Shown here: piece by piece, positions 1 through 64,000 of the stretch
Layout: every line of letters starts with the position of its first letter
Numbering within the stretch: the first letter of the stretch is position 1
NCBI GenBank assembly: GCA_024641545.1
Contig: JAHECW010000001.1
Coordinates: 558 to 64,557 of the forward strand
Reading direction: 5' to 3'
From: Acidobacteriota bacterium
Lineage (GTDB): Bacteria > Acidobacteriota > Thermoanaerobaculia > Thermoanaerobaculales > Sulfomarinibacteraceae
Length of the DNA stretch: 64,000 nucleotides
The notes under the pieces: generated by a model
Databases searched by the model: none
Told to the model about the DNA's origin: nothing
The model's input: the letters and a program-made list of their open reading frames with translations, nothing else
Position numbers and translations under genes: made by a program

Positions 1-432
1 AAATCCGGAGACTGGGAGGGCCAGGTAGACGTAACCCATCTTCCATCCCAGGGCCGGCGTGGTCTGCGCCAGGGCCAGCGCCTCGCGCACCACGCTGGCG
101 CCGCCGAGCAGCAGCACCGCCCCGGCGAAGAAAAGCACCACCAGATGGGCGACCACCGCCGTCACCTTGCGCGCATCCGGATGGAGCTGGTCGACGAAGT
201 AGTCGACACCGAGGTGGGCCTTGGTGCGGAACGCGAGCGCGCCGCCGAGCAACGCCACCCACACGAGAAGAAACCGGGCCAACTCCTCGGTCCACTTGGT
301 CTGCTCTCCGAGAGCGTAGCGGCTGAACACCCCCCACACCACGTCGATTACCAGGAGCGCCATCGTGGCGATGATGAGCAGCTCCAAAACCCTGGTGAGG
401 CGGTCCTTGAGCACCCGTAGAGCAGTCTTCAT
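1..432 (-). CDS. dctQ: TRAP transporter small permease subunit (DctQ family), C-terminal end runs off the window
   Basis: Minus-strand frame is open from ATG (432-430) to position 1 with no stop. Translation MKTALRVLKDRLTRVLELLIIATMALLVIDVVWGVFSRYALGEQTKWTEELARFLLVWVALLGGALAFR... looks like a DctQ small membrane subunit. It starts 1 nt after the dctP stop. Confidence 0.7.
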   Translation of the reverse strand, partial: MKTALRVLKDRLTRVLELLIIATMALLVIDVVWGVFSRYALGEQTKWTEELARFLLVWVALLGGALAFRTKAHLGVDYFVDQLHPDARKVTAVVAHLVVLFFAGAVLLLGGASVVREALALAQTTPALGWKMGYVYLALPVSGF

Positions 433-433
433 C

Positions 434-1513
434 TCAGTCGGTCTCCCGGATCCGGGAAACCAGCGCCCGCACCGCGGGGTCCTCCACCTCCTCGAGCATG
501 GGCGCCACCTTGGCCACGAACGGGGCCGGATCCACCTCGTGGATCGTCACCCCCTCCGTCCGGGCGATCTCCAGCGATCGGAGAGTTTCCTCGCGCCAGA
601 GCCGGCGCTGGAACTCGGAGGAGTCGTCCGCCGCCTGCTGGACCCACTCACGGATCTGCGGCGAGAGCCGGTCCCAGGTCTTGGTTGCGATCAGGACGAT
701 GTCGGGGATGCGGGTGTGGCCGTCGAGGGTGAAGTGTTTGCAGACCTCGTAGTGCTTGTTCGAGGTGAAGCTCGGCGGGTTGTTCTCGGCGCCGTCCACC
801 GTGCCCTGGGCCAACGCCGAGTAGAGCTCGCCCCAGGCGATGGGTGTCGGCGCCCCGCCCATGGCCTTGACCATGGCGATGGCGGTGGCGCTGTTCATCA
901 CTCGGATCTTCAACCCCTTGAGATCATCCGGCGTCAAGATCGGCTTCGATCGGGTGTAGAAGTTCCGCGAGCCCGAGTCGTAATAACAGAGCCCGCGCAG
1001 CAGCTTGGGCTCGCCCTTGCTCAGCAGAGCGTCGCCGATGGGACCGTCGAGCACCCGCCAGTAGTGCTCGCTCCCGCGGAACAGGTACGGCAGGCCGAAG
1101 ACGGCCATCTCCGGCACGAAGTTCTCCATCACCGCCGCCGACACCTTGGTCATGTCGAGGGAACCGTTCTGCACCTGCTCGAGGCACTCGACCTCGCCCC
1201 CAAGCACCGCACTGGGATAGATGTCGATGGACACCGTGCCGCCGGACAGCGCCTTGAGCCGCTCCGCCATGCGCACCAGGGCGACATGCACCGGGTGTCC
1301 GGTGTCGAGGGCGTGACCGAGCTTGAGAACCATCTGTTTCCCCGCCACGTTCCCGGCGCCGGCCAGGACCGCGTTGCGCTCTGCGGTCTTCTGGGACCGC
1401 AGGAACAACCCGAAGCCGACGGTGGACAGGAGCACGCCGACCATCAGGCCGCTCACGAAAAACGACAGCGACCATCCGAGCCGCCCGGTCCGGGTATTTT
1501 CGAGTGTGTCCAT
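434..1513 (-). CDS. dctP: TRAP transporter substrate-binding protein (DctP family)
   Basis: 359 aa. DctP-like blocks: KLGHALDTGHPVH, LPYLFR, LKIRVMNS, GTVDGAENNPPSF. Has an N-terminal membrane anchor. Adjacent to dctQ. Confidence 0.85.
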   Translation of the reverse strand: MDTLENTRTGRLGWSLSFFVSGLMVGVLLSTVGFGLFLRSQKTAERNAVLAGAGNVAGKQMVLKLGHALDTGHPVHVALVRMAERLKALSGGTVSIDIYPSAVLGGEVECLEQVQNGSLDMTKVSAAVMENFVPEMAVFGLPYLFRGSEHYWRVLDGPIGDALLSKGEPKLLRGLCYYDSGSRNFYTRSKPILTPDDLKGLKIRVMNSATAIAMVKAMGGAPTPIAWGELYSALAQGTVDGAENNPPSFTSNKHYEVCKHFTLDGHTRIPDIVLIATKTWDRLSPQIREWVQQAADDSSEFQRRLWREETLRSLEIARTEGVTIHEVDPAPFVAKVAPMLEEVEDPAVRALVSRIRETD

Positions 1514-2580
1514 CAGCTTCCTTCAGGATGGGAATTCACTTCCCTCCACCAATGAATGGAGCGCGTCGAATCGCGGATGATGAGTACCGGATCGAGAAAG
1601 ACACCGACACGTGCCTCGTCCTCCCGACCGTCGATGGACGCGATCAGCTTCTTGGTCGCCAGTCGCGCCATTTCCCGCACCGGCCGCCGGATCGTTGTCA
1701 GCGACGGCCTGATTTTCGTCGCCAGCATGCTGTCGTCAAAACCCGCCACCGACAGGTCTCCCGGCACCTTCATGCCCATCTCCTGCGCGGTGTAGATCAC
1801 CCCCGCAGCCATCTCATCGTTGCTGGCGAAGATGGCCGTCGGCGGCTCGGGCCTCTCGAGCAGCGTCCGGGCACACGCGATTCCCGACTCGAAGGTATAC
1901 GCCCCGCGCGCGATCATGTCCTCGCAGGGCGCACATCCGTGTTTTGCCAACGCGTCGCAGAAGCCCTCGAGTCGCTCGCGGGTTGATTTTCTGCCTTCCG
2001 GCCCCGCGATGTAGCCGATCCGTCGGTGCCCGAGATTGACCAGGTACTCGGCCATCGCGGCCACCGCTGATCGTTCATTTGCAATCACGACGCGATCGGC
2101 GGTGTCGAGCGCGATTGCAGCCAGCCGAACGTAGCGGACCTGTGCCTTTCGAAAGGCGCCTGCCAGGTCGTTGTCCTCCGAGATCGGGGGCAGGACGATC
2201 ACACCGTCCAGCTTCGACCGATTGACAAACCCGATCGCCTCACTGGTCAGCGTGTCGCTCCGCCAATCACAGGGATGGACCACGAGCTCGTACCCGAGCC
2301 CGCGGCACACACTCAACACACCGCGCTGCACTTCGTCGATGTAGAGCCCATCCGGGTTGTCATAGATCAACCCGAGCAGATAGGAGCAGCCGGCCGCGAG
2401 ACCCCGGGCCTGCGCATTCGGCCGGTAGTTCAATTCGTCAATGACGCTCTGAATCTTCTCACGGGTCGCCTTGCCCACCTTGGGGGAGTTGTTGATGACC
2501 CGCGAAACGGTTCTCTTCGACACGCCCGACAATCGAGCGATGTCACTGATCGTCGTTGGCTGCCTGTTCGCGTTGCCCAT
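1513..2580 (-). CDS. LacI/GalR family transcriptional regulator
   Basis: N-terminal HTH TISDIARLSGVSKRTVSRVINNSPKVGKATREKIQSVIDELNYRPNAQARGLA, followed by a periplasmic-binding-fold C-terminus. I chose ATG 2580 (MGNANRQ...) over the ORF-track start at 2721. The stop overlaps the dctP start (TGATG, 1511-1515). Confidence 0.85.
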   Translation of the reverse strand: MGNANRQPTTISDIARLSGVSKRTVSRVINNSPKVGKATREKIQSVIDELNYRPNAQARGLAAGCSYLLGLIYDNPDGLYIDEVQRGVLSVCRGLGYELVVHPCDWRSDTLTSEAIGFVNRSKLDGVIVLPPISEDNDLAGAFRKAQVRYVRLAAIALDTADRVVIANERSAVAAMAEYLVNLGHRRIGYIAGPEGRKSTRERLEGFCDALAKHGCAPCEDMIARGAYTFESGIACARTLLERPEPPTAIFASNDEMAAGVIYTAQEMGMKVPGDLSVAGFDDSMLATKIRPSLTTIRRPVREMARLATKKLIASIDGREDEARVGVFLDPVLIIRDSTRSIHWWREVNSHPEGS

Positions 2581-2854
2581 TTCACCTTCTGCCTGCTGTC
2601 CGATCGGCTCTCCGGCATGCTCCGACGCGGGCACGACCGCCGCGCGGTGATTCCCCGTTCCCGCGCCGACCACACGCCGCCCGACCGACCGGTGAAGCCC
2701 CTTTCGACAGCATACAAACAACCCTGAATGGCGGGCCCGAGGCGATTATCACTCCACACCGGGCACGAACGAGGGCCGAGAGTCTATCTCAGACCAGGCG
2801 CTTTCGCCCGGAATCGACTCGTGGCGGCGCGTCGGCGAATAAGCCCGCGAAGCC

Positions 2855-2875
2855 CCAGCTGGCAAAGCCAGCTGG
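2855..2875 (-). terminator. Perfect 9-bp stem / 3-nt loop hairpin downstream of the TonB receptor gene
   Basis: CCAGCTGGC-AAA-GCCAGCTGG lies 26 nt past the stop at 2901. There is no clear U-run, so it is only terminator-like. Confidence 0.4.
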
Positions 2876-2900
2876 AGTTCGCGGTTTTCTGCGAAAGTCC

Positions 2901-5705
2901 TTAGAAGTTGTAGCGCGCTCCGAAGAAGTACTGCCGGCCGGTCTTGTTGTACTCGCGGACAAGGTCCATGGTTCCGTCGCCGGTCGTGTACAGCCGCTCG
3001 GCCTCATCCGAAAGGTTGATGCCTTCGAGGGTCAGCGAGAAGGCGTTGCTGATGTGATAGAAGGCGCTCAGGTCCCAGCGTACCGGGCCGGTCGTCGCCT
3101 CGGCGACGTTGTGGTTGCTCCCGGTGTTGTTGGTGATGTAGTCGTCCCGGTTGTTCACCGAGACTCGCGCACCCCACTTGGGCACTTCGTAGTACAACGT
3201 CGCATTCCAGGAGTGCGGCGACAACCCTTCCAACTGCACGGTAACGATCTCGCCACTCCGGTCCACCTGGGTTTCGGCGTCGACATACGAGTAGTTGCCG
3301 ACAAATCCGAAGTTCTTCAGGATTCCGGGCAGGCCTTTAAAGGCCTGGGAGTACACCAATTCGAAACCCTTGAGCTTTGTGCCATCGGTGTTGGCGGCTG
3401 TTCTGTAGGTCCACTCCAGGGTCGGATCCAGCAGCGCCGGCTGCTCCGGGTACAGCGCCGCCACGGCGGAATAGTCCTCCGGACGCAGGGGCTCGGTGGT
3501 TTCCGGCGATGAGATGAAGCTGTCGATGTCCTTGTAGAAGAAGTTCACTCCCAACACGGCGTTCTTGGCGAAGTACCACTCGAGACCGAGGTCGAGGTTG
3601 TCCGACACCATGGGATCGAGCTGGGAGTTGCCGCCGCTGACCGTGAAGTTGACGTCGGAATAGGTCTTGACCGGCGCCAGAGAAGAGAGCGAGGCGCGGG
3701 TCATCGTCTGGCTCACACTGGCGCGCAAGACGAGGTCTCGCGTGATGTCGTACGCGAAGTTGACCGATGGCAGGAAGTTGTCGTAGGAGTTCGACTCGGA
3801 CAGCGGGATGTCCTGGGTGAGCCAGGCGTCGGCGTTCGTCTTGGTGTTCACATACCGGAGACCGGCGTTCAGACGGAGGCTGTGGGTCCCCCCCACCAGG
3901 GCAAACAGGGTGTAGTCGGCATACGCACCCGTCGTCTTCTCGTTGACGACCCACGTCGTTCTGCCCGGACCGCGCTCGAGTTCGAAGGTCCCGTAACCGA
4001 ATTGGTCCTTCGCCTTGTCATAGTCGAGAACCAGGAAGTCGAGCTCCGTTCCGCTGCCGTAGCCGCCGGAATCCACGTAGTTGAACACATAGCTGACGGG
4101 ACCGAGGGCGCCTGTGGGGTCCAACAGCTGCCGCCAGTCCTCGCTGTCCACGTTGCGATCGTTGTAGATCGCACCGAACTTGAAGTAGTGTTTCCCGCCC
4201 TCGAGGTCCCAATCCAGATCGACCCGCAGGGTGTCGTTTTTTCGGTCGACGATGGGATGGAGATAATTCTCGTTGTCCTGGATGTAGTAGTTGTTCGGGT
4301 CGGTGACGTCGATGTCATAGTTGATGGCGGCGACATCCGCGTTCCCGGTGAAATCGTACGAGAAGGTCGAGCCTTCCAGGGTCTCGATGTTGACGCGGAA
4401 GTAGTCCTGCTCGAACTTGGACTGGGCCGTACCGATCACACCGCTGAGCTTCAGGGTGTCGCTGAGGTCCCAGTCGAAATCCACCGTGAACTGGTCGAAC
4501 GTCGTGTCGTCGACCGTCTGCCGGCTTTCCGTCCGCAGACCGACGTTGTTGAATGTGCCGGCGATGGCATAGAAACCGCTCCCGTCCTGGGCGACAGTGA
4601 CATCGGTCGGCGTGATGGTGTTGAAACCCCACGGCGAGCTGCGGCGGAACTGCGCGAATGAGTTGTAGCTGGCGGTTTTCGCCTTGAACTCGGAGTGCAC
4701 CCAGTTGACACCGAATTTGAAGTTGTCGGCAGGTTTGAACTCGAGAGCGGCACTCAGGCCGAGGCGCTCCTGGTCGTGACGGAAGCTGTCCTGCCGGGGC
4801 AGCCGCGGGTACCACAGCGAATTGAGCTCGGCGTCGCTGAGGTCGGTTTCGTTACCGGCAAAGTTCCGGTCGAGTGCGGGACTGTCCCATCGCACCGTGC
4901 CGAATCCATCCTGCCACGAGGTCCGCTCGGTGTACGCAGCGGAGAAGAGGAAGCCTACTGTTTCCGCCTTGTTGGTGGTGCTCACCGTCACCGTCGCACG
5001 CGGATCGACCGAGTCCGACAGATCGTTGTAGCCGCCCTGGAGGGTGGCCGCTCCGCGGAATCCGGGCTTGTCCAGCGGGCGCGCGGTGTACATCTCGACG
5101 GTTCCTGCAACGCCGCCTTCTTCGATGGACGCGACCGCCGACTTGTTGATGTCGATGCGATTGAACAGCTCGGCGGAAAAGACGTTGAAATCGAAAGACC
5201 GACCCCGGTTGACGCCGCCCGAGCTGTCGAGGCCGCCGTTCGACGACGGCACTTCCATCCCGTTGAGAGTGACCCGGGTGAACTCGGGGCCGAGACCGCG
5301 CAGCGACATCTGGCGACCTTCCCCGCCCTCACGGACGATGGCCACGCCGGGCACACGCTGAATCGCTTCCGCGAGGTTGAGGTCGGGCATTTTGGAAATG
5401 TCTTCGACCACGATGCTGTCGCGGACGTTGACGGCTTCCCGCTTCAGTTCGACGGCCTGCTGCAAGCTGTAGCGGAAACCGGTGACCTCGATTTCACCCG
5501 CGAAGGCCACGGGCTCTGCGCCTTCCGGGACTTCTTCGGCGGCCCCTTCGTAGGCAGCCCCTTCTTCCTGTACTTGAGGCTCTTCCGACGTGGGATCTTC
5601 GGCCTCCTGGGCCAGAGCAGGTTGAATGCCGGCCGTGGCGATGAGCAAACCGGCGATGCTCACGCACGTCAGAAACCGTGATGTTAAGGATCGAAGACCT
5701 TGCAT
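2901..5705 (-). CDS. TonB-dependent receptor (carbohydrate/uronate-type)
   Basis: Signal peptide MQGLRSLTSRFLTCVSIAGLLIATAGIQPALAQ. Plug motifs DSIVVEDISKMPDLNLAEAIQRVPGV and RGLGPEFTRVTLNG. Barrel terminus ...YFFGARYNF. GGGGGAG RBS before ATG 5705; the ORF-track start at 5795 was rejected. Confidence 0.85.
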   Translation of the reverse strand: MQGLRSLTSRFLTCVSIAGLLIATAGIQPALAQEAEDPTSEEPQVQEEGAAYEGAAEEVPEGAEPVAFAGEIEVTGFRYSLQQAVELKREAVNVRDSIVVEDISKMPDLNLAEAIQRVPGVAIVREGGEGRQMSLRGLGPEFTRVTLNGMEVPSSNGGLDSSGGVNRGRSFDFNVFSAELFNRIDINKSAVASIEEGGVAGTVEMYTARPLDKPGFRGAATLQGGYNDLSDSVDPRATVTVSTTNKAETVGFLFSAAYTERTSWQDGFGTVRWDSPALDRNFAGNETDLSDAELNSLWYPRLPRQDSFRHDQERLGLSAALEFKPADNFKFGVNWVHSEFKAKTASYNSFAQFRRSSPWGFNTITPTDVTVAQDGSGFYAIAGTFNNVGLRTESRQTVDDTTFDQFTVDFDWDLSDTLKLSGVIGTAQSKFEQDYFRVNIETLEGSTFSYDFTGNADVAAINYDIDVTDPNNYYIQDNENYLHPIVDRKNDTLRVDLDWDLEGGKHYFKFGAIYNDRNVDSEDWRQLLDPTGALGPVSYVFNYVDSGGYGSGTELDFLVLDYDKAKDQFGYGTFELERGPGRTTWVVNEKTTGAYADYTLFALVGGTHSLRLNAGLRYVNTKTNADAWLTQDIPLSESNSYDNFLPSVNFAYDITRDLVLRASVSQTMTRASLSSLAPVKTYSDVNFTVSGGNSQLDPMVSDNLDLGLEWYFAKNAVLGVNFFYKDIDSFISSPETTEPLRPEDYSAVAALYPEQPALLDPTLEWTYRTAANTDGTKLKGFELVYSQAFKGLPGILKNFGFVGNYSYVDAETQVDRSGEIVTVQLEGLSPHSWNATLYYEVPKWGARVSVNNRDDYITNNTGSNHNVAEATTGPVRWDLSAFYHISNAFSLTLEGINLSDEAERLYTTGDGTMDLVREYNKTGRQYFFGARYNF

Positions 5706-5861
5706 TGTTCTCCCCCTTTTCCTTGGTCCGATTAGATCATTCCCGGAGGCAGAACAGGTCGCATCAACCATGTTCAGCTCTCCGCGCGGCGCCAATTTCC
5801 AACGGATCTCACCATTTGGGGCCGATTATTGTCCAGGTCCAGCGAGAAAGCAAGCATTTTT

Positions 5862-5875
5862 TGCCATCGGTGGCA
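5862..5875. promoter_or_regulatory. Candidate LacI-family operator 1 (TGCCATCGGTGGCA)
   Basis: 14-bp palindrome with a central CG, flanked by T-runs, in the divergent TBDR/GH28 intergenic region. A near-identical copy lies at 6064-6077. Confidence 0.5.
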
Positions 5876-6063
5876 TTTTTTGATTCGTCGGCGCCGCAGT
5901 CCACGTGCCTGCCAGGCGGATAAGATCTAAGAAGTTGGATTTAAGTGAGTTCGATCGTACGGCAGCGCAGGATGGCAGGCTCGACGGTGACACGGACCGG
6001 CTCGGCATTCAAGCGAAAGGACCGGTTTGCCGACCCTCGAACCCCGCGGAAACCCGGAGATTT

Positions 6064-6077
6064 TGCCACCGGTGGCC
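6064..6077. promoter_or_regulatory. Candidate LacI-family operator 2 (TGCCACCGGTGGCC)
   Basis: Core GCCACCGGTGGC is a perfect 12-bp palindrome. It overlaps a possible -35 (TGGCCA, 6073-6078) placed 17 nt upstream of TACAAT (6096-6101). Confidence 0.5.
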
Positions 6078-6107
6078 AATCGCGCCAAACGTCGCTACAA
6101 TGGCGCC

Positions 6108-7592
6108 ATGAAATCCAATCGCCGCACCGACCGCCGGGTCTGGACCAGCGTGATCTTATTGCTGCTGCTGCTCTTCGGCGCCCGGTCCATCCAAGCCCAG
6201 GATCCCGCGCCCGGCCGGGTCGACTGGAGCTTGATCGAGACCATCGTGTCCCGCATCGAGACCCCACGTATACCCGCGCGGGTCTACCTCGTGGCCGACT
6301 TCGGCGCTGCGGGTGACGGCGCGGCGGATGCGCGCCCCGCCATCATGGCGGCCATCGCCAGGGCGGCGGCCGAAGGAGGCGGGCGCGTGGTGCTGTCCCC
6401 GGGCGTCTGGCGCAGTTCCGGGCCGATCCACCTGGAGAGCCGCATCGAGCTCCACCTCGAGCGTGGAGCCCACCTGTTGTTCTCGCCCGACCCGGACGAC
6501 TACCTGCCGGTGGTGGAGACCCGCTGGGAGGGCACCCGGGTGCTGAGCTACTCGCCGCTGATCTACGCCCGGGACGTCGAGGACGTGGCGGTCACCGGCC
6601 CCGGAACCATCGACGGCAATGCCGCGAGCGGTTTTCACGGCTGGCACAGCCAGGCGGAGCCTGACATGCTGCGCCTGCGCCGCATGGGCTTCACCGGGGT
6701 GCCGTTGGAAGAACGGGTGTTCGGAGCCGGCACCCACCTGCGGCCGCCGCTCGTGCAGTTGGTGCGTGCCCGCCGGGTGAGGCTTGAGGGCTACACAGCG
6801 GTCAACTCGCCATTCTGGGTCAACCACCTGGTCTACTGCGAGCACGCCACGGTTCGCGGGCTCAACGTGGAGAGCCACTTCCCGAACAACGACGGCGTCG
6901 ACGTGGACTCCAGCCGCTGGGTTCTGGTGGAGGGCTCGACCTTCCGCACCGGGGACGACTCGGTGGTGGTCAAGTCAGGCCGCGACCTCGATGGTCGCAC
7001 CGTGGCTCAGCCCAGCGAGTACGTGGTCGTGCGCGACAACGACATGGGCGGTGAGGACGGCATCGCCCTGGGCAGTGAGATGTCGGGAGACATCCGCTAC
7101 GTGTTCTTCAGCGACAACGTGCTCCGTTCGGGTGCCTCGGCCATCCGTTTCAAGGCCAACCTGGACCGCGGCGGCACGGTCGAGCACGTCGGCGTGCGGC
7201 GCTTCGAGGTGGGTTCCTTCGAACGTCTGTTCTGGTTTCAGCTCAACTACCCGGGCGAGCTCGGCGGCAACTTCGCTTCGACCTATCGCGACATCGTCTT
7301 CGAGGACTTCGAGGTCGGCGACGTGGGCACGCTGTTCGAGGCCCACGCGCCGGCGGTGGCTCCCCTTCAAAACGTGCTGGTGCGCAACGTCAATGCAGTC
7401 TCGGCCGAGCAGACAGTGGTGCTCGAGAACGTCGAGGGCCTGCGCTTCGAAAACGTGACGGTGGCGGGCCGCCCGGTGATGCCGCCCGCCGCCGCTGCCG
7501 AGCAACCCGATTCCGAGCCGCCGGAGCGCGAACAACCGGCGGACGTCAACCAGGCGACCCAGCGAAATCAAACCGGACCGAGAGAAAGGTAG
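6108..7592 (+). CDS. Glycoside hydrolase family 28 (exo-polygalacturonase-like), secreted
   Basis: Signal peptide MKSNRRTDRRVWTSVILLLLLLFGARSIQA. Motifs DFGAAGDGAADARPAI and the GH28 motifs NNDGVDVDS, GDDSVVVKS, IRFKAN. Start moved from 6027 to 6108. Confidence 0.8.
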   Translation: MKSNRRTDRRVWTSVILLLLLLFGARSIQAQDPAPGRVDWSLIETIVSRIETPRIPARVYLVADFGAAGDGAADARPAIMAAIARAAAEGGGRVVLSPGVWRSSGPIHLESRIELHLERGAHLLFSPDPDDYLPVVETRWEGTRVLSYSPLIYARDVEDVAVTGPGTIDGNAASGFHGWHSQAEPDMLRLRRMGFTGVPLEERVFGAGTHLRPPLVQLVRARRVRLEGYTAVNSPFWVNHLVYCEHATVRGLNVESHFPNNDGVDVDSSRWVLVEGSTFRTGDDSVVVKSGRDLDGRTVAQPSEYVVVRDNDMGGEDGIALGSEMSGDIRYVFFSDNVLRSGASAIRFKANLDRGGTVEHVGVRRFEVGSFERLFWFQLNYPGELGGNFASTYRDIVFEDFEVGDVGTLFEAHAPAVAPLQNVLVRNVNAVSAEQTVVLENVEGLRFENVTVAGRPVMPPAAAAEQPDSEPPEREQPADVNQATQRNQTGPRER

Positions 7593-7596
7593 ATCC

Positions 7597-8427
7597 ATGG
7601 ACGTTCGTTACACGGCCGACGCCGTCCGCTATGCCCGCATGACCACCGAGGAGCTCCGGGAGAGCTTCCTGGTCGACTCGCTCTTTGCCGAGAACGACAT
7701 CACCATGGTCTACAGTGATGTCGATCGTGCGATCGTGGGCTCGGCGGTCCCGGCAACCACGACCCTTTCGTTGGGCTCCGCGCCGGAGCTCCGCGCCGAC
7801 ACCTTCTGCGAACGCCGCGAGCTCGGCATTCTCAATATCGGCGGCGCCGGAACGGTCACGGTTGACGGCACCGCCTATCCCATGACCGCACGCGACGGTC
7901 TCTACGTCGGGCGCGGCAGCAAGTCCATCGTGTTTGCCAGCGACACCGCCCGCTCACCGGCGCGATACTATCTGCTGAGCTACCCGGCCCACGCGGTCTA
8001 CCCCACCGTCCATGTCAAGGCCTCCGAGGCCGAGCCCGTTCACCTCGGCAGCGCCGAGGGTTCGAACAAACGGACCATCTACAAGCTCATTCACGCCGAA
8101 GGCGCCAGGAGCTGTCAGCTGGTCATGGGTTTCACCGTGTTGGAACCGGGCTCGATGTGGAACACCATGCCGCCCCACACCCACGAACGGCGGATGGAAA
8201 TCTACATGTACTTCGACGTCCCCGAAAACGACCGCGTCTTCCACCTCATGGGACGTCCCGATGAAACCCGGCACATCGTGGTCGCAAACGGCGAGGCCGT
8301 GATCTCTCCGAGTTGGTCGATTCACAGCGGGGTGGGCACCAGCGCCTATACCTTCTGTTGGGGCATGGGCGGCGAAAATCAAGCGTTCGACGACATGGAC
8401 CACCTGACGATCGACGAATTGAGGTAA
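7597..8427 (+). CDS. kduI: 5-dehydro-4-deoxy-D-glucuronate isomerase
   Basis: 276 aa, colinear with E. coli KduI as I remember it: ERRELGILNIGG, WNTMPPHTHERRMEIYMYF, ISPSWSIHSGVGT, GENQAFDDMDH. Confidence 0.9.
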   Translation: MDVRYTADAVRYARMTTEELRESFLVDSLFAENDITMVYSDVDRAIVGSAVPATTTLSLGSAPELRADTFCERRELGILNIGGAGTVTVDGTAYPMTARDGLYVGRGSKSIVFASDTARSPARYYLLSYPAHAVYPTVHVKASEAEPVHLGSAEGSNKRTIYKLIHAEGARSCQLVMGFTVLEPGSMWNTMPPHTHERRMEIYMYFDVPENDRVFHLMGRPDETRHIVVANGEAVISPSWSIHSGVGTSAYTFCWGMGGENQAFDDMDHLTIDELR

Positions 8428-8430
8428 GTC

Positions 8431-9192
8431 ATGATTCTCGAACAGTTCAAGCTCGACGACAAGGTCGCGATCGTCACCGGAGGCGCCCAGGGTCTCGGCC
8501 AGGGGATCGCGGTGGGACTCGCCGAAGCCGGTGCCGACATCGCCGTCGTGGACATCCTCGACATGTCCGAAACCCGGAAGCGCGTCGAGTCCTTGGGGCG
8601 CCGGTGCGCGACCATTCCGGCAAACCTGATGGAGACTGGCTGCATCCCCACCATCATCGAGAGCACGGTCAAGGAGCTCGGCGGCATCGATATCCTCTTC
8701 AACAACGCCGGCATCATCCGCCGGGCGCCCATCACCGAGTTCACCGAGAAGGACTGGGACGACGTGATGAACATCAACATCCGCACCCTCTTCTTTCTCA
8801 GTCAGGCCGTCGGCAAGGTGATGATCGAGCAGGGACGCGGCGGCAAGATCGTCAATACCGCGTCCATGCTCAGTTTCCAGGGCGGCATCCTGGTACCTTC
8901 CTACACGGCCTCCAAGAGTGCGGTCATGGGCCTAACCCGATTGCTGGCCAACGAGCTCGGCGCCCACGGCATCAATGTCAACGCGATCGCTCCGGGTTAC
9001 ATGGCGACGGAGAACACCAAGGCCCTGCGCGAGGATCCGGCTCGCAACAAGGCGATTTTGGACCGTATCCCCGCCGGACGTTGGGGAACCCCGCAGGACC
9101 TGCAGGGGGCGGCCGTGTTTCTGGCTTCGGCCGCAGCGCAGTACATCCAGGGCTACACCATCGCCGTGGACGGCGGTTGGTTGGCGCGGTGA
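8431..9192 (+). CDS. kduD: 2-dehydro-3-deoxy-D-gluconate 5-dehydrogenase (SDR)
   Basis: 253 aa SDR with TGGAQGLG, NNAG and YTASK. Lies 3 nt after kduI, the classic kduI-kduD pairing. Confidence 0.85.
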   Translation: MILEQFKLDDKVAIVTGGAQGLGQGIAVGLAEAGADIAVVDILDMSETRKRVESLGRRCATIPANLMETGCIPTIIESTVKELGGIDILFNNAGIIRRAPITEFTEKDWDDVMNINIRTLFFLSQAVGKVMIEQGRGGKIVNTASMLSFQGGILVPSYTASKSAVMGLTRLLANELGAHGINVNAIAPGYMATENTKALREDPARNKAILDRIPAGRWGTPQDLQGAAVFLASAAAQYIQGYTIAVDGGWLAR

Positions 9193-9205
9193 AGGGATCC
9201 ATTCC

Positions 9206-11608
9206 ATGAAGAAGTTGCTCCTCCTGATTGCTCTGCTTCTCAGTCTTGTCCTGCTCGGCTGCGACCGCGCACCCGATCCGGAGACCGATGCGGCGGGGAA
9301 CGTCATCGCTCGCCTCGAGGTCTCCAACCCGTCGGCATTTGCGCGGCCCGACACGCTCGTCAGCCTGTCCTTGAACGAACTCGGCGTGACGGCAGGTCCG
9401 CTGCAGGTCTGGGAGGGCGATGCGGCACGGCCCACCCAGCTGCTCGACGATGACGGCGACCACCGCCCCGACAGGCTCGTCTTTGTCGTCGACCTCGATC
9501 CAGCCGCGACGCACTCCTTCCTCATCGACGGCCGGGAGTCCGGGAGCGCCGTGGCGCCGCGGACCCACGCCGAGGTCTCGATCAAGGAGGGTGGCGAGTG
9601 GCAGGGAAGCACCTATGTCGGCGGCACCTTCAAGAACGTCGGTCAGGTGACCGCACCGCCGCAGTACACCGACCACAGCGAGTACATCCGTTATGAAGGG
9701 CCGGGGATCGAGAGCGATCTCGTCGGCTACCGGTTCTATCTGGATTGGCGCAACGGTTTCGACATCTGGGGCAAGAAGACCTCCGAGATGGTGCTGCAGA
9801 CCGTCGGGCTGGACGGCTACGACAGCTACCACGAGATGTCCGACTGGGGCGCCGACATTCTCAAGGTCGGTCAGAGCCTGGGGATGGGCGGCTACGGTTA
9901 TTGGGACGGCGCCAAGACCATCCTGGTCTCCGATGTGGCGGAGCGCTCCACCACCATCAGATCGGACGGCCCCATTCATGCAGCCCTCGAGATCGACTAC
10001 AGGGCATGGAACACCGGCGCCGCCACCGTGGACATGAAGGCGACGTTGTCCATGCAGGCCGGAAGCCCGATGGTCGACGTGACGCTTCAGACCTCCGCCC
10101 CGCTCGACAACCTCGCCATCGGCATCGTCGCCCATCCGGGGACCGAGCTGATGACGGGTGATCTGGACATCACCGGTCAGGCCTGGAGCTACATGGCGAC
10201 CTTCGGCCCGCAGACCCTGTTCGAAGACAACCTGGGCATGGTGGTCCTGTTCAGGAAGATCGATTTCGTCGAGCAGACGCGGGACGAGAGCAGCCATGTC
10301 CTGGTGATGCAACCGCGCGGGACGGAGCTGTCATACGCGTTCGGGGCCCTGTGGTCCGGTCGAGAGGGCGGCGTTCAGACTCGCGAGGAGCTCGAGGCCT
10401 TTCTGGCGGCCGAGGTCGAACGACGCACGTTGCCCCCCCGAATACGCTTGAAGACCGAGGCGTCGCGCAGCGCCGGTGCGCTCGAGCCGACGCAGATCTC
10501 GATCCGCCTGGCGGAATCGGAGATGGCGCGCCGAGGCGACAGCCTGTCCTACGGCGGCTGGGACGCGATGAGTTCGCGGCCCAGTGGCTGGACCTATACC
10601 ACCGGTCTTCTGATGCAGGCGATGGATGACCTCTCAGAGGCGTCCGGCGACCCGCGTTTCGCCGATTACGCCAAGGCCACGATCGAGAGTTTCATCGCTG
10701 AAGACGGCACCATCCACACCTACGACGTCACCGAGTACAACATCGACAAGATCAACTCGGGCAAGATGGCGCAACGCCTCTATGCTCGGCACGGTGACCC
10801 GAAATACCGCGCTGCCATCGATGCCATGGCCGGCCAGATGGCCGATCATCCCCGGACATCCGAAGGTGCGTTCTGGCACAAACAACGCTATCCGCACCAG
10901 CTGTGGCTGGACGGTGTGTACATGGGAATGCCGTTCCTTGCCGGCGTGGGAGTCATGGAGGGAGACGACGCCAAGATCGAAGAGGCTGTACGGGAATTTA
11001 CCATTGCTCGATCCCATCTCCGTGATCCGGAAACCGGGTTGTACTACCACGCCTGGGACGAGGCCAAACAGCAGGGTTGGGCCGACCCGGAGAGCGGTCG
11101 GTCGCACTATGTCTGGGCGCGAGGGCTCGGTTGGTACGCCATGGCGTTGGTCGATATTCTCGATGTGATTCCGCCCAAGAGGACCGAGTTGCGGGAACCT
11201 CTCCTCGCCATCATTCCGGAGCTTGCGGACAGCTTGATTCAAACTCAGGATGCCACCGGGGTGTGGTTTCAGATCATGGACATGCCGGACGAGCCCGGCA
11301 ATTATCGCGAGGCGTCGGCGTCCGCGATGTTCACCTATTTCCTGGCCAAGGCCGTCAACCGCGGCGCTCTGCCGAAATCGTTCACACCGGCCGCCGAGAA
11401 GGCCTATGCCGGCCTGGTTGACGAGTTTGTCTCCGTCTACGCCGACGGCTCGTTTCACCTGACGAACAACTGTGAGGTGGGCGGCCTGGGTTTCGGCCGG
11501 GACGGCAGCTACCGCTACTACATGAGCGAGCGCGTAGTCGAGGACGACCCCAAGGGCCTCGGGCCCGCCATCATGGCGGGTCTGCAGGTGTCTGAGCTCT
11601 CGAACTAG
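9206..11608 (+). CDS. Lipoprotein fusing a DUF4861-like N-terminal domain to a GH105 unsaturated rhamnogalacturonyl/glucuronyl hydrolase domain
   Basis: Lipobox MKKLLLLIALLLSLVLLGC. N-terminal half has YEGPGIESDLVGYRFYLDWRNGFDIWGKK (DUF4861-like). C-terminal half has WTYTTGLLMQAM, HQLWLDGVYMGMPFLA, YHAWDE, WARGLGWYAMALVD (YteR/GH105-like). Start moved from 8975 to 9206. Confidence 0.75.
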   Translation: MKKLLLLIALLLSLVLLGCDRAPDPETDAAGNVIARLEVSNPSAFARPDTLVSLSLNELGVTAGPLQVWEGDAARPTQLLDDDGDHRPDRLVFVVDLDPAATHSFLIDGRESGSAVAPRTHAEVSIKEGGEWQGSTYVGGTFKNVGQVTAPPQYTDHSEYIRYEGPGIESDLVGYRFYLDWRNGFDIWGKKTSEMVLQTVGLDGYDSYHEMSDWGADILKVGQSLGMGGYGYWDGAKTILVSDVAERSTTIRSDGPIHAALEIDYRAWNTGAATVDMKATLSMQAGSPMVDVTLQTSAPLDNLAIGIVAHPGTELMTGDLDITGQAWSYMATFGPQTLFEDNLGMVVLFRKIDFVEQTRDESSHVLVMQPRGTELSYAFGALWSGREGGVQTREELEAFLAAEVERRTLPPRIRLKTEASRSAGALEPTQISIRLAESEMARRGDSLSYGGWDAMSSRPSGWTYTTGLLMQAMDDLSEASGDPRFADYAKATIESFIAEDGTIHTYDVTEYNIDKINSGKMAQRLYARHGDPKYRAAIDAMAGQMADHPRTSEGAFWHKQRYPHQLWLDGVYMGMPFLAGVGVMEGDDAKIEEAVREFTIARSHLRDPETGLYYHAWDEAKQQGWADPESGRSHYVWARGLGWYAMALVDILDVIPPKRTELREPLLAIIPELADSLIQTQDATGVWFQIMDMPDEPGNYREASASAMFTYFLAKAVNRGALPKSFTPAAEKAYAGLVDEFVSVYADGSFHLTNNCEVGGLGFGRDGSYRYYMSERVVEDDPKGLGPAIMAGLQVSELSN

Positions 11609-11692
11609 CAGCGGGAGGTCGACAGACGGCGGACGGGTCTCCCCTGCTCCGCCCCGGCTGTTCGGCTGCCCGCATTGAAGGAGATCGTGTCG

Positions 11693-12499
11693 ATGAGCCT
11701 ATTCAGCCTGAACGGGAGGACCATCGCGATCACCGGCGGCGCCGGCGTGCTCGGAGCGGCGCTGGCCAGGGGTTATGCCGAAGCCGGCGCCAGAGTGGCC
11801 ATTCTGGACCTCGCTGAGGACAAGGCCGCCGAGGTGGCCGCAGAACTGGGCAGCGAACACCTGGCGACCGGAATCGACGTCCTCGACCGGGACAGTATCG
11901 AGCGGGCCTACGAATTCTGCGCCGGGGCGCTCGGGCAGGTTGACATTCTGGTGAACGGCGCCGGCGGCAATCATCCCGGGGCGACCACCAACCCGGACCG
12001 GCCCTTTTTCGACATCCCCAAGGAAGCCCTGGAATTCGTCGCCGGTCTGAACCTCACCGGTACGATCCTGCCTTCCCAGGTCTTCGGCAGGCAGATGGCC
12101 CGGCGGAAACACGGGATCATTCTGAACGTCTCCTCGATGAACGCCTTTCGGCCGTTGACCCGGATCCCCGCCTACTCGGCAGCCAAGGCTGCGGTTTCGA
12201 ATTTCACCCAATGGCTGGCGGTTCACATGGCGCAGGAGTACTCGACCGAAATTCGGGTCAACGCCATCGCGCCGGGGTTTTTCCTGACCGCTCAAAACCG
12301 CTTCCTCCTGACCGATGAGAGGACCGGTGAACTCACCGCCCGGGGCAGGCAGATCCTCGACCACACCCCGCAAGGACGCTTCGGCGCACCCGAGGATCTG
12401 GTGGGAACCGCCGTCTGGCTGGTCTCGGATGCGGCCCGGTTCGTCAGCGGGATCGTCGTGCCCGTGGACGGAGGTTTCTCGGCCTTCAGTGGAGTCTAG
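11693..12499 (+). CDS. SDR family oxidoreductase (possibly a short-chain mannonate/fructuronate-type reductase)
   Basis: TGGAGVLG, NGAGGN, YSAAK. AAGGAG RBS 9 nt before ATG 11693. The specific substrate is inferred only from locus context. Confidence 0.75.
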   Translation: MSLFSLNGRTIAITGGAGVLGAALARGYAEAGARVAILDLAEDKAAEVAAELGSEHLATGIDVLDRDSIERAYEFCAGALGQVDILVNGAGGNHPGATTNPDRPFFDIPKEALEFVAGLNLTGTILPSQVFGRQMARRKHGIILNVSSMNAFRPLTRIPAYSAAKAAVSNFTQWLAVHMAQEYSTEIRVNAIAPGFFLTAQNRFLLTDERTGELTARGRQILDHTPQGRFGAPEDLVGTAVWLVSDAARFVSGIVVPVDGGFSAFSGV

Positions 12500-12505
12500 A
12501 ACCAA

Positions 12506-12546
12506 CCGCCCGCCCGTCGATCAGACGCCGGCGGATCGGCGGGCGG
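12506..12546 (+). terminator. GC-rich imperfect hairpin after the SDR gene
   Basis: CCGCCCGCC (12506-12514) pairs with GGCGGGCGG (12538-12546), plus an inner GATC/GATC pairing. No U-run follows. Confidence 0.3.
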
Positions 12547-12592
12547 CTCGGAGATGAAAAGCCGGCAGGTGCTTTTGAGGATTGGAGCCAAA

Positions 12593-14050
12593 ATGAGCGA
12601 AGGAAGAGCGGACATCGGGGTCGTCGGGCTGGCAGTGATGGGGGAAAACCTCATCTTGAACATGGAGAGCAAGGGCTTTCGCGTCGCCTGCTACAACCGG
12701 ACGACGAGCAAGGTCGACGACTTCGTGGCCGACCGGGCCAAGGGCAAGAACATCGACGGATACCATGACCTGGAGAGCTTCTGCCGCGGTCTGAAACAGC
12801 CCCGCAAGGTCATGCTCATGGTCAAGGCCGGCACCGTGGTCGACGCCTTCATCGATCAGGTCGTTCCCCACCTCGAAGCAGGGGACATCATCATCGACGG
12901 CGGGAATTCACACTTCCCGGATACGATCCGCCGGATGGAATACGTCGAAAGCAAGGGGCTGCGCTATATCGGCACCGGCGTCTCCGGCGGTGAGGAGGGG
13001 GCGCTGCTGGGTCCTTCCATCATGCCCGGCGGCAGCCCGACGGCCTGGGATTGCGTGAAGCCCATCTTCCAGAAGATCGCCGCCCAAACCGATGCGGGTG
13101 AGCCGTGCTGCGACTGGGTCGGTCAGAGCGGCGCCGGTCACTTCGTGAAAATGGTCCACAACGGGATCGAGTACGGCGACATGCAGATGATCTGCGAGAC
13201 CTATCAGATGATGAAATACGGTCTGAGCATGAGCAACGAGGAGATGGAGGCCGTGTTCAGCCGCTGGAACGAGGGCAAACTGGATTCCTATCTCATCGAG
13301 ATCACCCGCGATATTCTGGGATATCGGGATGAGAATGGTGAAGCCACCCTGGATTTCATCCTCGACACGGCGGGTCAGAAGGGGACGGGGAAATGGACGG
13401 CCATCGCCGCCCTGGATGAAGGCATGCCGCTCACCCTCATCGGCGAGGCGGTTTTTGCCCGCTGCCTCTCCGCAATCAAGGAGGAACGGGTCAAAGCATC
13501 GAAGCTCCTCACCGGTCCCGATGCGAAATTCACCGGCGAGAAGGCCCGGCTCATCGCCGATCTCGAAGACGCCCTCTATGCGTCCAAGATCGTCTCGTAC
13601 GCCCAGGGATATCAGCTCATGCGGGCCGCGGCAAAGAGCTATGACTGGAACCTGAACTACGGCGGGATCGCCCTCATGTGGCGTGGCGGCTGTATCATCC
13701 GCTCCGCCTTCCTGGGCAGGATCAAGGACGCCTTCGACAAGAATCCCGACCTCGACAACCTGCTCCTGGATCCGTTCTTCAGGGATGCCGTGGTCACCGC
13801 CCAGGACGCCTGGCGGCGGGTTGTGGTCAAGGCCGTGGAACTGGGGATTCCCATGCCCGCCGTCGGTTCGGCTCTGTCGTACTACGACGGGTATCGTTCA
13901 GGGCGTCTTCCCGCCAATCTGCTCCAGGCACAGCGGGACTACTTCGGCGCCCACTCCTACGAGCGGACCGACAGGCAGCGGGGTGAGTTCTTCCACACGA
14001 ACTGGACGGGCCGCGGCGGCACGACCTCCGCCTCCACATACGTGGTCTAG
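12593..14050 (+). CDS. gnd: 6-phosphogluconate dehydrogenase, decarboxylating
   Basis: GVVGLAVMGENLILN, DGGNSHF, GTGVSGGEEGA, VKMVHNGIEYGDMQ, and the C-terminal QAQRDYFGAHSYER. Start set at MSEGRADIG. Confidence 0.9.
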   Translation: MSEGRADIGVVGLAVMGENLILNMESKGFRVACYNRTTSKVDDFVADRAKGKNIDGYHDLESFCRGLKQPRKVMLMVKAGTVVDAFIDQVVPHLEAGDIIIDGGNSHFPDTIRRMEYVESKGLRYIGTGVSGGEEGALLGPSIMPGGSPTAWDCVKPIFQKIAAQTDAGEPCCDWVGQSGAGHFVKMVHNGIEYGDMQMICETYQMMKYGLSMSNEEMEAVFSRWNEGKLDSYLIEITRDILGYRDENGEATLDFILDTAGQKGTGKWTAIAALDEGMPLTLIGEAVFARCLSAIKEERVKASKLLTGPDAKFTGEKARLIADLEDALYASKIVSYAQGYQLMRAAAKSYDWNLNYGGIALMWRGGCIIRSAFLGRIKDAFDKNPDLDNLLLDPFFRDAVVTAQDAWRRVVVKAVELGIPMPAVGSALSYYDGYRSGRLPANLLQAQRDYFGAHSYERTDRQRGEFFHTNWTGRGGTTSASTYVV

Positions 14051-14301
14051 GATTCCTGCAGTGGCTCAGGTCATCGGCATGTTCCACAAACTGGGCGGCC
14101 TCATCACCAGCCCCGAGAGCATGGATATCGAGGCGTTCAAAGACCGGGAGGATGAAGGTGGTCTCTCTGTCCCAAAATGCGGGCGGAGGGCGCCACCGGT
14201 TGCGGCGGCTATGATGTCCGGAAGGCATCGTGCCGGTCGGTTTTTGATGATCGATGGATGTGACGGGCAGAATGCTCGACGAAAAAGAAGAGGAGATCTT
14301 C

Positions 14302-15384
14302 ATGCCTGAACTGAATATCAGACACGATAACTGTGCTCTGGACTTCCTGTCCCTGGGTTCACTGGTCCATCGCCTGGATCCGGGCCGGATCCCATTTCGC
14401 AAGGCGCGTTCGGTGAAGATCCACGTCTCGGGTGGTGAGTACAACGTCGCCGCCAACCTGGCGGACTGTTTCGGGTTGAAAACCGGGATCGCCACCGCCA
14501 TGGTGGACTACGGCATCGGCGAACTGGTGCAGAACCGGGTCAAGGAAATGGGCGTCAAGCCCTTCTACAAGTGGTTTGAACACGACGGCGCCCGCGGACC
14601 GAATATCGCCACCGTTTACAGCGATCTCGGCTACGGCGTGCGGCCGCCCGTGGTCTTCTACAACCGGGCGAATGAAGCCGGGGCCATGCTCAAACCCGGC
14701 GACTTCGACTGGGAAGCCATCTTCGGCGAGGGCGTCCGCTGGTTCCACTCCGGCGGAATCTACGCGGCACTGTCGACAACCACATCGGAGCTCATCATCG
14801 AGGCCATGCAGGCCGCAAAGAAACATGGCGCCGTCACTTCGTTCGACCTGAACTACCGCGGGAAACTGTGGGAGTCGATCGGCGGACTCGAGGCCGCTCA
14901 GAGGACCTTCAAAAGGATCGTCGAGAACGTCGATGTCCTCATCGGCAACGAGGAGGACCTGCAGATGGGATTGGGCGTGAAGGGCCCGGATGTCGAGAAG
15001 AAGTCCAAGCTGGACACGGCGGTCTTCTTCGAGATGATATCCGAGGTCAATCGTGACTTCCCCGGCGTGAAGATGGTGGCCACTACCCTCAGGGAGGTTG
15101 AATCCGCCAACCGCCACCAATGGGGGGCCGTGATCTGGTGCAACGGACGGCGGGCCATCAGCCCGACCTGTGAACTCGGTGTCATCGACCGTATCGGGGG
15201 CGGCGACGGATTCGCCTCCGGTCTGATCTATGGGATGCTGGCTGGGCGGGAACTGGATGACGTTGTCCGTCTGGGATGGGCCCACGGCGCACTGCTCACC
15301 ACATTCCCGGGAGATGTGACCATGGCCAAGCTGTCCGAGGTCGAGGCCTTCGCGAAGGGCGGCTCGGCCCGGGTTCAGCGCTGA
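14302..15384 (+). CDS. kdgK: 2-dehydro-3-deoxygluconokinase-like PfkB sugar kinase
   Basis: PfkB family with the C-terminal signature DRIGGGDGFASGLIYG. GAGGAG RBS before ATG 14302. Lies in a kdu locus. Confidence 0.75.
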   Translation: MPELNIRHDNCALDFLSLGSLVHRLDPGRIPFRKARSVKIHVSGGEYNVAANLADCFGLKTGIATAMVDYGIGELVQNRVKEMGVKPFYKWFEHDGARGPNIATVYSDLGYGVRPPVVFYNRANEAGAMLKPGDFDWEAIFGEGVRWFHSGGIYAALSTTTSELIIEAMQAAKKHGAVTSFDLNYRGKLWESIGGLEAAQRTFKRIVENVDVLIGNEEDLQMGLGVKGPDVEKKSKLDTAVFFEMISEVNRDFPGVKMVATTLREVESANRHQWGAVIWCNGRRAISPTCELGVIDRIGGGDGFASGLIYGMLAGRELDDVVRLGWAHGALLTTFPGDVTMAKLSEVEAFAKGGSARVQR

Positions 15385-15444
15385 CCGGTCAGCCGACAAC
15401 TTCGGCTCCGCAGTCCCTTCGGAGTCGTTTCGCGGAGGTCTTCG

Positions 15445-16425
15445 ATGGAGTATGTCAGGCTCGGCAAGACGGGTCTTCAGGTATCGCGGATCTGTTTGGG
15501 CACCATGACCTACGGCAGCCCCGCCTGGCGCGACTGGGTGTTGCCGGAAGCCGCGAGTCGCCCCATCATCAAACGGGCACTGGAGATGGGAATCAACTTC
15601 TTCGATACGGCCGACATGTACTCGCTGGGTGTCAGCGAGGAGGTCCTGGGTCGTGCGATCAGGGACCACGCCCAACGAAAAGACGTGGTCATCGCGACCA
15701 AGGTCTTTTGGCCGACCGGCGATGGACCGAATGACCGCGGTCTGTCCCGCAAGCACATCATGGACTCGATTGATGCCTCGCTGCGGCGGTTGGGAACGGA
15801 CTACGTCGATCTGTATTACATCCACCGGTGGGATTACGAAACTCCGATCGAAGAAACCATGGCGACGCTCGATGACCTGGTGCGGATGGGAAAAGTCCGT
15901 TACCTGGGTGCCTCCAGCATGCACGCCTGGCAGCTCATGAAGGCTCTGGGCCTGGCCGACCGGTACGGGTGGAGCCGCATTGTGGTGATGCAGAATCACT
16001 ACAACCTCATCCATCGCGAGGATGAGCGGGAGATGATGCCGCTCTGTCGCGAAGAAGGCATCGGCGTGGTGCCGTGGAGTCCGCTGGCCCGCGGATTTCT
16101 GGCCGGAAACCGCAAACGGGGTGAGCGCGGCGTGACCACCCGCGACGCGAGCGATCAAATGGCCCACGACTACTATTTCCAGGACACCGATTTTGAAATC
16201 CTCGAACGAGTGGTGGAGTCGGCCGAAGAGGAGGGTGTCAAACCGGCCCAGATCGCTCTCGCCTGGCTGCTCCACCAACCCGGTGTCACCGCGCCGGTCA
16301 TCGGGGCGAGCAACACGAGTCAACTGGACGACGCGGTCGAGGCGTTGAAAATCAGCCTGCCGCGGGAAAAACGCGCCCGGTTGGAGGAGCTCTATCTGCC
16401 GCGCCCGGTTCTGGAATACGAGTAG
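15445..16425 (+). CDS. Aldo/keto reductase
   Basis: 326 aa with GTMTYG, FFDTADMYS, VDLYYIHRWD, VRYLGASS, NHYNL. Confidence 0.85.
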   Translation: MEYVRLGKTGLQVSRICLGTMTYGSPAWRDWVLPEAASRPIIKRALEMGINFFDTADMYSLGVSEEVLGRAIRDHAQRKDVVIATKVFWPTGDGPNDRGLSRKHIMDSIDASLRRLGTDYVDLYYIHRWDYETPIEETMATLDDLVRMGKVRYLGASSMHAWQLMKALGLADRYGWSRIVVMQNHYNLIHREDEREMMPLCREEGIGVVPWSPLARGFLAGNRKRGERGVTTRDASDQMAHDYYFQDTDFEILERVVESAEEEGVKPAQIALAWLLHQPGVTAPVIGASNTSQLDDAVEALKISLPREKRARLEELYLPRPVLEYE

Positions 16426-16491
16426 CGAGCCACCGAGCGCCAGTGCGGTCCGATTCGAAGTCCCCACCCAACGGCGCGTCCGCCGCGCCGA

Positions 16492-17877
16492 TCACTCGCC
16501 GGCAGGCTCGATCGCGACATTCTGCAGCAGGAGACCCTCCACGTGATCGAGGACGCTGCCCCTGCTCACCGCCTTGAAGGAGCTGTCCCGAACCACCAGC
16601 CCACGCACCGGCGCACTCGGGAGTCCGCGGATGAAAAACGCGTACCCCGCCCGGCCCACGGTCAACCGCTCGATGAGGATGTTCCGGACGACCGGCACAA
16701 AGGGGCCGTCGGCACCCTCCTCGTACTGCATGTCGATATCGATGGCCGAACCGGTTTCGCCGATCTCGACGTCGCGCACGAAGACGTTCTCGATCACTCC
16801 TCCGCGCACGGCATTGGTCTTGAGTCGGATCCCTCGATCGAGATCGGGGCTGCTCATTTCGGTCTGCTCGACGAAGACGTCGCGCACGCTGCCGCTGGTC
16901 TCGCTGCCGATGGTCACGCCGCCGTGCCCGGCCCGCATCCGGCAGCCCCGGACCACGATGCGCTCGGAGGGGGCGGCGAGCCGTCGCCCGTCGGCGTTGC
17001 GCCCCGACTTGATGGCGATGCAGTCGTCCCCGGTATCGAAGAGCGAGTCCTCGATCAGGACATCGGTCGAAGATTCCGGATTACAACCGTCGTTGTTGGG
17101 ACCTGAGGAGACGACTCTCACGCCGCGGACGGTGACGTTGTGGGAAAGAACCGGGTGGATGACCCACATCGGAGAATTTCTGATCGTGACGCCCTCGATC
17201 AGAACGTTCTCGCAGCGATAGGTCTGCACGAACGACGGCCGCAGGTAGTGGCCGGCGCCGTAGACCCGCTCGGCGACCGGAACGCCGGTCTCGGCCTGGG
17301 CGAAGAGCCGATCGCGGTCGGGCTTCTGGCTCGCGGGGTGGCCATCGCCCTTCCATGGCCACCAGTGCTGCGGCCCGGCCTGGCCGTCGAGGGTGCCCTT
17401 GCCGGTCACCGCAATGTTCTTCTCGTCGTGGGCGTACACGAGGGGCGAGTAGTTCATCAGCTCGACACCTTCCCAGCGTGTGAAGACGACGGGCAGGTAG
17501 GCGGCAGGATCCTGGAGGAACCGAAGAGTCGCACCGTCCTGAAGGTGGAGGTTGACGTTGGACTTCAGGTGGATGGCGCCGGTGAGATACTCCCCTGCCG
17601 GCACCACCACCCGGCCGCCGCCGGCTGCCGCACAGGCGCTCACGGCGGCCCGGACAGCGGCGGTCGCATCGGTCGTCCCGTCCCCCACGGCGCCGAAATC
17701 GGACAAAGGAAAATCGCGATCGGGAAACGTCGGTGCGCTGATCCCGGCGAGGATGCCGGGCAGACGCTCCCAGGGGTCCGGGGGCGCGGCGGTCTGCCCC
17801 TCGCTGTGGGCGTGGACGCTCAGAAAGGCGGCGACAAGAGCCCCCAGGATCGCTGCGGCGGCAGGTTGTTTCCTCAT
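16492..17877 (-). CDS. Glycoside hydrolase family 28 (second copy), secreted
   Basis: Signal peptide MRKQPAAAAILGALVAAFLSVHA. Motifs DFGAVGDGTTDATAAV, NNDGCNPES, GDDCIAIKS, GHGGVTIGSE, IRLKTN. GGAGGA RBS before ATG 17877. Confidence 0.85.
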   Translation of the reverse strand: MRKQPAAAAILGALVAAFLSVHAHSEGQTAAPPDPWERLPGILAGISAPTFPDRDFPLSDFGAVGDGTTDATAAVRAAVSACAAAGGGRVVVPAGEYLTGAIHLKSNVNLHLQDGATLRFLQDPAAYLPVVFTRWEGVELMNYSPLVYAHDEKNIAVTGKGTLDGQAGPQHWWPWKGDGHPASQKPDRDRLFAQAETGVPVAERVYGAGHYLRPSFVQTYRCENVLIEGVTIRNSPMWVIHPVLSHNVTVRGVRVVSSGPNNDGCNPESSTDVLIEDSLFDTGDDCIAIKSGRNADGRRLAAPSERIVVRGCRMRAGHGGVTIGSETSGSVRDVFVEQTEMSSPDLDRGIRLKTNAVRGGVIENVFVRDVEIGETGSAIDIDMQYEEGADGPFVPVVRNILIERLTVGRAGYAFFIRGLPSAPVRGLVVRDSSFKAVSRGSVLDHVEGLLLQNVAIEPAGE

Positions 17878-18729
17878 CGGAGATCCTCCATCGGCCGGGC
17901 CCGAACGAACGACGACGCCGCTGCGACTGCGGCCGAATCCCGGATGGTGGTTCACGACCCGCGGGAGACCGGCGACCAACACGCCCCGGCGGGGTTCCGC
18001 GCTCCGGCTCCGCGCCCAGGCCTCAGATCCGAGCGCCGTCTCATGCTCTCGATTATAGACAGGGACATCGATCGTCTTGACGACCGGCTCTTCTCGCCGC
18101 CAGGGCCTGCGATGAAGGGTGCCACGTTGACAACCGCTCGTCGCGATGGTGCGCCGCGATGATCCGGTCGATCTCGCCGGAACCGTCGTCGCCTCCCGGC
18201 CTCAACGCTTCCCGGCGCCATCGGAGAGCGATCGTCCCCGCTGGCAAAGCGTGAACCTCCCGCCAGGACCGGCACTTGCATCCTTGTGCCACGACACACC
18301 CTGTGCCCGGAATTCGTGTGTCCTGACACAGGACGCAAGCCCCGCCGACGACCCCCGAACCAGGCCGCTCGTCGAACCGAAGCGAACCGCTGAGACGGAG
18401 GCGATGAGGCGGTTCTGATCCGTCTTCGTGGATCCCTCGATCACCGTCGGCGATCGGCTTTTCTCCGCTGGCACGTTTCTTGAGTCCCACGGGACGAAGC
18501 TTTCAGGCGAAACAAGGCCGCAAAGGGTGCAGATCGGCCGTAGCATGCCGGCCGCTTGGCACCCCGAGTCGGCGCGGCCGCAGGTCCTCCATCCCTGCGG
18601 CAACACCGGAGATCGGCCCCGGTGACTGCGCGGCGCCCTTTGAGGCGTCGAGAGAGGAGGTCATCGATTTCAATACCTGACCGCCCGCAATCGTGAAACC
18701 CATCGATTGAACCAAAGGAGGTCCAAACC

Positions 18730-19974
18730 ATGCGAACCGCGAATCGTGTCGTGATTGCCACCATGCTCCTTGTCTGCGTTTCGTTCGCCGTGGGAGCCGA
18801 GGAGCCGGTCGGCAACAACCTCTCGTACCCGGCGTCGTACACCGTCGGACCTGCCGATACGTATGGGTGGTGGCCGCCCGCCTCCCCTGTTTTCCGGGTC
18901 CACTACTCGTACGGTTGCGACCTGGAGGAGACCATCGATCAGTTCAAGTACCCCAACACCTCGTGCGTGCTCGACGACGAGACAACCTACCTGTTTCCAG
19001 AGGAGTGCATTGAAGACGGCGCACCGTGCGCAGGGTTCACCCTCGATCAACTCGACCTCATCTATTGGCAGAAGGTCGTCGATGTGGAGTGGTCGGCCGA
19101 GACGATCTCGAGCGAACCGCCGGTCGTCGCCGCCTATCTCGATTGGAGCGACAACATCGAGTCCAACACGTGGACGGTGACTTCGGTGATCCGGATCGAG
19201 ACGCAGCCGTATTCCACCTCGATCATCGGATTCGATCCGACGACCGATGAATGTGACGATCCGGATCTCTGCCTGACCGGGTTCGAGATGTGGCACGCGT
19301 CGGGCCACGGCACTACCGAACACTGGGGCGTGAGGGTCGAGAACAACCACACCCCGTTCGAGTACGAGTCTCCGTTCTCCATCATCCACACCCCACGGGC
19401 GCGGCTCAACATCGCCAAGTTGGAGACCACCATGAAAGAGTGCCCGGTTCCCGGCGGGAGCCTCGGCGACCCGCCGCCGGATCTCGATCTCGTGTGGATG
19501 ACGGAGTTGGATCCGAACAACCCGCAAGAGATCTTGTACGGCTGGTGGGAGAACGATGGAGGAGGTATCGACCCGTGCACGCTCGACGACGTCGAGCAGA
19601 CGGTCGAGCTCAACGTCGGCGGAAAGTGGACCTACGGATACAACTGGATGACAAAGAGAATGGACTTCGATGGCTGCGAGGAACTCGGTTTCGAGGATGT
19701 CGAGGGCTGGTGGCGCCTGACGTTCTACACCGAAGACGATTCGGTCGACTTCACCGCTCAAGGACAAGAGTACTGGGACGACCCCGACGTGATCGGACCG
19801 CCGCCGACGATCCCGGCGGAGGCGGTCGCCAAGTCCGAGCCGGCCACCGACGATGCGCTCTATCCGCCCAAGGTCGACACCGTCAACAATCTCACCTACA
19901 TCGACTTCTGCCTGAGCAAAAAGGGTGGTGGCGGAGGTGGAGGATCCGGAGGAAATCACGGGAGCGGCACGTGA
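18730..19974 (+). CDS. Hypothetical secreted protein: acidic, Trp- and Cys-rich, with a Gly-run C-terminal tail
   Basis: AAGGAGG RBS 8 nt upstream. Signal peptide MRTANRVVIATMLLVCVSFAVGA. About 10 Cys in the mature part. Ends KKGGGGGGGSGGNHGSGT. I recognise no family. Confidence 0.6.
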   Translation: MRTANRVVIATMLLVCVSFAVGAEEPVGNNLSYPASYTVGPADTYGWWPPASPVFRVHYSYGCDLEETIDQFKYPNTSCVLDDETTYLFPEECIEDGAPCAGFTLDQLDLIYWQKVVDVEWSAETISSEPPVVAAYLDWSDNIESNTWTVTSVIRIETQPYSTSIIGFDPTTDECDDPDLCLTGFEMWHASGHGTTEHWGVRVENNHTPFEYESPFSIIHTPRARLNIAKLETTMKECPVPGGSLGDPPPDLDLVWMTELDPNNPQEILYGWWENDGGGIDPCTLDDVEQTVELNVGGKWTYGYNWMTKRMDFDGCEELGFEDVEGWWRLTFYTEDDSVDFTAQGQEYWDDPDVIGPPPTIPAEAVAKSEPATDDALYPPKVDTVNNLTYIDFCLSKKGGGGGGGSGGNHGSGT

Positions 19975-20098
19975 GGCGGGGCGCCACCGCAGGTCGGATG
20001 AGCCCGCCGTCCGGGCCCGTTCGTCGCGGCGGTTCAGATTCACCACCGTCGGAACCGGTGGCCCGGCCGACGGTCCGAAAGCAAAAGGAGACCCGATC

Positions 20099-21553
20099 AT
20101 GAAGACCCGGAAACTGCTCCTCGTTTCAGTCGTCGCGCTCTCGCTGGTGCTCCCTTGTTCGCCGGCGTTCGCCCAGACCACGGGACCCGACCGCGGTGGG
20201 CCGGGCGGCGGTCAGGATCCGCCGACCGACGCCTTCGAACTGTACGGCGACCTCTATGTGGTACTCAGGGACACCAACGGTGAGGTGATCCGAGACAAAA
20301 ACGGTTGCGCCCGACCGGTGTACGCGATCGGCGCCGATCCGGCGCCGCCTCAGGATCTCCCTTCCGGACTGAAGTGCGCTCTGGTTCCCTTGTGCGGCGA
20401 TGAAGATGGGGCCTGCATAGTAGAGGCGAAGTCCAGCACGGGCGAGGTCGAGCCCTGCGACGTGTGGGACCCGTACCCTTACATGGAGTACCCGGAGCCG
20501 GATGTCAACCCGCTGTTTGATTTCCTCCAAGAAGTCGATTTCGGCCGCCTCAGCGTCGCGCGGTCGCCGGTTGACGTGATCGACCACGGTTACCTCGAGG
20601 CGGTCAATCGGCTCAATCGGGCGCAGCCCCTCGCGGACGAGTTCGGCGAACCCCTGCCCAACATCGCGACCGACCCCGCCGGAAGGATTCACTACTACGC
20701 GCTGGACGCGGAGACCGGCGAGACCGGATGGTTCACCATCGACGCTCCGTTGGAAAACCTGGGCCTTTATGACCGGATCATGAAGTTCGGCACCCTGCTC
20801 CGGGTGGAGTACGTTCGGGTCGAACAAACTCAGATGTTCGTCGTCGAAGAGACGGCTCCCGACTGGGACCGCTATGTTCTCGCCGACGAACTGCAGAGCC
20901 TCCACCCGTGTTGGCCCGGTTCGCCGGACTCGTGCGATCCCTACGACACCTGCGATCCCTACTCGGGCGAGGGCGCCCTCGACAACTGCGACTCTCTGCT
21001 CAACCCGACCGGGGAAGACATCTTGATCGGGGCGTCGACCTTCGCGGCGGCAGGCGACAAGACCGGTCTCTTCACCACCGACGCGCTGATCCATGTCAAT
21101 ACCTACCTCGGGATCAATGACCTCGAGTCAGACCCGGAGGAGTACTTCCCGTACGCGTCGCTCCTCGTTGTCCCGTACGATCGCTACACCCAGTTCGGCA
21201 GCAAGGCTCCGGTTCCGCTGCTGCAACCCTATCCCGAGGATTGGACCTGCGTCGCCGGACCCGGCATCCTCTCGGATTACCCCTGTTTCTACGTCGCGGA
21301 AGTCGTCGCCTACCAAACAGCGAACTTCCATGACATTCCGCACTGCACCGATTGGGACACCGACTTCTTCTACCCGGGAGATTCGGATGACGGTCCCGCG
21401 ATCGACGTGATCTTCGAAAGTTCGCTCGAGGCAATGGGTTATGACGCCGAGCACCTCGGCCAGGCCCAGCAGGTAGCCCAGGCCGCCGAGGACGCCCGGG
21501 CCATCATCTGGTACATCCACAACTGGGCGGTACCGGCCCTGAGCAATCCGTAG
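20099..21553 (+). CDS. Hypothetical secreted protein: acidic, Pro/Asp/Cys-rich
   Basis: AAAAGGAG RBS. Signal peptide MKTRKLLLVSVVALSLVLPCSPAFA. Clustered Cys (CALVPLCGDEDGAC, CWPGSPDSCDPYDTCDPY). I recognise no family. Start moved from 19925 to 20099. Confidence 0.6.
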   Translation: MKTRKLLLVSVVALSLVLPCSPAFAQTTGPDRGGPGGGQDPPTDAFELYGDLYVVLRDTNGEVIRDKNGCARPVYAIGADPAPPQDLPSGLKCALVPLCGDEDGACIVEAKSSTGEVEPCDVWDPYPYMEYPEPDVNPLFDFLQEVDFGRLSVARSPVDVIDHGYLEAVNRLNRAQPLADEFGEPLPNIATDPAGRIHYYALDAETGETGWFTIDAPLENLGLYDRIMKFGTLLRVEYVRVEQTQMFVVEETAPDWDRYVLADELQSLHPCWPGSPDSCDPYDTCDPYSGEGALDNCDSLLNPTGEDILIGASTFAAAGDKTGLFTTDALIHVNTYLGINDLESDPEEYFPYASLLVVPYDRYTQFGSKAPVPLLQPYPEDWTCVAGPGILSDYPCFYVAEVVAYQTANFHDIPHCTDWDTDFFYPGDSDDGPAIDVIFESSLEAMGYDAEHLGQAQQVAQAAEDARAIIWYIHNWAVPALSNP

Positions 21554-21839
21554 AAACACTTCGTCTGTTAGGGTTGTCGACACCTTAGCCCCCGGGCCCG
21601 ATCGGTCTGCATCCCCCGCAGCCGGTCGGGTCCTCCTTGTCGTCGGTTGGGTTGCGGACCGGGCGCCGTCCTCGGGAGGGGCTCGCGCCGCCGTCCTCAT
21701 CCGCCGCGCCTTCGACGGGGCTTTCCACCGTCGGACCGGACCTGCAGGCCGCGACTGCTCGGCGCCGGGTGGCGTCGTCGACGCCGGTCGTCGAGAGCAC
21801 GACCTCGGCTTTCTCTGGCTGGCGGCCGGCTCGAATCGG

Positions 21840-24800
21840 TCAGTCCCTGAGTCCCTTGAGCTCGGTGCGCCGCTTCCACAGCTTGTAGATCGGGGGGTAC
21901 ACCAGGAGTTCGAGCACGAACGAGGTGACCAGGCCGCCGATCATCGGTGCGGCGATGCGTTTCATGACGTCGGCCCCGGCCGAGGTCGACCACATGATCG
22001 GCAGCAAGCCCATGAAAGCGGCCGTCACCGTCATCATCTTGGGCCGAACCCGCTTGACCGCACCGTGGATGATCGCCTCGTCGGCGTCCGCCAGCGTCTT
22101 GAGCAGTCCGCGCTTGCGGTAGTCGTCCCAGGAGAGGTCGAGGAAGAGAAGCATGAACACCCCGGTCTCGGCGTCGAGTCCGAGCAGAGCGATCATCCCG
22201 ACCCAGGCCGCGATGGAGACGTTGTATCCGAGGAAGTGGAACAGCCAGATGGCGCCGACGGCCGAGAATGGCACTGCGAGCATCACAACGGCCGCCTTGA
22301 ACGCCGATCTGGTGTTCAGGTAGAGGAGCAGAAAGATCAGAGCCAGCGTGATCGGCACGATCAGCTTGAGTCGCTCGCGGACGCGCAGCATGTTCTCGTA
22401 CTGACCGGACCACAGCAGCACATATCCGGGCTTGAGCTCGAGTTGCTCCCGCACCGCCCTCTTGGCCTCCTCGACGTAGCCGCCGACGTCGCGGCCGGTG
22501 ATGTCGACGTAGACGTAACCGGCCAGAAATCCATTCTCGTCGCGGAGCATGGCCGGTCCTTGAACGAGCTCGATGTCGGCGAGCTGGGCGAGCGGGACCT
22601 GGGCGCCCGACGGCGTCGCCACCAGCACCCGTCCGAGCCGGCCCACATCGTCGCGCAGCTCGCGCGGATAGCGGATGTTGACCGGGTAGCGCTCACGCCC
22701 CTCGACAGTGGTGGTGACGTTGTCGCCACCGATGGCGCTCATGATCACGTCCTGGACCTGAGACACGGTCAGCCCGTGGCGGGCGAGCTGGTCGCGGCGC
22801 GGGACGATGTCGACGAAAAAGCCGCCGGTCACACGCTCGGCGAACACGCTGCGGGTCCCGGGGATCTCGCGCATGATCGCCTCGAGATGTTCGCCGACGC
22901 GCTGGATCTCCTTGAGATCGGCGCCGAAGACCTTGATGCCGATGGGCGTGCGCACTCCGGTCGTGAGCATGTCGGTGCGGGCCTTGATGGGCATGGTCCA
23001 GGCGTTGGTCACGCCGGGGATGCGGAGGGCGCGGTCCATCTTGTCGACCAGCTCCTCCCAGGAGATGTGATCCGGCCACAGGGGCCGCAGGAGACGTTTG
23101 AGCCAGTCCGGCGCCCATCCCGAGTACCAGCGCGGCTTCGCCTCCCACTCGCTCTCCGGTTTGAGAACGATGGTCGTTTCCATCATCGAGAACGGCGCCG
23201 GATCGGTCGAGGTCGCGGCGCGACCGGCCTTGCCGAACACCCGCTCGACCTCGGCGAACGACTTGATGACCCGATCCTGGGTTTCGAGCAGCTCCCTGGC
23301 CTGTTCCACGGCGATTCCCGGCAGGGTGGTCGGCATGTACAGGATCGTGCCCTCGTTCAAGGGCGGCATGAACTCGGAACCGAGCTTGAAGTAGAACGGG
23401 ACCGACACCGCGACCAGAGCGATCGCGGTCGCGATCACGAGCTTGGGGAAACGGAGCACGAAGCGGCACAGAGGCTCGTAGACCGCAAACAGCAGCCGGC
23501 TGATCGGGTGCTTCTCCTCGGCGTAGTAGGTGCCGACCAGGGTCTTGGTGGCCAGCCAGGACAGGAAGCGCGGCTTGAAGGTGAAGGGGTCCATCCGGGT
23601 GAAGAGCATGCGCATCGCCGGGTCGAGGGTGATGGCGAGGAGCGCTGCCAGGGCCATGGCCAGGTTCTTCGAGATGGCCAGCGGCTTGAACAGCCGGCCT
23701 TCCTGGTCAACCAGGGCGAACACCGGCAGAAACGCCACCGCAATCACCAACAGGGAGAAGAAGACCGAGGGTCCGACCTCCATGAGCGCCTCGAGGCGGA
23801 CCGTGTGAAAGTCCCCCTTGCGTCCGCCGGCCTCCCAGAGGTGGAGCTTGTTGTACGCGTTCTCCACCTCGACGATGGCGCCGTCGACCAGGACGCCGAT
23901 GGAGATGGCGATGCCGGCCAACGACATGATGTTGATCGTGACGCCCATGAAGTACATCGGTATGAAGGCGAGAAGGACCGAGATCGGGATGGTGAGGATC
24001 GGCACCGCGGCCGAGGGGATGTGCCATAAGAAGAGGAGGATGACGAACGCGACGATGATCATCTCGACGGTCAGCTCGTGCTTGAGGGTCTCGATCGCGC
24101 GGTGGATCAGATCCGAGCGGTCGTAGGTGGTGACCACCTCGACCCCTTTGGGCAGGGAGGGCTCGATCTCCCGGAGCCTGTCCTTGACGCGGTCGATCAC
24201 GTTGAGGGCATTCTCACCGTGGCGCATCACCACAATGCCTCCGACGTGATCGCCGAGCCCGTCGAGATCCGAAATCCCACGGCGGATCTCCGGCCCGAGG
24301 CCGACCTGAGCGATGTCCTTGAGGAGCACCGGCACGCCGCCCGGACCGACCTTGACGACGACCTGTTCGAAGTCCTCGATGGCGCGGGCGTAGCCGCGGC
24401 CACGCACCATGAACTCGGTGCCGGCGAACTCGAGAAGCCGCCCGCCGACCTCGTTGTTCGAGGCGCGGACCGCAGCGACCACCATTTCGAGCGGAATCCG
24501 GTAGGCCGCCAGCCGGTTGGGATCGACCGTGACCTGATACTGGCGGACAAACCCACCGATGGAGGCGACCTCCGCCACTCCCGGGACCGACTGGAGGGCG
24601 TAGCCCAGGGTCCAGTCCTGGTAGGAGCGGAGCTGGTCCAGGGAGTGCGTGCCGGAGCGGTCGACGAGGGCGTACTGAAAGACCCAGCCGACGCCCGTGG
24701 CGTCCGGTCCGAGCTCGGTCTCCACCCCGTCGGGGAGCCGCGACTGGATTTTGGAGAGGTACTCCAGCACTCGCGAACGCGCCCAGTACAGGTCCGTACC

Positions 24801-25094
24801 GTCCTGGAAGATGACGTAGACATAGGAAAAGCCGAAGTCTGAGAAGCCGCGGATCGCCTTCACCTTCGGCGCCCCCAGCAACGACGAGATGATCGGGTAG
24901 GTGACCTGGTCCTCGATGATGTCCGGCGAGCGGTCCCAGCGCGAGTAGACGATCACCTGGGTGTCGGAAAGGTCGGGCAGGGCGTCGAGCCGGATCCGCG
25001 CCAGGGTGTTGCCGGCGAAGATGCACAGCGCGGCCACGCCGAGCAGGATCAGCATCCTGTTGTGGGCGGAAAACTCGATGATCCGCCTGATCAT
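21840..25094 (-). CDS. cusA: Heavy-metal efflux RND transporter, CusA/CzcA family
   Basis: 1084 aa. N-terminus MIRRIIEFSAHNRMLILLG...ALPDLSDTQVIVYS..., typical of the HME-RND family. Start overlaps the cusB stop (ATGA). Confidence 0.9.
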   Translation of the reverse strand: MIRRIIEFSAHNRMLILLGVAALCIFAGNTLARIRLDALPDLSDTQVIVYSRWDRSPDIIEDQVTYPIISSLLGAPKVKAIRGFSDFGFSYVYVIFQDGTDLYWARSRVLEYLSKIQSRLPDGVETELGPDATGVGWVFQYALVDRSGTHSLDQLRSYQDWTLGYALQSVPGVAEVASIGGFVRQYQVTVDPNRLAAYRIPLEMVVAAVRASNNEVGGRLLEFAGTEFMVRGRGYARAIEDFEQVVVKVGPGGVPVLLKDIAQVGLGPEIRRGISDLDGLGDHVGGIVVMRHGENALNVIDRVKDRLREIEPSLPKGVEVVTTYDRSDLIHRAIETLKHELTVEMIIVAFVILLFLWHIPSAAVPILTIPISVLLAFIPMYFMGVTINIMSLAGIAISIGVLVDGAIVEVENAYNKLHLWEAGGRKGDFHTVRLEALMEVGPSVFFSLLVIAVAFLPVFALVDQEGRLFKPLAISKNLAMALAALLAITLDPAMRMLFTRMDPFTFKPRFLSWLATKTLVGTYYAEEKHPISRLLFAVYEPLCRFVLRFPKLVIATAIALVAVSVPFYFKLGSEFMPPLNEGTILYMPTTLPGIAVEQARELLETQDRVIKSFAEVERVFGKAGRAATSTDPAPFSMMETTIVLKPESEWEAKPRWYSGWAPDWLKRLLRPLWPDHISWEELVDKMDRALRIPGVTNAWTMPIKARTDMLTTGVRTPIGIKVFGADLKEIQRVGEHLEAIMREIPGTRSVFAERVTGGFFVDIVPRRDQLARHGLTVSQVQDVIMSAIGGDNVTTTVEGRERYPVNIRYPRELRDDVGRLGRVLVATPSGAQVPLAQLADIELVQGPAMLRDENGFLAGYVYVDITGRDVGGYVEEAKRAVREQLELKPGYVLLWSGQYENMLRVRERLKLIVPITLALIFLLLYLNTRSAFKAAVVMLAVPFSAVGAIWLFHFLGYNVSIAAWVGMIALLGLDAETGVFMLLFLDLSWDDYRKRGLLKTLADADEAIIHGAVKRVRPKMMTVTAAFMGLLPIMWSTSAGADVMKRIAAPMIGGLVTSFVLELLVYPPIYKLWKRRTELKGLRD

Positions 25095-26641
25095 CGGTCG
25101 CCTCCGCGCTGGTGGCCTCCCGAGCCCATGCCGGCAATGGCCGCCCGGAGCCCCGACTCGGAATCGAGGAGGAAGTTGGCGCGGATCACGACCTGTTCAC
25201 CTTCGGAGAGCCCGGACAGGACCAGGACCTTGCCCCGACCTCGGACGCCGACCTCAACCTGGCGCGGAACGAACGTGTCCGCTGACCGACGCACGAACAC
25301 CACCTGCCGTTCGCCGGTGTCCATGAGCGCTGACGCGGGTATCACGATCCCCTCGCTGTCCTCGACCGCGAGCTCGACGTCGGCGAACATGCCGGGCTTC
25401 AGGACCAGGCCGGGGTTGGCGAACTCGAAGCGGACCTTGAGGGTGCGCGTCGAAGGGTCGAGGGTCGGGTAGATGAACGCGATGCGGCCGGAGAGACGCA
25501 CACCCGGGTCGTAGGGCAGGCGGACCGTAGCCTGTTCGCCCAATCGCAGGGCGGCCGCCTCGTACTCGTAGAAGTCGGCCTCGACCCACAGTCTCGAGAG
25601 ATCGGTGATCGTGAACAGCTCCTTGCCCGGCTCGACCTGTTGCCCCTCGAAGACGTCCTTGGCGGTGACGTAGCCGGAGACCGGAGCGAGCAGGGTGACC
25701 GCCCGCTGCACGACGCCGCTCCTCTCGAGCTCGGCGACGAAGCTCGCCGGAACATCGAAGAGCTCGAGGCGGCGGCGGGCGGCCTTGAGCAGGTCCTCGG
25801 CGCCGCTGCGAACCTCGGGCAGCTCGGACGCTGCGAATCGGGCCGCGGTCTCCCGCACCCGGAGCAGCTCTTCCTGGGTCGCGACCAGCTCTTGGGAGTA
25901 GATCGAGAGGATCGGCTCGCCCTGTTGCACCAGCTGCCCGGTGAAGCTGACGAAGAGTTTCTCGACCCAACCCGGGATCTTGGTGTGGACGTGGCGGATC
26001 CGGGTCTCGTCCGGCACCACGCTGCCGACGGTGCGCACGCTTCGGGCGAGTCGCTCGCGGACCGCCGGCGCCGTCTGCACCCCCGCGAGGAGCAGCCCCC
26101 CGGGCGAAACCTCGACCGTTGCCAGCCCGGGCACCGCGCCTGCCGCGGCCGTCTGCCCGTCGGCAAAGACCGGGAGGAAGTCCATGCCCATCTGGTCCTG
26201 GGCCGGCACCGGCGAGGTGATGGTCGGGTCCATCGGGCTGCGGTAGTAAAGCACCTTGCGTTCACCCGGAGCCGCGGCATGACCCGCCCGATCCCCCGCC
26301 GCAGCGGGGGTGGCGGAGGCCGGCGCCGGCATGGCGTCGCCGGTGGCGACCAGCTTCATCCCGCATTTCGAGCATCTACCGGGCGTGTCCGATGTCACTT
26401 CCGGGTGCATCGGGCAGACGTACGCCGGAACGGACGTCGGGGCTGTCCGGGTCTCGACCGGCACCAGGCGCATGCCGCAGATCGGGCAGTCGCCGGGCCG
26501 GTCCGATAGAAACGTCGGGTGCATCGGGCAGTGGTAGGTTGCATCCGATTCGGCCTTGTCAGCACAGGCTGCGGTGAGCAACACGGCCAGCACACCGAGC
26601 ATGACGGCGGCCGTCCAGCAGACTCTGCGCATCGTGCCCAT
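25091..26641 (-). CDS. cusB: Efflux RND periplasmic adaptor (CusB-like) with two N-terminal heavy-metal-binding modules
   Basis: YHCPMHPTFLSDRPGDCPICGMRLVP and YVCPMHPEVTSDTPGRCSKCGMKLV, followed by a membrane-fusion-protein core (VTAKDVFEGQQVEPGKELFTI...). Confidence 0.85.
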   Translation of the reverse strand: MGTMRRVCWTAAVMLGVLAVLLTAACADKAESDATYHCPMHPTFLSDRPGDCPICGMRLVPVETRTAPTSVPAYVCPMHPEVTSDTPGRCSKCGMKLVATGDAMPAPASATPAAAGDRAGHAAAPGERKVLYYRSPMDPTITSPVPAQDQMGMDFLPVFADGQTAAAGAVPGLATVEVSPGGLLLAGVQTAPAVRERLARSVRTVGSVVPDETRIRHVHTKIPGWVEKLFVSFTGQLVQQGEPILSIYSQELVATQEELLRVRETAARFAASELPEVRSGAEDLLKAARRRLELFDVPASFVAELERSGVVQRAVTLLAPVSGYVTAKDVFEGQQVEPGKELFTITDLSRLWVEADFYEYEAAALRLGEQATVRLPYDPGVRLSGRIAFIYPTLDPSTRTLKVRFEFANPGLVLKPGMFADVELAVEDSEGIVIPASALMDTGERQVVFVRRSADTFVPRQVEVGVRGRGKVLVLSGLSEGEQVVIRANFLLDSESGLRAAIAGMGSGGHQRGGDR

Positions 26642-26642
26642 T

Positions 26643-27935
26643 TCACTCCTCCGATCCAGATCCGGCTCCTGATTCAGTCTCCGTCTCCACCGCCAGGGCC
26701 TGCAGCTCGGCCCACACCGTGTAGCGGTCGGCCTGGCGCCGAGCCAGCTCGACCCGCGCCTCGATCCACAGCTCGAAGTCCTCGATCACGGTCGAGAAGT
26801 CGCCTCTGCCGGTGAGGTAGGAGGATCGGGCCGCGTCAACAGCAGCGCTCGTCTGGGGCACGATGGCCTCTCGGTAGCGCACGATCTGCAGCTCGGCCCG
26901 TTGCCAGTCGGCTTCCAGCCGGGCGGCCTCGGAACGAGCGACCGCTTCGGCCTCGCGGAGCTCGGCACGGGCCAGCTTGAGCTCGTGCTCGGCCGCACGA
27001 ATCATCGGTTCCTGTTTGGTTCGACGCCACAGCGGCCACTCCAGACCGAAGCTCAGCGTCAGCACCGGTTCGAGCCCACCGCGCAGGCCGAGACCGGCGC
27101 CCGTCAAGAAATCCGGCTTGAGGTCGAGCCGGGCGACGTCGAGCCGCTTCTCCGCCGCGGCGACGGCCGAGCGGGCGATCGTGATCTCGGTCGAAGCGGC
27201 CAGCGCCGCCTGCTCCCACGGGAGGGGCGGGGCTTCTACCGGCGGCAGGGCCCGCACCTCACCGAGAGGCTGCCGACCCGGGCGGTCGAGCAGACGGTTG
27301 AGACCCGCAACCAGGAGCGCTCGCTCGGCGGTCAGGTCATCGGCCCTCTCCGCCAACCGAGACACCTCGAGCATCGCCTTGACCACCGCCTCCTGCTCCG
27401 TCCCGCCGACCCCGTAGCGGATGACGGCGGTCTCGGCGAGGAGGTCGAGGAGCTCCCGCGCGGAGTCGAGCTCAGCGCGTTCCCGGTCGAGGATGAAGAC
27501 CCGCGCGTAGAGGGTGCGGACCTCGACCACCAGCCGGCGCCGGACCCGCTCCAGCTCGTCGGCGCGGACGGCGACGACGGCCTGGGCCGACTGCCGCCGC
27601 GCCTCCCGCTTTCCCGGGTAGGGCAGGCTCTGGCGCACCTGGGGACCGATCATGGACATTTCCATGCTCCCCACGGTGAATCGCGGGAAACCGGCGTTCT
27701 GGAGCACGAGCTCGACCATCGGGTCGGGCAGCGCGCCGGCCGGCGCGACCATCTCTCTCGACGCCGCGAGCCGTTCCTCGACCGCCTCGATGGACGGCGA
27801 GCGATCGAGGGCCAGAGCGACCAGTTCCCCCACCGGGGGCGCCGGCTCGCAGGTCTCGCCGGCGGACGCGATCGAGGCAATGAGGCAGGCGCCGACGGCC
27901 AACGGTAACGACCAGCGGTGCCGAGCGATCATCAA
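26643..27935 (-). CDS. TolC-family outer membrane efflux protein (CusC-like)
   Basis: 430 aa. Signal peptide, long coiled-coil-rich repeats, and first position in the operon with cusBA. Confidence 0.8.
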   Translation of the reverse strand: MMIARHRWSLPLAVGACLIASIASAGETCEPAPPVGELVALALDRSPSIEAVEERLAASREMVAPAGALPDPMVELVLQNAGFPRFTVGSMEMSMIGPQVRQSLPYPGKREARRQSAQAVVAVRADELERVRRRLVVEVRTLYARVFILDRERAELDSARELLDLLAETAVIRYGVGGTEQEAVVKAMLEVSRLAERADDLTAERALLVAGLNRLLDRPGRQPLGEVRALPPVEAPPLPWEQAALAASTEITIARSAVAAAEKRLDVARLDLKPDFLTGAGLGLRGGLEPVLTLSFGLEWPLWRRTKQEPMIRAAEHELKLARAELREAEAVARSEAARLEADWQRAELQIVRYREAIVPQTSAAVDAARSSYLTGRGDFSTVIEDFELWIEARVELARRQADRYTVWAELQALAVETETESGAGSGSEE

Positions 27936-28020
27936 GAAGCTCCTCGTGGGTAGTCGTGCCGTTCAAGTCTGCGGGCCGAGCGCACCTTTGCCGTGTTGAT
28001 CGATGTGATCATGGTACACC

Positions 28021-28033
28021 CACCTGACAGGTG
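28021..28033. promoter_or_regulatory. 13-bp palindrome CACCTGaCAGGTG upstream of the cus operon
   Basis: Perfect 6-bp arms, 86-98 nt upstream of the cusC-like start. A second inverted repeat, TGATC-N5-GATCA, lies at 27996-28010. Confidence 0.3.
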
Positions 28034-28130
28034 CCAACGGTCACTCCAGATCATCCGCCGGTGGCGAAAGAGTCCAGAGGTCAGATTGCGGTCCGCGGCG
28101 GCGCCCGGTCGATGCGCGCCGGCCCGCCGG

Positions 28131-29402
28131 TCAGTTGCCGGCGTCGTACACCTTCCACATGTCGTCGTCGTCGAAGATCTTCTCGGTGGCGTCGACGTGC
28201 ATGGCGTCGAGCTCGAAGTCGCGGTAGACCCCCGCTTCGGCGGCGGCCTCGGCGAAGGCCTCGTGCTGGATCAGCGCGCTCATGATCTCGTTGGTGCCGG
28301 TCCAGATCTGAGCGAGCCGCATGTCTCGAACCGCCCGCTCGATCGGGTAGACATCGGTGTAGCCGATTCCGCCGGTGATCTGCATCGCCAGATTGGCCAC
28401 GTTCCAGCCGGCGTCGGTGACCGTCTTCTTGGTCTCAGAGACGATCCGGCGCAGGTTCGGGACTCCGGCGTCGGCGGCCCGGGCCGCCATGTAGACCATG
28501 GCTCGCGAGGCGTCGAGCCGGGTCTGGGCGTCGGCCACCATGAAGCTCACGGCCTGGAACTTGCGGATCGGTCGGCCGAAGGCCTTGCGCCGGCTGGCGT
28601 ACTTCATCGCCACATCGAGACACGCCTTCATCCCGCCGGTGATCGGCGCCGCGCTGCACAGCCGCTCGGGCACCATCATCGTGTTGAAGACCTCGGCGCC
28701 GCCGTGCAGGCTGCCGATGAGGTTTGATTTCGGGACCTCGACATCGCGGAAGACCACCCGTCCGGTGCCGCCGCCGCGGGTGCCCATGAGGCCGTACAGG
28801 TATTTGACCTCGACCCCCGGGCCGCGGTCGATGAGCATGGCGCTGATCCGGCGATCGGGCGGGGCCTGCTCGTCGTGATTCGTCCGCACGTAGGCGAGGA
28901 AGAAATCGGCCCCCTCCGCGCCGACGATGAACCGCTTCATGCCGCGGACGACGAAGTGGTCGCCGCGGTCCTCGGCGCGGCTGGAGGCGCCGAAGAAGTC
29001 CGATCCGCCGCGCGGCTCGGTCAGCGCCTCGGCCGCGACCTTGTCCCCGGCGAGCATCGGTGCGAGGTACCGCCGCTTCTGCTCCTCGGTGCCGAAGGTG
29101 TTGATCGCCTCGCCGACGATGGACGGCATGACGTAGCAGCAGCCGGCCGCGGTGCCGAGCACGCCGACCTCCTCCATGGCGGCGCACTCCGCCACCCAGG
29201 ACAAGCCCTTGCCCCCGACCTCCCTGGGAAACCTCAGCCCTAGGGTGTTGTGTCGGGCGAAGGTCTCGTAGAGCTCGCGCGGGTATCTGATCTCGTCGCG
29301 GTCCATCCGTCGGAGGTACTCGGGATCGACCTCGGTCCGCACGAGCTCGCGCAGCTCATCTCTCACCGCACGCGAGGGTCCGTCCAGCATGAAGTCGTAC
29401 AT
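28131..29402 (-). CDS. Acyl-CoA dehydrogenase family protein
   Basis: 423 aa with ALTEPRGGSDF, a middle beta-domain, and the C-terminal QITGGIGYT...IWTGTNEI. Confidence 0.85.
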   Translation of the reverse strand: MYDFMLDGPSRAVRDELRELVRTEVDPEYLRRMDRDEIRYPRELYETFARHNTLGLRFPREVGGKGLSWVAECAAMEEVGVLGTAAGCCYVMPSIVGEAINTFGTEEQKRRYLAPMLAGDKVAAEALTEPRGGSDFFGASSRAEDRGDHFVVRGMKRFIVGAEGADFFLAYVRTNHDEQAPPDRRISAMLIDRGPGVEVKYLYGLMGTRGGGTGRVVFRDVEVPKSNLIGSLHGGAEVFNTMMVPERLCSAAPITGGMKACLDVAMKYASRRKAFGRPIRKFQAVSFMVADAQTRLDASRAMVYMAARAADAGVPNLRRIVSETKKTVTDAGWNVANLAMQITGGIGYTDVYPIERAVRDMRLAQIWTGTNEIMSALIQHEAFAEAAAEAGVYRDFELDAMHVDATEKIFDDDDMWKVYDAGN

Positions 29403-29659
29403 GGCGTCCTCCTTGAACCGGGTGAAGTGGACTCGCTGACGTCAGTGTAGCGCCGCAGCGGCGTCCGTGGTCGGCACCGGATGGGTGTCGGAGGGTGGCG
29501 CGTTTCGCGTCGTTGCCGTGAATCTCCCGAACGATCGCGTGTCCTACGAGCCGCCCGCGCCGAGAAGCTCAAGGCTCGTGCCGAGCACACCTTGATCGTC
29601 ATCCGACAGCCGGGTGGACAGCGCGTTCTCTTGACCTGGCAAAGATCCTGTCGCCCCGC

Positions 29660-29688
29660 TTGACAGACTTGGAAACGCAGCGTAATTT
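29660..29688 (+). promoter_or_regulatory. Sigma70-like promoter (TTGACA-17 nt-TAATTT) in an AT-rich patch
   Basis: TTGACA at 29660-29665 and TAATTT at 29683-29688, ~70 nt upstream of ATG 29759. The local AT-richness contrasts with the surrounding sequence. Confidence 0.45.
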
Positions 29689-29758
29689 AAAATGAGAATC
29701 AATCCTGATATCTATACCGAAAGTCGATTCCGACGTTGATTTCCAGAAGGGAAGACCC

Positions 29759-30316
29759 ATGCATGACTCGATCCTCCTTCCGCGATTTCGTTGGTTTGCC
29801 TTTTTGCTCATCGTTTTCGCGCTGCCGAGCGTCGCCGGCGCAGTCGACCCCTGCGACCCGGTTCCTCCGTTCGGCCTGCAGATCCCGTTCGAAGAACACC
29901 AAGGGGCTCGGCGGGAGTCCCAGATGGTCACGGTTCCCAAGGATGGCGAGGCTCCTCTCATCAGCTTTATCGACAGCCCTTCCGCAACCTGTTTCCAACC
30001 CGATTCGACCCGGGATGAATGCTGGATCAACTGGTACTACACCTCCGTCGACGCCGGCCCGAACTACATGATCTGCATGTACACGAAGTTCAACGCGACC
30101 GGGAAGGCAACCCGGACCCAAGGTTTCTTCCAGACCTCGATGTACGTGCCGTACAACATGTACGGCAAGGGTTTTCGGGTCGCCTGCGGCGCCCCCGGTT
30201 CGGGCGGCGACCCCGATCTCGGGATGGCCTACGCGTACACGATCCGGGCCAAAGACTCCGCCGGGCTGGGTTCGGCAAACTACGGAACCGTGTCGTGCCC
30301 GGCGTACATTCCCTAG
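29759..30316 (+). CDS. Small secreted 4-Cys protein, paralog A (unknown family)
   Basis: Signal peptide ...FAFLLIVFALPSVAGA. Shares QGFFQTxMYxP, CG..G and the C-terminal CP motif with the next gene. Confidence 0.6.
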   Translation: MHDSILLPRFRWFAFLLIVFALPSVAGAVDPCDPVPPFGLQIPFEEHQGARRESQMVTVPKDGEAPLISFIDSPSATCFQPDSTRDECWINWYYTSVDAGPNYMICMYTKFNATGKATRTQGFFQTSMYVPYNMYGKGFRVACGAPGSGGDPDLGMAYAYTIRAKDSAGLGSANYGTVSCPAYIP

Positions 30317-30338
30317 CAGCTGGAAAGGACCGAGCACC

Positions 30339-30908
30339 ATGCGAACTCAATCCAACGGCGGACCGCCGAGGTTCGCGCTCGCGGTCCTTGTGCTCTTTAT
30401 CGGGTGGATTGCCGTCGCGCCAGCGGGCGCGACCGACGACCGCGAAGCGCCGTACGCAGACGCGGAGCTGCCCCGGGCACACGACCTGAAGGCCGATTCC
30501 CCCGACATCTCCGGGATCGACGCTTCGACCCCGACCTGCTATCGAGCGGCGGTGAACTCCGAAACCTGTTTTGTCGAGTGGTCCTACCTCTATGTCACCG
30601 CCGGAAACGGTCAGTACATCATCAACATGAAGATCGAAATCGACGGCCGGGTGCGGGCCTTCTCCCAGGGATTTTTCCAGACTTACATGTACATCCCTGC
30701 AGACATGGTCGAACCGGGTTTCGCGGTGCCCTGCGGCCTCGCCGGGGCGGCCGGCGCAGCCAATCTGGGGAACCTCTACAGCTATCTGATTTCGGCGCTC
30801 GATTCGGCCGGACAAACGGCGATCAGCAGCGGCTCGCTGTACTGCCCGTACGCAACGATTCCAATTTTCTCGGACGGGTTCGAGAGCGGCGACATCTCGG
30901 CCTGGTAG
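30339..30908 (+). CDS. Small secreted 4-Cys protein, paralog B, carrying the C-terminal IFSDGFESGDISAW tag
   Basis: Signal peptide ...FALAVLVLFIGWIAVAPAGA. Colinear with paralog A (TC..C..W.Y, QGFFQTYMYIP, CGLAG, DSAG, CPY), plus a 14-aa extension. Confidence 0.6.
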   Translation: MRTQSNGGPPRFALAVLVLFIGWIAVAPAGATDDREAPYADAELPRAHDLKADSPDISGIDASTPTCYRAAVNSETCFVEWSYLYVTAGNGQYIINMKIEIDGRVRAFSQGFFQTYMYIPADMVEPGFAVPCGLAGAAGAANLGNLYSYLISALDSAGQTAISSGSLYCPYATIPIFSDGFESGDISAW

Positions 30909-30981
30909 GACTGTGCAGCGGACGGGGCTGGGCGGCGCCTTTCTCGGGTGTCGCCCGTGACGAGCCCGGCCGTCGCCCGCC

Positions 30982-33900
30982 CTACGGGGCCGCTGCCGAC
31001 CAGGCGGAGGCGTCCCCGGTTTCGAAACCGTCCGAAAAGACCCGCGAAACCTGCTCCGCCTCGAGCCGGATCTCATCGAAGGTCACCATCCCGATGGCGC
31101 TGCCGGTTGGGTTGAAGAAGTTCAGCCGCGAGATCGTTGCGGGGTCGCCGAGCTCGCCCAGGGTGATGGTGATCTCGGTCCACGTGTCGGCCGCCGCCGT
31201 GAAACCGACGCTGGCGCTCTGGCCGCCCACGCCCTCCGTGTACAGGCTGAGCGTCTTGTCGGCGCCGGCGCCGCCGTGGGCCCAGAACCTGACGGCGTCG
31301 TAACCGAAGGTGTCGATCGCCCCGGTCGACATCGCCGGCGAAAAGGCGCCCCAGCCATCGAGGGTGGCGTTGACCGCGTAGGCGCCCACCTTGACCGGCG
31401 AGGTGCCGGCGAGATCGATCGTCGCGTTCCACGACCAATCGTCCCAGCCGGGCGCGAGCGCGTCGCCGTAGATCACCACGGGAGGGGTCGCGTTGGAGCG
31501 AAAGGTGGCCGTCACCGTCCGCACCGCGTTCATGACAACGGTGCACTCCCCCACCCCGGAACAGGCGCCGCCCCAGCCGGTGAAGGTCGAGTCGCCGTCC
31601 GCCGCGGCGGTGAGCTCCACGCTCGTGCCGCTGAGGTAGGCTTCGCTGCAGTCGCCGCCGCAGTCGATGCCGGCCGGCGCCGAGGTGACGGTGCCGTCGC
31701 CTGACCCTTCTTTGCCGACCGTGAGCATGTAGGTGAGCCCGACCGGTTCGAAGGTCGCCGCCACCATACGATTCAACGTCATGGCCACTTCACAGGTGGG
31801 GTCGGCACCGAAGCAGGCGCCGCTCCAGCCGGCGAAGATCGACCCGCCGGCGGGCGAGGCCGTGAGCGTCACCACCGTTCCGTTCTGGTATGCCTCGCTG
31901 CAGTCGGCGCCGCAGTCGATGCCTTCGGGTGAGGAGGTGACCGTACCGCCGCCGCCGGCGATTCCGGTGTTCGTCACCGTGAGCATCGGGTTGTCCGGCG
32001 CCTGGGCCCCGGCGAGCCCGTAGAGATAGCCGTAGAGCGCCGTCTTCCCGCGCATGGTCTGGCGCGGTGTGAACTCGGCGTGCGCCCAGACCCAACGGGA
32101 TGGGAAGTAGGCTTCGCCGATGGGCCAGGTGTCCGGGACGTTCCCGGGATAGCTGTTCTCATAAAGCGCCGACGGCCTCCCCATCACCATTCCCGGGGCC
32201 CAATCACTGAGATTCAGGTACGGGGTGTGCCCCGGGTGGACTCCCGACACGCCGTCGTGCCGACCCGAGGTGTAGGCCTCCTGGAAGCTGCGCTTTGACG
32301 CGAGCGGTGTGAGCGCCGTCGTCATCTCGATGACGTTCAACGGGTTCCTGCCCAAGCCCCAGTCGGCCTCGAGGGCGAGAGCCTTGCGGAAGTGTTCGAT
32401 GTCGGCGGGAGTGTCGGCCACCGAATGGGCGATGATGGTGCGGTCCACGTTGTGAGCGGTTCGCCAAAAGGAGGCGGGCCCCCGGTCGGTCGCCCGGCGT
32501 GAGGGCCGGCTGTCGATGAGGTCGGCCTCGTCTCGTTTCGCCTGGGCGATGACCGCCGAAATCATGTTACTTCGCAGCGCCGGGTAGTTGACCGTCCGAG
32601 GGGTGTACAGGTAACCGGCGGTCGCCCAGACCTGATGCCTCGTCGCGTTCATGAGCTCCGCAGGACCCCCGGCGCAGACGCTCTCGGCGTTGACGACGTC
32701 TTCCCAGGCCCGGACGCCGGTCACGTTGTAGAGAAAGGCGGCGGCCATCATTTTGAAGTCGCGCCCCCTGACGAGGCCGTCATCGAGCCCCAGGCCTTCG
32801 TCGAGCATCGGATCCGCGAGACCGTCCGCGTGGTTGTAGGCGGCGATGGCCTGGTCTCTGTAGAAGTTCATCAGGCTCGTCAGCCCGGCCACGCGGAAGG
32901 CATCGGCGAGCATGGCGGCGTTGGCGGCGTTGGCCCACGCGGAGATCGCCGTCGGCCCGGCCTGGAAGAGCTCGTTGCCGCCGTTGGGGTTGGTCAGTCC
33001 GTACGAGTAGCCGCCGCCGTCACGCAACCGAAGCCAGAAATCGACCTCGTTGCGGGCCTCGTCGATGATGTCGGGGATGCCGTTGCCGCTCTCGGTGATG
33101 CCGGTGTCGTCGTCGCTGATGGCGCCGTCGGTCAGCAGAAAGGGCAGCAAGAGATCGTAGATGTTGGCGACGTGGGCCAGATGGCGATCCCAGTCCGCCG
33201 CGTCGGAGTGCCCACCCCAGGCGTCGGGGTTGGTCGGAAAGCCGGGCTTGCGGTACGGCGCCCAGTCGTCGGGCCGGTCCCACCGGTCACCGCTGGAGAA
33301 ACTGTCCCACTCGGGGTGCCAGGGGTGCATGGTCGTGAGGTACACCGTGGTCGTCGGCGGACTGACCCCGGGGATGTAGAGCGGCGTCCGCGGCGGCGGC
33401 GAGAGGCCGGACGGATTGGCCTCGCCGATCCGCATGTAGAAGTAGCCGCGCACCGAGACGATGAACGGGTCGTGATAGACGTCGTCGGCGATCTCGAAAT
33501 CCCGGCTGCACCCGACGCCTTCGACCACCAGCCGGTAGGTGCCGGGTTCGGTGAAACCCGAGAAATCGACATTCCAGACGTCGGATCGGGTGAAGTTGTA
33601 GCCGAAGACATCGCTGCCGTTCGCCATCCAGAAGGCCACGGTCCCCGCCTCGTGGGCCTGGCTCGCGTTGACATCGTAGACCCAGACCGTGTTGCCTTCG
33701 AAGCCGGAGTAGTTGCGGGCGCCGCCGCTGCCCATCCAGTGGTAGAGATCGGCGGCCTTGTGCGTCGCCTCCGGGGCATAGCCGACCAGGTTCACGTGCA
33801 CGGCTTCGGAGCGGTTCGAGTAGATGTCGAAGGTGAACGACTCGGATGTGTCGTCGCTGTTGGTGGCCGGGGCGATCTCGAGCGTGTAGGTCATCCCCTG

Positions 33901-34326
33901 CCGGAGCGAACTCGGCAGGCGGAGGTAGATCCAGTGCTCGTAGGTGTACTCATAGCGGTAGTCGCCGCCGATCCACTCCATCTCGGCGTGGCCGCTCAAC
34001 TTCTTCTTGCGATCACAGGCTTGCGGGTGCTGTCCGCCGATGCCGTAGGCTGGATCCTGGGCAGAAGTGATCGTCCAACTGGCGGTCTGGACCGCGGCGC
34101 CGGTGTCGAGCTCGGGGGTGTACCGAAGAACGGTCTCCCCGGCGCCGCTCTCGTCGTGAATGACATCCCCGTCGGACAGGTGGACGACCAGGACGTCCTC
34201 GTCGAGCACGCCGACATCGAGGAACTTCGCAGCGTCGACCTCGCCGGCTGCTCCGCCGAGCACGACGAGCAGCGACACGCGGAGCAGGAAACCGATCACC
34301 GCGGACCGAGAGCGACGACTTCTCAT
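30982..34326 (-). CDS. Secreted multidomain GH9-like (alpha/alpha)6 glycosidase-like protein: Ig-like N-domain, two InlB-B-repeat-like modules, a CBM-like domain and the C-terminal tag
   Basis: Signal peptide MRSRRSRSAVIGFLLRVSLLVVLGGAAG. CelD_N-like VNLVGY...YRLVVEGVGCSRDFEI. GH9-like WGGHSDAADWDRH. Two GTVTSxPxGIDCGxDCSEAY modules. C-terminus VFSDGFETGDASAWSAAAP. GAGGAG RBS. Confidence 0.65.
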   Translation of the reverse strand: MRSRRSRSAVIGFLLRVSLLVVLGGAAGEVDAAKFLDVGVLDEDVLVVHLSDGDVIHDESGAGETVLRYTPELDTGAAVQTASWTITSAQDPAYGIGGQHPQACDRKKKLSGHAEMEWIGGDYRYEYTYEHWIYLRLPSSLRQGMTYTLEIAPATNSDDTSESFTFDIYSNRSEAVHVNLVGYAPEATHKAADLYHWMGSGGARNYSGFEGNTVWVYDVNASQAHEAGTVAFWMANGSDVFGYNFTRSDVWNVDFSGFTEPGTYRLVVEGVGCSRDFEIADDVYHDPFIVSVRGYFYMRIGEANPSGLSPPPRTPLYIPGVSPPTTTVYLTTMHPWHPEWDSFSSGDRWDRPDDWAPYRKPGFPTNPDAWGGHSDAADWDRHLAHVANIYDLLLPFLLTDGAISDDDTGITESGNGIPDIIDEARNEVDFWLRLRDGGGYSYGLTNPNGGNELFQAGPTAISAWANAANAAMLADAFRVAGLTSLMNFYRDQAIAAYNHADGLADPMLDEGLGLDDGLVRGRDFKMMAAAFLYNVTGVRAWEDVVNAESVCAGGPAELMNATRHQVWATAGYLYTPRTVNYPALRSNMISAVIAQAKRDEADLIDSRPSRRATDRGPASFWRTAHNVDRTIIAHSVADTPADIEHFRKALALEADWGLGRNPLNVIEMTTALTPLASKRSFQEAYTSGRHDGVSGVHPGHTPYLNLSDWAPGMVMGRPSALYENSYPGNVPDTWPIGEAYFPSRWVWAHAEFTPRQTMRGKTALYGYLYGLAGAQAPDNPMLTVTNTGIAGGGGTVTSSPEGIDCGADCSEAYQNGTVVTLTASPAGGSIFAGWSGACFGADPTCEVAMTLNRMVAATFEPVGLTYMLTVGKEGSGDGTVTSAPAGIDCGGDCSEAYLSGTSVELTAAADGDSTFTGWGGACSGVGECTVVMNAVRTVTATFRSNATPPVVIYGDALAPGWDDWSWNATIDLAGTSPVKVGAYAVNATLDGWGAFSPAMSTGAIDTFGYDAVRFWAHGGAGADKTLSLYTEGVGGQSASVGFTAAADTWTEITITLGELGDPATISRLNFFNPTGSAIGMVTFDEIRLEAEQVSRVFSDGFETGDASAWSAAAP
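31498..31998 (-). repeat. Tandem pair of ~83-aa InlB-B-repeat-like modules inside the GH9-like gene
   Basis: Module 1: LTVTNTGIAGGGGTVTSSPEGIDCGADCSEAYQNGTVVTLTASPAGGSIFAGWSGAC...ATFEP. Module 2: LTVGKEGSGDGTVTSAPAGIDCGGDCSEAYLSGTSVELTAAADGDSTFTGWGGAC...ATFR. Confidence 0.6.
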
Positions 34327-34515
34327 TCGATCTCCTCGATCTCAGGGGCTGGCAACCACAGATCCGAACCATGGCGACGCTGCCGACAGTGTGCACGGCG
34401 TTCGCTCGGGCTGCAGTGTTCTGCGTCACCCGGCAGGGAAAGCGCGGCGAGCTCGCCGGGCTGTTCTCGTCATCGCTGCCGCGGTGCCGCCGCACCCTGA
34501 CGGGCGCCGCGTTGG

Positions 34516-35547
34516 TTACCGCGACGGGACTCGATCGCGTCGCACGACGAGGAATTCGCCGTTCTTCTCGGCGATGAGACCGCAGCTGGCGAGAACGACG
34601 TCGGGCGCCTGGATCGGACTCAGGCCCGCCGCGGTTCCGTGGAGCACGGTGTCGCGGGCGAATCGCTCGAGTCCCGGTTCCGAGTATCGGATGAGCGACC
34701 CGGTTTCCCTCGAGACCCACCCGAGGAAATCGGCGACGCTGCGTCCCTCGATGTCGAATGGCGGGGCGATCTCCTGCACCCAGGTCCAATACCCGGATGA
34801 GGGATCGATCCGCCGGCGATCGATCCGACCGTCCGCGCTGACTGTCACCGCCACGCCGCTGCCGACCTCGAGATCGAGATCGTCGCGGTTGATCGCCACC
34901 ACGCCCTCCCGGACCGCGACCGAGAGCAGTCCTTCCGTCAGCCTCACCTCGAATTGGGTGCCGACGTCGCTGGCGATGCCGAAAGGCGTCGCAATGTCGA
35001 CCGGCGAGCCGTTCGCGTCGCGAGAATCGAGATAGGCCGCTCCCCTCTCGAGATCGACGCGGGTCGTGGAGGCCAACCGGATCGAGGTGTCGACGTCGAG
35101 ACGTAGCGATTGACCCTCGCCGAGGCGGAGACCCGCGCGGCTCTCTCCCGCGGTGCGGATCCACGAGCCTGCAGCGATCGCTCTTGGTAGATCCAGTTCG
35201 GAACTCACGATCGAGCGTCCGTCGGCCGAAACGACCTCGACGCGGCCGTCGACAACATCGAAGTACGCCACCGGTCCGGTCGGCCGAGTGACGACGCGAT
35301 CGCTCCTGTCAAGCGTCGTGACGGCCACGGCCAGGATCGCCGCTGCCGCAACGCCGGCGGCAGCGATGGTCCACCGCCGCCTCGCCCGCGCCCGGAGGTC
35401 ACGCCGCCACTGTGTTTTGATGGCGGCCTTGATCCGATCGGCGCCGTCGGCCGGGATCTCCGGGCCGCTGTCGGCGATGCTCAGCAGATCGCCGACGAGA
35501 TCGCGCTCATCACGCCGGATCCGCGGGCGGTCGTTTCTGTCGCTCAT
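34516..35547 (-). CDS. FecR-family anti-sigma factor
   Basis: Cytoplasmic N-terminus, a single TM (WTIAAAGVAAAAILAVAV), and a periplasmic FecR-like domain (SLRLDVDTSIRLAS...). Start ATG 35547 overlaps the sigma stop (ATGA). ORF-track start 35910 rejected. Confidence 0.8.
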   Translation of the reverse strand: MSDRNDRPRIRRDERDLVGDLLSIADSGPEIPADGADRIKAAIKTQWRRDLRARARRRWTIAAAGVAAAAILAVAVTTLDRSDRVVTRPTGPVAYFDVVDGRVEVVSADGRSIVSSELDLPRAIAAGSWIRTAGESRAGLRLGEGQSLRLDVDTSIRLASTTRVDLERGAAYLDSRDANGSPVDIATPFGIASDVGTQFEVRLTEGLLSVAVREGVVAINRDDLDLEVGSGVAVTVSADGRIDRRRIDPSSGYWTWVQEIAPPFDIEGRSVADFLGWVSRETGSLIRYSEPGLERFARDTVLHGTAAGLSPIQAPDVVLASCGLIAEKNGEFLVVRRDRVPSR

Positions 35548-36152
35548 GGTATCGGTCCTTCCATCATGGTTGCGAAGCCGTCCCGGAAGGCCTGCCGCGC
35601 CCGGGTCAGCATGGATTCCACCGCCTTCGGCGTCATCTCGAGGCTGGCCGCCATCTCTCTCACCGACATCCCACGGATGTACTTCAGATCGAGGATGTTG
35701 CCGTAACGGACCGGGAGATGGTCGAGGGCGACGCGGACAAGCCGAGCGAGCTCTCGCCGCTCGAAGGCATCGTCGGGAGCCGGCTCGAGCGCAGCCAGCG
35801 ATTCGAGGGCGGCCCGGATTTCGGGTCGATCCTCTATCAGGGGGACGGTGGGCGCCGATCGTCCGAGGCGCCGCCAGTGGGCCGCGATCTCGTAGCGGCA
35901 GAAGCTGCACAACCAGGAGAACAGCTGCGCCTCCGCCCGGTAGAGATGGAGCTTCGGGACGATCTTCTCAAAGGTGCTCTGGACAATATCCTGGGTGAGA
36001 TCCGGGTCGGACCCGACCCGGGGGTAGGCGAAGCGGTACAGCCGCGGGTAGTACTCATCGACGAGATAATCGAGCGCGCTCTCGTCGCCCTTGAGGATTC
36101 GGGCAACCAGCTCGCGGTCGTGTCGATGCGGGTCGATCATCGCAGTGTCCAT
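35544..36152 (-). CDS. ECF (sigma-70 family group IV) RNA polymerase sigma factor
   Basis: Region 2 (YYPRLYRFAYPRVGSDPDLTQDIVQSTF) and region 4 (LPVRYGNILDLKYIRGMSVREMAASLEMTPKAVESMLTRARQAF). Confidence 0.85.
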   Translation of the reverse strand: MDTAMIDPHRHDRELVARILKGDESALDYLVDEYYPRLYRFAYPRVGSDPDLTQDIVQSTFEKIVPKLHLYRAEAQLFSWLCSFCRYEIAAHWRRLGRSAPTVPLIEDRPEIRAALESLAALEPAPDDAFERRELARLVRVALDHLPVRYGNILDLKYIRGMSVREMAASLEMTPKAVESMLTRARQAFRDGFATMMEGPIP

Positions 36153-36261
36153 TCACACAGTATGTGTCTTCGAGCGAGAAAACCCTTCGTTCGGTTGGCG
36201 ATGATCGTTCGCCGGGGGCCGGGCAGACGGGCAAACCGGCGCGTCCAATTCTGACCCGGGG

Positions 36262-38670
36262 TCAAAAGGTGTAGCGGACACCCACCGAAGGGATGATCGG
36301 CATCCACCGTCGGTAGGTGGGATGAGCGGTCACCGACCCGTCGTCTCCGACCTCGAACTCGACATCGTCGAGACAGCAAAAATTTTTGGTGTTGAACAGG
36401 TTGAGGATCTCGATCACCAGGGCGAGGTCGCCCCGTTGGACCGAGAAGTCCTTGGTCGCCCGCACGTCGAACCGGTGGTAGGCGGGCAGGCGAGCGCCGT
36501 TGCGCGGACCGAGGATGGTATTGACCTCTATCCCGCCGCCGGGACCGACCACGACCTCGCCCGTCACCTCGGTGGTCGGCCAGCCGGTTCGCCAGGTACC
36601 GGCGAAGTTCAGGTTCCAGCGCCGGGGCAGGGCCAGATTGAGCCCGACGGTTGCGGCGTGGCGCTGGTCCCAGTTCCGCGGCTGCCAGTCGGCGTCGATC
36701 CGGTCCTCGGCTACGGCCAGAACGTAGCTGAACCACCAGCTCAGCCGGCCTCCGGTGTCGCGTTTGACGACGACTTCCAAACCGCGGGCACGACCCCGAT
36801 CGGGATCGACGAGGGTCCGGTCCGGCAGCGCCTCTGGGAAGAGGTCGATGGGGTTGAGGAGGTTTTCGTACCGCGGCCGGAGGTGGGACAGGTTCTTCTG
36901 GAAGACCTCGAAGCGGAGCCCGGTCCCGTTGTCGTATCGGTGTTCGAGACCGGCGAGCCAGTGCTCGGCCCGCTGCGCCGGGAAGAACTCGGTAACGCCG
37001 TCCTCGACCTGGAGCTCGTTGAGACGCTGACTCTGGTGGAACCGTCCCCACGCTGCCCGCAGCGCGGTGCGGGGGCCGAGCGAGTACAGCACGTTGACCC
37101 GCGGGCTCAGTTGGTTGTCGTCGATCCAGGTCTGGCGATCCCAACGCAGACCGAGTTCGATCACGAGCGGTGGCAGCGGCCGGAACCGTTCGGCGGCATA
37201 CAGGCCGAATGCCCACCCCTCAGGTTCGAGATCGACGGTGGTTTCGGTCGGGTCGGGCGGCGGCTGGGGACCGGCTTCGGTCTGGCTTCGCAGGTAGTCG
37301 TAGAACGACTCCTGGTGGGTGACGTCGATGCCCCACTTGAGGAGATGATTCTGATTGAGATCGTAGGTCCAGTCCTGCCGCAGATCGGCGAAGTCGAAGG
37401 AGCGCCGGTCGTCGATGCTGAGGTCACCCCGCTCCGAGTCCGCCAAGCCTCCGACGCGGTGCCGGGTCAATCGCCCACTGCCGAGCACGGTCTGCGAGGA
37501 GAGCCGCTCGGTCCATGTTGTACGAAGGTTGAACCAGAGATGGGCGCTGTCGTACTTCGCCGTTACCTCCTCGAAGCCTTCGACATCCTCGGTTCGGTAG
37601 CCGAGATCGTCGAAGGCCATCAAGAGATCGGCCGACAGGGTCGAGCGCGAACCCACCGAGTGCTCGATCTTGGCGAAGAGATCGTAGTACTCCGTCGATA
37701 TCCAGTCGCTGGTGATGTCGACGAGGTTGGGCAGGAAATCCGGGTACCAGGCCCGGGCGCTGACCAGCCATGATCCCTCACCCTCGTCGAACAGGCCCTG
37801 CGAGACCACGCCGGCGTTCATCGTGCTCGCAACGAGAGCCGTGGACGTCGGCCCCGACGGAGTCGCCACCGAGATGTCCATGACACCGCTCATGCGGTCG
37901 CCGAACTCCACCGGGAAACCGCCGGTCAGGAGATCGACGCTGCCCACCGCAGCCGAGTCGATGACGCTGAAGACATTCTGGAAATCCTTGAGATGGAACG
38001 GCTCGTAGAGCTCGGCGCCGTCCAGGAGCACCAGCAGCTCCCCCTGCTCGCCGCCCCTGACGTTGAAGCTCGCCGAGTAGTCGCCTCCCGCCATACCGGG
38101 CAGCCGCCGCACCGCCCGGTAGAGATCGTCGGCCAGATGGGGCATCTGCTCGACCTCGTTTCGGCTCAGGAACTGTCGCGCCTCCGGCCTCTCCTCGAGA
38201 ATCGTGAAGCGGCTCGGCGTCACCACCACCTCGGCGAGAAATATCGGATTGGGGATGGTTGGCTCGGCGGCAACGGGTCCGCTGTCTGAGTCGGCGTTCG
38301 TCGACTCATGACCGGGGGCTGCAGCCGCGACGATGACGATGATGCCGCCCGCCGCCTCCCGGCTGACCAAATCGTGCGGCTCGAGGATCTCATCCAGAAG
38401 TTTGCGGGGATCGGATGCTCGCGGTTCGTTCTCGACGATCATCCCGGGCCTGACCACGGCGGTGGAGTAGACGATCTTCAGACCACCGGTCTGGAGCTCC
38501 CGAAGCACGTCCTCGAGCGACCGCCCGGAGTACGGCGGCGTCGCCCCGACCGACCCGACCACCGCGACCGCCGTGATGAGTGTGGCTGTCGTGAATCGAC
38601 CGAAGAAACGACCGCCGAGCTTCAATATCCCATGCCTGTCACGGTCACATCTTAACCGCGGTCGCTTCAT
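36262..38670 (-). CDS. TonB-dependent receptor with N-terminal STN signalling domain (FecA-type transducer)
   Basis: STN-like SLEDVLRELQTGGLKIVYSTAVV...LLDEILEPHDLV. Plug EVVVTPSRF...VRRLPGM...NVRGGEQGELLVLLDG. Terminus VGVRYTF. Start moved to MKRPRL (38670). Confidence 0.85.
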   Translation of the reverse strand: MKRPRLRCDRDRHGILKLGGRFFGRFTTATLITAVAVVGSVGATPPYSGRSLEDVLRELQTGGLKIVYSTAVVRPGMIVENEPRASDPRKLLDEILEPHDLVSREAAGGIIVIVAAAAPGHESTNADSDSGPVAAEPTIPNPIFLAEVVVTPSRFTILEERPEARQFLSRNEVEQMPHLADDLYRAVRRLPGMAGGDYSASFNVRGGEQGELLVLLDGAELYEPFHLKDFQNVFSVIDSAAVGSVDLLTGGFPVEFGDRMSGVMDISVATPSGPTSTALVASTMNAGVVSQGLFDEGEGSWLVSARAWYPDFLPNLVDITSDWISTEYYDLFAKIEHSVGSRSTLSADLLMAFDDLGYRTEDVEGFEEVTAKYDSAHLWFNLRTTWTERLSSQTVLGSGRLTRHRVGGLADSERGDLSIDDRRSFDFADLRQDWTYDLNQNHLLKWGIDVTHQESFYDYLRSQTEAGPQPPPDPTETTVDLEPEGWAFGLYAAERFRPLPPLVIELGLRWDRQTWIDDNQLSPRVNVLYSLGPRTALRAAWGRFHQSQRLNELQVEDGVTEFFPAQRAEHWLAGLEHRYDNGTGLRFEVFQKNLSHLRPRYENLLNPIDLFPEALPDRTLVDPDRGRARGLEVVVKRDTGGRLSWWFSYVLAVAEDRIDADWQPRNWDQRHAATVGLNLALPRRWNLNFAGTWRTGWPTTEVTGEVVVGPGGGIEVNTILGPRNGARLPAYHRFDVRATKDFSVQRGDLALVIEILNLFNTKNFCCLDDVEFEVGDDGSVTAHPTYRRWMPIIPSVGVRYTF

Positions 38671-38780
38671 TGATTGCCGGGGGTCAAGGCAAACGCACGA
38701 GCCGACCGCCCGATGCGGTCCCCTCCCAACTTGCCGCGAAGGATTCTCAAACGATTTCGACACCTACACGAAAGCAGTCG

Positions 38781-40349
38781 ATGGCCACTGCCGGTGTGGC
38801 GCAGTCGAGGGCCTCCACAGGATCGGGTGCTGATCGCGGACGGAGGAGAGATTTGGAACGGAAACTACTGCTGGTGCTGTGCCTGGGACTTCTCGTCCGG
38901 ATGGTCGTCGGCGCGGTGCTGCCGATCACCGATCCGACCGAGGGACGATACGCCCTGATTGCCCAGGAGATGGCGGCGTCGGGCGACTGGGTGACGCCGA
39001 GATTGTGGATCGAGGGCGAGCAGGTGCCGTATCTCGGGAAACCGCCGCTCTTCTTCTGGGCGACCGCCCTGAGTCTTCGCCTTCTCGGAGCGTCCGAGTT
39101 CGCGCTGCGCCTGCCGGCGATGATCGCAGCCACAGCTCTTCTGGCTTTGATGTTTCTTGTGTTGAAGCGCTCGCATGGCACACCCATCGCGGCCACCGGG
39201 GTGGTCATCACGGCAACAACAGGCCTGGTGTTCTTCCTGTTTGCAGCGGTGATCATCGACCTCCAGCTGATGCTGTTTACTGCCGGCGCCGTTTTCGCCC
39301 ATTTTTCTTTTGTTCAAACGCCGGACGATGGTTCGAGGAAATGGTGGAGCCTGCTGGTCTTCGCGCTGCTCGCCGGGGGCTTGATGACCAAGGGTCCGGT
39401 GGCCATCGCTCTCTTCGCCCTGCCCGTCGGAATCTGGACCGCGGTGCACGGAAAGTGGGCGGCGCTGCGCGCCCACGAATGGATCGCCGGCAGCGTACTG
39501 TTCTCGGCCATGGTTGTTCCGTGGTTCGTTCTCGCGGAAATCCGCAACCCCGGCTTTCTCCACTATTTCCTCGTCAACGAAAACCTGCTGCGCTTTCTGA
39601 GCACCGGATACGGCGACCGCTACGGGATCGGTCATGCCGTGCCGCGCGGATCGGCCGTCCTGATGTTCGTCCTGGGCACCCTGCCGTGGGCTCCGATCGC
39701 GATCTGGGTCGTGGTCAAGCGTCGTTGGGAGGTCGTCCGGTCGACCCTGCAAGACGAGGGCTCGTCCCTGTTTTTCATCGGATTTCTCTCGATCGTCGTC
39801 TTCTGGAGCCTCGCTCGCCAGGTGCTCCCGACCTATGTCTTGCCCGCGATTCCGCTGTTCGGGGCATGGCTTGCCTGCGAGTTGAAACACTCGGAGTTTC
39901 CGGTTCGTACGCTGCGCTCCGTGACAACGGGAACCGTTGCGGCCTGGTGCCTGGTGCTGTGCGCCGCCGCGCCCATCACCGCATCCAGGTCGACCCGCCA
40001 CGTCCTTGCCGAGACCACCCGCGTGCTCGGCACCGGGGTCGGCTCCACTGAGATTGTGTTTGCCGGGCGAGCCCCGCACTCTGCGTTCTTCTACGCCCCT
40101 GATCGGATCACCCAGCGTTCCCCTGAGACGATCCGTGATTCGCTGCGTCGGTTCCTCTCCGCCGGCGACGGGAGTCTCCTCATCATCCGTGACCGTGAGT
40201 GGGAGAACCTGTCCAAGAATGGTCTCCCCCTCGTTCGTTTCCTGCTCGAGGTGCCGGGGTGGAAGGTCATCGAGTCGGCGACCGGGAATCGAAACGCCCA
40301 TCACGCAGGCGTCGACGCCGAACCTTCCTTGCCGCGGGGCGCGAGCTAG
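38781..40349 (+). CDS. Glycosyltransferase family 39 (ArnT / PMT_2-like) integral membrane protein
   Basis: DPTEGRYALIAQEMAASGDWVTPRLW...YLGKPPLFFW, typical of ArnT/PMT_2. Many TM segments. Start moved from 38670 to ATG 38781. Confidence 0.8.
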   Translation: MATAGVAQSRASTGSGADRGRRRDLERKLLLVLCLGLLVRMVVGAVLPITDPTEGRYALIAQEMAASGDWVTPRLWIEGEQVPYLGKPPLFFWATALSLRLLGASEFALRLPAMIAATALLALMFLVLKRSHGTPIAATGVVITATTGLVFFLFAAVIIDLQLMLFTAGAVFAHFSFVQTPDDGSRKWWSLLVFALLAGGLMTKGPVAIALFALPVGIWTAVHGKWAALRAHEWIAGSVLFSAMVVPWFVLAEIRNPGFLHYFLVNENLLRFLSTGYGDRYGIGHAVPRGSAVLMFVLGTLPWAPIAIWVVVKRRWEVVRSTLQDEGSSLFFIGFLSIVVFWSLARQVLPTYVLPAIPLFGAWLACELKHSEFPVRTLRSVTTGTVAAWCLVLCAAAPITASRSTRHVLAETTRVLGTGVGSTEIVFAGRAPHSAFFYAPDRITQRSPETIRDSLRRFLSAGDGSLLIIRDREWENLSKNGLPLVRFLLEVPGWKVIESATGNRNAHHAGVDAEPSLPRGAS

Positions 40350-40371
40350 CAAGGCTCGACGACGAGCGACC

Positions 40372-40386
40372 GAGGCGTGACGCCTC
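40372..40386. terminator. Short hairpin GAGGCG-TGA-CGCCTC between convergent genes
   Basis: Perfect 6-bp stem in the 44-nt gap between the stops at 40349 and 40394. No U-run. Confidence 0.3.
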
Positions 40387-40393
40387 ATCGGGG

Positions 40394-42136
40394 TCAGGGA
40401 GTCGTCACCGTCCAGCCAGCGGTGTCGCCCCACTCGAACCCATCCTCGAAGATCCCCCAGAGACTCCGTTGAGCGGAGTTGAGAATCGCCCGGTCCTCGG
40501 TGTTCCCGGCGTCGTACGCGCTCACCAGGCCGATGAGCTCGATTCGGGTTTCGTCGTATTCGGCGGAGAGCGTGAAATTGTACTGGAGAGTGAACACGTC
40601 GCCGTCTCCGACGGAGGGCGGGATGATCCCCGCCGTTCCCCAGGTCCCGCCGAGCATGGCACGCAGGGTCCGGTCGTGCACGAAACCGATGATCGGATCC
40701 CCCGCCCCGTAGTACGGGTGCGTCGGATCGGTGTCGTAGTAGTTTGTCTGGTCGTAACCCGGCCCTGATCCGGTGACGCCGTCCTCGACGACCCAGAGGT
40801 TGAAGCGAAGGTCTCCGGGGGCGTCGCCGAAGAACTCGGCTCGGACCGTCGCGAAGATCTCCCTCGTCGCCGGCTGGTAGGTGATATCGACCAGCGAAAC
40901 CGAGACCGGGACGATGTGGTGCAGCCGCTCGCCGGCCCGGTCGTTCCACAAAGCGCGGCTCAAAGAGACCGATGGCAGATCGGGGAACCGGTAGATATCG
41001 ATCAGGCCGGTCGGGTATCCGGCGATGTAGGTCGAATTGAGCTCTTCCCCTTCTGCGAAGCTCATCTCGTCGGTGTTGTGGACCGAGACACCGATGAGGT
41101 TGCCGTACAGGTCGAGAGCCTGTTCCAGCTTGATATACCCGTCCGGGCAGAATCCGCACCAGGCGCCGGTGTGATTCGTCAGAATCGCCTTCTTGGGCGG
41201 AACCCGCGAAACGGTGATGACTTCGGAAGTAGCGAGGTTGTTGGCGGTGTTGACGTCGGGTGCACCGTTGACCGCCGTGATCCACATCTCGATCTGGTAG
41301 GTTTCCACCGCGGCCAGCTGGGCCGGAACCGGATGGACGAACTCATGACGGTCGCCGGTGCCCAGAGCGAGACCGAGGAGCGTCCCGGCCTCGATCGGAC
41401 CGCCGTTGATCCGGTACGCCACGCCGACCGAGGTGATGACGTTCGACCCCTGGTTGCTGATGACGCCTTCGAGATCGACGGTCCCCGTGGGCAGATGGCC
41501 GGAGGTCAGGACCTCGTCCATCGCTCCATCGGTCGCCGGAGTGGTCGAGACGAGCACATCATCCACCGCGAAACCATCCGCCCAGAAACCGTTGTCGTCG
41601 TGGTGGAACCCGATCTCGACGATGGTGCTCGTCGTGAAGGCCGACAGATCGACGACGCCCTCGGTCCAATCCGCCGCCGGTGGAACTATCGCCGCGACGA
41701 CCCACGGGCCGCCGTTGACTCGAATCTCCACCGTGCCGACCGATCCGTAGGTGGCGGGCTGGACATAGGAGAAGTGCAACCCGACACCGGTGCCCGCCCA
41801 GGCGAGAAGGTCGATCGGCGGCGAGATCAGGTAGTCCAGATCCGCGAGGTTCGCGGTTGCCGAGCTGTCATCGTGCGCATCGTCGTTCGAAACCGCGTAG
41901 CGGCCGTGCGCCGAGATCGGGAAATACTGTGAGCCGAGGTCGGTACCGAACTCCCACCCGACCGATGGCGTGTTCTGGCTGGTCGACCACCCTGACGGCG
42001 GCGATCCCGCCTCGAAGTCCTGGGACAGCAACACGATTTGGGCCTGCGCCGTCGAGCCGAACACCAACCCAACGATGAAGATCATTCCGTGCAGCAGCGC
42101 TCGCATTCCGGCCTCCCTGGTTCGTTGTTTCGTCAT
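40394..42136 (-). CDS. Secreted protein with a choice-of-anchor-J/MAM-like N-domain, an Omp28-related thioredoxin-motif domain and the C-terminal tag
   Basis: Signal peptide ...IFIVGLVFGSTAQA. N-domain QDFEAGSPPSGWSTS...W. HTGAWCGFCPDG (Omp28-related / thioredoxin-like CxxC). C-terminus IFEDGFEWGDTAGWTVTTP. GGAG RBS before ATG 42136. Confidence 0.6.
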   Translation of the reverse strand: MTKQRTREAGMRALLHGMIFIVGLVFGSTAQAQIVLLSQDFEAGSPPSGWSTSQNTPSVGWEFGTDLGSQYFPISAHGRYAVSNDDAHDDSSATANLADLDYLISPPIDLLAWAGTGVGLHFSYVQPATYGSVGTVEIRVNGGPWVVAAIVPPAADWTEGVVDLSAFTTSTIVEIGFHHDDNGFWADGFAVDDVLVSTTPATDGAMDEVLTSGHLPTGTVDLEGVISNQGSNVITSVGVAYRINGGPIEAGTLLGLALGTGDRHEFVHPVPAQLAAVETYQIEMWITAVNGAPDVNTANNLATSEVITVSRVPPKKAILTNHTGAWCGFCPDGYIKLEQALDLYGNLIGVSVHNTDEMSFAEGEELNSTYIAGYPTGLIDIYRFPDLPSVSLSRALWNDRAGERLHHIVPVSVSLVDITYQPATREIFATVRAEFFGDAPGDLRFNLWVVEDGVTGSGPGYDQTNYYDTDPTHPYYGAGDPIIGFVHDRTLRAMLGGTWGTAGIIPPSVGDGDVFTLQYNFTLSAEYDETRIELIGLVSAYDAGNTEDRAILNSAQRSLWGIFEDGFEWGDTAGWTVTTP

Positions 42137-42311
42137 TTCTCTCCACCTCACTCTTCTCTATCGATGGAAACCGTCGGAATCCTCACCGCGGGATCAGCGA
42201 AGTTGCAGTATCGCGCCGGTCGACGGGGGGTTGAGAAATCGAGGAACGGCCGGGCGCCCGGGAACTTCGTTCGGTGTGATTCAACGTTGCGTCGAACGGC
42301 CGCGGGCGGGC

Positions 42312-42330
42312 CGGCTCGAGCTTCGAGCCG
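42312..42330 (-). terminator. 8-bp stem hairpin just after the ArsB/YbiR-like gene
   Basis: CGGCTCGA-GCT-TCGAGCCG lies 10 nt past the stop at 42340. No U-run. Confidence 0.3.
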
Positions 42331-42339
42331 CCGTGCCGG

Positions 42340-43581
42340 TCAGAGCCGCAACCAGACGGCGGCGATACCGAGGGTGAGGAGCGTGACCGGAACGCCGACC
42401 CTCGCGTGCTGCCTCCAACCGATCACCACCCCGAGCCGCGCCGCCTGGTCGACGACGATCAGGTTGGCGATGCTGCCCACGAGGAGCAGATTCCCCGCGA
42501 GCGTCGAGGCGAGGGCGAGGACCGTCCCGGCTTCGGGGCCGGATGCGACGGGCAGCAGGAGCATCACCGCCGGCACGTTGGACACCACGTTGGAAAGCAC
42601 GACGGTGACCGGCATCAGCCACTCGGGAGAGCTCAGGTCGATCCCCAGGCGCGCGAGGTCGTCGAGAAGCACCGCCACCAGGCCGGAGCTCTCGAGGGCG
42701 TACTGCACCACGAAAAGGCCGACAAAGAGCACCAGCAGGTGCCAGTCGACGAACCCGAGCACGTCTCTCGATCTCATCCTCCGACTGGCCAGGAGCAGAC
42801 CCGCGGCGGCGAGCGCCGCCGCCTCGCGCGGCACCGGCGCAAAGAGGAAGATCGCGACCAGGCCCAACACCACCACGATTCCCTTGGCGCTCTGCCAGCG
42901 GTCGAAGCGCGGAATCTCGGTCTCGATTTCCCGTGGAGCGCAGCTCCACCGCCCGCGGTAGGCGGCAGCGACGACCAGCCAGACGACGAGGCAACCGAGC
43001 ACGGCGGGCGGCAGGGCATCGCCGAGGTAGTCGACGAAGGAGAGCCCGAGCTTCTGCCCGATGAGCATGTTCTGCGGGTTGCCGATCAGGGTGGCCGCCG
43101 AGCCGACGTTGGCGGCGCAGGCGAGCCCGAGCAGGTGCGGCACGGGATCGAGGCCGCGGCGCAGGCAACCGGCGACGAGCAGCGGCGTCATGGCGAGGCA
43201 GACGATGTCGTTGGCGAGCACGGCGGAAAGGATTCCCGCGGTGGCGACCACCAGTCCGAGCAGGACCGCCGGTGACGCCTCGACCGTCGCGAGGCGCCGG
43301 GTGACCTCGCTGTAGAACCCGCCGAGCCTGAGTTGAGCCGACACCACCATGAGCCCGAAGAGCAGCGACATGGTCGCGACGTCCACCGCGCCCGCGGCCT
43401 GATCGGGGGTGACGACACCCGTTGCAACCAGGGCGATGGCGCCGAGCAGGGCGATCCCGGTCCGGTCGAGGGCGAGGCGCGGCAGACGGCCGAGGATCAT
43501 CCCGAAGTAGACGACGGCGAAAACGGCGACCACAACCCAGTTCACGACAACGAGTGTGCTCCGGGCGACCACCGAAGGCAA
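42340..43581 (-). CDS. ArsB/NhaD-superfamily anion transporter (YbiR-like)
   Basis: 413 aa, polytopic. Motifs IGNPQNMLI and NVVSNVPAVMLL. Confidence 0.75.
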   Translation of the reverse strand: MPSVVARSTLVVVNWVVVAVFAVVYFGMILGRLPRLALDRTGIALLGAIALVATGVVTPDQAAGAVDVATMSLLFGLMVVSAQLRLGGFYSEVTRRLATVEASPAVLLGLVVATAGILSAVLANDIVCLAMTPLLVAGCLRRGLDPVPHLLGLACAANVGSAATLIGNPQNMLIGQKLGLSFVDYLGDALPPAVLGCLVVWLVVAAAYRGRWSCAPREIETEIPRFDRWQSAKGIVVVLGLVAIFLFAPVPREAAALAAAGLLLASRRMRSRDVLGFVDWHLLVLFVGLFVVQYALESSGLVAVLLDDLARLGIDLSSPEWLMPVTVVLSNVVSNVPAVMLLLPVASGPEAGTVLALASTLAGNLLLVGSIANLIVVDQAARLGVVIGWRQHARVGVPVTLLTLGIAAVWLRL

Positions 43582-43644
43582 GGCGGCGACCGCGGGTTCG
43601 GATCGAGGGGGGGTCCGACGGTCCGTGGTGTGTCACAATGCGCC

Positions 43645-45111
43645 GTGCCGCACCGCCTCGCCGCCGTCGATCTCGCCATCGTCGCCGCCTACCTCGGAGG
43701 GATGGTCGTGGTCGGCGTTCTGGTGGCGCGCCGGATCCGCGGTTTCCGCGACTACTTCATCGCCGGCGGCCGCATGACGACGCCGCTGCTGGTCTGCACT
43801 CTGGTGTCGACCTACTACGGCCTCGACGTCACGTTCGGCAGCTCGGAGACGTCGTTCTACGAGGGGCTGGCGGCATTCTTCGCCTACTCGGCTCCGTTCT
43901 ACCTGTTCTACGTTCTCACCGCGGTGCTGGTGGCGCCGCGGCTCAAACGTCTGGACGCGCTGTCGCTGCCGGAGGCGATGGGCAATGCCTACGGCCCGGT
44001 GGCCCGGGTCGCGGCGGCGACGGCGTCGTTCGTCTACAGCGCGCCGATCCTCGGCGTCGCCGGGATGGGCCTCATCGGCGCGGTCTTTTTCGGGATCGAA
44101 CCGTGGCAGGGGTGCGTCATCGGCGGCGCGGTTGCGGTCGGCTACACCGTCCTCGGCGGGCTTCTCGCCGACGCGCTCACCGACGCCGTGCAGTTCCTGG
44201 TGATGTGCGGGACGGCGGCGGTGTCGGCGGTCGTCATGCTCAACACCGTCGGCGGTCCGGAGGCGATCGGCGCGCGGCTCGGGCCTGAGGCGCTGGCGCC
44301 CTTCGGCACGCTCAGCTCGTGGGAGGTCGTGGTCTTCGCCTGCGTCGCCATGACGCCCCTGGTCGAACCCGCCTTCTACCAGCGGACCTTCGCCGCGGTC
44401 AGCGCCCGCCAGGTGGTCAAGGCTCTGCTCATCGGCACCGTCCTCTGGGCGAGCTACGACTGGCTGGTCGTGTACCTGGGTCTCGCCGGGCGCGACCTAG
44501 TCGCCGCCGGCCGGCTGCCCGCCGATATGGACGGCTCGGCCGTCCTCCTCCACGTCGCGGCCGTCACCCTGCCGCCCGGATTGCTCGGACTCTTCGTGGC
44601 CGGCTGCCTGGCGGCGGCGATGTCGACCATCGACTCCTACGCCCTGATCGCCGCCGGCAACGTCGTCTACGACGGCTGGCAGGCGGCGACCGGCCGCCGC
44701 CTCAGCGACCGCACCCTGCTGCTCGCCACCCGAATCCTCGTTGTGGTGACGATGGCCGCCGCAGTGGGGCTGGCGATGCTCTTCGAGCGGCTGCGCGACG
44801 CCTGGATCTTCATGTCGACGGTTCTGTTGTCGACGGTGCTGTGGCCGATGCTGGCGGTGCTTTTCGCGCCGCGTTTGGCGACCCGGCGGGCCGGCCGGTG
44901 GAGCGCGCTGGCCGGATTGGCGACCTCGCTCGCCTTTTTCGTCGCCTTCCAGACGATTGGCGCGCCGACCCCGGACGGCTCGATGGCGTTCGTGGTTCCC
45001 GGTGCCGGCGTAGCGGTTCAGCGCGAATCGGCGATGCTGGTCACCCTGCCGGTCGCGTTGCTGGCTTTCGCGGCAGGGGCTGCGGCGGACCGGTGGAGGG
45101 CGCGGCGATGA
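43645..45111 (+). CDS. Sodium:solute symporter (SSS) family transporter
   Basis: Polytopic: DLAIVAAYLGGMVVVGVLVARR...DYFIAGGRMT.... No in-frame ATG near the N-terminus, so a GTG at 43645 (or 43630) is assumed. The start is uncertain. Confidence 0.6.
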   Translation: MPHRLAAVDLAIVAAYLGGMVVVGVLVARRIRGFRDYFIAGGRMTTPLLVCTLVSTYYGLDVTFGSSETSFYEGLAAFFAYSAPFYLFYVLTAVLVAPRLKRLDALSLPEAMGNAYGPVARVAAATASFVYSAPILGVAGMGLIGAVFFGIEPWQGCVIGGAVAVGYTVLGGLLADALTDAVQFLVMCGTAAVSAVVMLNTVGGPEAIGARLGPEALAPFGTLSSWEVVVFACVAMTPLVEPAFYQRTFAAVSARQVVKALLIGTVLWASYDWLVVYLGLAGRDLVAAGRLPADMDGSAVLLHVAAVTLPPGLLGLFVAGCLAAAMSTIDSYALIAAGNVVYDGWQAATGRRLSDRTLLLATRILVVVTMAAAVGLAMLFERLRDAWIFMSTVLLSTVLWPMLAVLFAPRLATRRAGRWSALAGLATSLAFFVAFQTIGAPTPDGSMAFVVPGAGVAVQRESAMLVTLPVALLAFAAGAAADRWRARR

Positions 45112-45257
45112 TGACCGCTGTGACCTGGATCGCCGTCGTCGTGCTCGGGGTCGGCTCGGTGGGCGTTTTCGCGTTCTTTTTACGCGACCTCCCCAAGATC
45201 ATGCCGGAGCGCCGTGACAGGAACGATCCCAAACGCGAATCCCGGCACGCGGAGTGA
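45108..45257 (+). CDS. Putative small single-TM protein translationally coupled to the SSS transporter
   Basis: ATGATGA junction: ATG at 45108 overlaps the TGA at 45109-45111. Translation MMTAVTWIAVVVLGVGSVGVFAFFLRDLPKIMPERRDRNDPKRESRHAE has one TM and a basic tail. Confidence 0.4.
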   Translation: MMTAVTWIAVVVLGVGSVGVFAFFLRDLPKIMPERRDRNDPKRESRHAE

Positions 45258-45418
45258 CGGTGATGCACCCGCAGGTGAGGGCCGCGAACCGGTCTTGGTG
45301 GTACTGCCGGCCGCCGGTGGAATCACGGCGAGCGTTCCAGCGAGAACGAACACCGTCCATGCCGTCGCCAGGACAGTGTGGAAAGAAACGACGCCGTACC
45401 GTCTCCTCGGGAGTTCGC

Positions 45419-45497
45419 TCATCATTTTTCTTCTTAGTATTTTTGATCATTTGCTCAAATGAAATCATATAATCGAAATCTAGAGAAAGGAAAAGCA
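45419..45497. promoter_or_regulatory. AT-rich island with a perfect TATAAT and an embedded palindrome
   Basis: TTGATC (45443-45448), palindrome CATTTGCTCAAATG (45448-45461), TATAAT (45468-45473). The -35 to -10 spacing is 19 nt, which is long. Lies upstream of the EamA gene at 45565. Confidence 0.4.
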
Positions 45498-45564
45498 GCG
45501 TCGGCACGAAGCCGAGCGCCGCGGCACTTGCGGCGGTCCGAATGTGCCGTAGAATCGGCCGGCC

Positions 45565-46467
45565 ATGGCGACACCATTTCTCCACGCCGGTGAGGTTGCG
45601 GCGCTCGGGACGGCCGTCTGCTGGACCGCGAGCAGCCTCGCCTTCGAGGCCGCCGGCCGCCGCGTCGGATCGCTGGCGGTGAATCTGATCCGGCTGGTGA
45701 TGGCCGTGTTTCTCCTCGGCGCCTTCACCATGGTCACCCGCGGAATGCCGCTGCCGCTCGACGCGAGCGCGCACGCATGGCTGTGGCTCGCGCTCTCGGG
45801 TCTGGTCGGCTTCACCATCGGCGATCTGTGCCTGTTTCGCGCCTTTGTCGTCGTCGGCGCCCGGGTCTCGATGCTGCTGATGACCCTGGTTCCGGTGATC
45901 ACCGCCGCGGCGGGTTACCTGGTCATGGGCGAGGTACTGTCGCCGACTCAGCTGCTCGGCATGGCGCTGACCATCGCCGGCGTGTCGACGGTCGTGTGGG
46001 AACGTCGGCGCAATGCCGAGGGCGGTCTCGAGCGCCTGCCGGTGAGCGGCGTTCTGCTCGGGTTGGCGGGCGCGGCCGGGCAGGCCGTCGGGTTGGTGCT
46101 CTCGAAGGTCGGCATGGGAAACTACGACGCCTTCGCCGCCACCCACATCCGCGTCATCGCCGGCTGCGTCGGTTTTGCGGTGGTGTTCACGCTCACCGGT
46201 TGGTGGCCGCGGGTGCGGTCCGCGGTCAGGGACCGTCGCGCCATGGCCGTCACCGGGGTCGGCGCGGTGTTCGGGCCGTTTCTCGGCGTCTCGCTCTCGC
46301 TGCTCGCGGTCAAGCTCACCGAAGCGGGGGTGGCGGCGACCCTCATGGCGCTCGCCCCGGTGCTGATCATTCCGGTCTCGGTCGTGGCGTTTCGGGAGCG
46401 CATTGCCTGGCCGACAATCATCGGCGCCGCCGTCGCGGTCAGCGGCAGCGCCCTGCTCTTCCTTTGA
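45565..46467 (+). CDS. DMT-superfamily (EamA-like) transporter
   Basis: 300 aa, 10 predicted TM segments as two EamA-like halves. Confidence 0.8.
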   Translation: MATPFLHAGEVAALGTAVCWTASSLAFEAAGRRVGSLAVNLIRLVMAVFLLGAFTMVTRGMPLPLDASAHAWLWLALSGLVGFTIGDLCLFRAFVVVGARVSMLLMTLVPVITAAAGYLVMGEVLSPTQLLGMALTIAGVSTVVWERRRNAEGGLERLPVSGVLLGLAGAAGQAVGLVLSKVGMGNYDAFAATHIRVIAGCVGFAVVFTLTGWWPRVRSAVRDRRAMAVTGVGAVFGPFLGVSLSLLAVKLTEAGVAATLMALAPVLIIPVSVVAFRERIAWPTIIGAAVAVSGSALLFL

Positions 46468-46579
46468 ACGCTGCGATGAGTGTCGCATCCCAGGTTCAAG
46501 ACTGCGTTCCGACGGGTGGCGGGAGCGTGAAGGCCGCAATGTGATTCGTGCCGGCCTCGTTGTGTTGTAGTCTGCGGTC

Positions 46580-48862
46580 GTGGCCGACGTTCGACCCGTT
46601 CCGGAACTGCTGGCGCCTGCCGGTGCTCCCAGCTGCCTTCCCGCAGCGGTGGCCGGCGGCGCCGATGCCGTCTACCTCGGCGTCGGCCGTTTTTCGGCCC
46701 GCGCCCGGGCACAGAACTTCGAGCTCGAACTTCTCGCCCATTACGTGGACTATCTCCACACCCACCGGCTGCGCTGCTACGTCACGCTGAACACGCTGCT
46801 CCGCGATCTCGAGCTGCCGGCGGCGGTGGCCACGACGGCGGCGGTGGCGAAAGCCGGAGCGGACGCCGTGATCCTCCAGGACCTGGGTCTGTGGCGGCTG
46901 ATCCGGCGCGAGTTCCCCGATCTCGAGATCCACGCATCGACCCAGATGACGGTCCACACCCCGGAGCAGATCGACGTTCTCGCCGATCTCGGAGCGCGCC
47001 GCATCATCCTCGCCCGCGAGCTCTCCCTCGCCGAGCTCGAGCAATGTGTGCAAACGGCCCGCCTGAGGAACGTCGAGGTCGAGTGCTTCGTGCACGGCGC
47101 GCTCTGTTACGCCTTCAGCGGCCAGTGCTCGATCTCGGCCCTCGCGACCGGACGGAGCGCCAACCGCGGCGCCTGCGAGCAGTGCTGCCGCTTCGACTTC
47201 GACGACGGTCACCGGCGGGGGCCGCTGCTCAGTCTGAGCGATCTCAATCTCCTCGACCACATCCCGCAACTCGCCGCCGCGGGCGTCGCCTGCCTCAAGA
47301 TCGAGGGCCGACTCAAAGGCCCCGAGTACGTCTACACCGTGTGCCGGGCGTATCGTGCGGCCCTCGATGCGTGGCAGCAGGGCGCCGCGCTGGACAGCGC
47401 GCCCTGGCAACGCCGCCTGCGCGAGGTCTTCGCCCGCCGGTTCACCACCGGGCCGATCAACGGCGAGCTCGGAGAGGGCTGCAGGGTCATGGGGTCGGAG
47501 TCGCCCGCCGAGCCCGATGCGCGGTTGCTTCGAGTGTCGCGGTCAAACGGCACCGCGGTGCTGGCGAGCGATCAGGAGATCCGGGCCGGCCAGGGTTTCG
47601 CCTACGTGCTCGCCGATGGCGCCGAGGGTGGTTTTCTGATCACCCACGCCCGCCCGGACGGTGACGGCCGGTGGCACTGCGCGATTCGAATCGCCGGCCG
47701 CGGCCCGCACCTGCCCGAGAATCTGGCCCTCAGGCGCAACATCGACCAACAGCACGACGCGGAGAGCAGACGGGAGATGGCTCGTTTCGCCGTGCCGCCG
47801 CCTCGGCCTCCGGCGGTCGGTCTGGAGATCGCGGTCGTGGCCCGGCTCGGACGCGCCCTCGTACTGAGGGCCCGGTCGGCCGACGGTCGATCCGTGGTGG
47901 TGCACGGCCCGGCGGTCGAGCGCGCCCGCGAACAGCCTCTGGACGAGCACCTGTTGCACACCACCGTCGGCGCCCTGGGCGGCTCCGGATTCCGGCCGGG
48001 AGGATGGACGCTCGAGCTCGATCCGGATGCCTTCGTCCCCGCCTCGATCCTCAAGGCGCTGCGGCGGGAGCTGGTGGCGAACCTCCTCGCGCAGCCGATT
48101 GCCGCGCCGCCCCAATGGAGATTGCCGGATTCCGGACAACTGGCCTGGCCGCCGCTCCTGGTCGCGGTGGCGGCGGATCTCGCGATGGCACACCGCCTGC
48201 GGGCCGCGGGCGCCCACCAGGTCTGGCTCGACGACCCCGACCTCGACCTGTGGCGGGAACATCCACCGCAGCTCGGGTCGACCTTCCCGGGACTGTGGCT
48301 GCGCCACCCGGCGACGGCGCCGGTGTCGCCGCACCTCAAAGCGATCGGCCTTCCGGTTGCGGCCGGTCATCTCGGAGTGCTGCGCGCGGCCGTGGAGGCG
48401 GGTTTGGACGTCGTTGCGGATCTCGGCCTCAACGTCGCCAATCACGCGGCCGCCGACGCCGTTGCGGAACTCGGCGCAACGGCGGCGGTCGTGAGCCTGG
48501 AGAGCCACGGCGAGCACATCCTCGATCTGACGGCGCGCACCCGGATTCCGTGCCTTGCGGTCGCGGCAGGGCGGCGGCTCCTCATGTCGTCGAGGCAGGA
48601 TCACGGCCTGCCGGCGGGGCAGCGGCGCCGGCTGACCGCAGTGCAAAGTCGACTCCCCTACTCCATCGAGCGCCACGTCGCTGGTGTCACCCTGATCCGC
48701 GAAGCCGGGGACTTCGACGATCTGCGCAGCTTCGCCGCCGTGCTGCCGAATCTGGCCGGCGTCGTGCTCGAGACCGGAGCGCTGCCGGGGGACCGGGCGG
48801 TGGCGCTGGTCGGCCGGGCCCTGGAGGTGATGAGCGCCGCGTCCAGGGGTGTCGACCCGTGA
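46580..48862 (+). CDS. Long-form peptidase-U32-family protein (Fe-S type, RlhA/UbiU-UbiV-like) with a duplicated barrel
   Basis: PELLAPAG...AGADAVYLG, IHASTQMTVH, and the Cys cluster CYAFSGQCSISALATGRSANRGACEQCC. The C-terminal half shows a second U32-like region. GTG start. Confidence 0.8.
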   Translation: MADVRPVPELLAPAGAPSCLPAAVAGGADAVYLGVGRFSARARAQNFELELLAHYVDYLHTHRLRCYVTLNTLLRDLELPAAVATTAAVAKAGADAVILQDLGLWRLIRREFPDLEIHASTQMTVHTPEQIDVLADLGARRIILARELSLAELEQCVQTARLRNVEVECFVHGALCYAFSGQCSISALATGRSANRGACEQCCRFDFDDGHRRGPLLSLSDLNLLDHIPQLAAAGVACLKIEGRLKGPEYVYTVCRAYRAALDAWQQGAALDSAPWQRRLREVFARRFTTGPINGELGEGCRVMGSESPAEPDARLLRVSRSNGTAVLASDQEIRAGQGFAYVLADGAEGGFLITHARPDGDGRWHCAIRIAGRGPHLPENLALRRNIDQQHDAESRREMARFAVPPPRPPAVGLEIAVVARLGRALVLRARSADGRSVVVHGPAVERAREQPLDEHLLHTTVGALGGSGFRPGGWTLELDPDAFVPASILKALRRELVANLLAQPIAAPPQWRLPDSGQLAWPPLLVAVAADLAMAHRLRAAGAHQVWLDDPDLDLWREHPPQLGSTFPGLWLRHPATAPVSPHLKAIGLPVAAGHLGVLRAAVEAGLDVVADLGLNVANHAAADAVAELGATAAVVSLESHGEHILDLTARTRIPCLAVAAGRRLLMSSRQDHGLPAGQRRRLTAVQSRLPYSIERHVAGVTLIREAGDFDDLRSFAAVLPNLAGVVLETGALPGDRAVALVGRALEVMSAASRGVDP

Positions 48863-48955
48863 CCAGGGGCGGGGGTGGGCTGAACCCTTCCATCACCCGC
48901 ACCGTCACCCACCGCCGCCCGGCGCCGATCGCGCAAAGCCGGCACGGCACAGGGG

Positions 48956-49714
48956 TCAGAGCAGGAACGGGATCAGGGCTTTTCGCCGACGGGGATAGTC
49001 GGGAAACTCAGCCCGGTACCAGCGGTGGTGCGCGAGGGCGCGCGGCACGAGGTTGGCAACGGTGAACACGGCGAACGCCACTGCCGCCGGCGATCTCGAC
49101 GCCAGCGCCCAGCCCGACCACTCGACGATTTCACCGAGGTAGTTCGGACAGGTGATCCATCGAAACCCTCCGCCCTGCGGGATGCGGTAACCGGCCTCTC
49201 CGGAGCCTCGCAGCCGGATCAACCGGTTGTCCGACGACCCGTTCAGCAGCCACCCGCCGACGAAAACCACGATGCCGATCCACAGCCAAGGGCCGCTGCC
49301 GGCGCCGCCGGCGAACGGGCCGAGGTGGGAGATCCAGCGCGCGTTGAGGTAGGCGTTGAGGAGGTTGAACGTAAAGCCCATCGCGACCACCGACAACGGC
49401 ATCGGGCGACCCGCCGAACGCATCCGGAACGGGTAGACGAACGCGCGCCGGACATAGTGCAGCATCCAGGTCGCCAGCAGCGCCAGCGGAACCGGCTCGA
49501 AGCGCAGATCGCCCACGGCGTAGACCGCCGCGAAGAAAAGGACCGCGGGGCTTTCCATCAACACCCACCCGGTGCGGCTCGCCACCGTCGGCCCCCAGCC
49601 CGGACGAGCGTGGCGGCCGTACGGCGCCGTCACGAACAAGAGGGCGAAAAAGCTCAAACCGGCCGCGATGTAGACCACGACTATCAACCACCCGAAGAAC
49701 GAGACCTCGTTCAC
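48956..49714 (-). CDS. 3-oxo-5-alpha-steroid 4-dehydrogenase (SRD5A)-family membrane protein
   Basis: 252 aa. YRIPQGGGFRWITCPNYLGEIVEWSGWAL is typical of the steroid 5-alpha-reductase family. GTG start. Confidence 0.8.
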   Translation of the reverse strand: MNEVSFFGWLIVVVYIAAGLSFFALLFVTAPYGRHARPGWGPTVASRTGWVLMESPAVLFFAAVYAVGDLRFEPVPLALLATWMLHYVRRAFVYPFRMRSAGRPMPLSVVAMGFTFNLLNAYLNARWISHLGPFAGGAGSGPWLWIGIVVFVGGWLLNGSSDNRLIRLRGSGEAGYRIPQGGGFRWITCPNYLGEIVEWSGWALASRSPAAVAFAVFTVANLVPRALAHHRWYRAEFPDYPRRRKALIPFLL

Positions 49715-49992
49715 CGTCGGCCCGCCGGCAGTCTGCCGCCGCCCGACCGGGCGGCAACGACGGCCGAGCCTGCGCTCGACCCGGTTTCCAAGGCTCGAGC
49801 CGAAACCGCAGCGACGGCGGTCAATCTCGAGAGCGGCGGTTGGGATTCCATCGCCGCTCAGTGTAGCCTGCTTCCAGGATCAACCGTCTCCCGCGATGGG
49901 TGTCGGAAGCGGCCGCTGAGATTTCCGCCGCATCGGCTCCAATCGTGGATTACGAACGGTCCCGTTTACGTTGCACAGGGCCGGAGGTGCTC

Positions 49993-50457
49993 ATGGCGGT
50001 CGAATTCGATTTTTCCAGGCTCGACGGGATGGATGTGCTTGACCTCGCGTGTTTCATCGAACGGGAAGCTGCGGGCAACTACCTGCAGTTGGCCTCCTGG
50101 GCCGAAAGGCACAGCCCCGGCGCAGCAGAGTTCTTTCAGCGGATGGCTCGCCTCGAAGGGCAGCACGACAGTCAGATCGAGCAGCGGCGGCGGGCATTGT
50201 ACGGCGATCAGCCCTCCCGCTACATCGACAGCGCACCGTGGGAGGTGGAGGTGCCCGACTTCGACAAGGTCGGCACATCGTTCACTCTCGAGCAGGCGTA
50301 CGCTCTGGCCCTCGGCGCCGAGGAGCGGGCGGAAGCGTACTTTCGCCAGGCGGTGGACTATATCTCCGACCCGCAAACCGTCAAGATTCTCGAGGGTCTC
50401 GCTGCGGAGGAGCTCGAACACCAGCGTCTGCTGAAAATCGAGATGGCAACCGACTGA
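49993..50457 (+). CDS. Ferritin-like / rubrerythrin-domain protein
   Basis: 154 aa. ExxH-type helices (RLEGQHDSQ, AAEELEHQRLL). GGAGG RBS before ATG 49993. Confidence 0.65.
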   Translation: MAVEFDFSRLDGMDVLDLACFIEREAAGNYLQLASWAERHSPGAAEFFQRMARLEGQHDSQIEQRRRALYGDQPSRYIDSAPWEVEVPDFDKVGTSFTLEQAYALALGAEERAEAYFRQAVDYISDPQTVKILEGLAAEELEHQRLLKIEMATD

Positions 50458-50594
50458 CCATCCCCATCGCCGGGAAATCGGCGAGCACGGGGGCCTCAGG
50501 AGGATCGCGACGGGCATCGTCGATTCTGTCCCGTCGATCACGTCTGCGCTCCACGGACGGGCCGGGTGAGATACCATCGGTTGAGGAGAAGCCG

Positions 50595-51803
50595 GTGGCA
50601 CCAACCGAGGCAAGGGAACCCGAAACCGGTGGCCTAGGGCAGGCCAGGCTGCAGGAGATCATCACCCGACTGAAAGAGGTTCGGCGAAGGTGCGCCAACG
50701 ATCCGTTGGCGGCAGGCCGGCGAAACGCAGCGGTGGAAGGTCTGGCCGACGTTCTTGCCGATCTCGAGGCACGTTTGGAGTCGGCCTCCGAACCAACCAG
50801 GGTCGAATACCTCAACCTCCGCCTGGCGACGGTCGAGCGGCGGTTCGAGGCCATGGGTTCCCGCGGCGTCGCTCTCGTCGTCGCCAGCATCCGGAGCTCG
50901 CTGGCGGCACTTCCAGAGGACCCGAGCCCGGAGGAAGAACCACCACCGCCGCGCCGGTTCCAACCTTCTCCCACCTCCGCCGTCCGCCGACGCCGGCCGC
51001 GGCCGAAGACCCGACAACGCCCCGCCGAGGCGCCGGCAGCCACCCGCAAAGGGCGGTTCGGGTGGCTGCGCATGACGATCCTCATCGCCGGTGCGATCGC
51101 AGTCGCCGCGGTGGGGTATTTCCGATGGATCGAGCCTCGAATCGCGACGGCGACCCAACCCGAACGGGGCGTGATCGAGCAACCGGTACTTTCCACGAGC
51201 TCGACATCAGCCGGCCCGGTGCCCGCCCCCGCGCGATCCGGACCTGACCAAGAGTCCGACGCCCACGAGGAGGACATGGCGCGGTTCACCTTCGAGATGA
51301 GCCTCGCCGAATCGAGCCTGCAGGAGGGGGATCTCCACCGTTCGCTCCGACACTTCGCCGCCGCAGCCGCGATCGATCGTCGAAACCGCCGGGTCGCAGG
51401 CATGGGGAAGTCCCTGATCGCCGCCATCCTGCACCAGGCGGACGTGGCGTGGGAAAACGGGGACCGGGACCTGGCGGGGAAGCGGGTCCTCGACGCCCGC
51501 AGCATCGCTCGCGGCCTCCAACTCGTCGGCTCGACCGCCGACGGCCCCGCCGCGCAGAGCGAGAACGCGGCTCGATTCGAGGACATCTCGGAACCCGCCG
51601 GCGAGTCGCTTCAACCGGCGGTCGGTCACGTCGTTCGGTTGACTCTCAAGACGAGCGACGTGATCTTCGGCTACCTCATCAAAATCGACGACGACATCCT
51701 GGTTCTCGATGCCTACTCCGGGGCCAAGGGCCCGGGAATCGACTCCGCCGTCGCGATCCTGGCATCGACGATCAAGGAGGTCCGGGTCTACGACGCGGCC
51801 TGA
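50595..51803 (+). CDS. Hypothetical single-pass membrane protein with a Pro/Arg-rich linker and a C-terminal small beta-domain
   Basis: GAGGAG RBS 6 nt before GTG 50595. TM segment WLRMTILIAGAIAVAAVGYF. C-terminus VVRLTLKTSDVIFGYLIKIDDDILVLD. The start is uncertain. Confidence 0.45.
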   Translation: MAPTEAREPETGGLGQARLQEIITRLKEVRRRCANDPLAAGRRNAAVEGLADVLADLEARLESASEPTRVEYLNLRLATVERRFEAMGSRGVALVVASIRSSLAALPEDPSPEEEPPPPRRFQPSPTSAVRRRRPRPKTRQRPAEAPAATRKGRFGWLRMTILIAGAIAVAAVGYFRWIEPRIATATQPERGVIEQPVLSTSSTSAGPVPAPARSGPDQESDAHEEDMARFTFEMSLAESSLQEGDLHRSLRHFAAAAAIDRRNRRVAGMGKSLIAAILHQADVAWENGDRDLAGKRVLDARSIARGLQLVGSTADGPAAQSENAARFEDISEPAGESLQPAVGHVVRLTLKTSDVIFGYLIKIDDDILVLDAYSGAKGPGIDSAVAILASTIKEVRVYDAA

Positions 51804-51879
51804 TCTCCGGAAATCCCGATCGGGCGCCGTGGAAATCGGATCGATCCGCGGTTCCGGAGCGCTCGGCGGCGCCGGCGCA

Positions 51880-52347
51880 TCAACCCAGGCGTTCCATGGC
51901 GAAACGAAAACCGAGCGTCGCCGCCGCCGCAGCCGCGAGGAGCCCGGCGGCGAAGCAACCGAGCACGATCCGAGACGCGCGCCAGAGCGGCTCGCCGGAT
52001 TCGCCGCGATCGAGGTGTCGTCCCCGTCTGACAACCACGAGAATGCAGAAGAGGTTGACGGTGACTGCGGTCGCGCCGAAGAGGATCTTGATGATGTGAA
52101 GGCCGGACAGGTGGTCGATCGAGAGCGCGAGGGCGACGCCGGTGGCGATCACCGCCACGACCAACGGAAGTTCGACCAAGAGATCGATCCAGTAGTGAAA
52201 TCGAATGGCGGCGGCGTGCAGCTCCGGTCTTCGAAACGGGACGACCTCGACGACGGCCTCGGTTGCGACGACCCCTCCCCACAACGACAGCACCATCAGG
52301 TGGACCATGGCCAACACATCGACGATCTGAGTCTGCATGATCGACAA
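51880..52347 (-). CDS. Hypothetical 4-TM membrane protein
   Basis: 155 aa with four hydrophobic helices. I recognise no family. Confidence 0.5.
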   Translation of the reverse strand: MSIMQTQIVDVLAMVHLMVLSLWGGVVATEAVVEVVPFRRPELHAAAIRFHYWIDLLVELPLVVAVIATGVALALSIDHLSGLHIIKILFGATAVTVNLFCILVVVRRGRHLDRGESGEPLWRASRIVLGCFAAGLLAAAAAATLGFRFAMERLG

Positions 52348-52421
52348 CCTCCCGAATCGGTTACCGCATCATAACTCCCCAATTCGATAAGCGTCCGATC
52401 CGACCGGCCCCCCGGGCGCCG

Positions 52422-52943
52422 TCACTTGAGGATGCTTCTCTTGGCGTTGTACAGCGAGCGGATGGCCGAGAACTCACGGTGGTCGAACTTGAGCTCCGTG
52501 GCGATCCTTCGCACCTCGCTCTCCTCGACCAGCGATATCGAGTCATCAGCGGCCGAGACCTCGAAGAGACAGTGCAGGAGCCGTTCCTTCTGGTCCCGGT
52601 CGGAGATCCTGTTGAACTCCCTGGTCACCAGGTAGTTTTCGGTGCCGCCCTTGAGAAGCTGCTGCGACTTGGCGATCTGGACGACGAGGACGGCCTGCGC
52701 CTCGGTCAGCCCGCCGACCTCGCGCACGACCTCCTCCATCCTCCGGTTCTCGTCCTCGCTGATCTCCATGTCCGAGTTCGCGACCCTCGCCAGGACAAAG
52801 GCGAACGCCGCGAGGTACCGCGCCTCGCCGGGATCGAGGAGATCGAGCTGCCGACTGATCCGGCGCACCGTTTCGGTGTCGCTGGAGGACTGCGCCTCCG
52901 AGTCGTCTTTCCGACCGAACAGTTGACTCAAGAACGAAACCAC
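52422..52943 (-). CDS. TerB-family (tellurite-resistance-like) protein
   Basis: YLAAFAFVLARVANSDMEISEDENRRMEEV...LLHCLFEVSAADDSISLVEESEVRRIA. GGAGG sits 5 nt before GTG 52943, though ATG 52985 is also possible. Confidence 0.65.
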   Translation of the reverse strand: MVSFLSQLFGRKDDSEAQSSSDTETVRRISRQLDLLDPGEARYLAAFAFVLARVANSDMEISEDENRRMEEVVREVGGLTEAQAVLVVQIAKSQQLLKGGTENYLVTREFNRISDRDQKERLLHCLFEVSAADDSISLVEESEVRRIATELKFDHREFSAIRSLYNAKRSILK

Positions 52944-53028
52944 ATCCACCTCCGAGCAGGTCAGTGTACTGCAGCTGAATCTCATGGTCGAGACGAGCAC
53001 AACCCTTCCGCATGGGCCATAATGCCTC

Positions 53029-54072
53029 ATGCCTGACGATCCTCGTCCGCACCGCCGTCGCCCGCGCTACAAGGGAACCCACCCGCGGCGATTCGAGGAG
53101 AAATACAAGGAGCTCGATCCCCGCCGGTTCAACGAAGAAAAGCTGAAAGTGGAGGCCCGTGGGCAGACTCCGGCCGGCTCGCACCGGTCGATCATGGTCG
53201 AAGAAATCCTCGAACGGCTGGCGCCCGGTCCCGGCGAATCGGCGCTCGACGCGACACTGGGCTACGGAGGCCACGCTCGCGAGATCATGGCTCGCCTGCG
53301 GCCCGGCGGACACCTCGTCGGGCTCGACATGGATCCCATCGAACTGCCCCGTACCGAGGCTCGGCTGCGCGGGGAGGGATTCGGCCCCGAGATCTTTTCC
53401 GCGCGGCGAGTCAACTTCGCCGGACTCCCGGCGTTGATCCCCCAGACCGGATCGTTCGACTGCATCCTCGCGGACCTGGGGGCGAGCTCGATGCAGATCG
53501 ACGACCCGCTTCGGGGATTCACATACAAGACCGACGGGCCTCTCGATCTGCGGTTCAATCCTCGACGCGGGAGACCGGCCTCGGAGCTGCTCGCGGGTCT
53601 GTCGGAGCTCGAGCTGACCGAGCTCCTGAAGACCAACTCCGACGAGCCCTTCGCGCGGCAGATCGCCCACACGTTGTGCAGCGCGGACGAGCCCGTTTCC
53701 CGCACTCGGCAGCTCGCCGATCTCATTCGAGGTGCGTTGAAAACGGCCGGTTTCGACCACACCGCACCGCAGACCCGGGCGTCGCTGCAACGTTGCTTCC
53801 AGGCCCTGCGGATCGCTGTCAACGACGAAGGCGGCGCGCTGGACCAGTTCCTCGCCTACGTCCCCGCCGCCCTCAAGCCCGGCGGCCGCGTGGCCGTCCT
53901 CAGTTTCCACAGCGGCGAAGACCGCCGGGTGAAGAAGGCCTTCCTGGAGGGGCTCCGAACGGGGATCTTCGCGGAGATTGCTGCGGCACCCGAGCGTCCG
54001 TCCTCCGCCGAGCGGCGGGACAACCCGCGCTCGTCGTCGGCAAAGCTGCGGTGGGCGGTGAGGCAACGATGA
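53029..54072 (+). CDS. rsmH: RsmH/MraW-family SAM-dependent methyltransferase with a ~50-aa basic N-terminal extension
   Basis: HRSIMVEEILERLAP...LDATLGYGGHAREI, DLGASSMQIDDPLRGF, LSFHSGEDRRVK, NPRSSSAKLR. Confidence 0.75.
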   Translation: MPDDPRPHRRRPRYKGTHPRRFEEKYKELDPRRFNEEKLKVEARGQTPAGSHRSIMVEEILERLAPGPGESALDATLGYGGHAREIMARLRPGGHLVGLDMDPIELPRTEARLRGEGFGPEIFSARRVNFAGLPALIPQTGSFDCILADLGASSMQIDDPLRGFTYKTDGPLDLRFNPRRGRPASELLAGLSELELTELLKTNSDEPFARQIAHTLCSADEPVSRTRQLADLIRGALKTAGFDHTAPQTRASLQRCFQALRIAVNDEGGALDQFLAYVPAALKPGGRVAVLSFHSGEDRRVKKAFLEGLRTGIFAEIAAAPERPSSAERRDNPRSSSAKLRWAVRQR

Positions 54073-54276
54073 TGATGGATGGTTGCCGCGCTCAAAGCCG
54101 TAGACCTTGCTCGGGTTCGGAAGGTCATCAACCCGTGGGAATCCGCCGCCGGAACGGTGATCCCGAATCGTGGGTGCCTTCGTGGTGTTAGACTCCGTCG
54201 ATGAAATCCGACATCCTTGTTCCTCATGCGCCGTCCGCACCTACCATCGGCGACGGCCGGTGAAAAGGAGACAGAT

Positions 54277-55011
54277 GTGAAACGGGTCATCGTGGTCATG
54301 GTTCTGGCGGCGGGTCCGGCTCTCGCGGACGACGTCCACCTGCGGGGAGGCGGTCGGATCACGGGTCAGATCATCGAGCAGACCGACGACTCCGTGACGG
54401 TCGATATCGGCGGGGGAAGCATCACCGCGAAGATGTCCACCGTGGTGAGCATCGAAAAGAGCACCTCTCCGCTCCAGGAGTACCGCGCGCGGGCCGCCAA
54501 GGTGCCCGCCGGCGACGCCGAGGCGTGGCGGGAGCTGGCGCGCTGGGCCAGGGGTTACGCGCTGTCGAGCCAGGCGCGAGAGGCCTATCGCGAGGTGGTG
54601 GCGATCCTGCCCGACGATGAGGAGGCGAACACGGCTCTCGGGATGGTCCGGGTCAACGGGAAATGGATCACCGAGGAGGAAAGCTACCGCGCTCGAGGGT
54701 ATGTGCAGTTCGAAGGCAAGTGGATGACCCCGGCGGAGCAGCAGTCCATCGTCGCAGACCGCCAGGCCCGGCAGGCTCAGGCCGAGGCCGATCGCCAGGC
54801 GAACGCAGCCGAGGTCCAGCAGATCGAGGCGCAACAGCAGGCGGACAAGCAACGGCAGGAAGAAGAGCGCAACCGTTTGGACGCGAACAACAACAGTTAC
54901 TACAACAACAACACGGTCAACTGGGGCTGGGGCGCCGGGCCGGGCTACTGGCACAACCCTACGCAACAACCGCAACAGTGGCCGCAGAATCCGGCCACGC
55001 GGGGGCGATGA
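54277..55011 (+). CDS. Secreted protein with an N-terminal beta-domain, a Gln/Ala coiled-coil region and an Asn/Gln/Trp-rich tail
   Basis: AAGGAG sits 6 nt before GTG 54277. Signal peptide VKRVIVVMVLAAGPALA. Ends ...NNNSYYNNNTVNWGWGAGPGYWHNPTQQPQQWPQNP. Confidence 0.55.
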   Translation: MKRVIVVMVLAAGPALADDVHLRGGGRITGQIIEQTDDSVTVDIGGGSITAKMSTVVSIEKSTSPLQEYRARAAKVPAGDAEAWRELARWARGYALSSQAREAYREVVAILPDDEEANTALGMVRVNGKWITEEESYRARGYVQFEGKWMTPAEQQSIVADRQARQAQAEADRQANAAEVQQIEAQQQADKQRQEEERNRLDANNNSYYNNNTVNWGWGAGPGYWHNPTQQPQQWPQNPATRGR

Positions 55012-55763
55012 TGAAACGGGAGGCATCCATGCAACGTCACCTGAAAGCACTCCCACTCCTCGGCGCGCTCTTCGTGGCGTGCTCGTCGCCCCCACCCTCT
55101 CCGGTGGACGAGATCGTCAACTCGAACATCGCCGCCCGCGGGGGAATCGAGGCGATCCAGGCGCTGCGGTCGATCCGCGCGACCGGGACCGCAACAGCAG
55201 GCGGCGGTCGGATCGCGAAGGTGATCCAGGAGATCAAGCGGCCCGGTTGCTACCGCCTCGAGTTCGACTCGCAGGGCACAACCGCGGTCTTTGCGCACGA
55301 CGGCCAAATCGGCTGGCAGGTCGCGCCCATGCAGGGCATCTTCGAGCCCCAACCCGTCACCCCCGAAAACGACGCCGAGGCGGGTATCGACGAGCGCGAT
55401 ATCGAGGGCCCGCTCGTCAACTGGCGTGAGAAGGGGCACACGGTCGAGCTCGTCGGTCGCGAGACCCTTCCCGGCGGCGAAGCCGACAAGCTCAAGGTGA
55501 CCCTCGCCGATGGCGGAATCCGCTACGAGTGGGTCGATGTCGCATCGCACCAGGTGGTCCGCACCGCCAAGACGGAAGTCATCGGAGGCCGGTCTCTGCA
55601 CATGGAAACCTCCTTTTCGGACTTTCGAAATGAAGACGGCCTGGTCTTCCCGCACCTCATCGAGACCGACGTCACGGACCGGCCCGAAGTCATCAGGATC
55701 GTCGTCGAGTCAATCGAGCTCAATCCCGACATCGACGACGCGCGGTTCCGGCTTCCCGAGTAG
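55008..55763 (+). CDS. LolA-like / outer-membrane lipoprotein-sorting-fold lipoprotein
   Basis: ATGATGA coupling to the upstream gene. Lipobox LGALFVAC. The rest is a beta-rich sequence resembling the LolA/DUF4292 fold. Confidence 0.55.
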   Translation: MMKREASMQRHLKALPLLGALFVACSSPPPSPVDEIVNSNIAARGGIEAIQALRSIRATGTATAGGGRIAKVIQEIKRPGCYRLEFDSQGTTAVFAHDGQIGWQVAPMQGIFEPQPVTPENDAEAGIDERDIEGPLVNWREKGHTVELVGRETLPGGEADKLKVTLADGGIRYEWVDVASHQVVRTAKTEVIGGRSLHMETSFSDFRNEDGLVFPHLIETDVTDRPEVIRIVVESIELNPDIDDARFRLPE

Positions 55764-55839
55764 CGCATCCGCCCCGGCGACGCCGCCGAGCGGGTTTCCG
55801 ATTCAGGGTGAATTGCCCGTATTCGAACGGGAGGTCGTG

Positions 55840-56484
55840 GTGAAGCGAGGACCCGGGTTTGTCGCAATCGCGTTCATCTGGACCGCGGCGATCGTCGGCG
55901 GGTCCACGGCCGACTCCACCGGAACGACGGGTTCTCGGATCGACGAAGGCGGATCCAGCCCCGGATACGTCGTGATTCTCGTCGACGGCAGCGTGGTCCC
56001 GGCAAAAACCAAGCCCGTCAGCGCCTTCGGATCGCTCCGGTACGTCGACATGACGGGCCGCACGCGCGTTCTCGGGGTCTCGCAGGTCGATCTCGAGGCC
56101 ACCCGGAGGAACAACGCCGATGTCCCCGACAACCCGTCGGCGGGTACTTTCAGCGTCCTCGGCGGCGCCGGATTCTCCCAACCCGAACCGGTGGCGCCGA
56201 TCGAGGAGGACGAAGCCGATGATGCACCGGCGCCGCCGAAGTCCGTCACCGTCTACTCCGCGACCTGGTGCCCGTACTGCAAACCGTTGAAGCGGTACCT
56301 CACCGACAACAACATCCCGGCGACCGTCATCGAGGTCGACGCCCTGCCCGAGGGTCAGCAGGCGCAGCACCGGGCCGCGATGAAAAGGTTAACCGGCCGC
56401 GTCGCCTTCCCGACGGTGGTCATCGACGGGGAAGCCAAGACCGGGTTCTCGCCTTCCTGGATCCAGTCAAGGCTCAAGCGCTGA
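55840..56484 (+). CDS. Membrane-anchored glutaredoxin-like protein
   Basis: GGGAGG RBS before GTG 55840. TM segment GFVAIAFIWTAAIVGG. C-terminal VTVYSATWCPYCKPLKRYL...FPTVVIDGE is a Grx/NrdH fold with CPYC. Confidence 0.6.
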   Translation: MKRGPGFVAIAFIWTAAIVGGSTADSTGTTGSRIDEGGSSPGYVVILVDGSVVPAKTKPVSAFGSLRYVDMTGRTRVLGVSQVDLEATRRNNADVPDNPSAGTFSVLGGAGFSQPEPVAPIEEDEADDAPAPPKSVTVYSATWCPYCKPLKRYLTDNNIPATVIEVDALPEGQQAQHRAAMKRLTGRVAFPTVVIDGEAKTGFSPSWIQSRLKR

Positions 56485-56501
56485 GCCTCCCTCCCCAGCT
56501 C

Positions 56502-56530
56502 TTGACAACGAGTCGTCCGGAACCTATTGT
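56502..56530 (+). promoter_or_regulatory. Sigma70-like promoter TTGACA-17 nt-TATTGT, giving a near-leaderless transcript
   Basis: TTGACA at 56502-56507 and TATTGT at 56525-56530. ATG 56542 follows 11 nt later with no SD sequence. Confidence 0.45.
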
Positions 56531-56541
56531 ATATATCGTAT

Positions 56542-57609
56542 ATGAACAGTAATGCACTTGCACTGCTTCTCCACCTGGTCGCCGATGACCCGGAACCGCT
56601 GCGCGACCAGATCGCGCGTCAGCTCCACGGCCGCATCGTCCGCGGCGAGCTCGCGGCCGGCGACGCTCTTCCATCTCACCGCCAGCTGGCCCGGCAGCAC
56701 CGGGTGGCGCCGTCGACGGTCGAGGCCGCATACGAGCTCCTGATTTCAGAGGGCCTGCTCACCGGCACCGCCTCGGAAGAAGCCCGGGTGGCGGCCATCG
56801 GTCCCGACCGCAGGCGCGATCTGGTGGAACGCCTCCAGCTCGATGAACTGGTGGCGCAGGAGCTCGGGCGTCGTGAACTGGAGATGGCCCGCGACGTCCA
56901 GCGCCGCCTGCTGCCGCCGTCCGAACTCAGTGGCCCCGGCTGGGAGGTCGCCTCCCGCTGCGTACCGGCGCGAGTGGTCGCCGGCGACTTCTACGATGTC
57001 CTGCAACGCGCCGACGGCAGCGTTGATGTCGTGGTCGCCGATGTCGCCGGCAAGGGTTTCGCCGCCAGTCTCATCATGGCCTCGGTCAAGGCGATGCTGC
57101 CGTTCGTCACCTCCAAGGGCAGCGTCGCCGAGTCACTCACCGCTCTCAACCGCCGGCTGGTCCCAGAGCTCGGTCGCGGCGAATTCGTCGCCCTGACCCT
57201 GGCCCGCTACCGTCCCGCCGACCGGTCGGTCGAGTTGGCCAACGCCGGGGCGCCGGATCCCTATCTGGTACGGCGCGGCTGCGCCCCGCGACCGTTGTCG
57301 GCGCCCGGTCCGCGGCTGCCGCTCGGCATCCGCCCGGAGGTGGCCTATTCATCGCGCACGGTGGAGGTCGGCGAGGATGACCGGCTGCTGCTGATCACCG
57401 ACGGCCTGCCCGAGGCGCGCGACGCCGATGGCGACCCGCTGGGATACCAGGCTTTGGAGTCGCTGTTCGCCGATGAGCCGTCGACCGACGAACCTTCGAC
57501 GTGGCTCACCGGGCTCTTCGAACGGGTCCAGCTGCGGACCGGCCGGCTTCCGGAAGACGACTGGACCGCGGCGATGCTGGTACCCAGGCCAGCCGGGGGG
57601 GCGCCGTGA
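56542..57609 (+). CDS. Fusion protein: GntR-type winged-HTH domain + PP2C/SpoIIE-family serine phosphatase domain
   Basis: N-terminus PLRDQIARQLHGRIVRGELAAGDALPSHRQLARQHRVAPSTVEAAYELLISEGLL (GntR). C-terminus ARDVQRRLLP, VAGDFYDV, VVADVAGKGFAASL, LITDGLPEA, EDDWTAAML (SpoIIE/PP2C metal-binding motifs). Confidence 0.8.
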   Translation: MNSNALALLLHLVADDPEPLRDQIARQLHGRIVRGELAAGDALPSHRQLARQHRVAPSTVEAAYELLISEGLLTGTASEEARVAAIGPDRRRDLVERLQLDELVAQELGRRELEMARDVQRRLLPPSELSGPGWEVASRCVPARVVAGDFYDVLQRADGSVDVVVADVAGKGFAASLIMASVKAMLPFVTSKGSVAESLTALNRRLVPELGRGEFVALTLARYRPADRSVELANAGAPDPYLVRRGCAPRPLSAPGPRLPLGIRPEVAYSSRTVEVGEDDRLLLITDGLPEARDADGDPLGYQALESLFADEPSTDEPSTWLTGLFERVQLRTGRLPEDDWTAAMLVPRPAGGAP

Positions 57610-57992
57610 TACTCAACCTGTCGGAACTCTCCGACGAACCGCTGCACGCCCAGATGTCGCGCCAGATCCGCGCGAAGATCCTCACCGAGGACCTTCCCGA
57701 CGGCGAGGCCCTGCCCTCGATCCGCCGTCTGGCCAAGGAACAGCGGGTCAGCGTCATCACCGTGCAGCGGGCGTACGACGACCTCGAGCGCGAAGGTCTC
57801 CTCCAGTCCCGCAGGGGCAAGGGGTTCTGGGTGGCGCCCATGGCCGAGGAAAGGAAACAGAAGATGGCCGAAGAACGGTTTGCAGACGCGCTGGGCCGGC
57901 TTGTGGCACACGCGGTGGCCGAAGGTCTGAGCGAGGCCGAGATGCGGCGGATTCTGGACGAACTTCTACGGGAAGGACGATCCAATGGCTGA
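57606..57992 (+). CDS. GntR-family transcriptional regulator, YtrA-like short form
   Basis: PLHAQMSRQIRAKILTEDLPDGEALPSIRRLAKEQRVSVITVQRAYDDLEREGLLQSRRGKGFWV. GTGA overlap with the upstream stop. Followed by an ABC ATPase, as in ytrAB. Confidence 0.8.
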   Translation: MILNLSELSDEPLHAQMSRQIRAKILTEDLPDGEALPSIRRLAKEQRVSVITVQRAYDDLEREGLLQSRRGKGFWVAPMAEERKQKMAEERFADALGRLVAHAVAEGLSEAEMRRILDELLREGRSNG

Positions 57993-58896
57993 TCATCGAC
58001 CGGATGCATCCCCCGCCGCCAGCCTGAGCGGTCTGACCAAACGCTTTCCCGGGTTCCAACTTGGCCCGCTCGACCTCGTTCTGGAGCCCGGCACCGTGCT
58101 CGCTCTGGTGGGGCCCAACGGCGCCGGGAAGACCACGACCCTCAACTGCATGGCCGGTCTGGTCGTGCCCGATGAAGGCGGCACCGAGGTCTTCGGCGCC
58201 CCGGTCCGACCGGATCGGGCCGAATATCGCCGCGACATCGGCTATGTCGGCGAGGAAAACGGGTTCTTCCAGGGTTGGACCGCCGCCCGAAACCTGAAAT
58301 TCCTGTCCGAACTGCTCCCCGGATGGTCGAAAGACCGGGCGAACAGGTTTGTCCAGCGGTTTGCGCTGCCCCTGGACAAACCGGTGAACAAGCTGTCGCG
58401 AGGCAACAAGACCAAGCTCGCTTTGGTGGCGGCGCTGGCGCACGGTCCGCGGCTGCTCCTGCTCGACGAACCCACCGCCGGTCTGGACCCGGTGGTCCGC
58501 TCGGAGGTCCTGGACGTGCTGTGGGAGATCACCGAGGACGGCGAGCACGCGGTGCTCTACTCAACCCACGTCCTGTCCGACATCAGCCGCCTCGCCGACG
58601 AACTGGCGTTCCTGCGCGACGGCCGGCTGGTGCTGCGCACCGGCCGGGATGAGCTGAGCGAGAGCTGGCGGCGGGTTTCCTTCCGGCTCGCGAACGAGGG
58701 CATCGAACTCACCGGCGTCGTCGAACACCGCCGGGTGCGGGCCGAACACCAGATCATCACTCGGGAAGCCGAGACGACGCTGCAGCAACTCGCCGAGCTC
58801 GGCGCCGAGGCGGTCGAGGTTTCGCGGATGACCGTGGACGAGATCGCGGTCCAAATCCTCAAGGAGGGTCACCATGTGGCACGCGCTGAAAGCTGA
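57985..58896 (+). CDS. ABC transporter ATP-binding protein
   Basis: Walker A GPNGAGKTT, signature LSRGNKTKL, Walker B LLLLDEPTAGLD. The start overlaps the upstream stop. Confidence 0.85.
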   Translation: MADHRPDASPAASLSGLTKRFPGFQLGPLDLVLEPGTVLALVGPNGAGKTTTLNCMAGLVVPDEGGTEVFGAPVRPDRAEYRRDIGYVGEENGFFQGWTAARNLKFLSELLPGWSKDRANRFVQRFALPLDKPVNKLSRGNKTKLALVAALAHGPRLLLLDEPTAGLDPVVRSEVLDVLWEITEDGEHAVLYSTHVLSDISRLADELAFLRDGRLVLRTGRDELSESWRRVSFRLANEGIELTGVVEHRRVRAEHQIITREAETTLQQLAELGAEAVEVSRMTVDEIAVQILKEGHHVARAES

Positions 58897-59512
58897 ACTC
58901 GCCTATTTCCGGCCGTGGCTGCTCGGCGGCCTCGGCATCGCCGCCGGCGTCGTCCTGCTGCTGAGCGTGCTGATGCGGTTGGCGAACGAAGGGGAGGGAC
59001 CGCCGGGTTTTGTCGTGGCGATGTTTCCGATCATGGCAGGCATGGTGGTTTCCTTCATCGCCGGGGGCCTTCGCGTCGAGGAACGGCGAGCCCGCCTGCT
59101 GTTGTCGGGGACCATCACCCCCCGCCAGCTTGCATGGGTGAACGTCCTGCTGCCGGTGTGCTTTGTCGCCTTGAGCGCCCTCGCGCTCGCGCCCCTGCTG
59201 GGCCTGGCCACTCTGGTGGCCGGTAAGCTCGAACCCTCAGCCCTGCGGATCGCCTTCGGTTTCATGGTTCAGTTCTGGGCGTACGCGCAGCTGGGACCGT
59301 TGGCGCAGGAATCGACGGCGGCCCGCCGCGAGCGCCGCGGCCGTGCCGCTCTCGTCGGCTGGGCGTTCTTCGCCGGCGTGATCCTGGTCCTTGCGGGATC
59401 CCAGTTCTTCCTGCATTCCGTTCACGTCCAGCTGGCCCAGGTGACGGTCGTGATCGCGACCATGGTGGTCGCCGCAACCCTCTATCAGGGCCGAACCGAC
59501 TTCACGCGCTGA
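58874..59512 (+). CDS. Polytopic membrane protein (probable ABC-2-type permease partner)
   Basis: AAGGAGG RBS. About 6 hydrophobic segments. Overlaps the ATPase gene by 23 nt. Confidence 0.6.
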   Translation: MWHALKAELAYFRPWLLGGLGIAAGVVLLLSVLMRLANEGEGPPGFVVAMFPIMAGMVVSFIAGGLRVEERRARLLLSGTITPRQLAWVNVLLPVCFVALSALALAPLLGLATLVAGKLEPSALRIAFGFMVQFWAYAQLGPLAQESTAARRERRGRAALVGWAFFAGVILVLAGSQFFLHSVHVQLAQVTVVIATMVVAATLYQGRTDFTR

Positions 59513-60569
59513 CCGAAACGGGCGGTGCCGGAACCGAATCCGGGTCGTCCGACAGCTTGGTGTACCTCGGTTGCATGCCCGGGGCGACCGCCACGACGAT
59601 GGTGCCGGGGTGGCTGTTCGCGCCGCCGACCAGCCCTTCGTAGAACCCGTCGGTGCTCAGGACTTCGCTGCCGGATTCCCTCAGCGTCTCGACGGCGACG
59701 GGGTGGGGATAGAGCGTCCGGGTGAGCGAAAGGGCGCCGTGCGTCACGCTGCTGACCTCCTGCTTGCTCGAGAGAATCGCGAGGGAGGGTGACATCCGCT
59801 CATAGACGTCGAGCGGAGCGCTGTGCATGCTGCCGTGGTGCGACACCTTGAGAACCGAACAGTTCAGGAGGTTGACGACCTTCTTGACCAACGGGTCGTG
59901 CTTGCTAGTCCGTTCCACGTGGGGGTACTCCTCGGCGATCTGGGCCCAGTTGTCGAACTCCGCGTCGGCGCCGAGGATCACCACCGAATCTCCCGCGTCG
60001 CGGAGGATCTCGGGATCTTCCCGGTCACGGTATCGAAGCGATTCGACGACGACCACGTCGTCCGCGCAGTTCTCGAGCCGAAGCACGATGGAGGCGTTGT
60101 TCATGTCGATGCCGTACGTCGCGTAGCGGTTGCGCAGCGCCACCGATGGACCGAGCGCGGTGATCCGCAGTGTTCCGTAGTAGAACTCCATCCCGGAGGA
60201 GATCCGCCGCATCGGGATCTTCTCCCGGTGGATCGTCTCGAGAATGTTGAGGTAGGTCGTGGTCTTGTGTCTGAATCCGCTGTCCCAGAACTCGCGCGGT
60301 CTCGTCAACGGGTCCTCGAGGAGCGTCCGGATCCCGGCGACGTGGTCGAGGTGAGGGTGGGTCGCGCAGATGAAGGCGACCCCGGCGAAGGGGCGGACGA
60401 GTTGAAGGGCCTTGATGTAGTCGAGCATCTTCGCGCCCTTGTAGCAGTCGACGATCCCGAGAAGGTTCTCGCCGTCCGCCGTCGTCGGCAACTCGAGAAG
60501 GATCGCATCGCCGAAGCCCACGTTCATCACGTGGACGACGAGCTCGGAAGGCTGGATGGCGGCCGGCAT
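59502..60569 (-). CDS. Stand-alone ComEC/Rec2-type metallo-beta-lactamase-fold hydrolase (probable nuclease)
   Basis: VMNVGFGDAILLE, ATHPHLDHVAG (HxHxDH), LKVSHHGS. No signal peptide or TM segment. Confidence 0.8.
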   Translation of the reverse strand: MPAAIQPSELVVHVMNVGFGDAILLELPTTADGENLLGIVDCYKGAKMLDYIKALQLVRPFAGVAFICATHPHLDHVAGIRTLLEDPLTRPREFWDSGFRHKTTTYLNILETIHREKIPMRRISSGMEFYYGTLRITALGPSVALRNRYATYGIDMNNASIVLRLENCADDVVVVESLRYRDREDPEILRDAGDSVVILGADAEFDNWAQIAEEYPHVERTSKHDPLVKKVVNLLNCSVLKVSHHGSMHSAPLDVYERMSPSLAILSSKQEVSSVTHGALSLTRTLYPHPVAVETLRESGSEVLSTDGFYEGLVGGANSHPGTIVVAVAPGMQPRYTKLSDDPDSVPAPPVSVSA

Positions 60570-60572
60570 GGA

Positions 60573-61040
60573 TCAGCGCCCTTCCCGGAGCGCCGCGGAG
60601 TAGAGCTCCTTGTGCTTGTTCTTGATCACCGGGATCCGATCGATGCGGACGACCGAGAACGCCCCCGGCGACGCCGTGATGCCCTCGATGCTCGACCGAC
60701 CCGCGCCCACCGCCTCGATCTCGCCGGCGAGATAGACCTGGCCCTCCTCGAGCGATCTCCAGAACGCACCCGTGGGGTCGTTGTCTTCCGGTCCCAGCGG
60801 CAGCTCGGCGACGAGGCTCCGCAGCTCGGGATGGTTCCGGCTCAGACCGAAGCTGCGCAGGCAGGTTGACGGTCGGATGAGCTTGACCCGCTCCTCGGAC
60901 CAGCTGTCCAGGGCGTCGTCGCCGAGGTTCGTGTGACCGGGCAGGAGATCGGCGACCCCGATCTTCACGAGGTCTCCGTCCAGCCGTTCATCGATGGTGA
61001 TCCGCCGGACGCGCGCGTGCGCCGATGCCTGCTTCCGCAT
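60573..61040 (-). CDS. Hypothetical 155-aa protein coupled to the MBL-fold gene
   Basis: GGAGGAACGGAG precedes ATG 61040. The stop lies 3 nt before the MBL start. I recognise no family. The ORF-track start at 61808 was rejected because it would run through the divergent promoter and the antitoxin gene. Confidence 0.5.
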   Translation of the reverse strand: MRKQASAHARVRRITIDERLDGDLVKIGVADLLPGHTNLGDDALDSWSEERVKLIRPSTCLRSFGLSRNHPELRSLVAELPLGPEDNDPTGAFWRSLEEGQVYLAGEIEAVGAGRSSIEGITASPGAFSVVRIDRIPVIKNKHKELYSAALREGR

Positions 61041-61199
61041 CTCCGTTCCTCCGTATTTCCGCGAGCACGAGCAGTTGCAGACCAACATGGGCGCGATGTC
61101 CATCGTTGTCAAGAACACGCTCGCACCGTCGCGCCACGGGTCGGGCTTCGCACAGGCACCGGCGCCCGCAGGTGATTCAGTCAGTCGGCCGATGGCGCC

Positions 61200-61234
61200 T
61201 TGCGGTTGACAGAAGGTTGCGGTTGACATATGGT
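61200..61234 (+). promoter_or_regulatory. Tandem direct repeats TTGCGGTTGACA x2 forming a promoter/operator for the TA operon
   Basis: Repeats at 61200-61211 and 61217-61228. The first TTGACA (61206-61211) is 17 nt upstream of TATGGT (61229-61234). Confidence 0.5.
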
Positions 61235-61250
61235 TGCCAGCGAGGAGAAC

Positions 61251-61694
61251 ATGGGGATTCAAACCGTCGAATTGACCGAGCTCGCCCCGAGCGAGGCCGC
61301 GCGCGCCCTGCTTCGCAGCGCCGACGAGGCGTGGTTGTCGGAACTCCAACGATCGCTCGATCGGCACCGCGCCCGCGCCGGTTTCGACCGCATTCTCGCG
61401 GTGTGGAATCTGAGCCAGACCGATGCGGCCGCGCTCTTCGGCGTCACCCGGCAGGCGATCGCGAAATGGCGGGCTCGAGGCGTGCCGGCCGGCCGGATCG
61501 AAGCGGTGGCCGATCTCTCGTCCGCCACCGATCTGCTCGTCCGCCACCTCAAACGCGACCGCATTCCGGCGGTCGTGCGACGCGGGTCGGCGCAACTCGG
61601 CGGTCTGTCGCTGCTCGACCTGGTGCATCAGGGCCGCAGCCGTGATGTCCTCCTCGCCTGCCGGAGGATGTTCCGTTTCGGAGACGCACATTAG
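61251..61694 (+). CDS. Xre-type antitoxin with DUF2384-like C-terminus (ParS/MbcA family)
   Basis: HTH SQTDAAALFGVTRQAIAKWRARG. C-terminus LGGLSLLDLVHQGRSRDVLLACRRMFRFG. GAGGAG RBS. An alternative ATG lies at 61230. Confidence 0.75.
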   Translation: MGIQTVELTELAPSEAARALLRSADEAWLSELQRSLDRHRARAGFDRILAVWNLSQTDAAALFGVTRQAIAKWRARGVPAGRIEAVADLSSATDLLVRHLKRDRIPAVVRRGSAQLGGLSLLDLVHQGRSRDVLLACRRMFRFGDAH

Positions 61695-62233
61695 TGCGCA
61701 GCGAGATCCTCCCCGAGGGCCGCACCTGGTACCGGATCGCTGAGACCGACTGGGTCGATCCTCTCGACCCGACCTTTGCCGCGGTCCTCGGCGGCCGCTG
61801 GAATCCACCCGGCAGCCACCCGACCCTCTATCTCAATGAAGACCGGATCACCGCCCGACTCAATCTCCGGCAGTTCATCGCCGGCTGGCCCTACGATCCT
61901 GAAGACCTTGTCGACGAAACCGGTCCGGTCCTGGTCCACGCAACCTTACCCGCCCGGCAACGCGTCGCGGACGTCCACAGCCGACCGGGGGTGGCGGCGG
62001 TAGGCCTGCCCCCCACCTACCCGCTCGACACCGACGGCCGGCCCGTCGGGCACGCGGTGTGCCAATCCATCGGGTCGACGGCGAAATCGGCCGGGCTGAG
62101 AGGCGTCCGGGCGCGATCCGCCCGTGCGCCCGAAGGCGGGGGTCTCGAACTCGCCTGGTTCCCCGCCGGCCGGGGATCCCGCGCACGAGTCCGGAAGATC
62201 CAGTCCTTCGAGGCGTGGTACTGGGGGAGCTAG
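61694..62233 (+). CDS. RES-domain toxin (ParT/MbcT family NAD+-targeting enzyme)
   Basis: GGRWNPPGSHPTLYL, RGVRARSA and LELAWF match the R-E-S signature. The GTG start overlaps the antitoxin stop (TAGTG). Confidence 0.8.
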   Translation: MRSEILPEGRTWYRIAETDWVDPLDPTFAAVLGGRWNPPGSHPTLYLNEDRITARLNLRQFIAGWPYDPEDLVDETGPVLVHATLPARQRVADVHSRPGVAAVGLPPTYPLDTDGRPVGHAVCQSIGSTAKSAGLRGVRARSARAPEGGGLELAWFPAGRGSRARVRKIQSFEAWYWGS

Positions 62234-63123
62234 CTCCGTTTGGGTAACCGGGGAACGAGCTTCGCAACCTCCGCTACGACTTGCCGGTAGTCGCTGCGCC
62301 GCTTCATCATCCGGGCCTCGATGAGCGGCAGGCTCACGGTCAGAAACAGGACGGTCACACCGAGGGGACCGAAGACGGTCCACCAGTAACCCGTGTCCGC
62401 CGCCAGGCCGAAAAGGTACATCCCCCACCAGAACATCAGCTCGCCGAAGTAGTTGGGGTGGCGCGAATAAGCCCACAGCCCACCGCGAAAGGTCGTTCCG
62501 TCGACCTTGCCGGCGGCCGCCGCGGCGCGCATCTGGGCGTCGGACACGGTCTCGATGGTGATGGCCGCCAGGGTCACCACGGTGGCGACGACATCCATCG
62601 CGCCCAGGGAACCGCGGGTGGTGCAGGCATAGTAGATCGGGACGCAGCCCGCAAAGACGATCACCGTGGGGACGAGGTGGAACCCGAAGAAGCTCACCAC
62701 CCAGTAGAAGCGGCCCGCCTTCTCCCGGAAGTCCGCATACCGCCAGTCCTCATGTCGCATCCCCCTCCAGTGCGCGAGGAAGTTCGCGGTGAGCCTGACA
62801 CCCCATACGGCCACCAGAAGCAACACGATCACGCCGCGCCAGTTGTCGGCCGGATCGCCCGGCGACCGGACCAGCCAATAACCCGTCATGGCGATGGGGG
62901 CCAGGCTCCAGTATGGGTCGTAGATGCTGGAGTTGTCGAAGATCACCGAAACGGCGAAGATCATCACCGTGGCGACGAGGTCTACGATCCCGGCCTTGAC
63001 AAGCGGAGACGCGACGGGCAGCTGAGACCCGATGGCAAGCGAGACGGCGACGGCCCACAGGTAGGCCGCCCACATCACTGAGAGGCTCGTTCTTCGGGAC
63101 ATCACCGGTTGCCGGTTCTTCAT
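62230..63123 (-). CDS. DUF1295 / steroid-5-alpha-reductase-like membrane protein
   Basis: 297 aa, polytopic, with GLWAYSRHPNYFGELMFWWGMYL. Its stop overlaps the RES gene stop in a CTAG tetranucleotide. Confidence 0.75.
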   Translation of the reverse strand: MKNRQPVMSRRTSLSVMWAAYLWAVAVSLAIGSQLPVASPLVKAGIVDLVATVMIFAVSVIFDNSSIYDPYWSLAPIAMTGYWLVRSPGDPADNWRGVIVLLLVAVWGVRLTANFLAHWRGMRHEDWRYADFREKAGRFYWVVSFFGFHLVPTVIVFAGCVPIYYACTTRGSLGAMDVVATVVTLAAITIETVSDAQMRAAAAAGKVDGTTFRGGLWAYSRHPNYFGELMFWWGMYLFGLAADTGYWWTVFGPLGVTVLFLTVSLPLIEARMMKRRSDYRQVVAEVAKLVPRLPKRS

Positions 63124-63228
63124 CGTTGGGTTTCTCTTGAGCGCAGGAACTCGATCATTTACGGAATCCCGGCACAGAACCGGCGGGGTCCCGAATCCCG
63201 CCGAACTCGATCACGACCTCGTGCCGCT

Positions 63229-64000
63229 TCACCGGGCCACCGATCCGACCCGGGCGTCTCGCCAGGGCGCCAGAAACTGCGCATCGCGCCAGTCCCACAC
63301 CCGCGACGGGTCCTGATCGACGCTGACCGGCGTCCAGTTCCACTCGTTGCTGGCCGCGGACAGAGCGCCGACCCCGTTGGCGCCGAGCGCCACGAGCGAG
63401 AGCGCTACCAGCACCGCCGCCTCGACCCGGAATCGCGCGACGCCCTTCGGACGATCCGATCGGGTTTTCTCCCAGCCGTGAATCGCGGCGAGCGCGACGA
63501 GGATCAACCATGGCGCCGCGTCGGTCATGAGCCGAGGGCCAAAGCCCTCGCCGCCCCACCAGATCGGGAAGCTCGCCACGACCAGGAGGTGGCCAAGAGC
63601 GGCGGTGGCGCCGACGATCGCGAGCGGCATGAGATCCGACCTCCGCCGGGCGCGGATCAGGAGATAGGCGATGGCGAGGAGATGGGGAAGAAAGATCAGC
63701 AGGCCCCGGCTCGGCGATACCAGATTGGCCGTCAGACCGGTGAAGAACTCGGGGCTCCCGAGCTTGGTCGGTCGGTAGTACGGGGGCAGGAGTCGTCCGT
63801 ACTGGAGCCACGAGACCGCGACGAAGACCGCCAGCCAACCGGCGGCGGTCGCCGCGTAGGGCGCCAGCGCCCGGCGGAATCGAAGCGCGAGGTAGAGGCC
63901 GATCGCCGCCGCCCCGATCGCCATGGTCGGCCGGGTGAAATAGGCCCAGCACATGATCGTGGCGAGCAGTGCCGGGCGGATTCTTCCGGCACCGGTCTCG
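63229..64000 (-). CDS. Polytopic membrane protein, probably the C-terminal part of a GT-C (GT39/PMT_2-like) glycosyltransferase; N-terminus lies beyond the window
   Basis: The frame stays open to position 64000 upstream of the ORF-track Met at 63954. NLVSPSRGLLIFLPHLL is typical of ArnT-like families. Confidence 0.5.
   Translation of the reverse strand, partial: ETGAGRIRPALLATIMCWAYFTRPTMAIGAAAIGLYLALRFRRALAPYAATAAGWLAVFVAVSWLQYGRLLPPYYRPTKLGSPEFFTGLTANLVSPSRGLLIFLPHLLAIAYLLIRARRRSDLMPLAIVGATAALGHLLVVASFPIWWGGEGFGPRLMTDAAPWLILVALAAIHGWEKTRSDRPKGVARFRVEAAVLVALSLVALGANGVGALSAASNEWNWTPVSVDQDPSRVWDWRDAQFLAPWRDARVGSVAR

Follow-up and report, generated by a model that had tools for sequence, protein, structure and literature searches.

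In the window, by which we mean the whole 64-kb stretch of Acidobacteriota DNA analysed here, three signal-peptide proteins end in [IV]F.DGFE.GD...W, followed by either no or five further residues. By sequence comparison, this C-terminal tag corresponds to strand β1 of a ConA-like (PL7/lectin-like) jelly-roll domain family, apparently detached from the rest of the domain. We propose that the tag acts as a donor strand that docks its cargo onto a separate acceptor lacking β1, a reading to which we give roughly even chances. A fuller picture, put forward with somewhat less confidence, is a natural 'tag/catcher' in which an 18-residue donor strand on many exoenzymes would plug into one β1-less lectin-like acceptor in the cell's polysaccharide layer, giving a cellulosome-like exoproteome by heterotypic donor-strand complementation (DSC). 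We know of no description of such a heterotypic mode of sorting or retention in any bacterium, and the results hint at a plug-in system, so far undescribed, by which extracellular enzymes are docked.

The tag copies, their carriers and the untagged paralogue of one carrier are located as follows:

29759..30316, plus strand: paralogue A of carrier B, 185 aa, untagged, C-terminus ...SCPAYIP before the stop
30339..30908, plus strand: carrier B, 189 aa, secreted, C-terminus ...PIFSDGFESGDISAW before the stop
30864..30905, plus strand: tag copy 1, IFSDGFESGDISAW, short form with Trp as last residue; stop codon 30906..30908 directly after
30982..34326, minus strand: carrier 2, 1114 aa, secreted GH9-like enzyme, C-terminus ...RVFSDGFETGDASAWSAAAP before the stop
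30985..31041, minus strand: tag copy 2, VFSDGFETGDASAW-SAAAP, 5-residue tail with final Pro; stop codon 30982..30984
40394..42151, minus strand: carrier 3, 585 aa from the first GTG, secreted, C-terminus ...GIFEDGFEWGDTAGWTVTTP before the stop
40397..40453, minus strand: tag copy 3, IFEDGFEWGDTAGW-TVTTP, 5-residue tail with final Pro; stop codon 40394..40396
41987..42016, minus strand: tag-like FEAGSPPSGW (QDFEAGSPPSGW), mature N-terminus of carrier 3 and start of its MAM-like region

The ORFs and shared endings of the three secreted proteins, reported in a preliminary description of this DNA, were confirmed, with one revision: position 42136, given there as the start of the third protein, is an internal ATG, and the first GTG extends the ORF to 42151. 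That description was silent on strand; carriers 2 and 3 are encoded on the minus strand. All three signal peptides are plausible as read from the sequence. A six-frame regex scan of the 64 kb found the strict motif exactly three times, 0, 5 and 5 residues before the stop, with no further copy, and thus upheld the earlier observation that other secreted proteins of the window are untagged; two GH28 enzymes and a GH88 enzyme are also encoded there. The back-translated DNA pattern gave 3 matches against 0.00 expected from 100 dinucleotide-preserving shuffles. Since the three window tags differ at synonymous sites, they reflect conservation at the protein level and not recent DNA duplication.

The core of carrier B is predicted to be an Ig/FN3-like β-sandwich of no known family (Pfam, NCBIfam, AF2), and Foldseek returned generic β-sandwiches only, with no match at E ≤ 1e-3. 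In the AF2 model the core has pLDDT >90, and residues 171-189, which include the tag, form a coil in which pLDDT falls from 68 to 48. Paralogue A is 40% identical to carrier B and, as previously described, stops exactly where the tag of B starts. Another genome preserves this arrangement, with an untagged 185-aa gene ahead of a tagged 195-aa one. Within the carrier B family, the tag is present in 14 close homologues and absent from 17 distant ones, which have a different tail. The earlier suggestion that the tag is a portable appended module is supported. Carrier 2 comprises a CelD_N Ig-like domain (PF02927), endoglucanase-like stretches and two InlB B-repeat domains (PF18998), with the tag last, and matches endoglucanases 3x17, 1clc and 4cj0. 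Carrier 3 has an N-terminal MAM-like region, which matched the InhA-like MAM domain below threshold only (PF20773, residues 159-202, E 0.013), followed by an Omp28/thioredoxin-like region (PF11551, NF033782) and the tag. The resemblance of the tag to a strand of this N-domain, pointed out previously, is real, but neither FEAGSPPSGW nor carrier 3's own MAM-like N-domain is the tag partner that we propose. A PMT-type glycosyltransferase (38670..40349) is encoded beside a tagged gene. As there is a PMT_2 gene in the vicinity of the Thermoanaerobaculia acceptor described below too, we considered whether this enzyme might modify the tag. The two share only 31% identity over 235 aa, no PMT cluster recurred beside tags when neighbouring genes of at least 117 tagged loci were clustered, and we judged the proximity a coincidence.

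The tag is not restricted to the window. A scan of species genomes found at least 132 motif copies in at least 117 loci, mostly in Thermoanaerobaculia, Holophagae and other Acidobacteriota MAGs. Among the copies listed, 85 of the 100 in Acidobacteriota-labelled MAGs lie no more than 7 aa before the stop codon, and so the C-terminal bias anticipated in the preliminary description holds in these MAGs. The opposite outcome named there, a motif found mainly internally at domain starts, does not apply in Acidobacteriota; in other phyla the motif is indeed β1 of a domain. The lineage consensus is [ILV]FxDGFESGDTSAW-SxTVP-COOH, with conservation also at positions outside the search pattern (T, S and A before W; S-x-T-V-P after it), and window copy 2 agrees with it in the form F.DGFE[ST]GD[T][S][A]W-S.[TV]VP. 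The tail is five residues long with a final Pro in 54/64 copies, although its length after Trp ranges from 0 to about 11 residues, and the tag has the same end point in 64 of 89 ORFs from unrelated families.

Tagged proteins matched the NCBIfam choice-of-anchor families Q, J, B and D, S8 proteases and M36 peptidases akin to myxosortase-, rhombosortase- and T9SS-dependent ones; their Pfam matches include FG-GAP, BNR and C25, and a GH44 is tagged in locus L119. Several of these carrier families bear PEP-CTERM, MYXO-CTERM, GlyGly-CTERM or T9SS signals in other phyla. Several tags begin right where the final strand of a MAM-like or β-helix domain ends, and in a few proteins (L093, L106, L111) the motif stands alone between linkers. 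In a thioredoxin-like family the motif is at the mature N-terminus, a position compatible with a docking strand and incompatible with a C-terminus-specific processing signal. This family was revealed by a protein word-index search with the tag profile, which returned 23 short fragments only and is uninformative on distribution. Apparent tag-only genes, 60-aa 'mini-proteins' containing the motif, proved to be the N-terminal part of a selenoprotein with an in-frame TGA. No Pfam or NCBIfam model for the tag was found with the four window proteins, with 23-31-aa tails at E ≤ 10 or with 82 tagged proteins, nor did we find anything in the literature on the tag or on sorting signals of Thermoanaerobaculia. 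This lineage-wide, uncatalogued C-terminal signal is new and annotatable even if the docking model is wrong.

In Chloroflexota, Actinomycetota and archaea the motif corresponds to strand β1 of a ~190-residue ConA-like jelly-roll domain whose end reads ..Y.DD... The Pfam matches of this domain, to Polysacc_lyase, Laminin_G_3 and CBM_4_9, stayed below threshold, with alignments beginning at profile positions 1-4. The sequence F[A]DGFESG[D][L]SAW stands directly before 35 of the 48 domain copies in multidomain proteins; apart from essentially one position, it agrees with the consensus of the tag.

The putative acceptors form a large uncatalogued family of secreted proteins of about 215 aa that correspond to this domain minus β1. 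Searching with the acceptor profile gave 3286 cluster representatives at E ≤ 1e-3, many of which are multidomain proteins with the unsplit domain; among the best 150 of the 3286, 57 are stand-alone proteins of 196-241 aa matched from the signal peptide onward. The motif is absent from all stand-alone acceptors (0/77, compared with 35/48 unsplit copies), their HMM alignment begins at domain position 23, and their signal-peptide cleavage site falls where the β1-β2 loop would be. AF2 modelled an acceptor with 13 strands (pLDDT 85, pTM 0.81), for which Foldseek found PL7 alginate lyases, legume lectins and BoNT Hc-N (E ~1e-6 to 1e-4, TM ~0.5); these models place the acceptor and the unsplit domain as two-sheet jelly rolls in the ConA-like lectin/glucanase superfamily. 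The last acceptor strand, Y.FDEFES[FY]R, is invariant. No Pfam or NCBIfam model was found for this family or for the X family introduced below, and the acceptors are a new, annotatable family of secreted proteins whatever the fate of the docking model. Since the acceptor gene lies among envelope or exopolysaccharide biosynthesis genes, its product likely binds, or is held in, the surface glycan layer.

Acceptor genes are linked to genes with tag-like endings. Of 22 metagenomic loci, 10 have a gene ending in a β1-like tag directly upstream of the acceptor. Across 27 non-redundant acceptor loci, such an ending occurred in only 14 of 1792 six-frame ORFs, of which 10 were the same-strand gene immediately upstream of the acceptor and 4 lay ≤6 kb away. 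In most adjacent pairs the partner belongs to one family, 'X', of ~245 aa with the divergent tag FFDNFGTGD..RW, so these pairs may represent one inherited operon and not independent events; loci L100, L127 and L132 combine an acceptor with canonical or near-canonical tags. FES-type tags pair with acceptors that have ..APGANDG.. and ..DNDT.. loops, and FFDNFG-type tags with acceptors that lack both. This covariation of tag and acceptor types is clean but equals two clades, and was not counted as independent evidence.

Tag and acceptor also occur together in Thermoanaerobaculia. The acceptor cluster includes proteins labelled [Thermoanaerobaculia bacterium] and [Acidobacteriota bacterium], and the Thermoanaerobaculia acceptor P0058 is KAB2965666.1/MBZ0100903.1. 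One MAG contains both an acceptor, on JAIOJQ010000043.1, and a tagged protein, on JAIOJQ010000236.1; the tagged L084 protein, from the same MAG as acceptor P0058, ends in ...FIDGFESGDTSHWSDVVGLP. This same-genome co-occurrence refers to two contigs of one MAG bin. Counting against docking, no tagged gene lay within 10 kb of the Thermoanaerobaculia acceptors in loci L157-L161, and the 64-kb window contains no acceptor. What looked like an acceptor at the L001 end was dismissed, as it showed signal-peptide similarity only.

We therefore favour the second reading offered in the preliminary description, a complementing β-strand, since the motif is β1 elsewhere and a β1-less family is linked to tag-ended genes; overall, the earlier interpretation is partly supported. 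In the mechanism that we propose, β1 would have been detached as a donor strand and copied onto many unrelated Sec-exported proteins in Thermoanaerobaculia, Holophagae and related Acidobacteriota, usually at the C-terminus but sometimes at the mature N-terminus, the same lineages being predicted to encode the stand-alone acceptor. After export, the flexible tag would slot in beside the last strand of the acceptor and complete its sandwich. The cargo enzyme would thereby be tethered non-covalently to an acceptor that likely binds, or sits in, the surface glycan layer. The physical complementation of the strand, any role of calcium and the site of the complex are what we infer.

The proposed mechanism resembles that of DSC polymers (chaperone-usher pili, type V Fim/Mfa pili, TasA, the archaeal bundling pilus protein AbpA, CanA of Pyrodictium cannulae, and AbpX), in which an incomplete β-sandwich is completed by the terminal strand of another polypeptide. 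Chaperone-free, Ca-assisted DSC of jelly-roll matrix proteins is an established precedent; AbpX assembles without a chaperone and has Ca2+ at the strand-groove interface. Like the tag, DSC donors are amphipathic strands with aromatic and acidic residues that are disordered before insertion. The features of a DSC pair can be recognised in part. The acceptor appears to be a sandwich missing one strand, judging from the start at position 23, the β1 counts (0/77 versus 35/48) and the ConA-like AF2 fold. The donor is terminal (extreme C-terminus or mature N-terminus) and is predicted to be unstructured alone, as in the low-pLDDT coil of carrier B's tag (68 to 48, AF2). Insertion of the donor into the acceptor is predicted, with support from genetic linkage and co-occurrence. 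However, known DSC systems are homotypic and fibre-forming, with groove and donor in each subunit, whereas here donor and acceptor are different proteins: acceptors carry no donor motif and carriers no acceptor domain. The pair may therefore work like DSC without membership in the pilus or fibre families, to which neither tag nor acceptor has any sequence relationship. The tag also differs from DSC donors in that a wide range of unrelated enzymes carry it as a C-terminal addition. With no donor strand in the acceptor itself, docking is predicted to yield a 1:1 complex and not a filament.

The tag could instead be a conventional C-terminal sorting or secretion signal. A dedicated machine would recognise it and, much as with the T9SS CTD, move the protein across the OM or attach it to the surface, perhaps removing the tag; the β1 likeness would then be due to ancestry only. 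We consider this rather unlikely, although it is the main rival. It would suit the extreme C-terminal position in signal-peptide proteins, the carrier families that elsewhere bear such signals and, in the window, the presence of the tag on the likely polymer-active GH9-like enzyme with no copy elsewhere despite two GH28 enzymes and a GH88. The conserved five-residue tail with its final Pro counts against docking, as it is not obviously needed for strand insertion, and so strong a preference could point to a free C-terminus recognised by something else. The T9SS CTD, PEP-CTERM/exosortase, MYXO-CTERM, GlyGly-CTERM and LPXTG signals share with the tag their position, their carrier families (choice-of-anchor, M36, S8, C25) and their restriction to particular lineages. 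The tag, in contrast, has no transmembrane helix, basic tail or 70-100-aa β-sandwich, as the preliminary description had recognised, and no catalogued sorting-signal model matched it in Pfam or NCBIfam. Instead of the PEP motif, TM helix and Arg/Lys-rich tail of PEP-CTERM (PF07589/TIGR02595), it is acidic with no hydrophobic stretch; PF07589 matched none of the window proteins searched and was missing from the 25 Pfam families found most often in the 82 tagged proteins, yet did match a true PEP-CTERM protein from L033. Neither whole proteins nor tails gave an NCBIfam match to the 70-100-aa T9SS CTD (TIGR04183/TIGR04131) at E ≤ 10, and the motif, TM helix and basic tail of LPXTG, GlyGly-CTERM or MYXO-CTERM signals were absent (sequence, NCBIfam). 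Nor does the tag resemble the OM β-signal, a last barrel strand with alternating hydrophobic residues and an aromatic at its end, since most tags end in ...VP and the carriers are soluble enzymes. Clustering of neighbouring genes around at least 117 tagged loci gave no sortase-like candidate or classical sorting machine; the recurrent untagged neighbours, Ser/Thr kinase-TPR and ECF sigma pairs and an SDR, were judged background, being common acidobacterial families. A sorting signal also fits poorly with the variable tail length and the N-terminal copies, and would leave the β1-less acceptors and their adjacency to tag-ended genes unexplained.

An autonomous adhesive or calcium-binding peptide, which would attach to the cell's own polysaccharide/LPS layer or a common surface without an acceptor, is improbable. 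The composition of the tag (three D/E residues; F, F, W), its occurrence at either terminus and its isolation between linkers in a few proteins agree with such a role. However, strand complementation is the simpler explanation for an 18-residue peptide that nearly matches a strand, buried or at the edge, in a defined domain family. Neither repeats nor multivalency were observed, and the β1-less family would again lack an explanation. We think it highly improbable that the tag is a non-functional remnant or domain-boundary element, left by truncation of a C-terminal ConA-like domain after its first strand. Many proteins do have the motif as a true start of a domain, and the tags that follow a MAM-like or β-helix domain occupy a possible site of a further domain. 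Against a remnant stand the identical truncation point in unrelated families (64/89 ORFs), the conserved tail, amino-acid-level conservation among synonymously different copies, gain or loss as a unit within a single family and the lineage-wide positional bias. Least credible is that the tag packs within its own molecule, as a strand or cap folded onto the last domain of its carrier. Although the likeness to the first strand of the N-terminal domain in 40394..42151 might suggest this, the folds of the carriers are unrelated, the tag of B is a low-pLDDT coil beside a confident core (AF2), and the same core forms without a tag in paralogue A and in 17 homologues.

Acidobacteriota are abundant polymer degraders of soil and sediment with almost no experimental cell biology, and, to our knowledge, how secreted enzymes are retained at the surface of diderms outside Bacteroidota is largely unknown. 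If donor-strand docking is correct, the surface-retained exoproteome of uncultured lineages could be predicted from sequence via the tag, and 'choice-of-anchor' proteins that seemingly have no anchor would be accounted for. Moreover, DSC would be widened from fibre assembly to cargo docking, and a natural small peptide-protein coupling pair would become available for biotechnology.

Cohesin-dockerin has a comparable role: diverse secreted glycoside hydrolases and proteases each bear a short module at the C-terminus, through which a common receptor gathers them on the cell surface. Dockerin, however, is an autonomous, duplicated Ca-binding module of ~70 aa (F-hand loops) that binds a face of a complete cohesin, whereas the tag has 14-19 aa and, in our proposal, would be built into the acceptor fold; carriers, acceptors and X proteins had no dockerin or cohesin Pfam match. 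ConA-like jelly rolls (PL7, LamG, CBM4_9, MAM) share the fold of the acceptor and unsplit domain, and a first strand of the type 'FE.G...W' is typical of them. With sequence matches at sub-threshold level only, the stand-alone β1-less form and the detached-β1 tag are not features of any catalogued ConA-like member. SpyTag/SpyCatcher and similar split β-sandwich pairs were engineered from CnaB2 and form an isopeptide bond between a 13-18-residue terminal strand peptide and the remaining domain, the 'catcher'; the tag and its acceptor would, by comparison, be a natural, ConA-like and presumably non-covalent pair.

Exactly three strict copies of a short C-terminal tag, [IV]F.DGFE.GD...W, were found in the window by a six-frame regular-expression scan, at 0, 5 and 5 residues from the stop. 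Together with the ORF ends, this confirmed the shared tag of the preliminary description. Each of the carriers has a plausible signal peptide at its N-terminus:

30339..30908 (+), protein B, tagged, 189 aa, ending ...PIFSDGFESGDISAW*
30982..34326 (-), GH9-like enzyme, tagged, 1114 aa, ending ...RVFSDGFETGDASAWSAAAP*
40394..42151 (-), Omp28/thioredoxin-like protein, tagged, 585 aa, ending ...GIFEDGFEWGDTAGWTVTTP*

The back-translated tag pattern matched the DNA three times, against 0.00 matches expected from shuffled window sequence, and the copies differ at synonymous positions. B is 40% identical to its untagged paralogue A (29759..30316), whose end is the exact start point of the tag in B.

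Directly downstream of the tagged GH9-like gene, 34516..38763 (-) encodes a FecR-like anti-sigma factor, an ECF sigma factor and an N-terminally extended TonB-dependent receptor, an arrangement reminiscent of a unit for trans-envelope signalling in glycan use. The start of the FecR-like gene is probably over-called, since in its longest form the ORF reaches into the sigma gene. The window also holds a pectin or uronate utilisation cluster, adjoined by a CusABC-like RND efflux system, and none of the secreted enzymes of this cluster carries the tag:

2901..17982 and 21840..27935, TonB-dependent receptor, two GH28, DUF4861-GH88 fusion, SDR, 6-phosphogluconate dehydrogenase, PfkB kinase and aldo-keto reductase

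We scanned one genome per species with the strict pattern TTYNNNGAYGGNTTYGARNNNGGNGAYNNNNNNNNNTGG and recovered at least 117 loci with the motif. The matches listed contain 132 motif copies, and their loci are overwhelmingly MAGs labelled (by their submitters) Thermoanaerobaculia, Holophagae, Multivoradales or Acidobacteriota. Among these matches, copies lay at most 7 aa from the stop in 85/100 cases in Acidobacteriota-labelled records, which bears out the expected C-terminal bias, in 7/9 in unclassified records and in 7/23 in other phyla. Exactly five residues follow the tag Trp in 64 of the 89 tagged ORFs among the matches listed (54 of these 64 tails end in Pro), and the consensus of the 89 is [ILV]F[A/S/E]DGFE[S/T]GD-T-S-A-W-S-x-[T/V]-V-P-COOH. 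The search pattern itself imposed F, D, G, F, E, G, D and W; independent signal comes from the remaining conserved positions and from how far the tag lies from the stop. A crude test found a signal peptide in 50 of 68 full-length carriers; in most of the others the start codon seems to have been over-called. The tag is a C-terminal element that extends across the lineage. Near tagged genes, a Ser/Thr kinase (~950 aa, TPR repeats) is repeatedly found paired with an ECF-type sigma factor (~195 aa) (L030, L066, L077 and others; L118, L119, L162); this is probably no more than a gene pair that is abundant in Acidobacteriota.

When 82 tagged proteins were compared with the NCBIfam and Pfam libraries, the NCBIfam matches were choice-of-anchor Q (8), J (5), B (2) and D (1), M36 metallopeptidases (7), which have named relatives that depend on myxosortase, rhombosortase or T9SS, and S8-type serine protease models; Pfam matches were FG-GAP, BNR, beta-helix, C25 and PAD. 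These are families that are fitted with C-terminal sorting signals in other phyla. No Pfam or NCBIfam model matched the tag itself, in whole proteins or isolated tails, in agreement with its description as uncatalogued, and literature searches on it found nothing. In the A/B family, 14 close homologues have the tag and 17 more distant ones a different short tail, and another genome has the same gene order, an untagged A and then a tagged B. This makes the tag a portable module, as had been proposed. The untagged members P0235-P0252 share a conserved tail, ..[FY].[LMA]P[LIV][IV][RK][RKH]*, that may be an alternative C-terminal signal at the same position.

The motif is non-terminal in Chloroflexota, Actinomycetota, Armatimonadota, archaea and a few Acidobacteriota (L045, L048, L117), where it starts a ~190-residue domain ending ..Y.DD.. 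or ..YFD.FES.R. Pfam matches to this domain were sub-threshold only and all in the ConA-like clan (Polysacc_lyase, Laminin_G_3, CBM_4_9), with the motif aligned to profile positions 1-4. A profile search of 1.84 billion representatives gave 3286 members at E <= 1e-3. In long multidomain members, F-A-D-G-F-E-S-G-D-L-S-A-W directly precedes 35 of 48 domain copies, one position changed from the tag consensus (L for T). In these ConA-like domains, the tag motif forms strand beta1. In a Fimbriimonas MAG, two PEP-CTERM proteins encoded side by side (L033:3326-4162 and the gene next to it) have the beta1 motif at the mature N-terminus and then the full domain, so in Armatimonadota the unsplit domain is itself exosortase cargo.

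A stand-alone secreted type, here called the acceptor, makes up 57 of the best 150 of the 3286 representatives, and the beta1 motif was present in 0/77 stand-alone members examined; a relative, P0215, is an unsplit stand-alone form with beta1. At L100, a 221-aa gene lies directly downstream of a tagged dihaem cytochrome (...LIFEDGFESGDTSSWSGTQ*). Its product begins with a signal peptide (..GAMA|ANT..) and continues with the domain; because the alignment runs only from HMM position 23 to the end, beta1 is missing. Acceptor homologues form a tight family of 196-241 aa with a common N-terminus (AxA|A[NQ][ST][LV]xV..AALNGTNFGL) and an almost invariant C-terminus (Y.FDEFES[FY]R, then usually TLAP), for which Pfam and NCBIfam hold no model. 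The AF2 model of a Thermoanaerobaculia-type acceptor (pLDDT 85, pTM 0.81) is a 13-strand all-beta structure whose first strand comes directly after the signal peptide. Its Foldseek neighbours were PL7 alginate lyases, TtX122 domains, botulinum Hc-N and legume lectins, and the predicted fold is a ConA-like jelly roll.

A metagenome scan added 28 acceptor loci, and the analysis covered 27 non-redundant acceptor loci (22 with usable upstream sequence). Six-frame translation of these 27 gives 1792 ORFs, and just 14 have the ending F.D.F[EG].[GQ]....W with 0-8 residues after it. In ten cases the ORF is the next gene upstream of the acceptor, on the same strand; another adjoins the acceptor but is divergently oriented, and three lie 1.7-5.7 kb off. 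The usual partner, X, is an uncharacterised secreted protein of ~245 aa ending C.D[VL][IL]FFD[NG]F[GE]..[GQ]....W......*, without a Pfam or NCBIfam match. Its gene, with a divergent tag as tail (FFDNFG[TS]GD..RW), always stands just before the acceptor gene:

L128:825-1562, X
L136:9204-9944, X
L137:1125-1862, X
L140:1081-1818, X
L143:2347-3084, X
L144:3934-4671 (-), X

Most of the adjacent pairs share a single operon type and its divergent tag, so the ten cases do not count as independent of one another; at L100, L127 and L132 the partners have canonical or near-canonical tags instead of X. Genes for an ECF sigma factor, an anti-sigma factor and a LiaF-like membrane protein are often found 5' of X. 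The genes around acceptors (sulfatase-family, GT2/GT4, PMT_2, AlgX, methyltransferase) point to an envelope or exopolysaccharide locus. Nearly all adjoining sulfatase-family proteins end in a second unexplained C-terminal signature, ..L[RKE][AS]LGY[LIV][DEN]* (L123, L127, L128, L131, L132, L136, L138, L139, L144, L157).

Named members of the acceptor cluster are [Thermoanaerobaculia bacterium] and [Acidobacteriota bacterium]. Acceptor and tag share a genome in one bin, on two contigs: the acceptor is on JAIOJQ010000043.1 and tagged locus L084 on JAIOJQ010000236.1 (same assembly, MAG_60). The window has no acceptor gene. Thermoanaerobaculia acceptor loci have no adjacent donor gene, which fits donors dispersed over many cargo genes.

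The most economical reading of tag and acceptor, to which we give about an even chance, is heterotypic donor-strand complementation, in which a terminal strand of one polypeptide completes the beta-sandwich of another. The tag would supply the strand that the acceptor lacks and so dock cargo onto it; the acceptor would sit in the cell's glycan layer, a location suggested by its lectin-like fold and genomic context. We infer the binding, the localisation and any role of calcium. Among jelly-roll matrix proteins, AbpX is an established case of chaperone-free, calcium-assisted complementation, and TasA and bundling pili are established cases of donor-strand complementation in the broader sense; these systems are homotypic and fibre-forming, whereas the proposed system is heterotypic. 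It would be a variant undescribed as a sorting or retention system. In a thioredoxin/Omp28-like family the motif directly follows the signal peptide rather than being C-terminal, so the element functions at either free terminus, a property it shares with donor strands. The second reading of the preliminary description, a complementing strand, fits best.

The main rival, which we consider unlikely, is a conventional signal for sorting or secretion that a machine not yet known would recognise. The strongest point in its favour is the conserved ...S.TVP-COOH tail, but the genes neighbouring tagged loci yielded no candidate enzyme, the motif is also used at an N-terminus, and the acceptor family is left unexplained. 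Direct adhesion by the tag, or a tag that is a remnant, are minor alternatives, as is an intramolecular cap. In an AF2 model of B built with 33 homologues, a confident Ig/FN3-like core (pLDDT above 90; nothing specific matched in the PDB) is followed by residues 171-189 as coil, with pLDDT falling from 68 to 48, and this predicted coil argues against an intramolecular role.

Two loci, L119 (11636-11818, -) and L121 (5547-5729, -), each contain, a few kb from tagged genes, an ORF of 61 codons that aligns with no more than the final ~35 positions of the acceptor (...GSCHFDTFESYRTLAAN*) and seems to be the relic or a fragment of such a gene. A secreted thioredoxin/Omp28-like gene at L119 (10001-10798, +), with counterparts at L118, L120, L121 and L122, has an in-frame TGA (...FEGFYVPT-TGA-GVC) that probably encodes the U-x-x-C redox centre of a selenoprotein. 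The annotation had divided it into a 60-aa ORF and a second ORF downstream; the putative selenoprotein has DGFESGD at its mature N-terminus, and a tagged GH44 is encoded nearby.

Follow-up and report, generated by a model that had tools for sequence, protein, structure and literature searches.

Modules in which a small YtrA-type repressor accompanies an ABC transporter are very common, and the signal input to the repressor is mostly unexplained. YtrA-type operators are about 24 bp long and the proteins have no known ligand pocket (PMC6746942); what induces YtrA in B. subtilis has yet to be found (PMC12772383). The one worked example is PmtR, whose gene lies inside the operon, whose operator covers the transcript start and which responds to the substrate (PMC5080381).

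A second question concerns the control of PPM phosphatases. Their N-terminal domains have been proposed to be exchangeable and to set the conformation of the linker and of the switch via a dimeric helical linker; no DNA-binding-type domain is mentioned among the regulatory domains in the text of that paper (PMC12143880). In RsbU and RsbP from B. subtilis and in RssB from P. aeruginosa, the N-terminal domain is a four-helix bundle, a PAS domain or a receiver, whereas that of the protein described here is a GntR/YtrA-type winged helix-turn-helix (wHTH). The four-gene cassette to which this protein belongs links both questions. We put at about one in two the probability that the cassette represents an ABC-2 exporter operon under self-repression of the YtrA/PmtR type, with an acquired phosphatase as its first gene (g1), in which the second gene product (g2) represses and the N-terminal domain of g1 is the regulatory module of the phosphatase.

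Organization and conservation of the cassette

The cassette occupies positions 56542–59512 of the window, which is the whole 64-kb stretch of DNA analyzed, and its four genes lie on the + strand. g1 (56542–57609) encodes a 355-residue protein consisting of a GntR wHTH, a long helix and a SpoIIE/RsbU-type PP2C domain, as judged from profile searches, alignments and AF2. It is followed by g2 (57606–57992, GTG start), a 128-residue YtrA-subfamily GntR repressor according to profile searches and structure alignments, then by g3 (57985–58896), whose product is a DrrA/PmtA-like ABC ATPase (ABC-2 exporter type) extended C-terminally by about 70 residues (Pfam, NCBIfam), and by g4 (58874–59512), a putative 212-residue ABC-2-type permease assigned from AF2 and a fold search. 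The genes overlap by GTGA (g1/g2), ATGGCTGA (g2/g3) and 23 nt (g3/g4), exactly as claimed in the initial annotation, which had seen g1 as the head of a tightly coupled YtrA-type/ABC operon.

The comparison of gene neighborhoods and the survey of taxonomic spread proposed there found the cassette in about 49 species-level genomes (species representatives), all from the Acidobacteriota class Thermoanaerobaculia. In every locus with enough DNA, g2 and g3 follow g1, and so does g4 as far as its similarity can be recognized; g2 is always directly downstream of g1 in the loci compared. The −4 nt overlap of g1 and g2 is kept in 30 of 42 loci and the −23 nt overlap of g3 and g4 in 26 of 33. The cassette is also present in far relatives; from locus to locus the flanking genes vary and the overlaps are kept. 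Because gene order and overlaps are preserved across loci, the cassette is not a chance assembly. A literature search found no published description of the g1 architecture or of the cassette, in keeping with the initial view that the arrangement was undescribed. Database entries for g1-like proteins carry automatic names only, such as “RsbU” or “SpoIIE family”.

A search of the large ORFs of the window turned up no gene for a STAS, anti-sigma kinase, FHA or Hanks kinase protein, and none was seen adjoining the cassette in other loci (annotated neighborhoods, including L001–L004 and L209); this extends an earlier remark that partner-switching genes are missing nearby. Unlike the phosphatases of RsbU/SpoIIE partner switching, g1 has no gene for a STAS substrate, an anti-sigma kinase or a sigma factor nearby, and belongs to an ABC exporter operon. 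A partner-switching module of the RsbU-RsbV-RsbW or SpoIIE-SpoIIAA-SpoIIAB type was rejected, since STAS and anti-sigma kinase genes are absent from the large ORFs of the window and from L001–L004 and L209. The PADLOC models of defense systems gave no match for g1, g2 and g4; a known anti-phage system was ruled out because the g3 matches are limited to generic ABC/AAA ATPase similarity.

The g2 repressor and its predicted operator

g2 matches PF00392 (GntR) with an E-value of 1.5e-14 over profile positions 4–64 of 64, and has a canonical wing, SRRGKGFWV. Its best NCBIfam match is PmtR (76.7 bits, cut-off 200); the PmtR and Rv1152 models are both matched end to end. In addition, g2 aligns over its full length with YtrA-type structures of about 125 residues (3neu, 3by6, 4ham, 3ic7 and 6sbs). 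It shows the features of the YtrA subfamily: a wHTH, a short C-terminal part, a long palindrome at its own promoter, to which binding is predicted, and a co-encoded transporter. Its recognition helix, SVIT[TV][KQ]RAY, is near-invariant (86–92% identity throughout) and common to relatives whose operons have no PP2C gene; R40 is kept without exception (45/45 plus 18/18 sequences).

The promoter predicted by a consensus scan combines a −35 hexamer TTGACA (56502–56507, + strand) with a −10-like hexamer TATTGT (56525–56530, + strand) across a 17-nt spacer. As the initial annotation had it, this is the likely promoter of the operon: a scan of 4 kb gave no other match of the sigma-70 type, against 0.2 matches expected, and its position is conserved in related loci. 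The −35 hexamer keeps its distance to the operator in the loci of the window's clade and in the PP2C-less relatives, while the −10 hexamer reads TACTGT in most relatives versus TATTGT in the window. The closeness of the −10 hexamer to the g1 ATG implies a transcript start about 4–5 nt before that codon, hence a near-leaderless mRNA.

A 25-bp imperfect palindrome, ATTGTATATATCGTATATGAACAGT (56526–56550), is the predicted YtrA-type operator. It overlaps the −10 region and runs across the predicted transcript start into g1, of which it takes in the first three codons (ATG AAC AGT). It occurs once in the window, with 0 occurrences expected by chance, and is kept upstream of g1 in both clades, the window's and its sister, as well as in L208, a relative of 30% identity; the family consensus is ACTGTATATAyCGTATATrnACAGT. 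A near-perfect palindrome, ACTGTATATATACGATATATACAGT, precedes 18 PP2C-less operons of other bacteria that encode a g2-like repressor, an ABC ATPase and, in some or all of them, a permease of about 220 residues. These 18 operons also share a TTGACA-17-TACTGT promoter. The palindrome co-varies with the recognition helix of g2, not with that of g1. Since it exists without the PP2C gene and the g2-like repressors share a near-invariant recognition helix, it is most likely the operator of g2. Comparison of the loci shows the probable ancestral unit to be the promoter and 25-bp palindromic operator followed by g2, g3 and the small permease g4. This layout recalls YtrA-ytrGABCDEF from B. subtilis, in which a short, pocket-less GntR protein autorepresses an ABC operon via a long palindrome with distant half-sites, but which has no phosphatase. 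The B. subtilis YtrA operator, AGTGTA-N13-TACACT, has the same layout as the window palindrome and different bases.

The N-terminal domain of g1

The initial annotation described g1 as a GntR-wHTH::PP2C fusion, and both domains are indeed recovered, with E-values of 1.8e-10 for PF00392 and 1.3e-36 for PF07228 (SpoIIE). The wHTH, apparently copied from g2, covers residues 8–87 (56563–56802, + strand; alignment, Pfam and AF2). Its paralogy with g2, also proposed there, is supported by 37% identity (E-value 9e-17), in an alignment that extends to g1 residue 110. Residues 14–112 align with YtrASa (6sbs), through helix α4, and the wHTH also matches MocR-type models. AF2 (monomer prediction) gives pLDDT values of 90–96 for residues 20–90, with three helices and two strands.

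The fold of the wHTH said to be “clear” is thus confidently predicted (pLDDT >90), but degeneration has affected its wing and the basic residues that would contact DNA. The PF00392 match is confined to residues 21–74 and to profile positions 2–55 of 64, leaving the wing part unmatched. The wing (residues 73–87), which reads GTASEEARV, has lost the RxGxGxxV motif and is the most variable segment (28–48% identity). The recognition helix is APSTVEAAY versus SVITVQRAY in g2, and the net charge of HTH plus wing averages −1.6 in g1 versus +3.4 in g2. Between clades, the HTH (45% identity) and the wing (28%) are the least conserved parts of g1. Within the window's clade, the HTH is 77% identical and R47 (equivalent to the DNA-contacting Arg42 of YtrASa), R51 and R54 are invariant; R47 is replaced by H or Q in most sister-clade members. 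Some DNA binding by g1, perhaps at another site, is conceivable because these arginines and the HTH are well kept in the window's clade. The basal members L039 and P0122 retain a near-canonical wing and a basic recognition helix.

These data bear on the idea of a DNA-bound phosphatase, put forward in the initial annotation together with a phospho-dependent switch on the YtrA module. Spelled out, g1 would sit at the promoter via its wHTH, alone or beside g2, and would dephosphorylate DNA-bound g2 or another promoter-bound protein and so switch repression. The intact fold, the three invariant arginines, the wing and basic helix of the basal members and the translational coupling of g1 to g2 in most loci speak for it, and post-translational control of YtrA-type repressors has been raised as a possibility (PMC6746942). 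On the other hand, the operator tracks the helix of g2 and occurs without g1, while the g1 domain has lost its wing, is negatively charged, evolves fast and, in most of the sister clade, lacks the key arginine. Comparison of related loci revealed no further conserved DNA motif upstream of g1, and no linked kinase was found. Compared with PP2C-less relatives, g2 of the fusion operons shows no specific gain of Ser/Thr apart from a weak S18 signal. The idea therefore fared poorly, and we consider it unlikely.

We favor a role of the g1 N-terminal domain as the regulatory module of the phosphatase. An N-terminal GntR wHTH on a larger C-terminal domain is also found in BusR (GntR wHTH, coiled coil and RCK_C; PMC8517857) and in MocR/GabR (wHTH and aminotransferase fold). 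There, the wHTH acts as output and the C-terminal domain as sensor, whereas in g1 the wHTH is decaying and the C-terminal domain is an intact enzyme; the roles of the two parts appear reversed.

The fusion joint and the PP2C domain

The two domains are joined by a continuous helix, residues 88–126 (56803–56919, + strand; AF2 and alignments). In the AF2 monomer prediction, the helix spans residues 88–123 and the linker has pLDDT values of 55–70. Its N-terminal part is homologous to helix α4 of g2/YtrA, and its C-terminal part (residues ~103–126, ELGRRELEMARDVQRRLLPP) to the linker that precedes the PP2C domain in membrane-anchored PP2Cs and in P. aeruginosa RssB. Alignments to the membrane-anchored PP2Cs begin at g1 residues 93–103, that to RssB (3eq2) at residues 85–89. 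No segment of g1 is better conserved than the linker; together with the PP2C domain and its four catalytic motifs, it makes up the most conserved parts of the protein.

The PP2C catalytic domain covers residues 131–346 (56932–57579, + strand; PF07228, Foldseek and motifs), the PF07228 match itself spanning residues 158–343 and profile positions 2–186 of 192. The four motifs listed in the initial annotation are all present: GDFYD (148–152), DVAGKG (167–172), TDG (286–288) and DDWT (339–342). They are kept as GD[FL][YFH]D, DVAGKG, [ST]DG and DD[WRC]T in 40/40 orthologues and in two far relatives (30–38% identity), with D149/D152, D167 and G170, D287 and G288, and D339/D340 invariant throughout, so the catalytic residues are retained on alignment. 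They align with GDFVD, DVSGHG and SDG of RssB and with GDWFD, DVVGHG and TDG of Rv1364c. Foldseek matches the domain with a probability of 1.0 to RssB, SiaA (TM 0.78 on target), Rv1364c, SpoIIE and RsbX. RsbU, RsbP and RssB share with g1 the PF07228 catalytic family, the motifs and a long helix leading into the PP2C domain. RssB (3eq2/3f7a), in which a regulatory domain likewise precedes a (crossing) helical linker and the PP2C domain, is the best match in sequence and fold, linker included.

The nearest relatives of the g1 PP2C domain are shown by the alignments to carry a four-helix membrane domain in place of the wHTH. These proteins of about 400 residues (P0128, P0134 and P0140; four TM helices, linker and PP2C) are 50–57% identical to g1 over linker and PP2C (residues ~100–346). 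Unlike g1, they are encoded by stand-alone genes with no conserved neighbors. They are likely donors of the C-terminal two thirds of g1. Taken together, the comparisons show g1 to be, in all appearance, a duplicated g2 wHTH with the start of the dimerization helix, spliced within that helix onto a PP2C linker and catalytic domain, and to sit as an insertion between the operator and g2 in Thermoanaerobaculia.

As the paralogy of g1 and g2 reaches into the dimerization helix, g1 could also be an anti-repressor: its repressor-like domain would enter mixed complexes with g2, through α4 or the wHTH, and titrate or destabilize the g2 dimer, with the PP2C domain providing regulated dimerization instead of modifying g2 chemically. 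g1 is always encoded directly upstream of g2, and the 4-nt overlap suggests that both are made in fixed proportion. However, the invariant catalytic residues suggest that chemistry matters, and the C-terminal helices of g2 are only weakly similar to g1 helix 88–102, the two diverging independently. This makes an anti-repressor quite improbable. In yet another scheme, modeled on E. coli RssB, a non-catalytic PP2C domain attached to a working transcription factor would be a sensor or an adaptor, and g1 would be a second repressor that senses a metal or a ligand. GntR regulators do bear enzyme-fold effector domains, as the MocR/GabR matches recall, and RssB-type PP2C domains are, by one account, able to act as adaptors (PMC3877760). 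Against this stand the four metal-binding motifs, which do not vary between clades even where identity falls to 30%, and the fact that the decaying features are the DNA-binding ones. Pseudo-phosphatases, unlike g1, are not known to keep all metal-binding motifs invariant. We regard this scheme as very improbable and retain that of an active phosphatase with a regulatory N-terminal module.

The predicted exporter genes

g3 matches ABC_tran with an E-value of 3.8e-28 (Pfam). Its NCBIfam scores, 173 bits for PmtA (cut-off 350) and 147 bits for DrrA (cut-off 312), make it a relative rather than an equivalog of these proteins. A Pfam search of g4 gave no match. Its AF2 model (pLDDT 88.8) has an N-terminal amphipathic helix and six TM helices, suggestive of a type V/ABC-2 exporter fold. 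The fold matches (NosY, PmtD, a mycobacterial efflux pump and ABCG5/8) have TM scores of 0.5–0.59 and probabilities of 0.84–1.0, with E-values of just 0.06–0.6; the best of them, NosY (7znq/7o0y) and PmtD (6xjh), reach TM 0.55–0.59, also with weak E-values. The g4 family comprises 399 “hypothetical” proteins, and a basic C-terminal tail, GRTDFTR, is conserved. Without g1, the cassette would be an ordinary operon for a drug or peptide exporter under self-repression. PmtR-PmtABCD from S. aureus resembles the cassette in providing the best NCBIfam matches of g2 and g3, in the tentatively PmtD-like fold of g4, in the in-operon repressor, in the overlapping genes and in the operator over the transcript start. 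It differs by its two ATPases and two permeases, where the cassette has one of each and an extra phosphatase, and by its phylum.

A possible mechanism

In the acquired-phosphatase operon that we propose, g2 dimers bound to the palindrome would silence the whole operon and, in the window's clade, would cover the g1 start codon too. g1 is predicted to be a dimeric, catalytically active Mn/Mg-dependent Ser/Thr phosphatase. Its N-terminal domain would no longer read the operator and would provide a regulatory or dimerization input that sets the conformation of the linker and of the switch helix, as in RsbU, RsbP and P. aeruginosa RssB. The DNA-binding domain of a repressor would thus have been duplicated, would have become the N-terminal module in front of a phosphatase and would then have lost its DNA-reading features. 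Most plausibly, this domain responds to the cue that releases g2, whether that cue comes from the substrate of the pump, from the state of g2 or from that of the transporter, because it descends from the repressor; this descent is the sole basis for a shared cue. Derepression would then have two effects: the pump would be made and the phosphatase would be switched on, to act on some phospho-Ser/Thr protein.

More tentatively, and we hold this part to be doubtful, the YtrA system, through its state (pump substrate, g2 or operator DNA), would switch g1, which would convert the occupancy or load of the exporter into a Ser/Thr phospho-signal or, conversely, the module itself (g2, g3 or the Thr-containing tail of g4) would be under phospho-control. 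If so, g1 would provide the first example of a PPM phosphatase under the control of a wHTH domain, and the cassette would be the first concrete link of pocket-less YtrA-type repressors to signals.

The cassette may show how modules of a pocket-less repressor and a pump are wired to phosphorylation signaling. If the g1 domain still senses the cue of the repressor, the system would be a compact case of a transcription-factor domain turned sensor, contained in four small genes with a defined 25-bp operator; if it does not, the system would still illustrate domain exaptation in a clean and dated case. Sensing of the same cue would also offer an entry point into phosphorylation signaling in Thermoanaerobaculia. 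The hosts are sediment Acidobacteria, and the Thermoanaerobaculia met here are nearly all represented by metagenome-assembled genomes.

A conserved four-gene cassette

The four cassette genes lie on the forward strand of the window (G+C 65.7%) at 56542-59512, with overlapping ends, exactly as described in the initial annotation. g1 (56542-57609, 355 aa) encodes a GntR winged helix-turn-helix (wHTH) fused to a SpoIIE/PP2C domain. g2 (57606-57992, 128 aa), a short YtrA-type GntR regulator, starts at a GTG within the GTGA where it overlaps the end of g1. It is followed by g3, an ABC ATPase (57985-58896, 303 aa; g2-g3 overlap ATGGCTGA), and g4, a permease (58874-59512, 212 aa; 23-nt overlap with g3). 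The predicted promoter TTGACA-17-TATTGT, also noted earlier, is present at 56502-56530 on the same strand and is the sole sigma-70-like match within 4 kb.

Pfam matched both domains of g1, GntR (E 1.8e-10, aa 21-74) and SpoIIE/PP2C (E 1.3e-36, aa 158-343), as well as a complete GntR domain in g2 and ABC_tran in g3; the Pfam search with g4 gave no match. The alignment of g2 covers ~125-aa YtrA-type structures end to end. In NCBIfam, g2 is nearest to PmtR and Rv1152, and g3 to PmtA and DrrA, all far under the equivalog cut-offs. The AlphaFold model of g4 (pLDDT 88.8) predicts an amphipathic N-terminal helix and six membrane helices, and resembles both NosY and PmtD, permeases of type V/ABC-2 exporters.

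The best 120 of 1381 protein matches to g1 are 72-99% identical, nearly all 355 aa long, and contain both domains in every case. They originate from Acidobacteria/Thermoanaerobaculales MAGs, where their only names are ‘RsbU’, ‘SpoIIE family’ or ‘hypothetical’. When 1.8 billion representatives were searched exhaustively without a profile, 22 full-length two-domain clusters emerged at 50% identity. Scanning a single genome per species identified ~49 loci with the complete fusion, the remaining matches being PP2C-only. Nearly all of these loci are labelled Acidobacteriota (Sulfomarinibacteraceae, Multivoradales, Thermoanaerobaculaceae); the exceptions are one Acidimicrobiia record and a small number without classification. 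A gene-calling or chimeric-assembly artefact was excluded, since the independent assemblies are too many (1381 matches, 22 clusters).

The initial annotation had proposed comparing gene neighbourhoods, and the order g1-g2-g3 proved constant amid changing flanks. g2 and g3 directly follow g1 in all loci with enough DNA, g4 comes next where similarity is still detectable, and the genes flanking the cassette vary from locus to locus. The g1-g2 overlap is -4 nt in 30 of 42 loci, the g2-g3 overlap is conserved at -4 or -8 nt, and the g3-g4 overlap is -23 nt in 26 of 33 loci. Cassette gene order is unchanged in two distant fusions, P0239 (38% identity) and P0260 (30% identity, on a contig of ~52% G+C). 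This conservation shows a genuine and ancient cassette that selection maintains as a unit.

In two loci, L041 and L048, the g1 match is limited to aa 66-255 and aa 15-199, respectively, with g2-g4 intact; the apparent interruption could correspond to frameshifts in long-read MAG assemblies or to real decay of g1.

g1 joins a repressor domain to a phosphatase within one helix

The N-terminal domain of g1 is paralogous to g2, as had been claimed: aa 8-110 are 37% identical to it (E 9e-17). Basal members of the g1 family are far closer to g2 and have a wing that is still near-canonical. Against the YtrA structure 6SBS, the g1 profile aligns over aa 14-112, reaching through helix alpha4. From about aa 93-103 on, the nearest relatives of g1 are ~400-aa proteins, 50-57% identical, in which the wHTH is replaced by four predicted membrane helices with no Pfam domain; the pre-catalytic helix (...KELELARSIQRRLLPP) is common to both. 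The neighbourhoods of these relatives were inspected for a clue to the substrate and yielded only short contigs or unrelated neighbours.

The AlphaFold model of g1 (mean pLDDT 77) shows a confident wHTH (aa 20-83), in agreement with the fusion proposed earlier and with the Pfam matches, followed by an unbroken helix (aa 88-123) and the PP2C domain. Structurally, it is closest to P. aeruginosa RssB, SiaA, Rv1364c and SpoIIE. RssB, built of a regulatory domain, a helical linker and PP2C, also aligns with g1 by sequence, from the linker onward. Hence, g1 is g2-like through alpha4, related to the PP2C proteins from the linker onward, and modelled there as one helix, which places the joint inside this helix: the dimerisation helix of the repressor is predicted to continue into the phosphatase linker.

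PP2C-only relatives of g1 (30-35% identity, ~383 aa) are also found in Pyrinomonadaceae (L058-L083). In many of these genomes an ABC ATPase gene with 27% identity to g3 lies ~140 nt ahead of the PP2C gene (for example L060, 4731-5426 and 5566-6717), and a Hanks-type kinase is often located within 6 kb upstream. These loci represent a second, independent PP2C-ABC linkage in Acidobacteriota.

The operator is most likely that of g2

Besides the -35 hexamer, alignment of the DNA upstream of g1 revealed a strongly conserved 25-bp imperfect palindrome, ACTGTATATAyCGTATATGAACAGT. It is located at 56526-56550, with one mismatch, and is unique within the window, where none is expected by chance. This putative operator spans the -10 region as well as the near-leaderless transcript start predicted at ~56537-56542. 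In the window's clade, one of two groups of g1, it also spans g1 codons 1-3 (ATG AAC AGT), which encode M-N-S, the sole conserved residues at the extreme N-terminus. The palindrome thus runs from the -10 region into the first codons of g1, which explains why the initial annotation had found almost no leader. In the sister clade (g1 45-55% identical), the palindrome is kept and precedes a GAGGA-type ribosome-binding site, and the g1 start codon is seven residues further in.

Several sister-clade promoters upstream of g1 (L039 ~3490-3530, L043, L045, L047) read GAAAC-N16/17-CGTA, with CGTA being the palindrome centre; others read TTGACAAAAC, overlapping both motif types. We take GAAAC-N16/17-CGTA to resemble ECF-sigma (sigma-W-like) promoters, and envelope-stress sigma control may operate in some sister-clade lineages.

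Public metagenome contigs were searched for exact matches to the operator core CTGTATATANCGTATAT, which yielded at least 120 loci. Among the 120 matches listed, 21 precede a g2-like short GntR gene (HMM E 1e-10 to 1e-35) at a distance of 20-70 nt, and our conclusions on the operator are drawn from these 21 only. The other ~99 come from low-GC contigs and lack a g2-like gene within 150 nt; they were taken as chance matches. Three of the 21 are fusion operons. In the remaining 18, the operator is followed by a g2-like gene and a g3-like ABC ATPase gene without any PP2C and then, as far as the contig reached, by a ~220-aa permease. The G+C content of the contigs with these 18 operons ranges from 45 to 68%. 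Many PP2C-less operons carry a near-perfect palindrome, ACTGTATATATACGATATATACAGT, downstream of TTGACA-17-TACTGT, and in their repressors, as in g2, the recognition helix is SVIT[TV][KQ]RAY and the Arg in LPSxR is invariant.

The sites described for bacterial YtrA-type repressors are ~24-bp palindromes that lie over the promoter and have widely spaced half-sites (PMC6746942), comparable in length and position to the 25-bp palindrome found here, and PmtR protects a site over its own transcript start (PMC5080381). Since the operator precedes PP2C-less g2-like operons and fits this literature, it is most probably a site for g2-type repressors, with g1 inserted between the operator and g2. No second conserved DNA motif for g1 was found in the upstream alignments, and there were no meaningful internal palindromes.

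The enzyme is preserved while DNA-reading features decay

Within the window's clade and between clades, respectively, identity is 90% and 59% for the C-terminal part of the g1 linker, 76% and 55% for PP2C, 77% and 45% for the HTH and 48% and 28% for the wing; the corresponding values for the g2 HTH are 90% and 86%. The four usual PP2C metal-binding motifs, already recognised in the initial annotation, are kept in 40 of 40 g1 orthologues and in both far relatives. This invariant catalytic site makes a pseudo-phosphatase acting as a sensor unlikely. It is also left unexplained if g1 works as an anti-repressor by forming mixed complexes with g2, a possible alternative.

In contrast to the enzyme, the copied domain is losing its DNA-reading features. 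The RxGxGxxV wing is absent from g1, E61-A62 occupy the positions of g2 Q54-R55, and the mean net charge of HTH plus wing is -1.6 in g1 versus +3.4 in g2. The equivalent of Arg42, a DNA-contacting residue of YtrASa (6SBS), is invariant in g2 and in PP2C-less relatives. In g1 it corresponds to R47, kept in the window's clade and replaced in most of the sister clade. The wHTH fold itself is kept.

The initial annotation had envisaged a DNA-bound phosphatase switching the ABC module through phosphorylation. A g1 tethered to DNA and acting on g2 in the window's clade would agree with the retention there of R47, R51 and R54. We consider it improbable, as it runs counter to the conservation and charge data, the operator is most likely that of g2, and neither a phospho-site nor a kinase supports it.

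Proposed working and candidate substrate

We propose that g2 dimers would bind the palindrome and repress all four genes, the g1 start being occluded too in the window's clade. g1 would be an active dimeric phosphatase, with its repressor-derived N-terminal domain as regulatory input. This follows the scheme for PPM phosphatases, in which the N-terminal domain dimer controls a crossing linker and, through it, the switch helices and metal binding (PMC12143880). A term search of that text retrieved receiver, HAMP, PAS and GAF domains and the RsbU N-terminal domain, with no mention of a DNA-binding domain. Since the N-terminal domain descends from the repressor, it would, on the simplest assumption, still recognise whatever acts on the latter; PmtR responds to the peptide substrate of its own pump (PMC5080381).

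The initial annotation had seen no partner-switching genes near the cassette, and the large ORFs of the window include no linked gene for a STAS protein, anti-sigma kinase, FHA protein or Hanks kinase. In L001 and L002, two related loci, a Pkinase-TPR gene is found at a distance of 2-3 genes. Overall, kinases occur in the flanks (up to 6-8 kb) of only ~6 of ~45 fusion loci, and tblastn found none in the window; the linkage to a Hanks kinase was therefore dismissed as coincidence. Of the Ser/Thr positions that g2 might have acquired specifically in fusion operons, S18 alone stands out, weakly.

g4 ends in a basic C-terminal tail, GRTDFTR (59492-59512, aa 206-212). The motif R[RT]xFT[RK] is conserved in both clades, with the rest of g4 below 30% identity; tails of g4 orthologues (L025-L049) read RRRDFTK, RRTQFTR or RRRSF. 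The four readable PP2C-less permeases end with RRDL, RREL, EKEL or ARDF, without Thr-Arg/Lys. The g4 tail may be a phospho-acceptor or a docking tail, a weak lead to the g1 substrate. The locus was absent from metatranscriptomes of the same sediment samples, where matches were cross-matches to the Walker A region only.

Taken separately, both halves of the cassette are of known kinds: one is a YtrA/PmtR-type exporter operon, the other a PPM phosphatase of RsbU/RssB type whose N-terminal domain is exchangeable. What appears new is a wHTH as the N-terminal module of a PPM phosphatase, its derivation from the operon's own repressor, and the promoter-proximal position of the fusion gene. We found no description of this combination in the literature and the fusion proteins carry only automatic names, consistent with the earlier impression of an undescribed arrangement. 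No defence-system membership was found for the cassette. Its interest would be greater if the copied domain gates the phosphatase, or if the module is phospho-regulated.

Other features of the window

A metallo-beta-lactamase-fold gene (59502-60569, reverse strand; weak Pfam matches, below cut-off) converges on g4; their coding ends share 11 nt, and nothing resembling a terminator was found in between. Further downstream, a RES-Xre toxin-antitoxin pair (61230-62233) consists of an Xre-type HTH gene (61230-61694) and a RES-domain gene (61694-62233; PF08808, E 1.3e-09) with a 1-nt overlap. The gene just upstream of the promoter (55510-56484) has a glutaredoxin domain at its end (aa 246-308 of the listed ORF). 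Its long N-terminal portion resembles an over-extension, and the true start probably lies further downstream. We place this gene outside the cassette because upstream neighbours differ in other loci. A CusCBA-like heavy-metal RND efflux operon (21840-27935, reverse strand) encodes an outer-membrane factor, a membrane-fusion protein with two HMBD metal-binding repeats and an AcrB-family pump. Finally, a pectin/uronate utilisation cluster (434-17982) contains TRAP DctP, a LacI regulator, a TonB-dependent receptor, two GH28, DUF4861-GH88, KduI, two SDRs, 6-phosphogluconate dehydrogenase, a PfkB kinase and an aldo-keto reductase.
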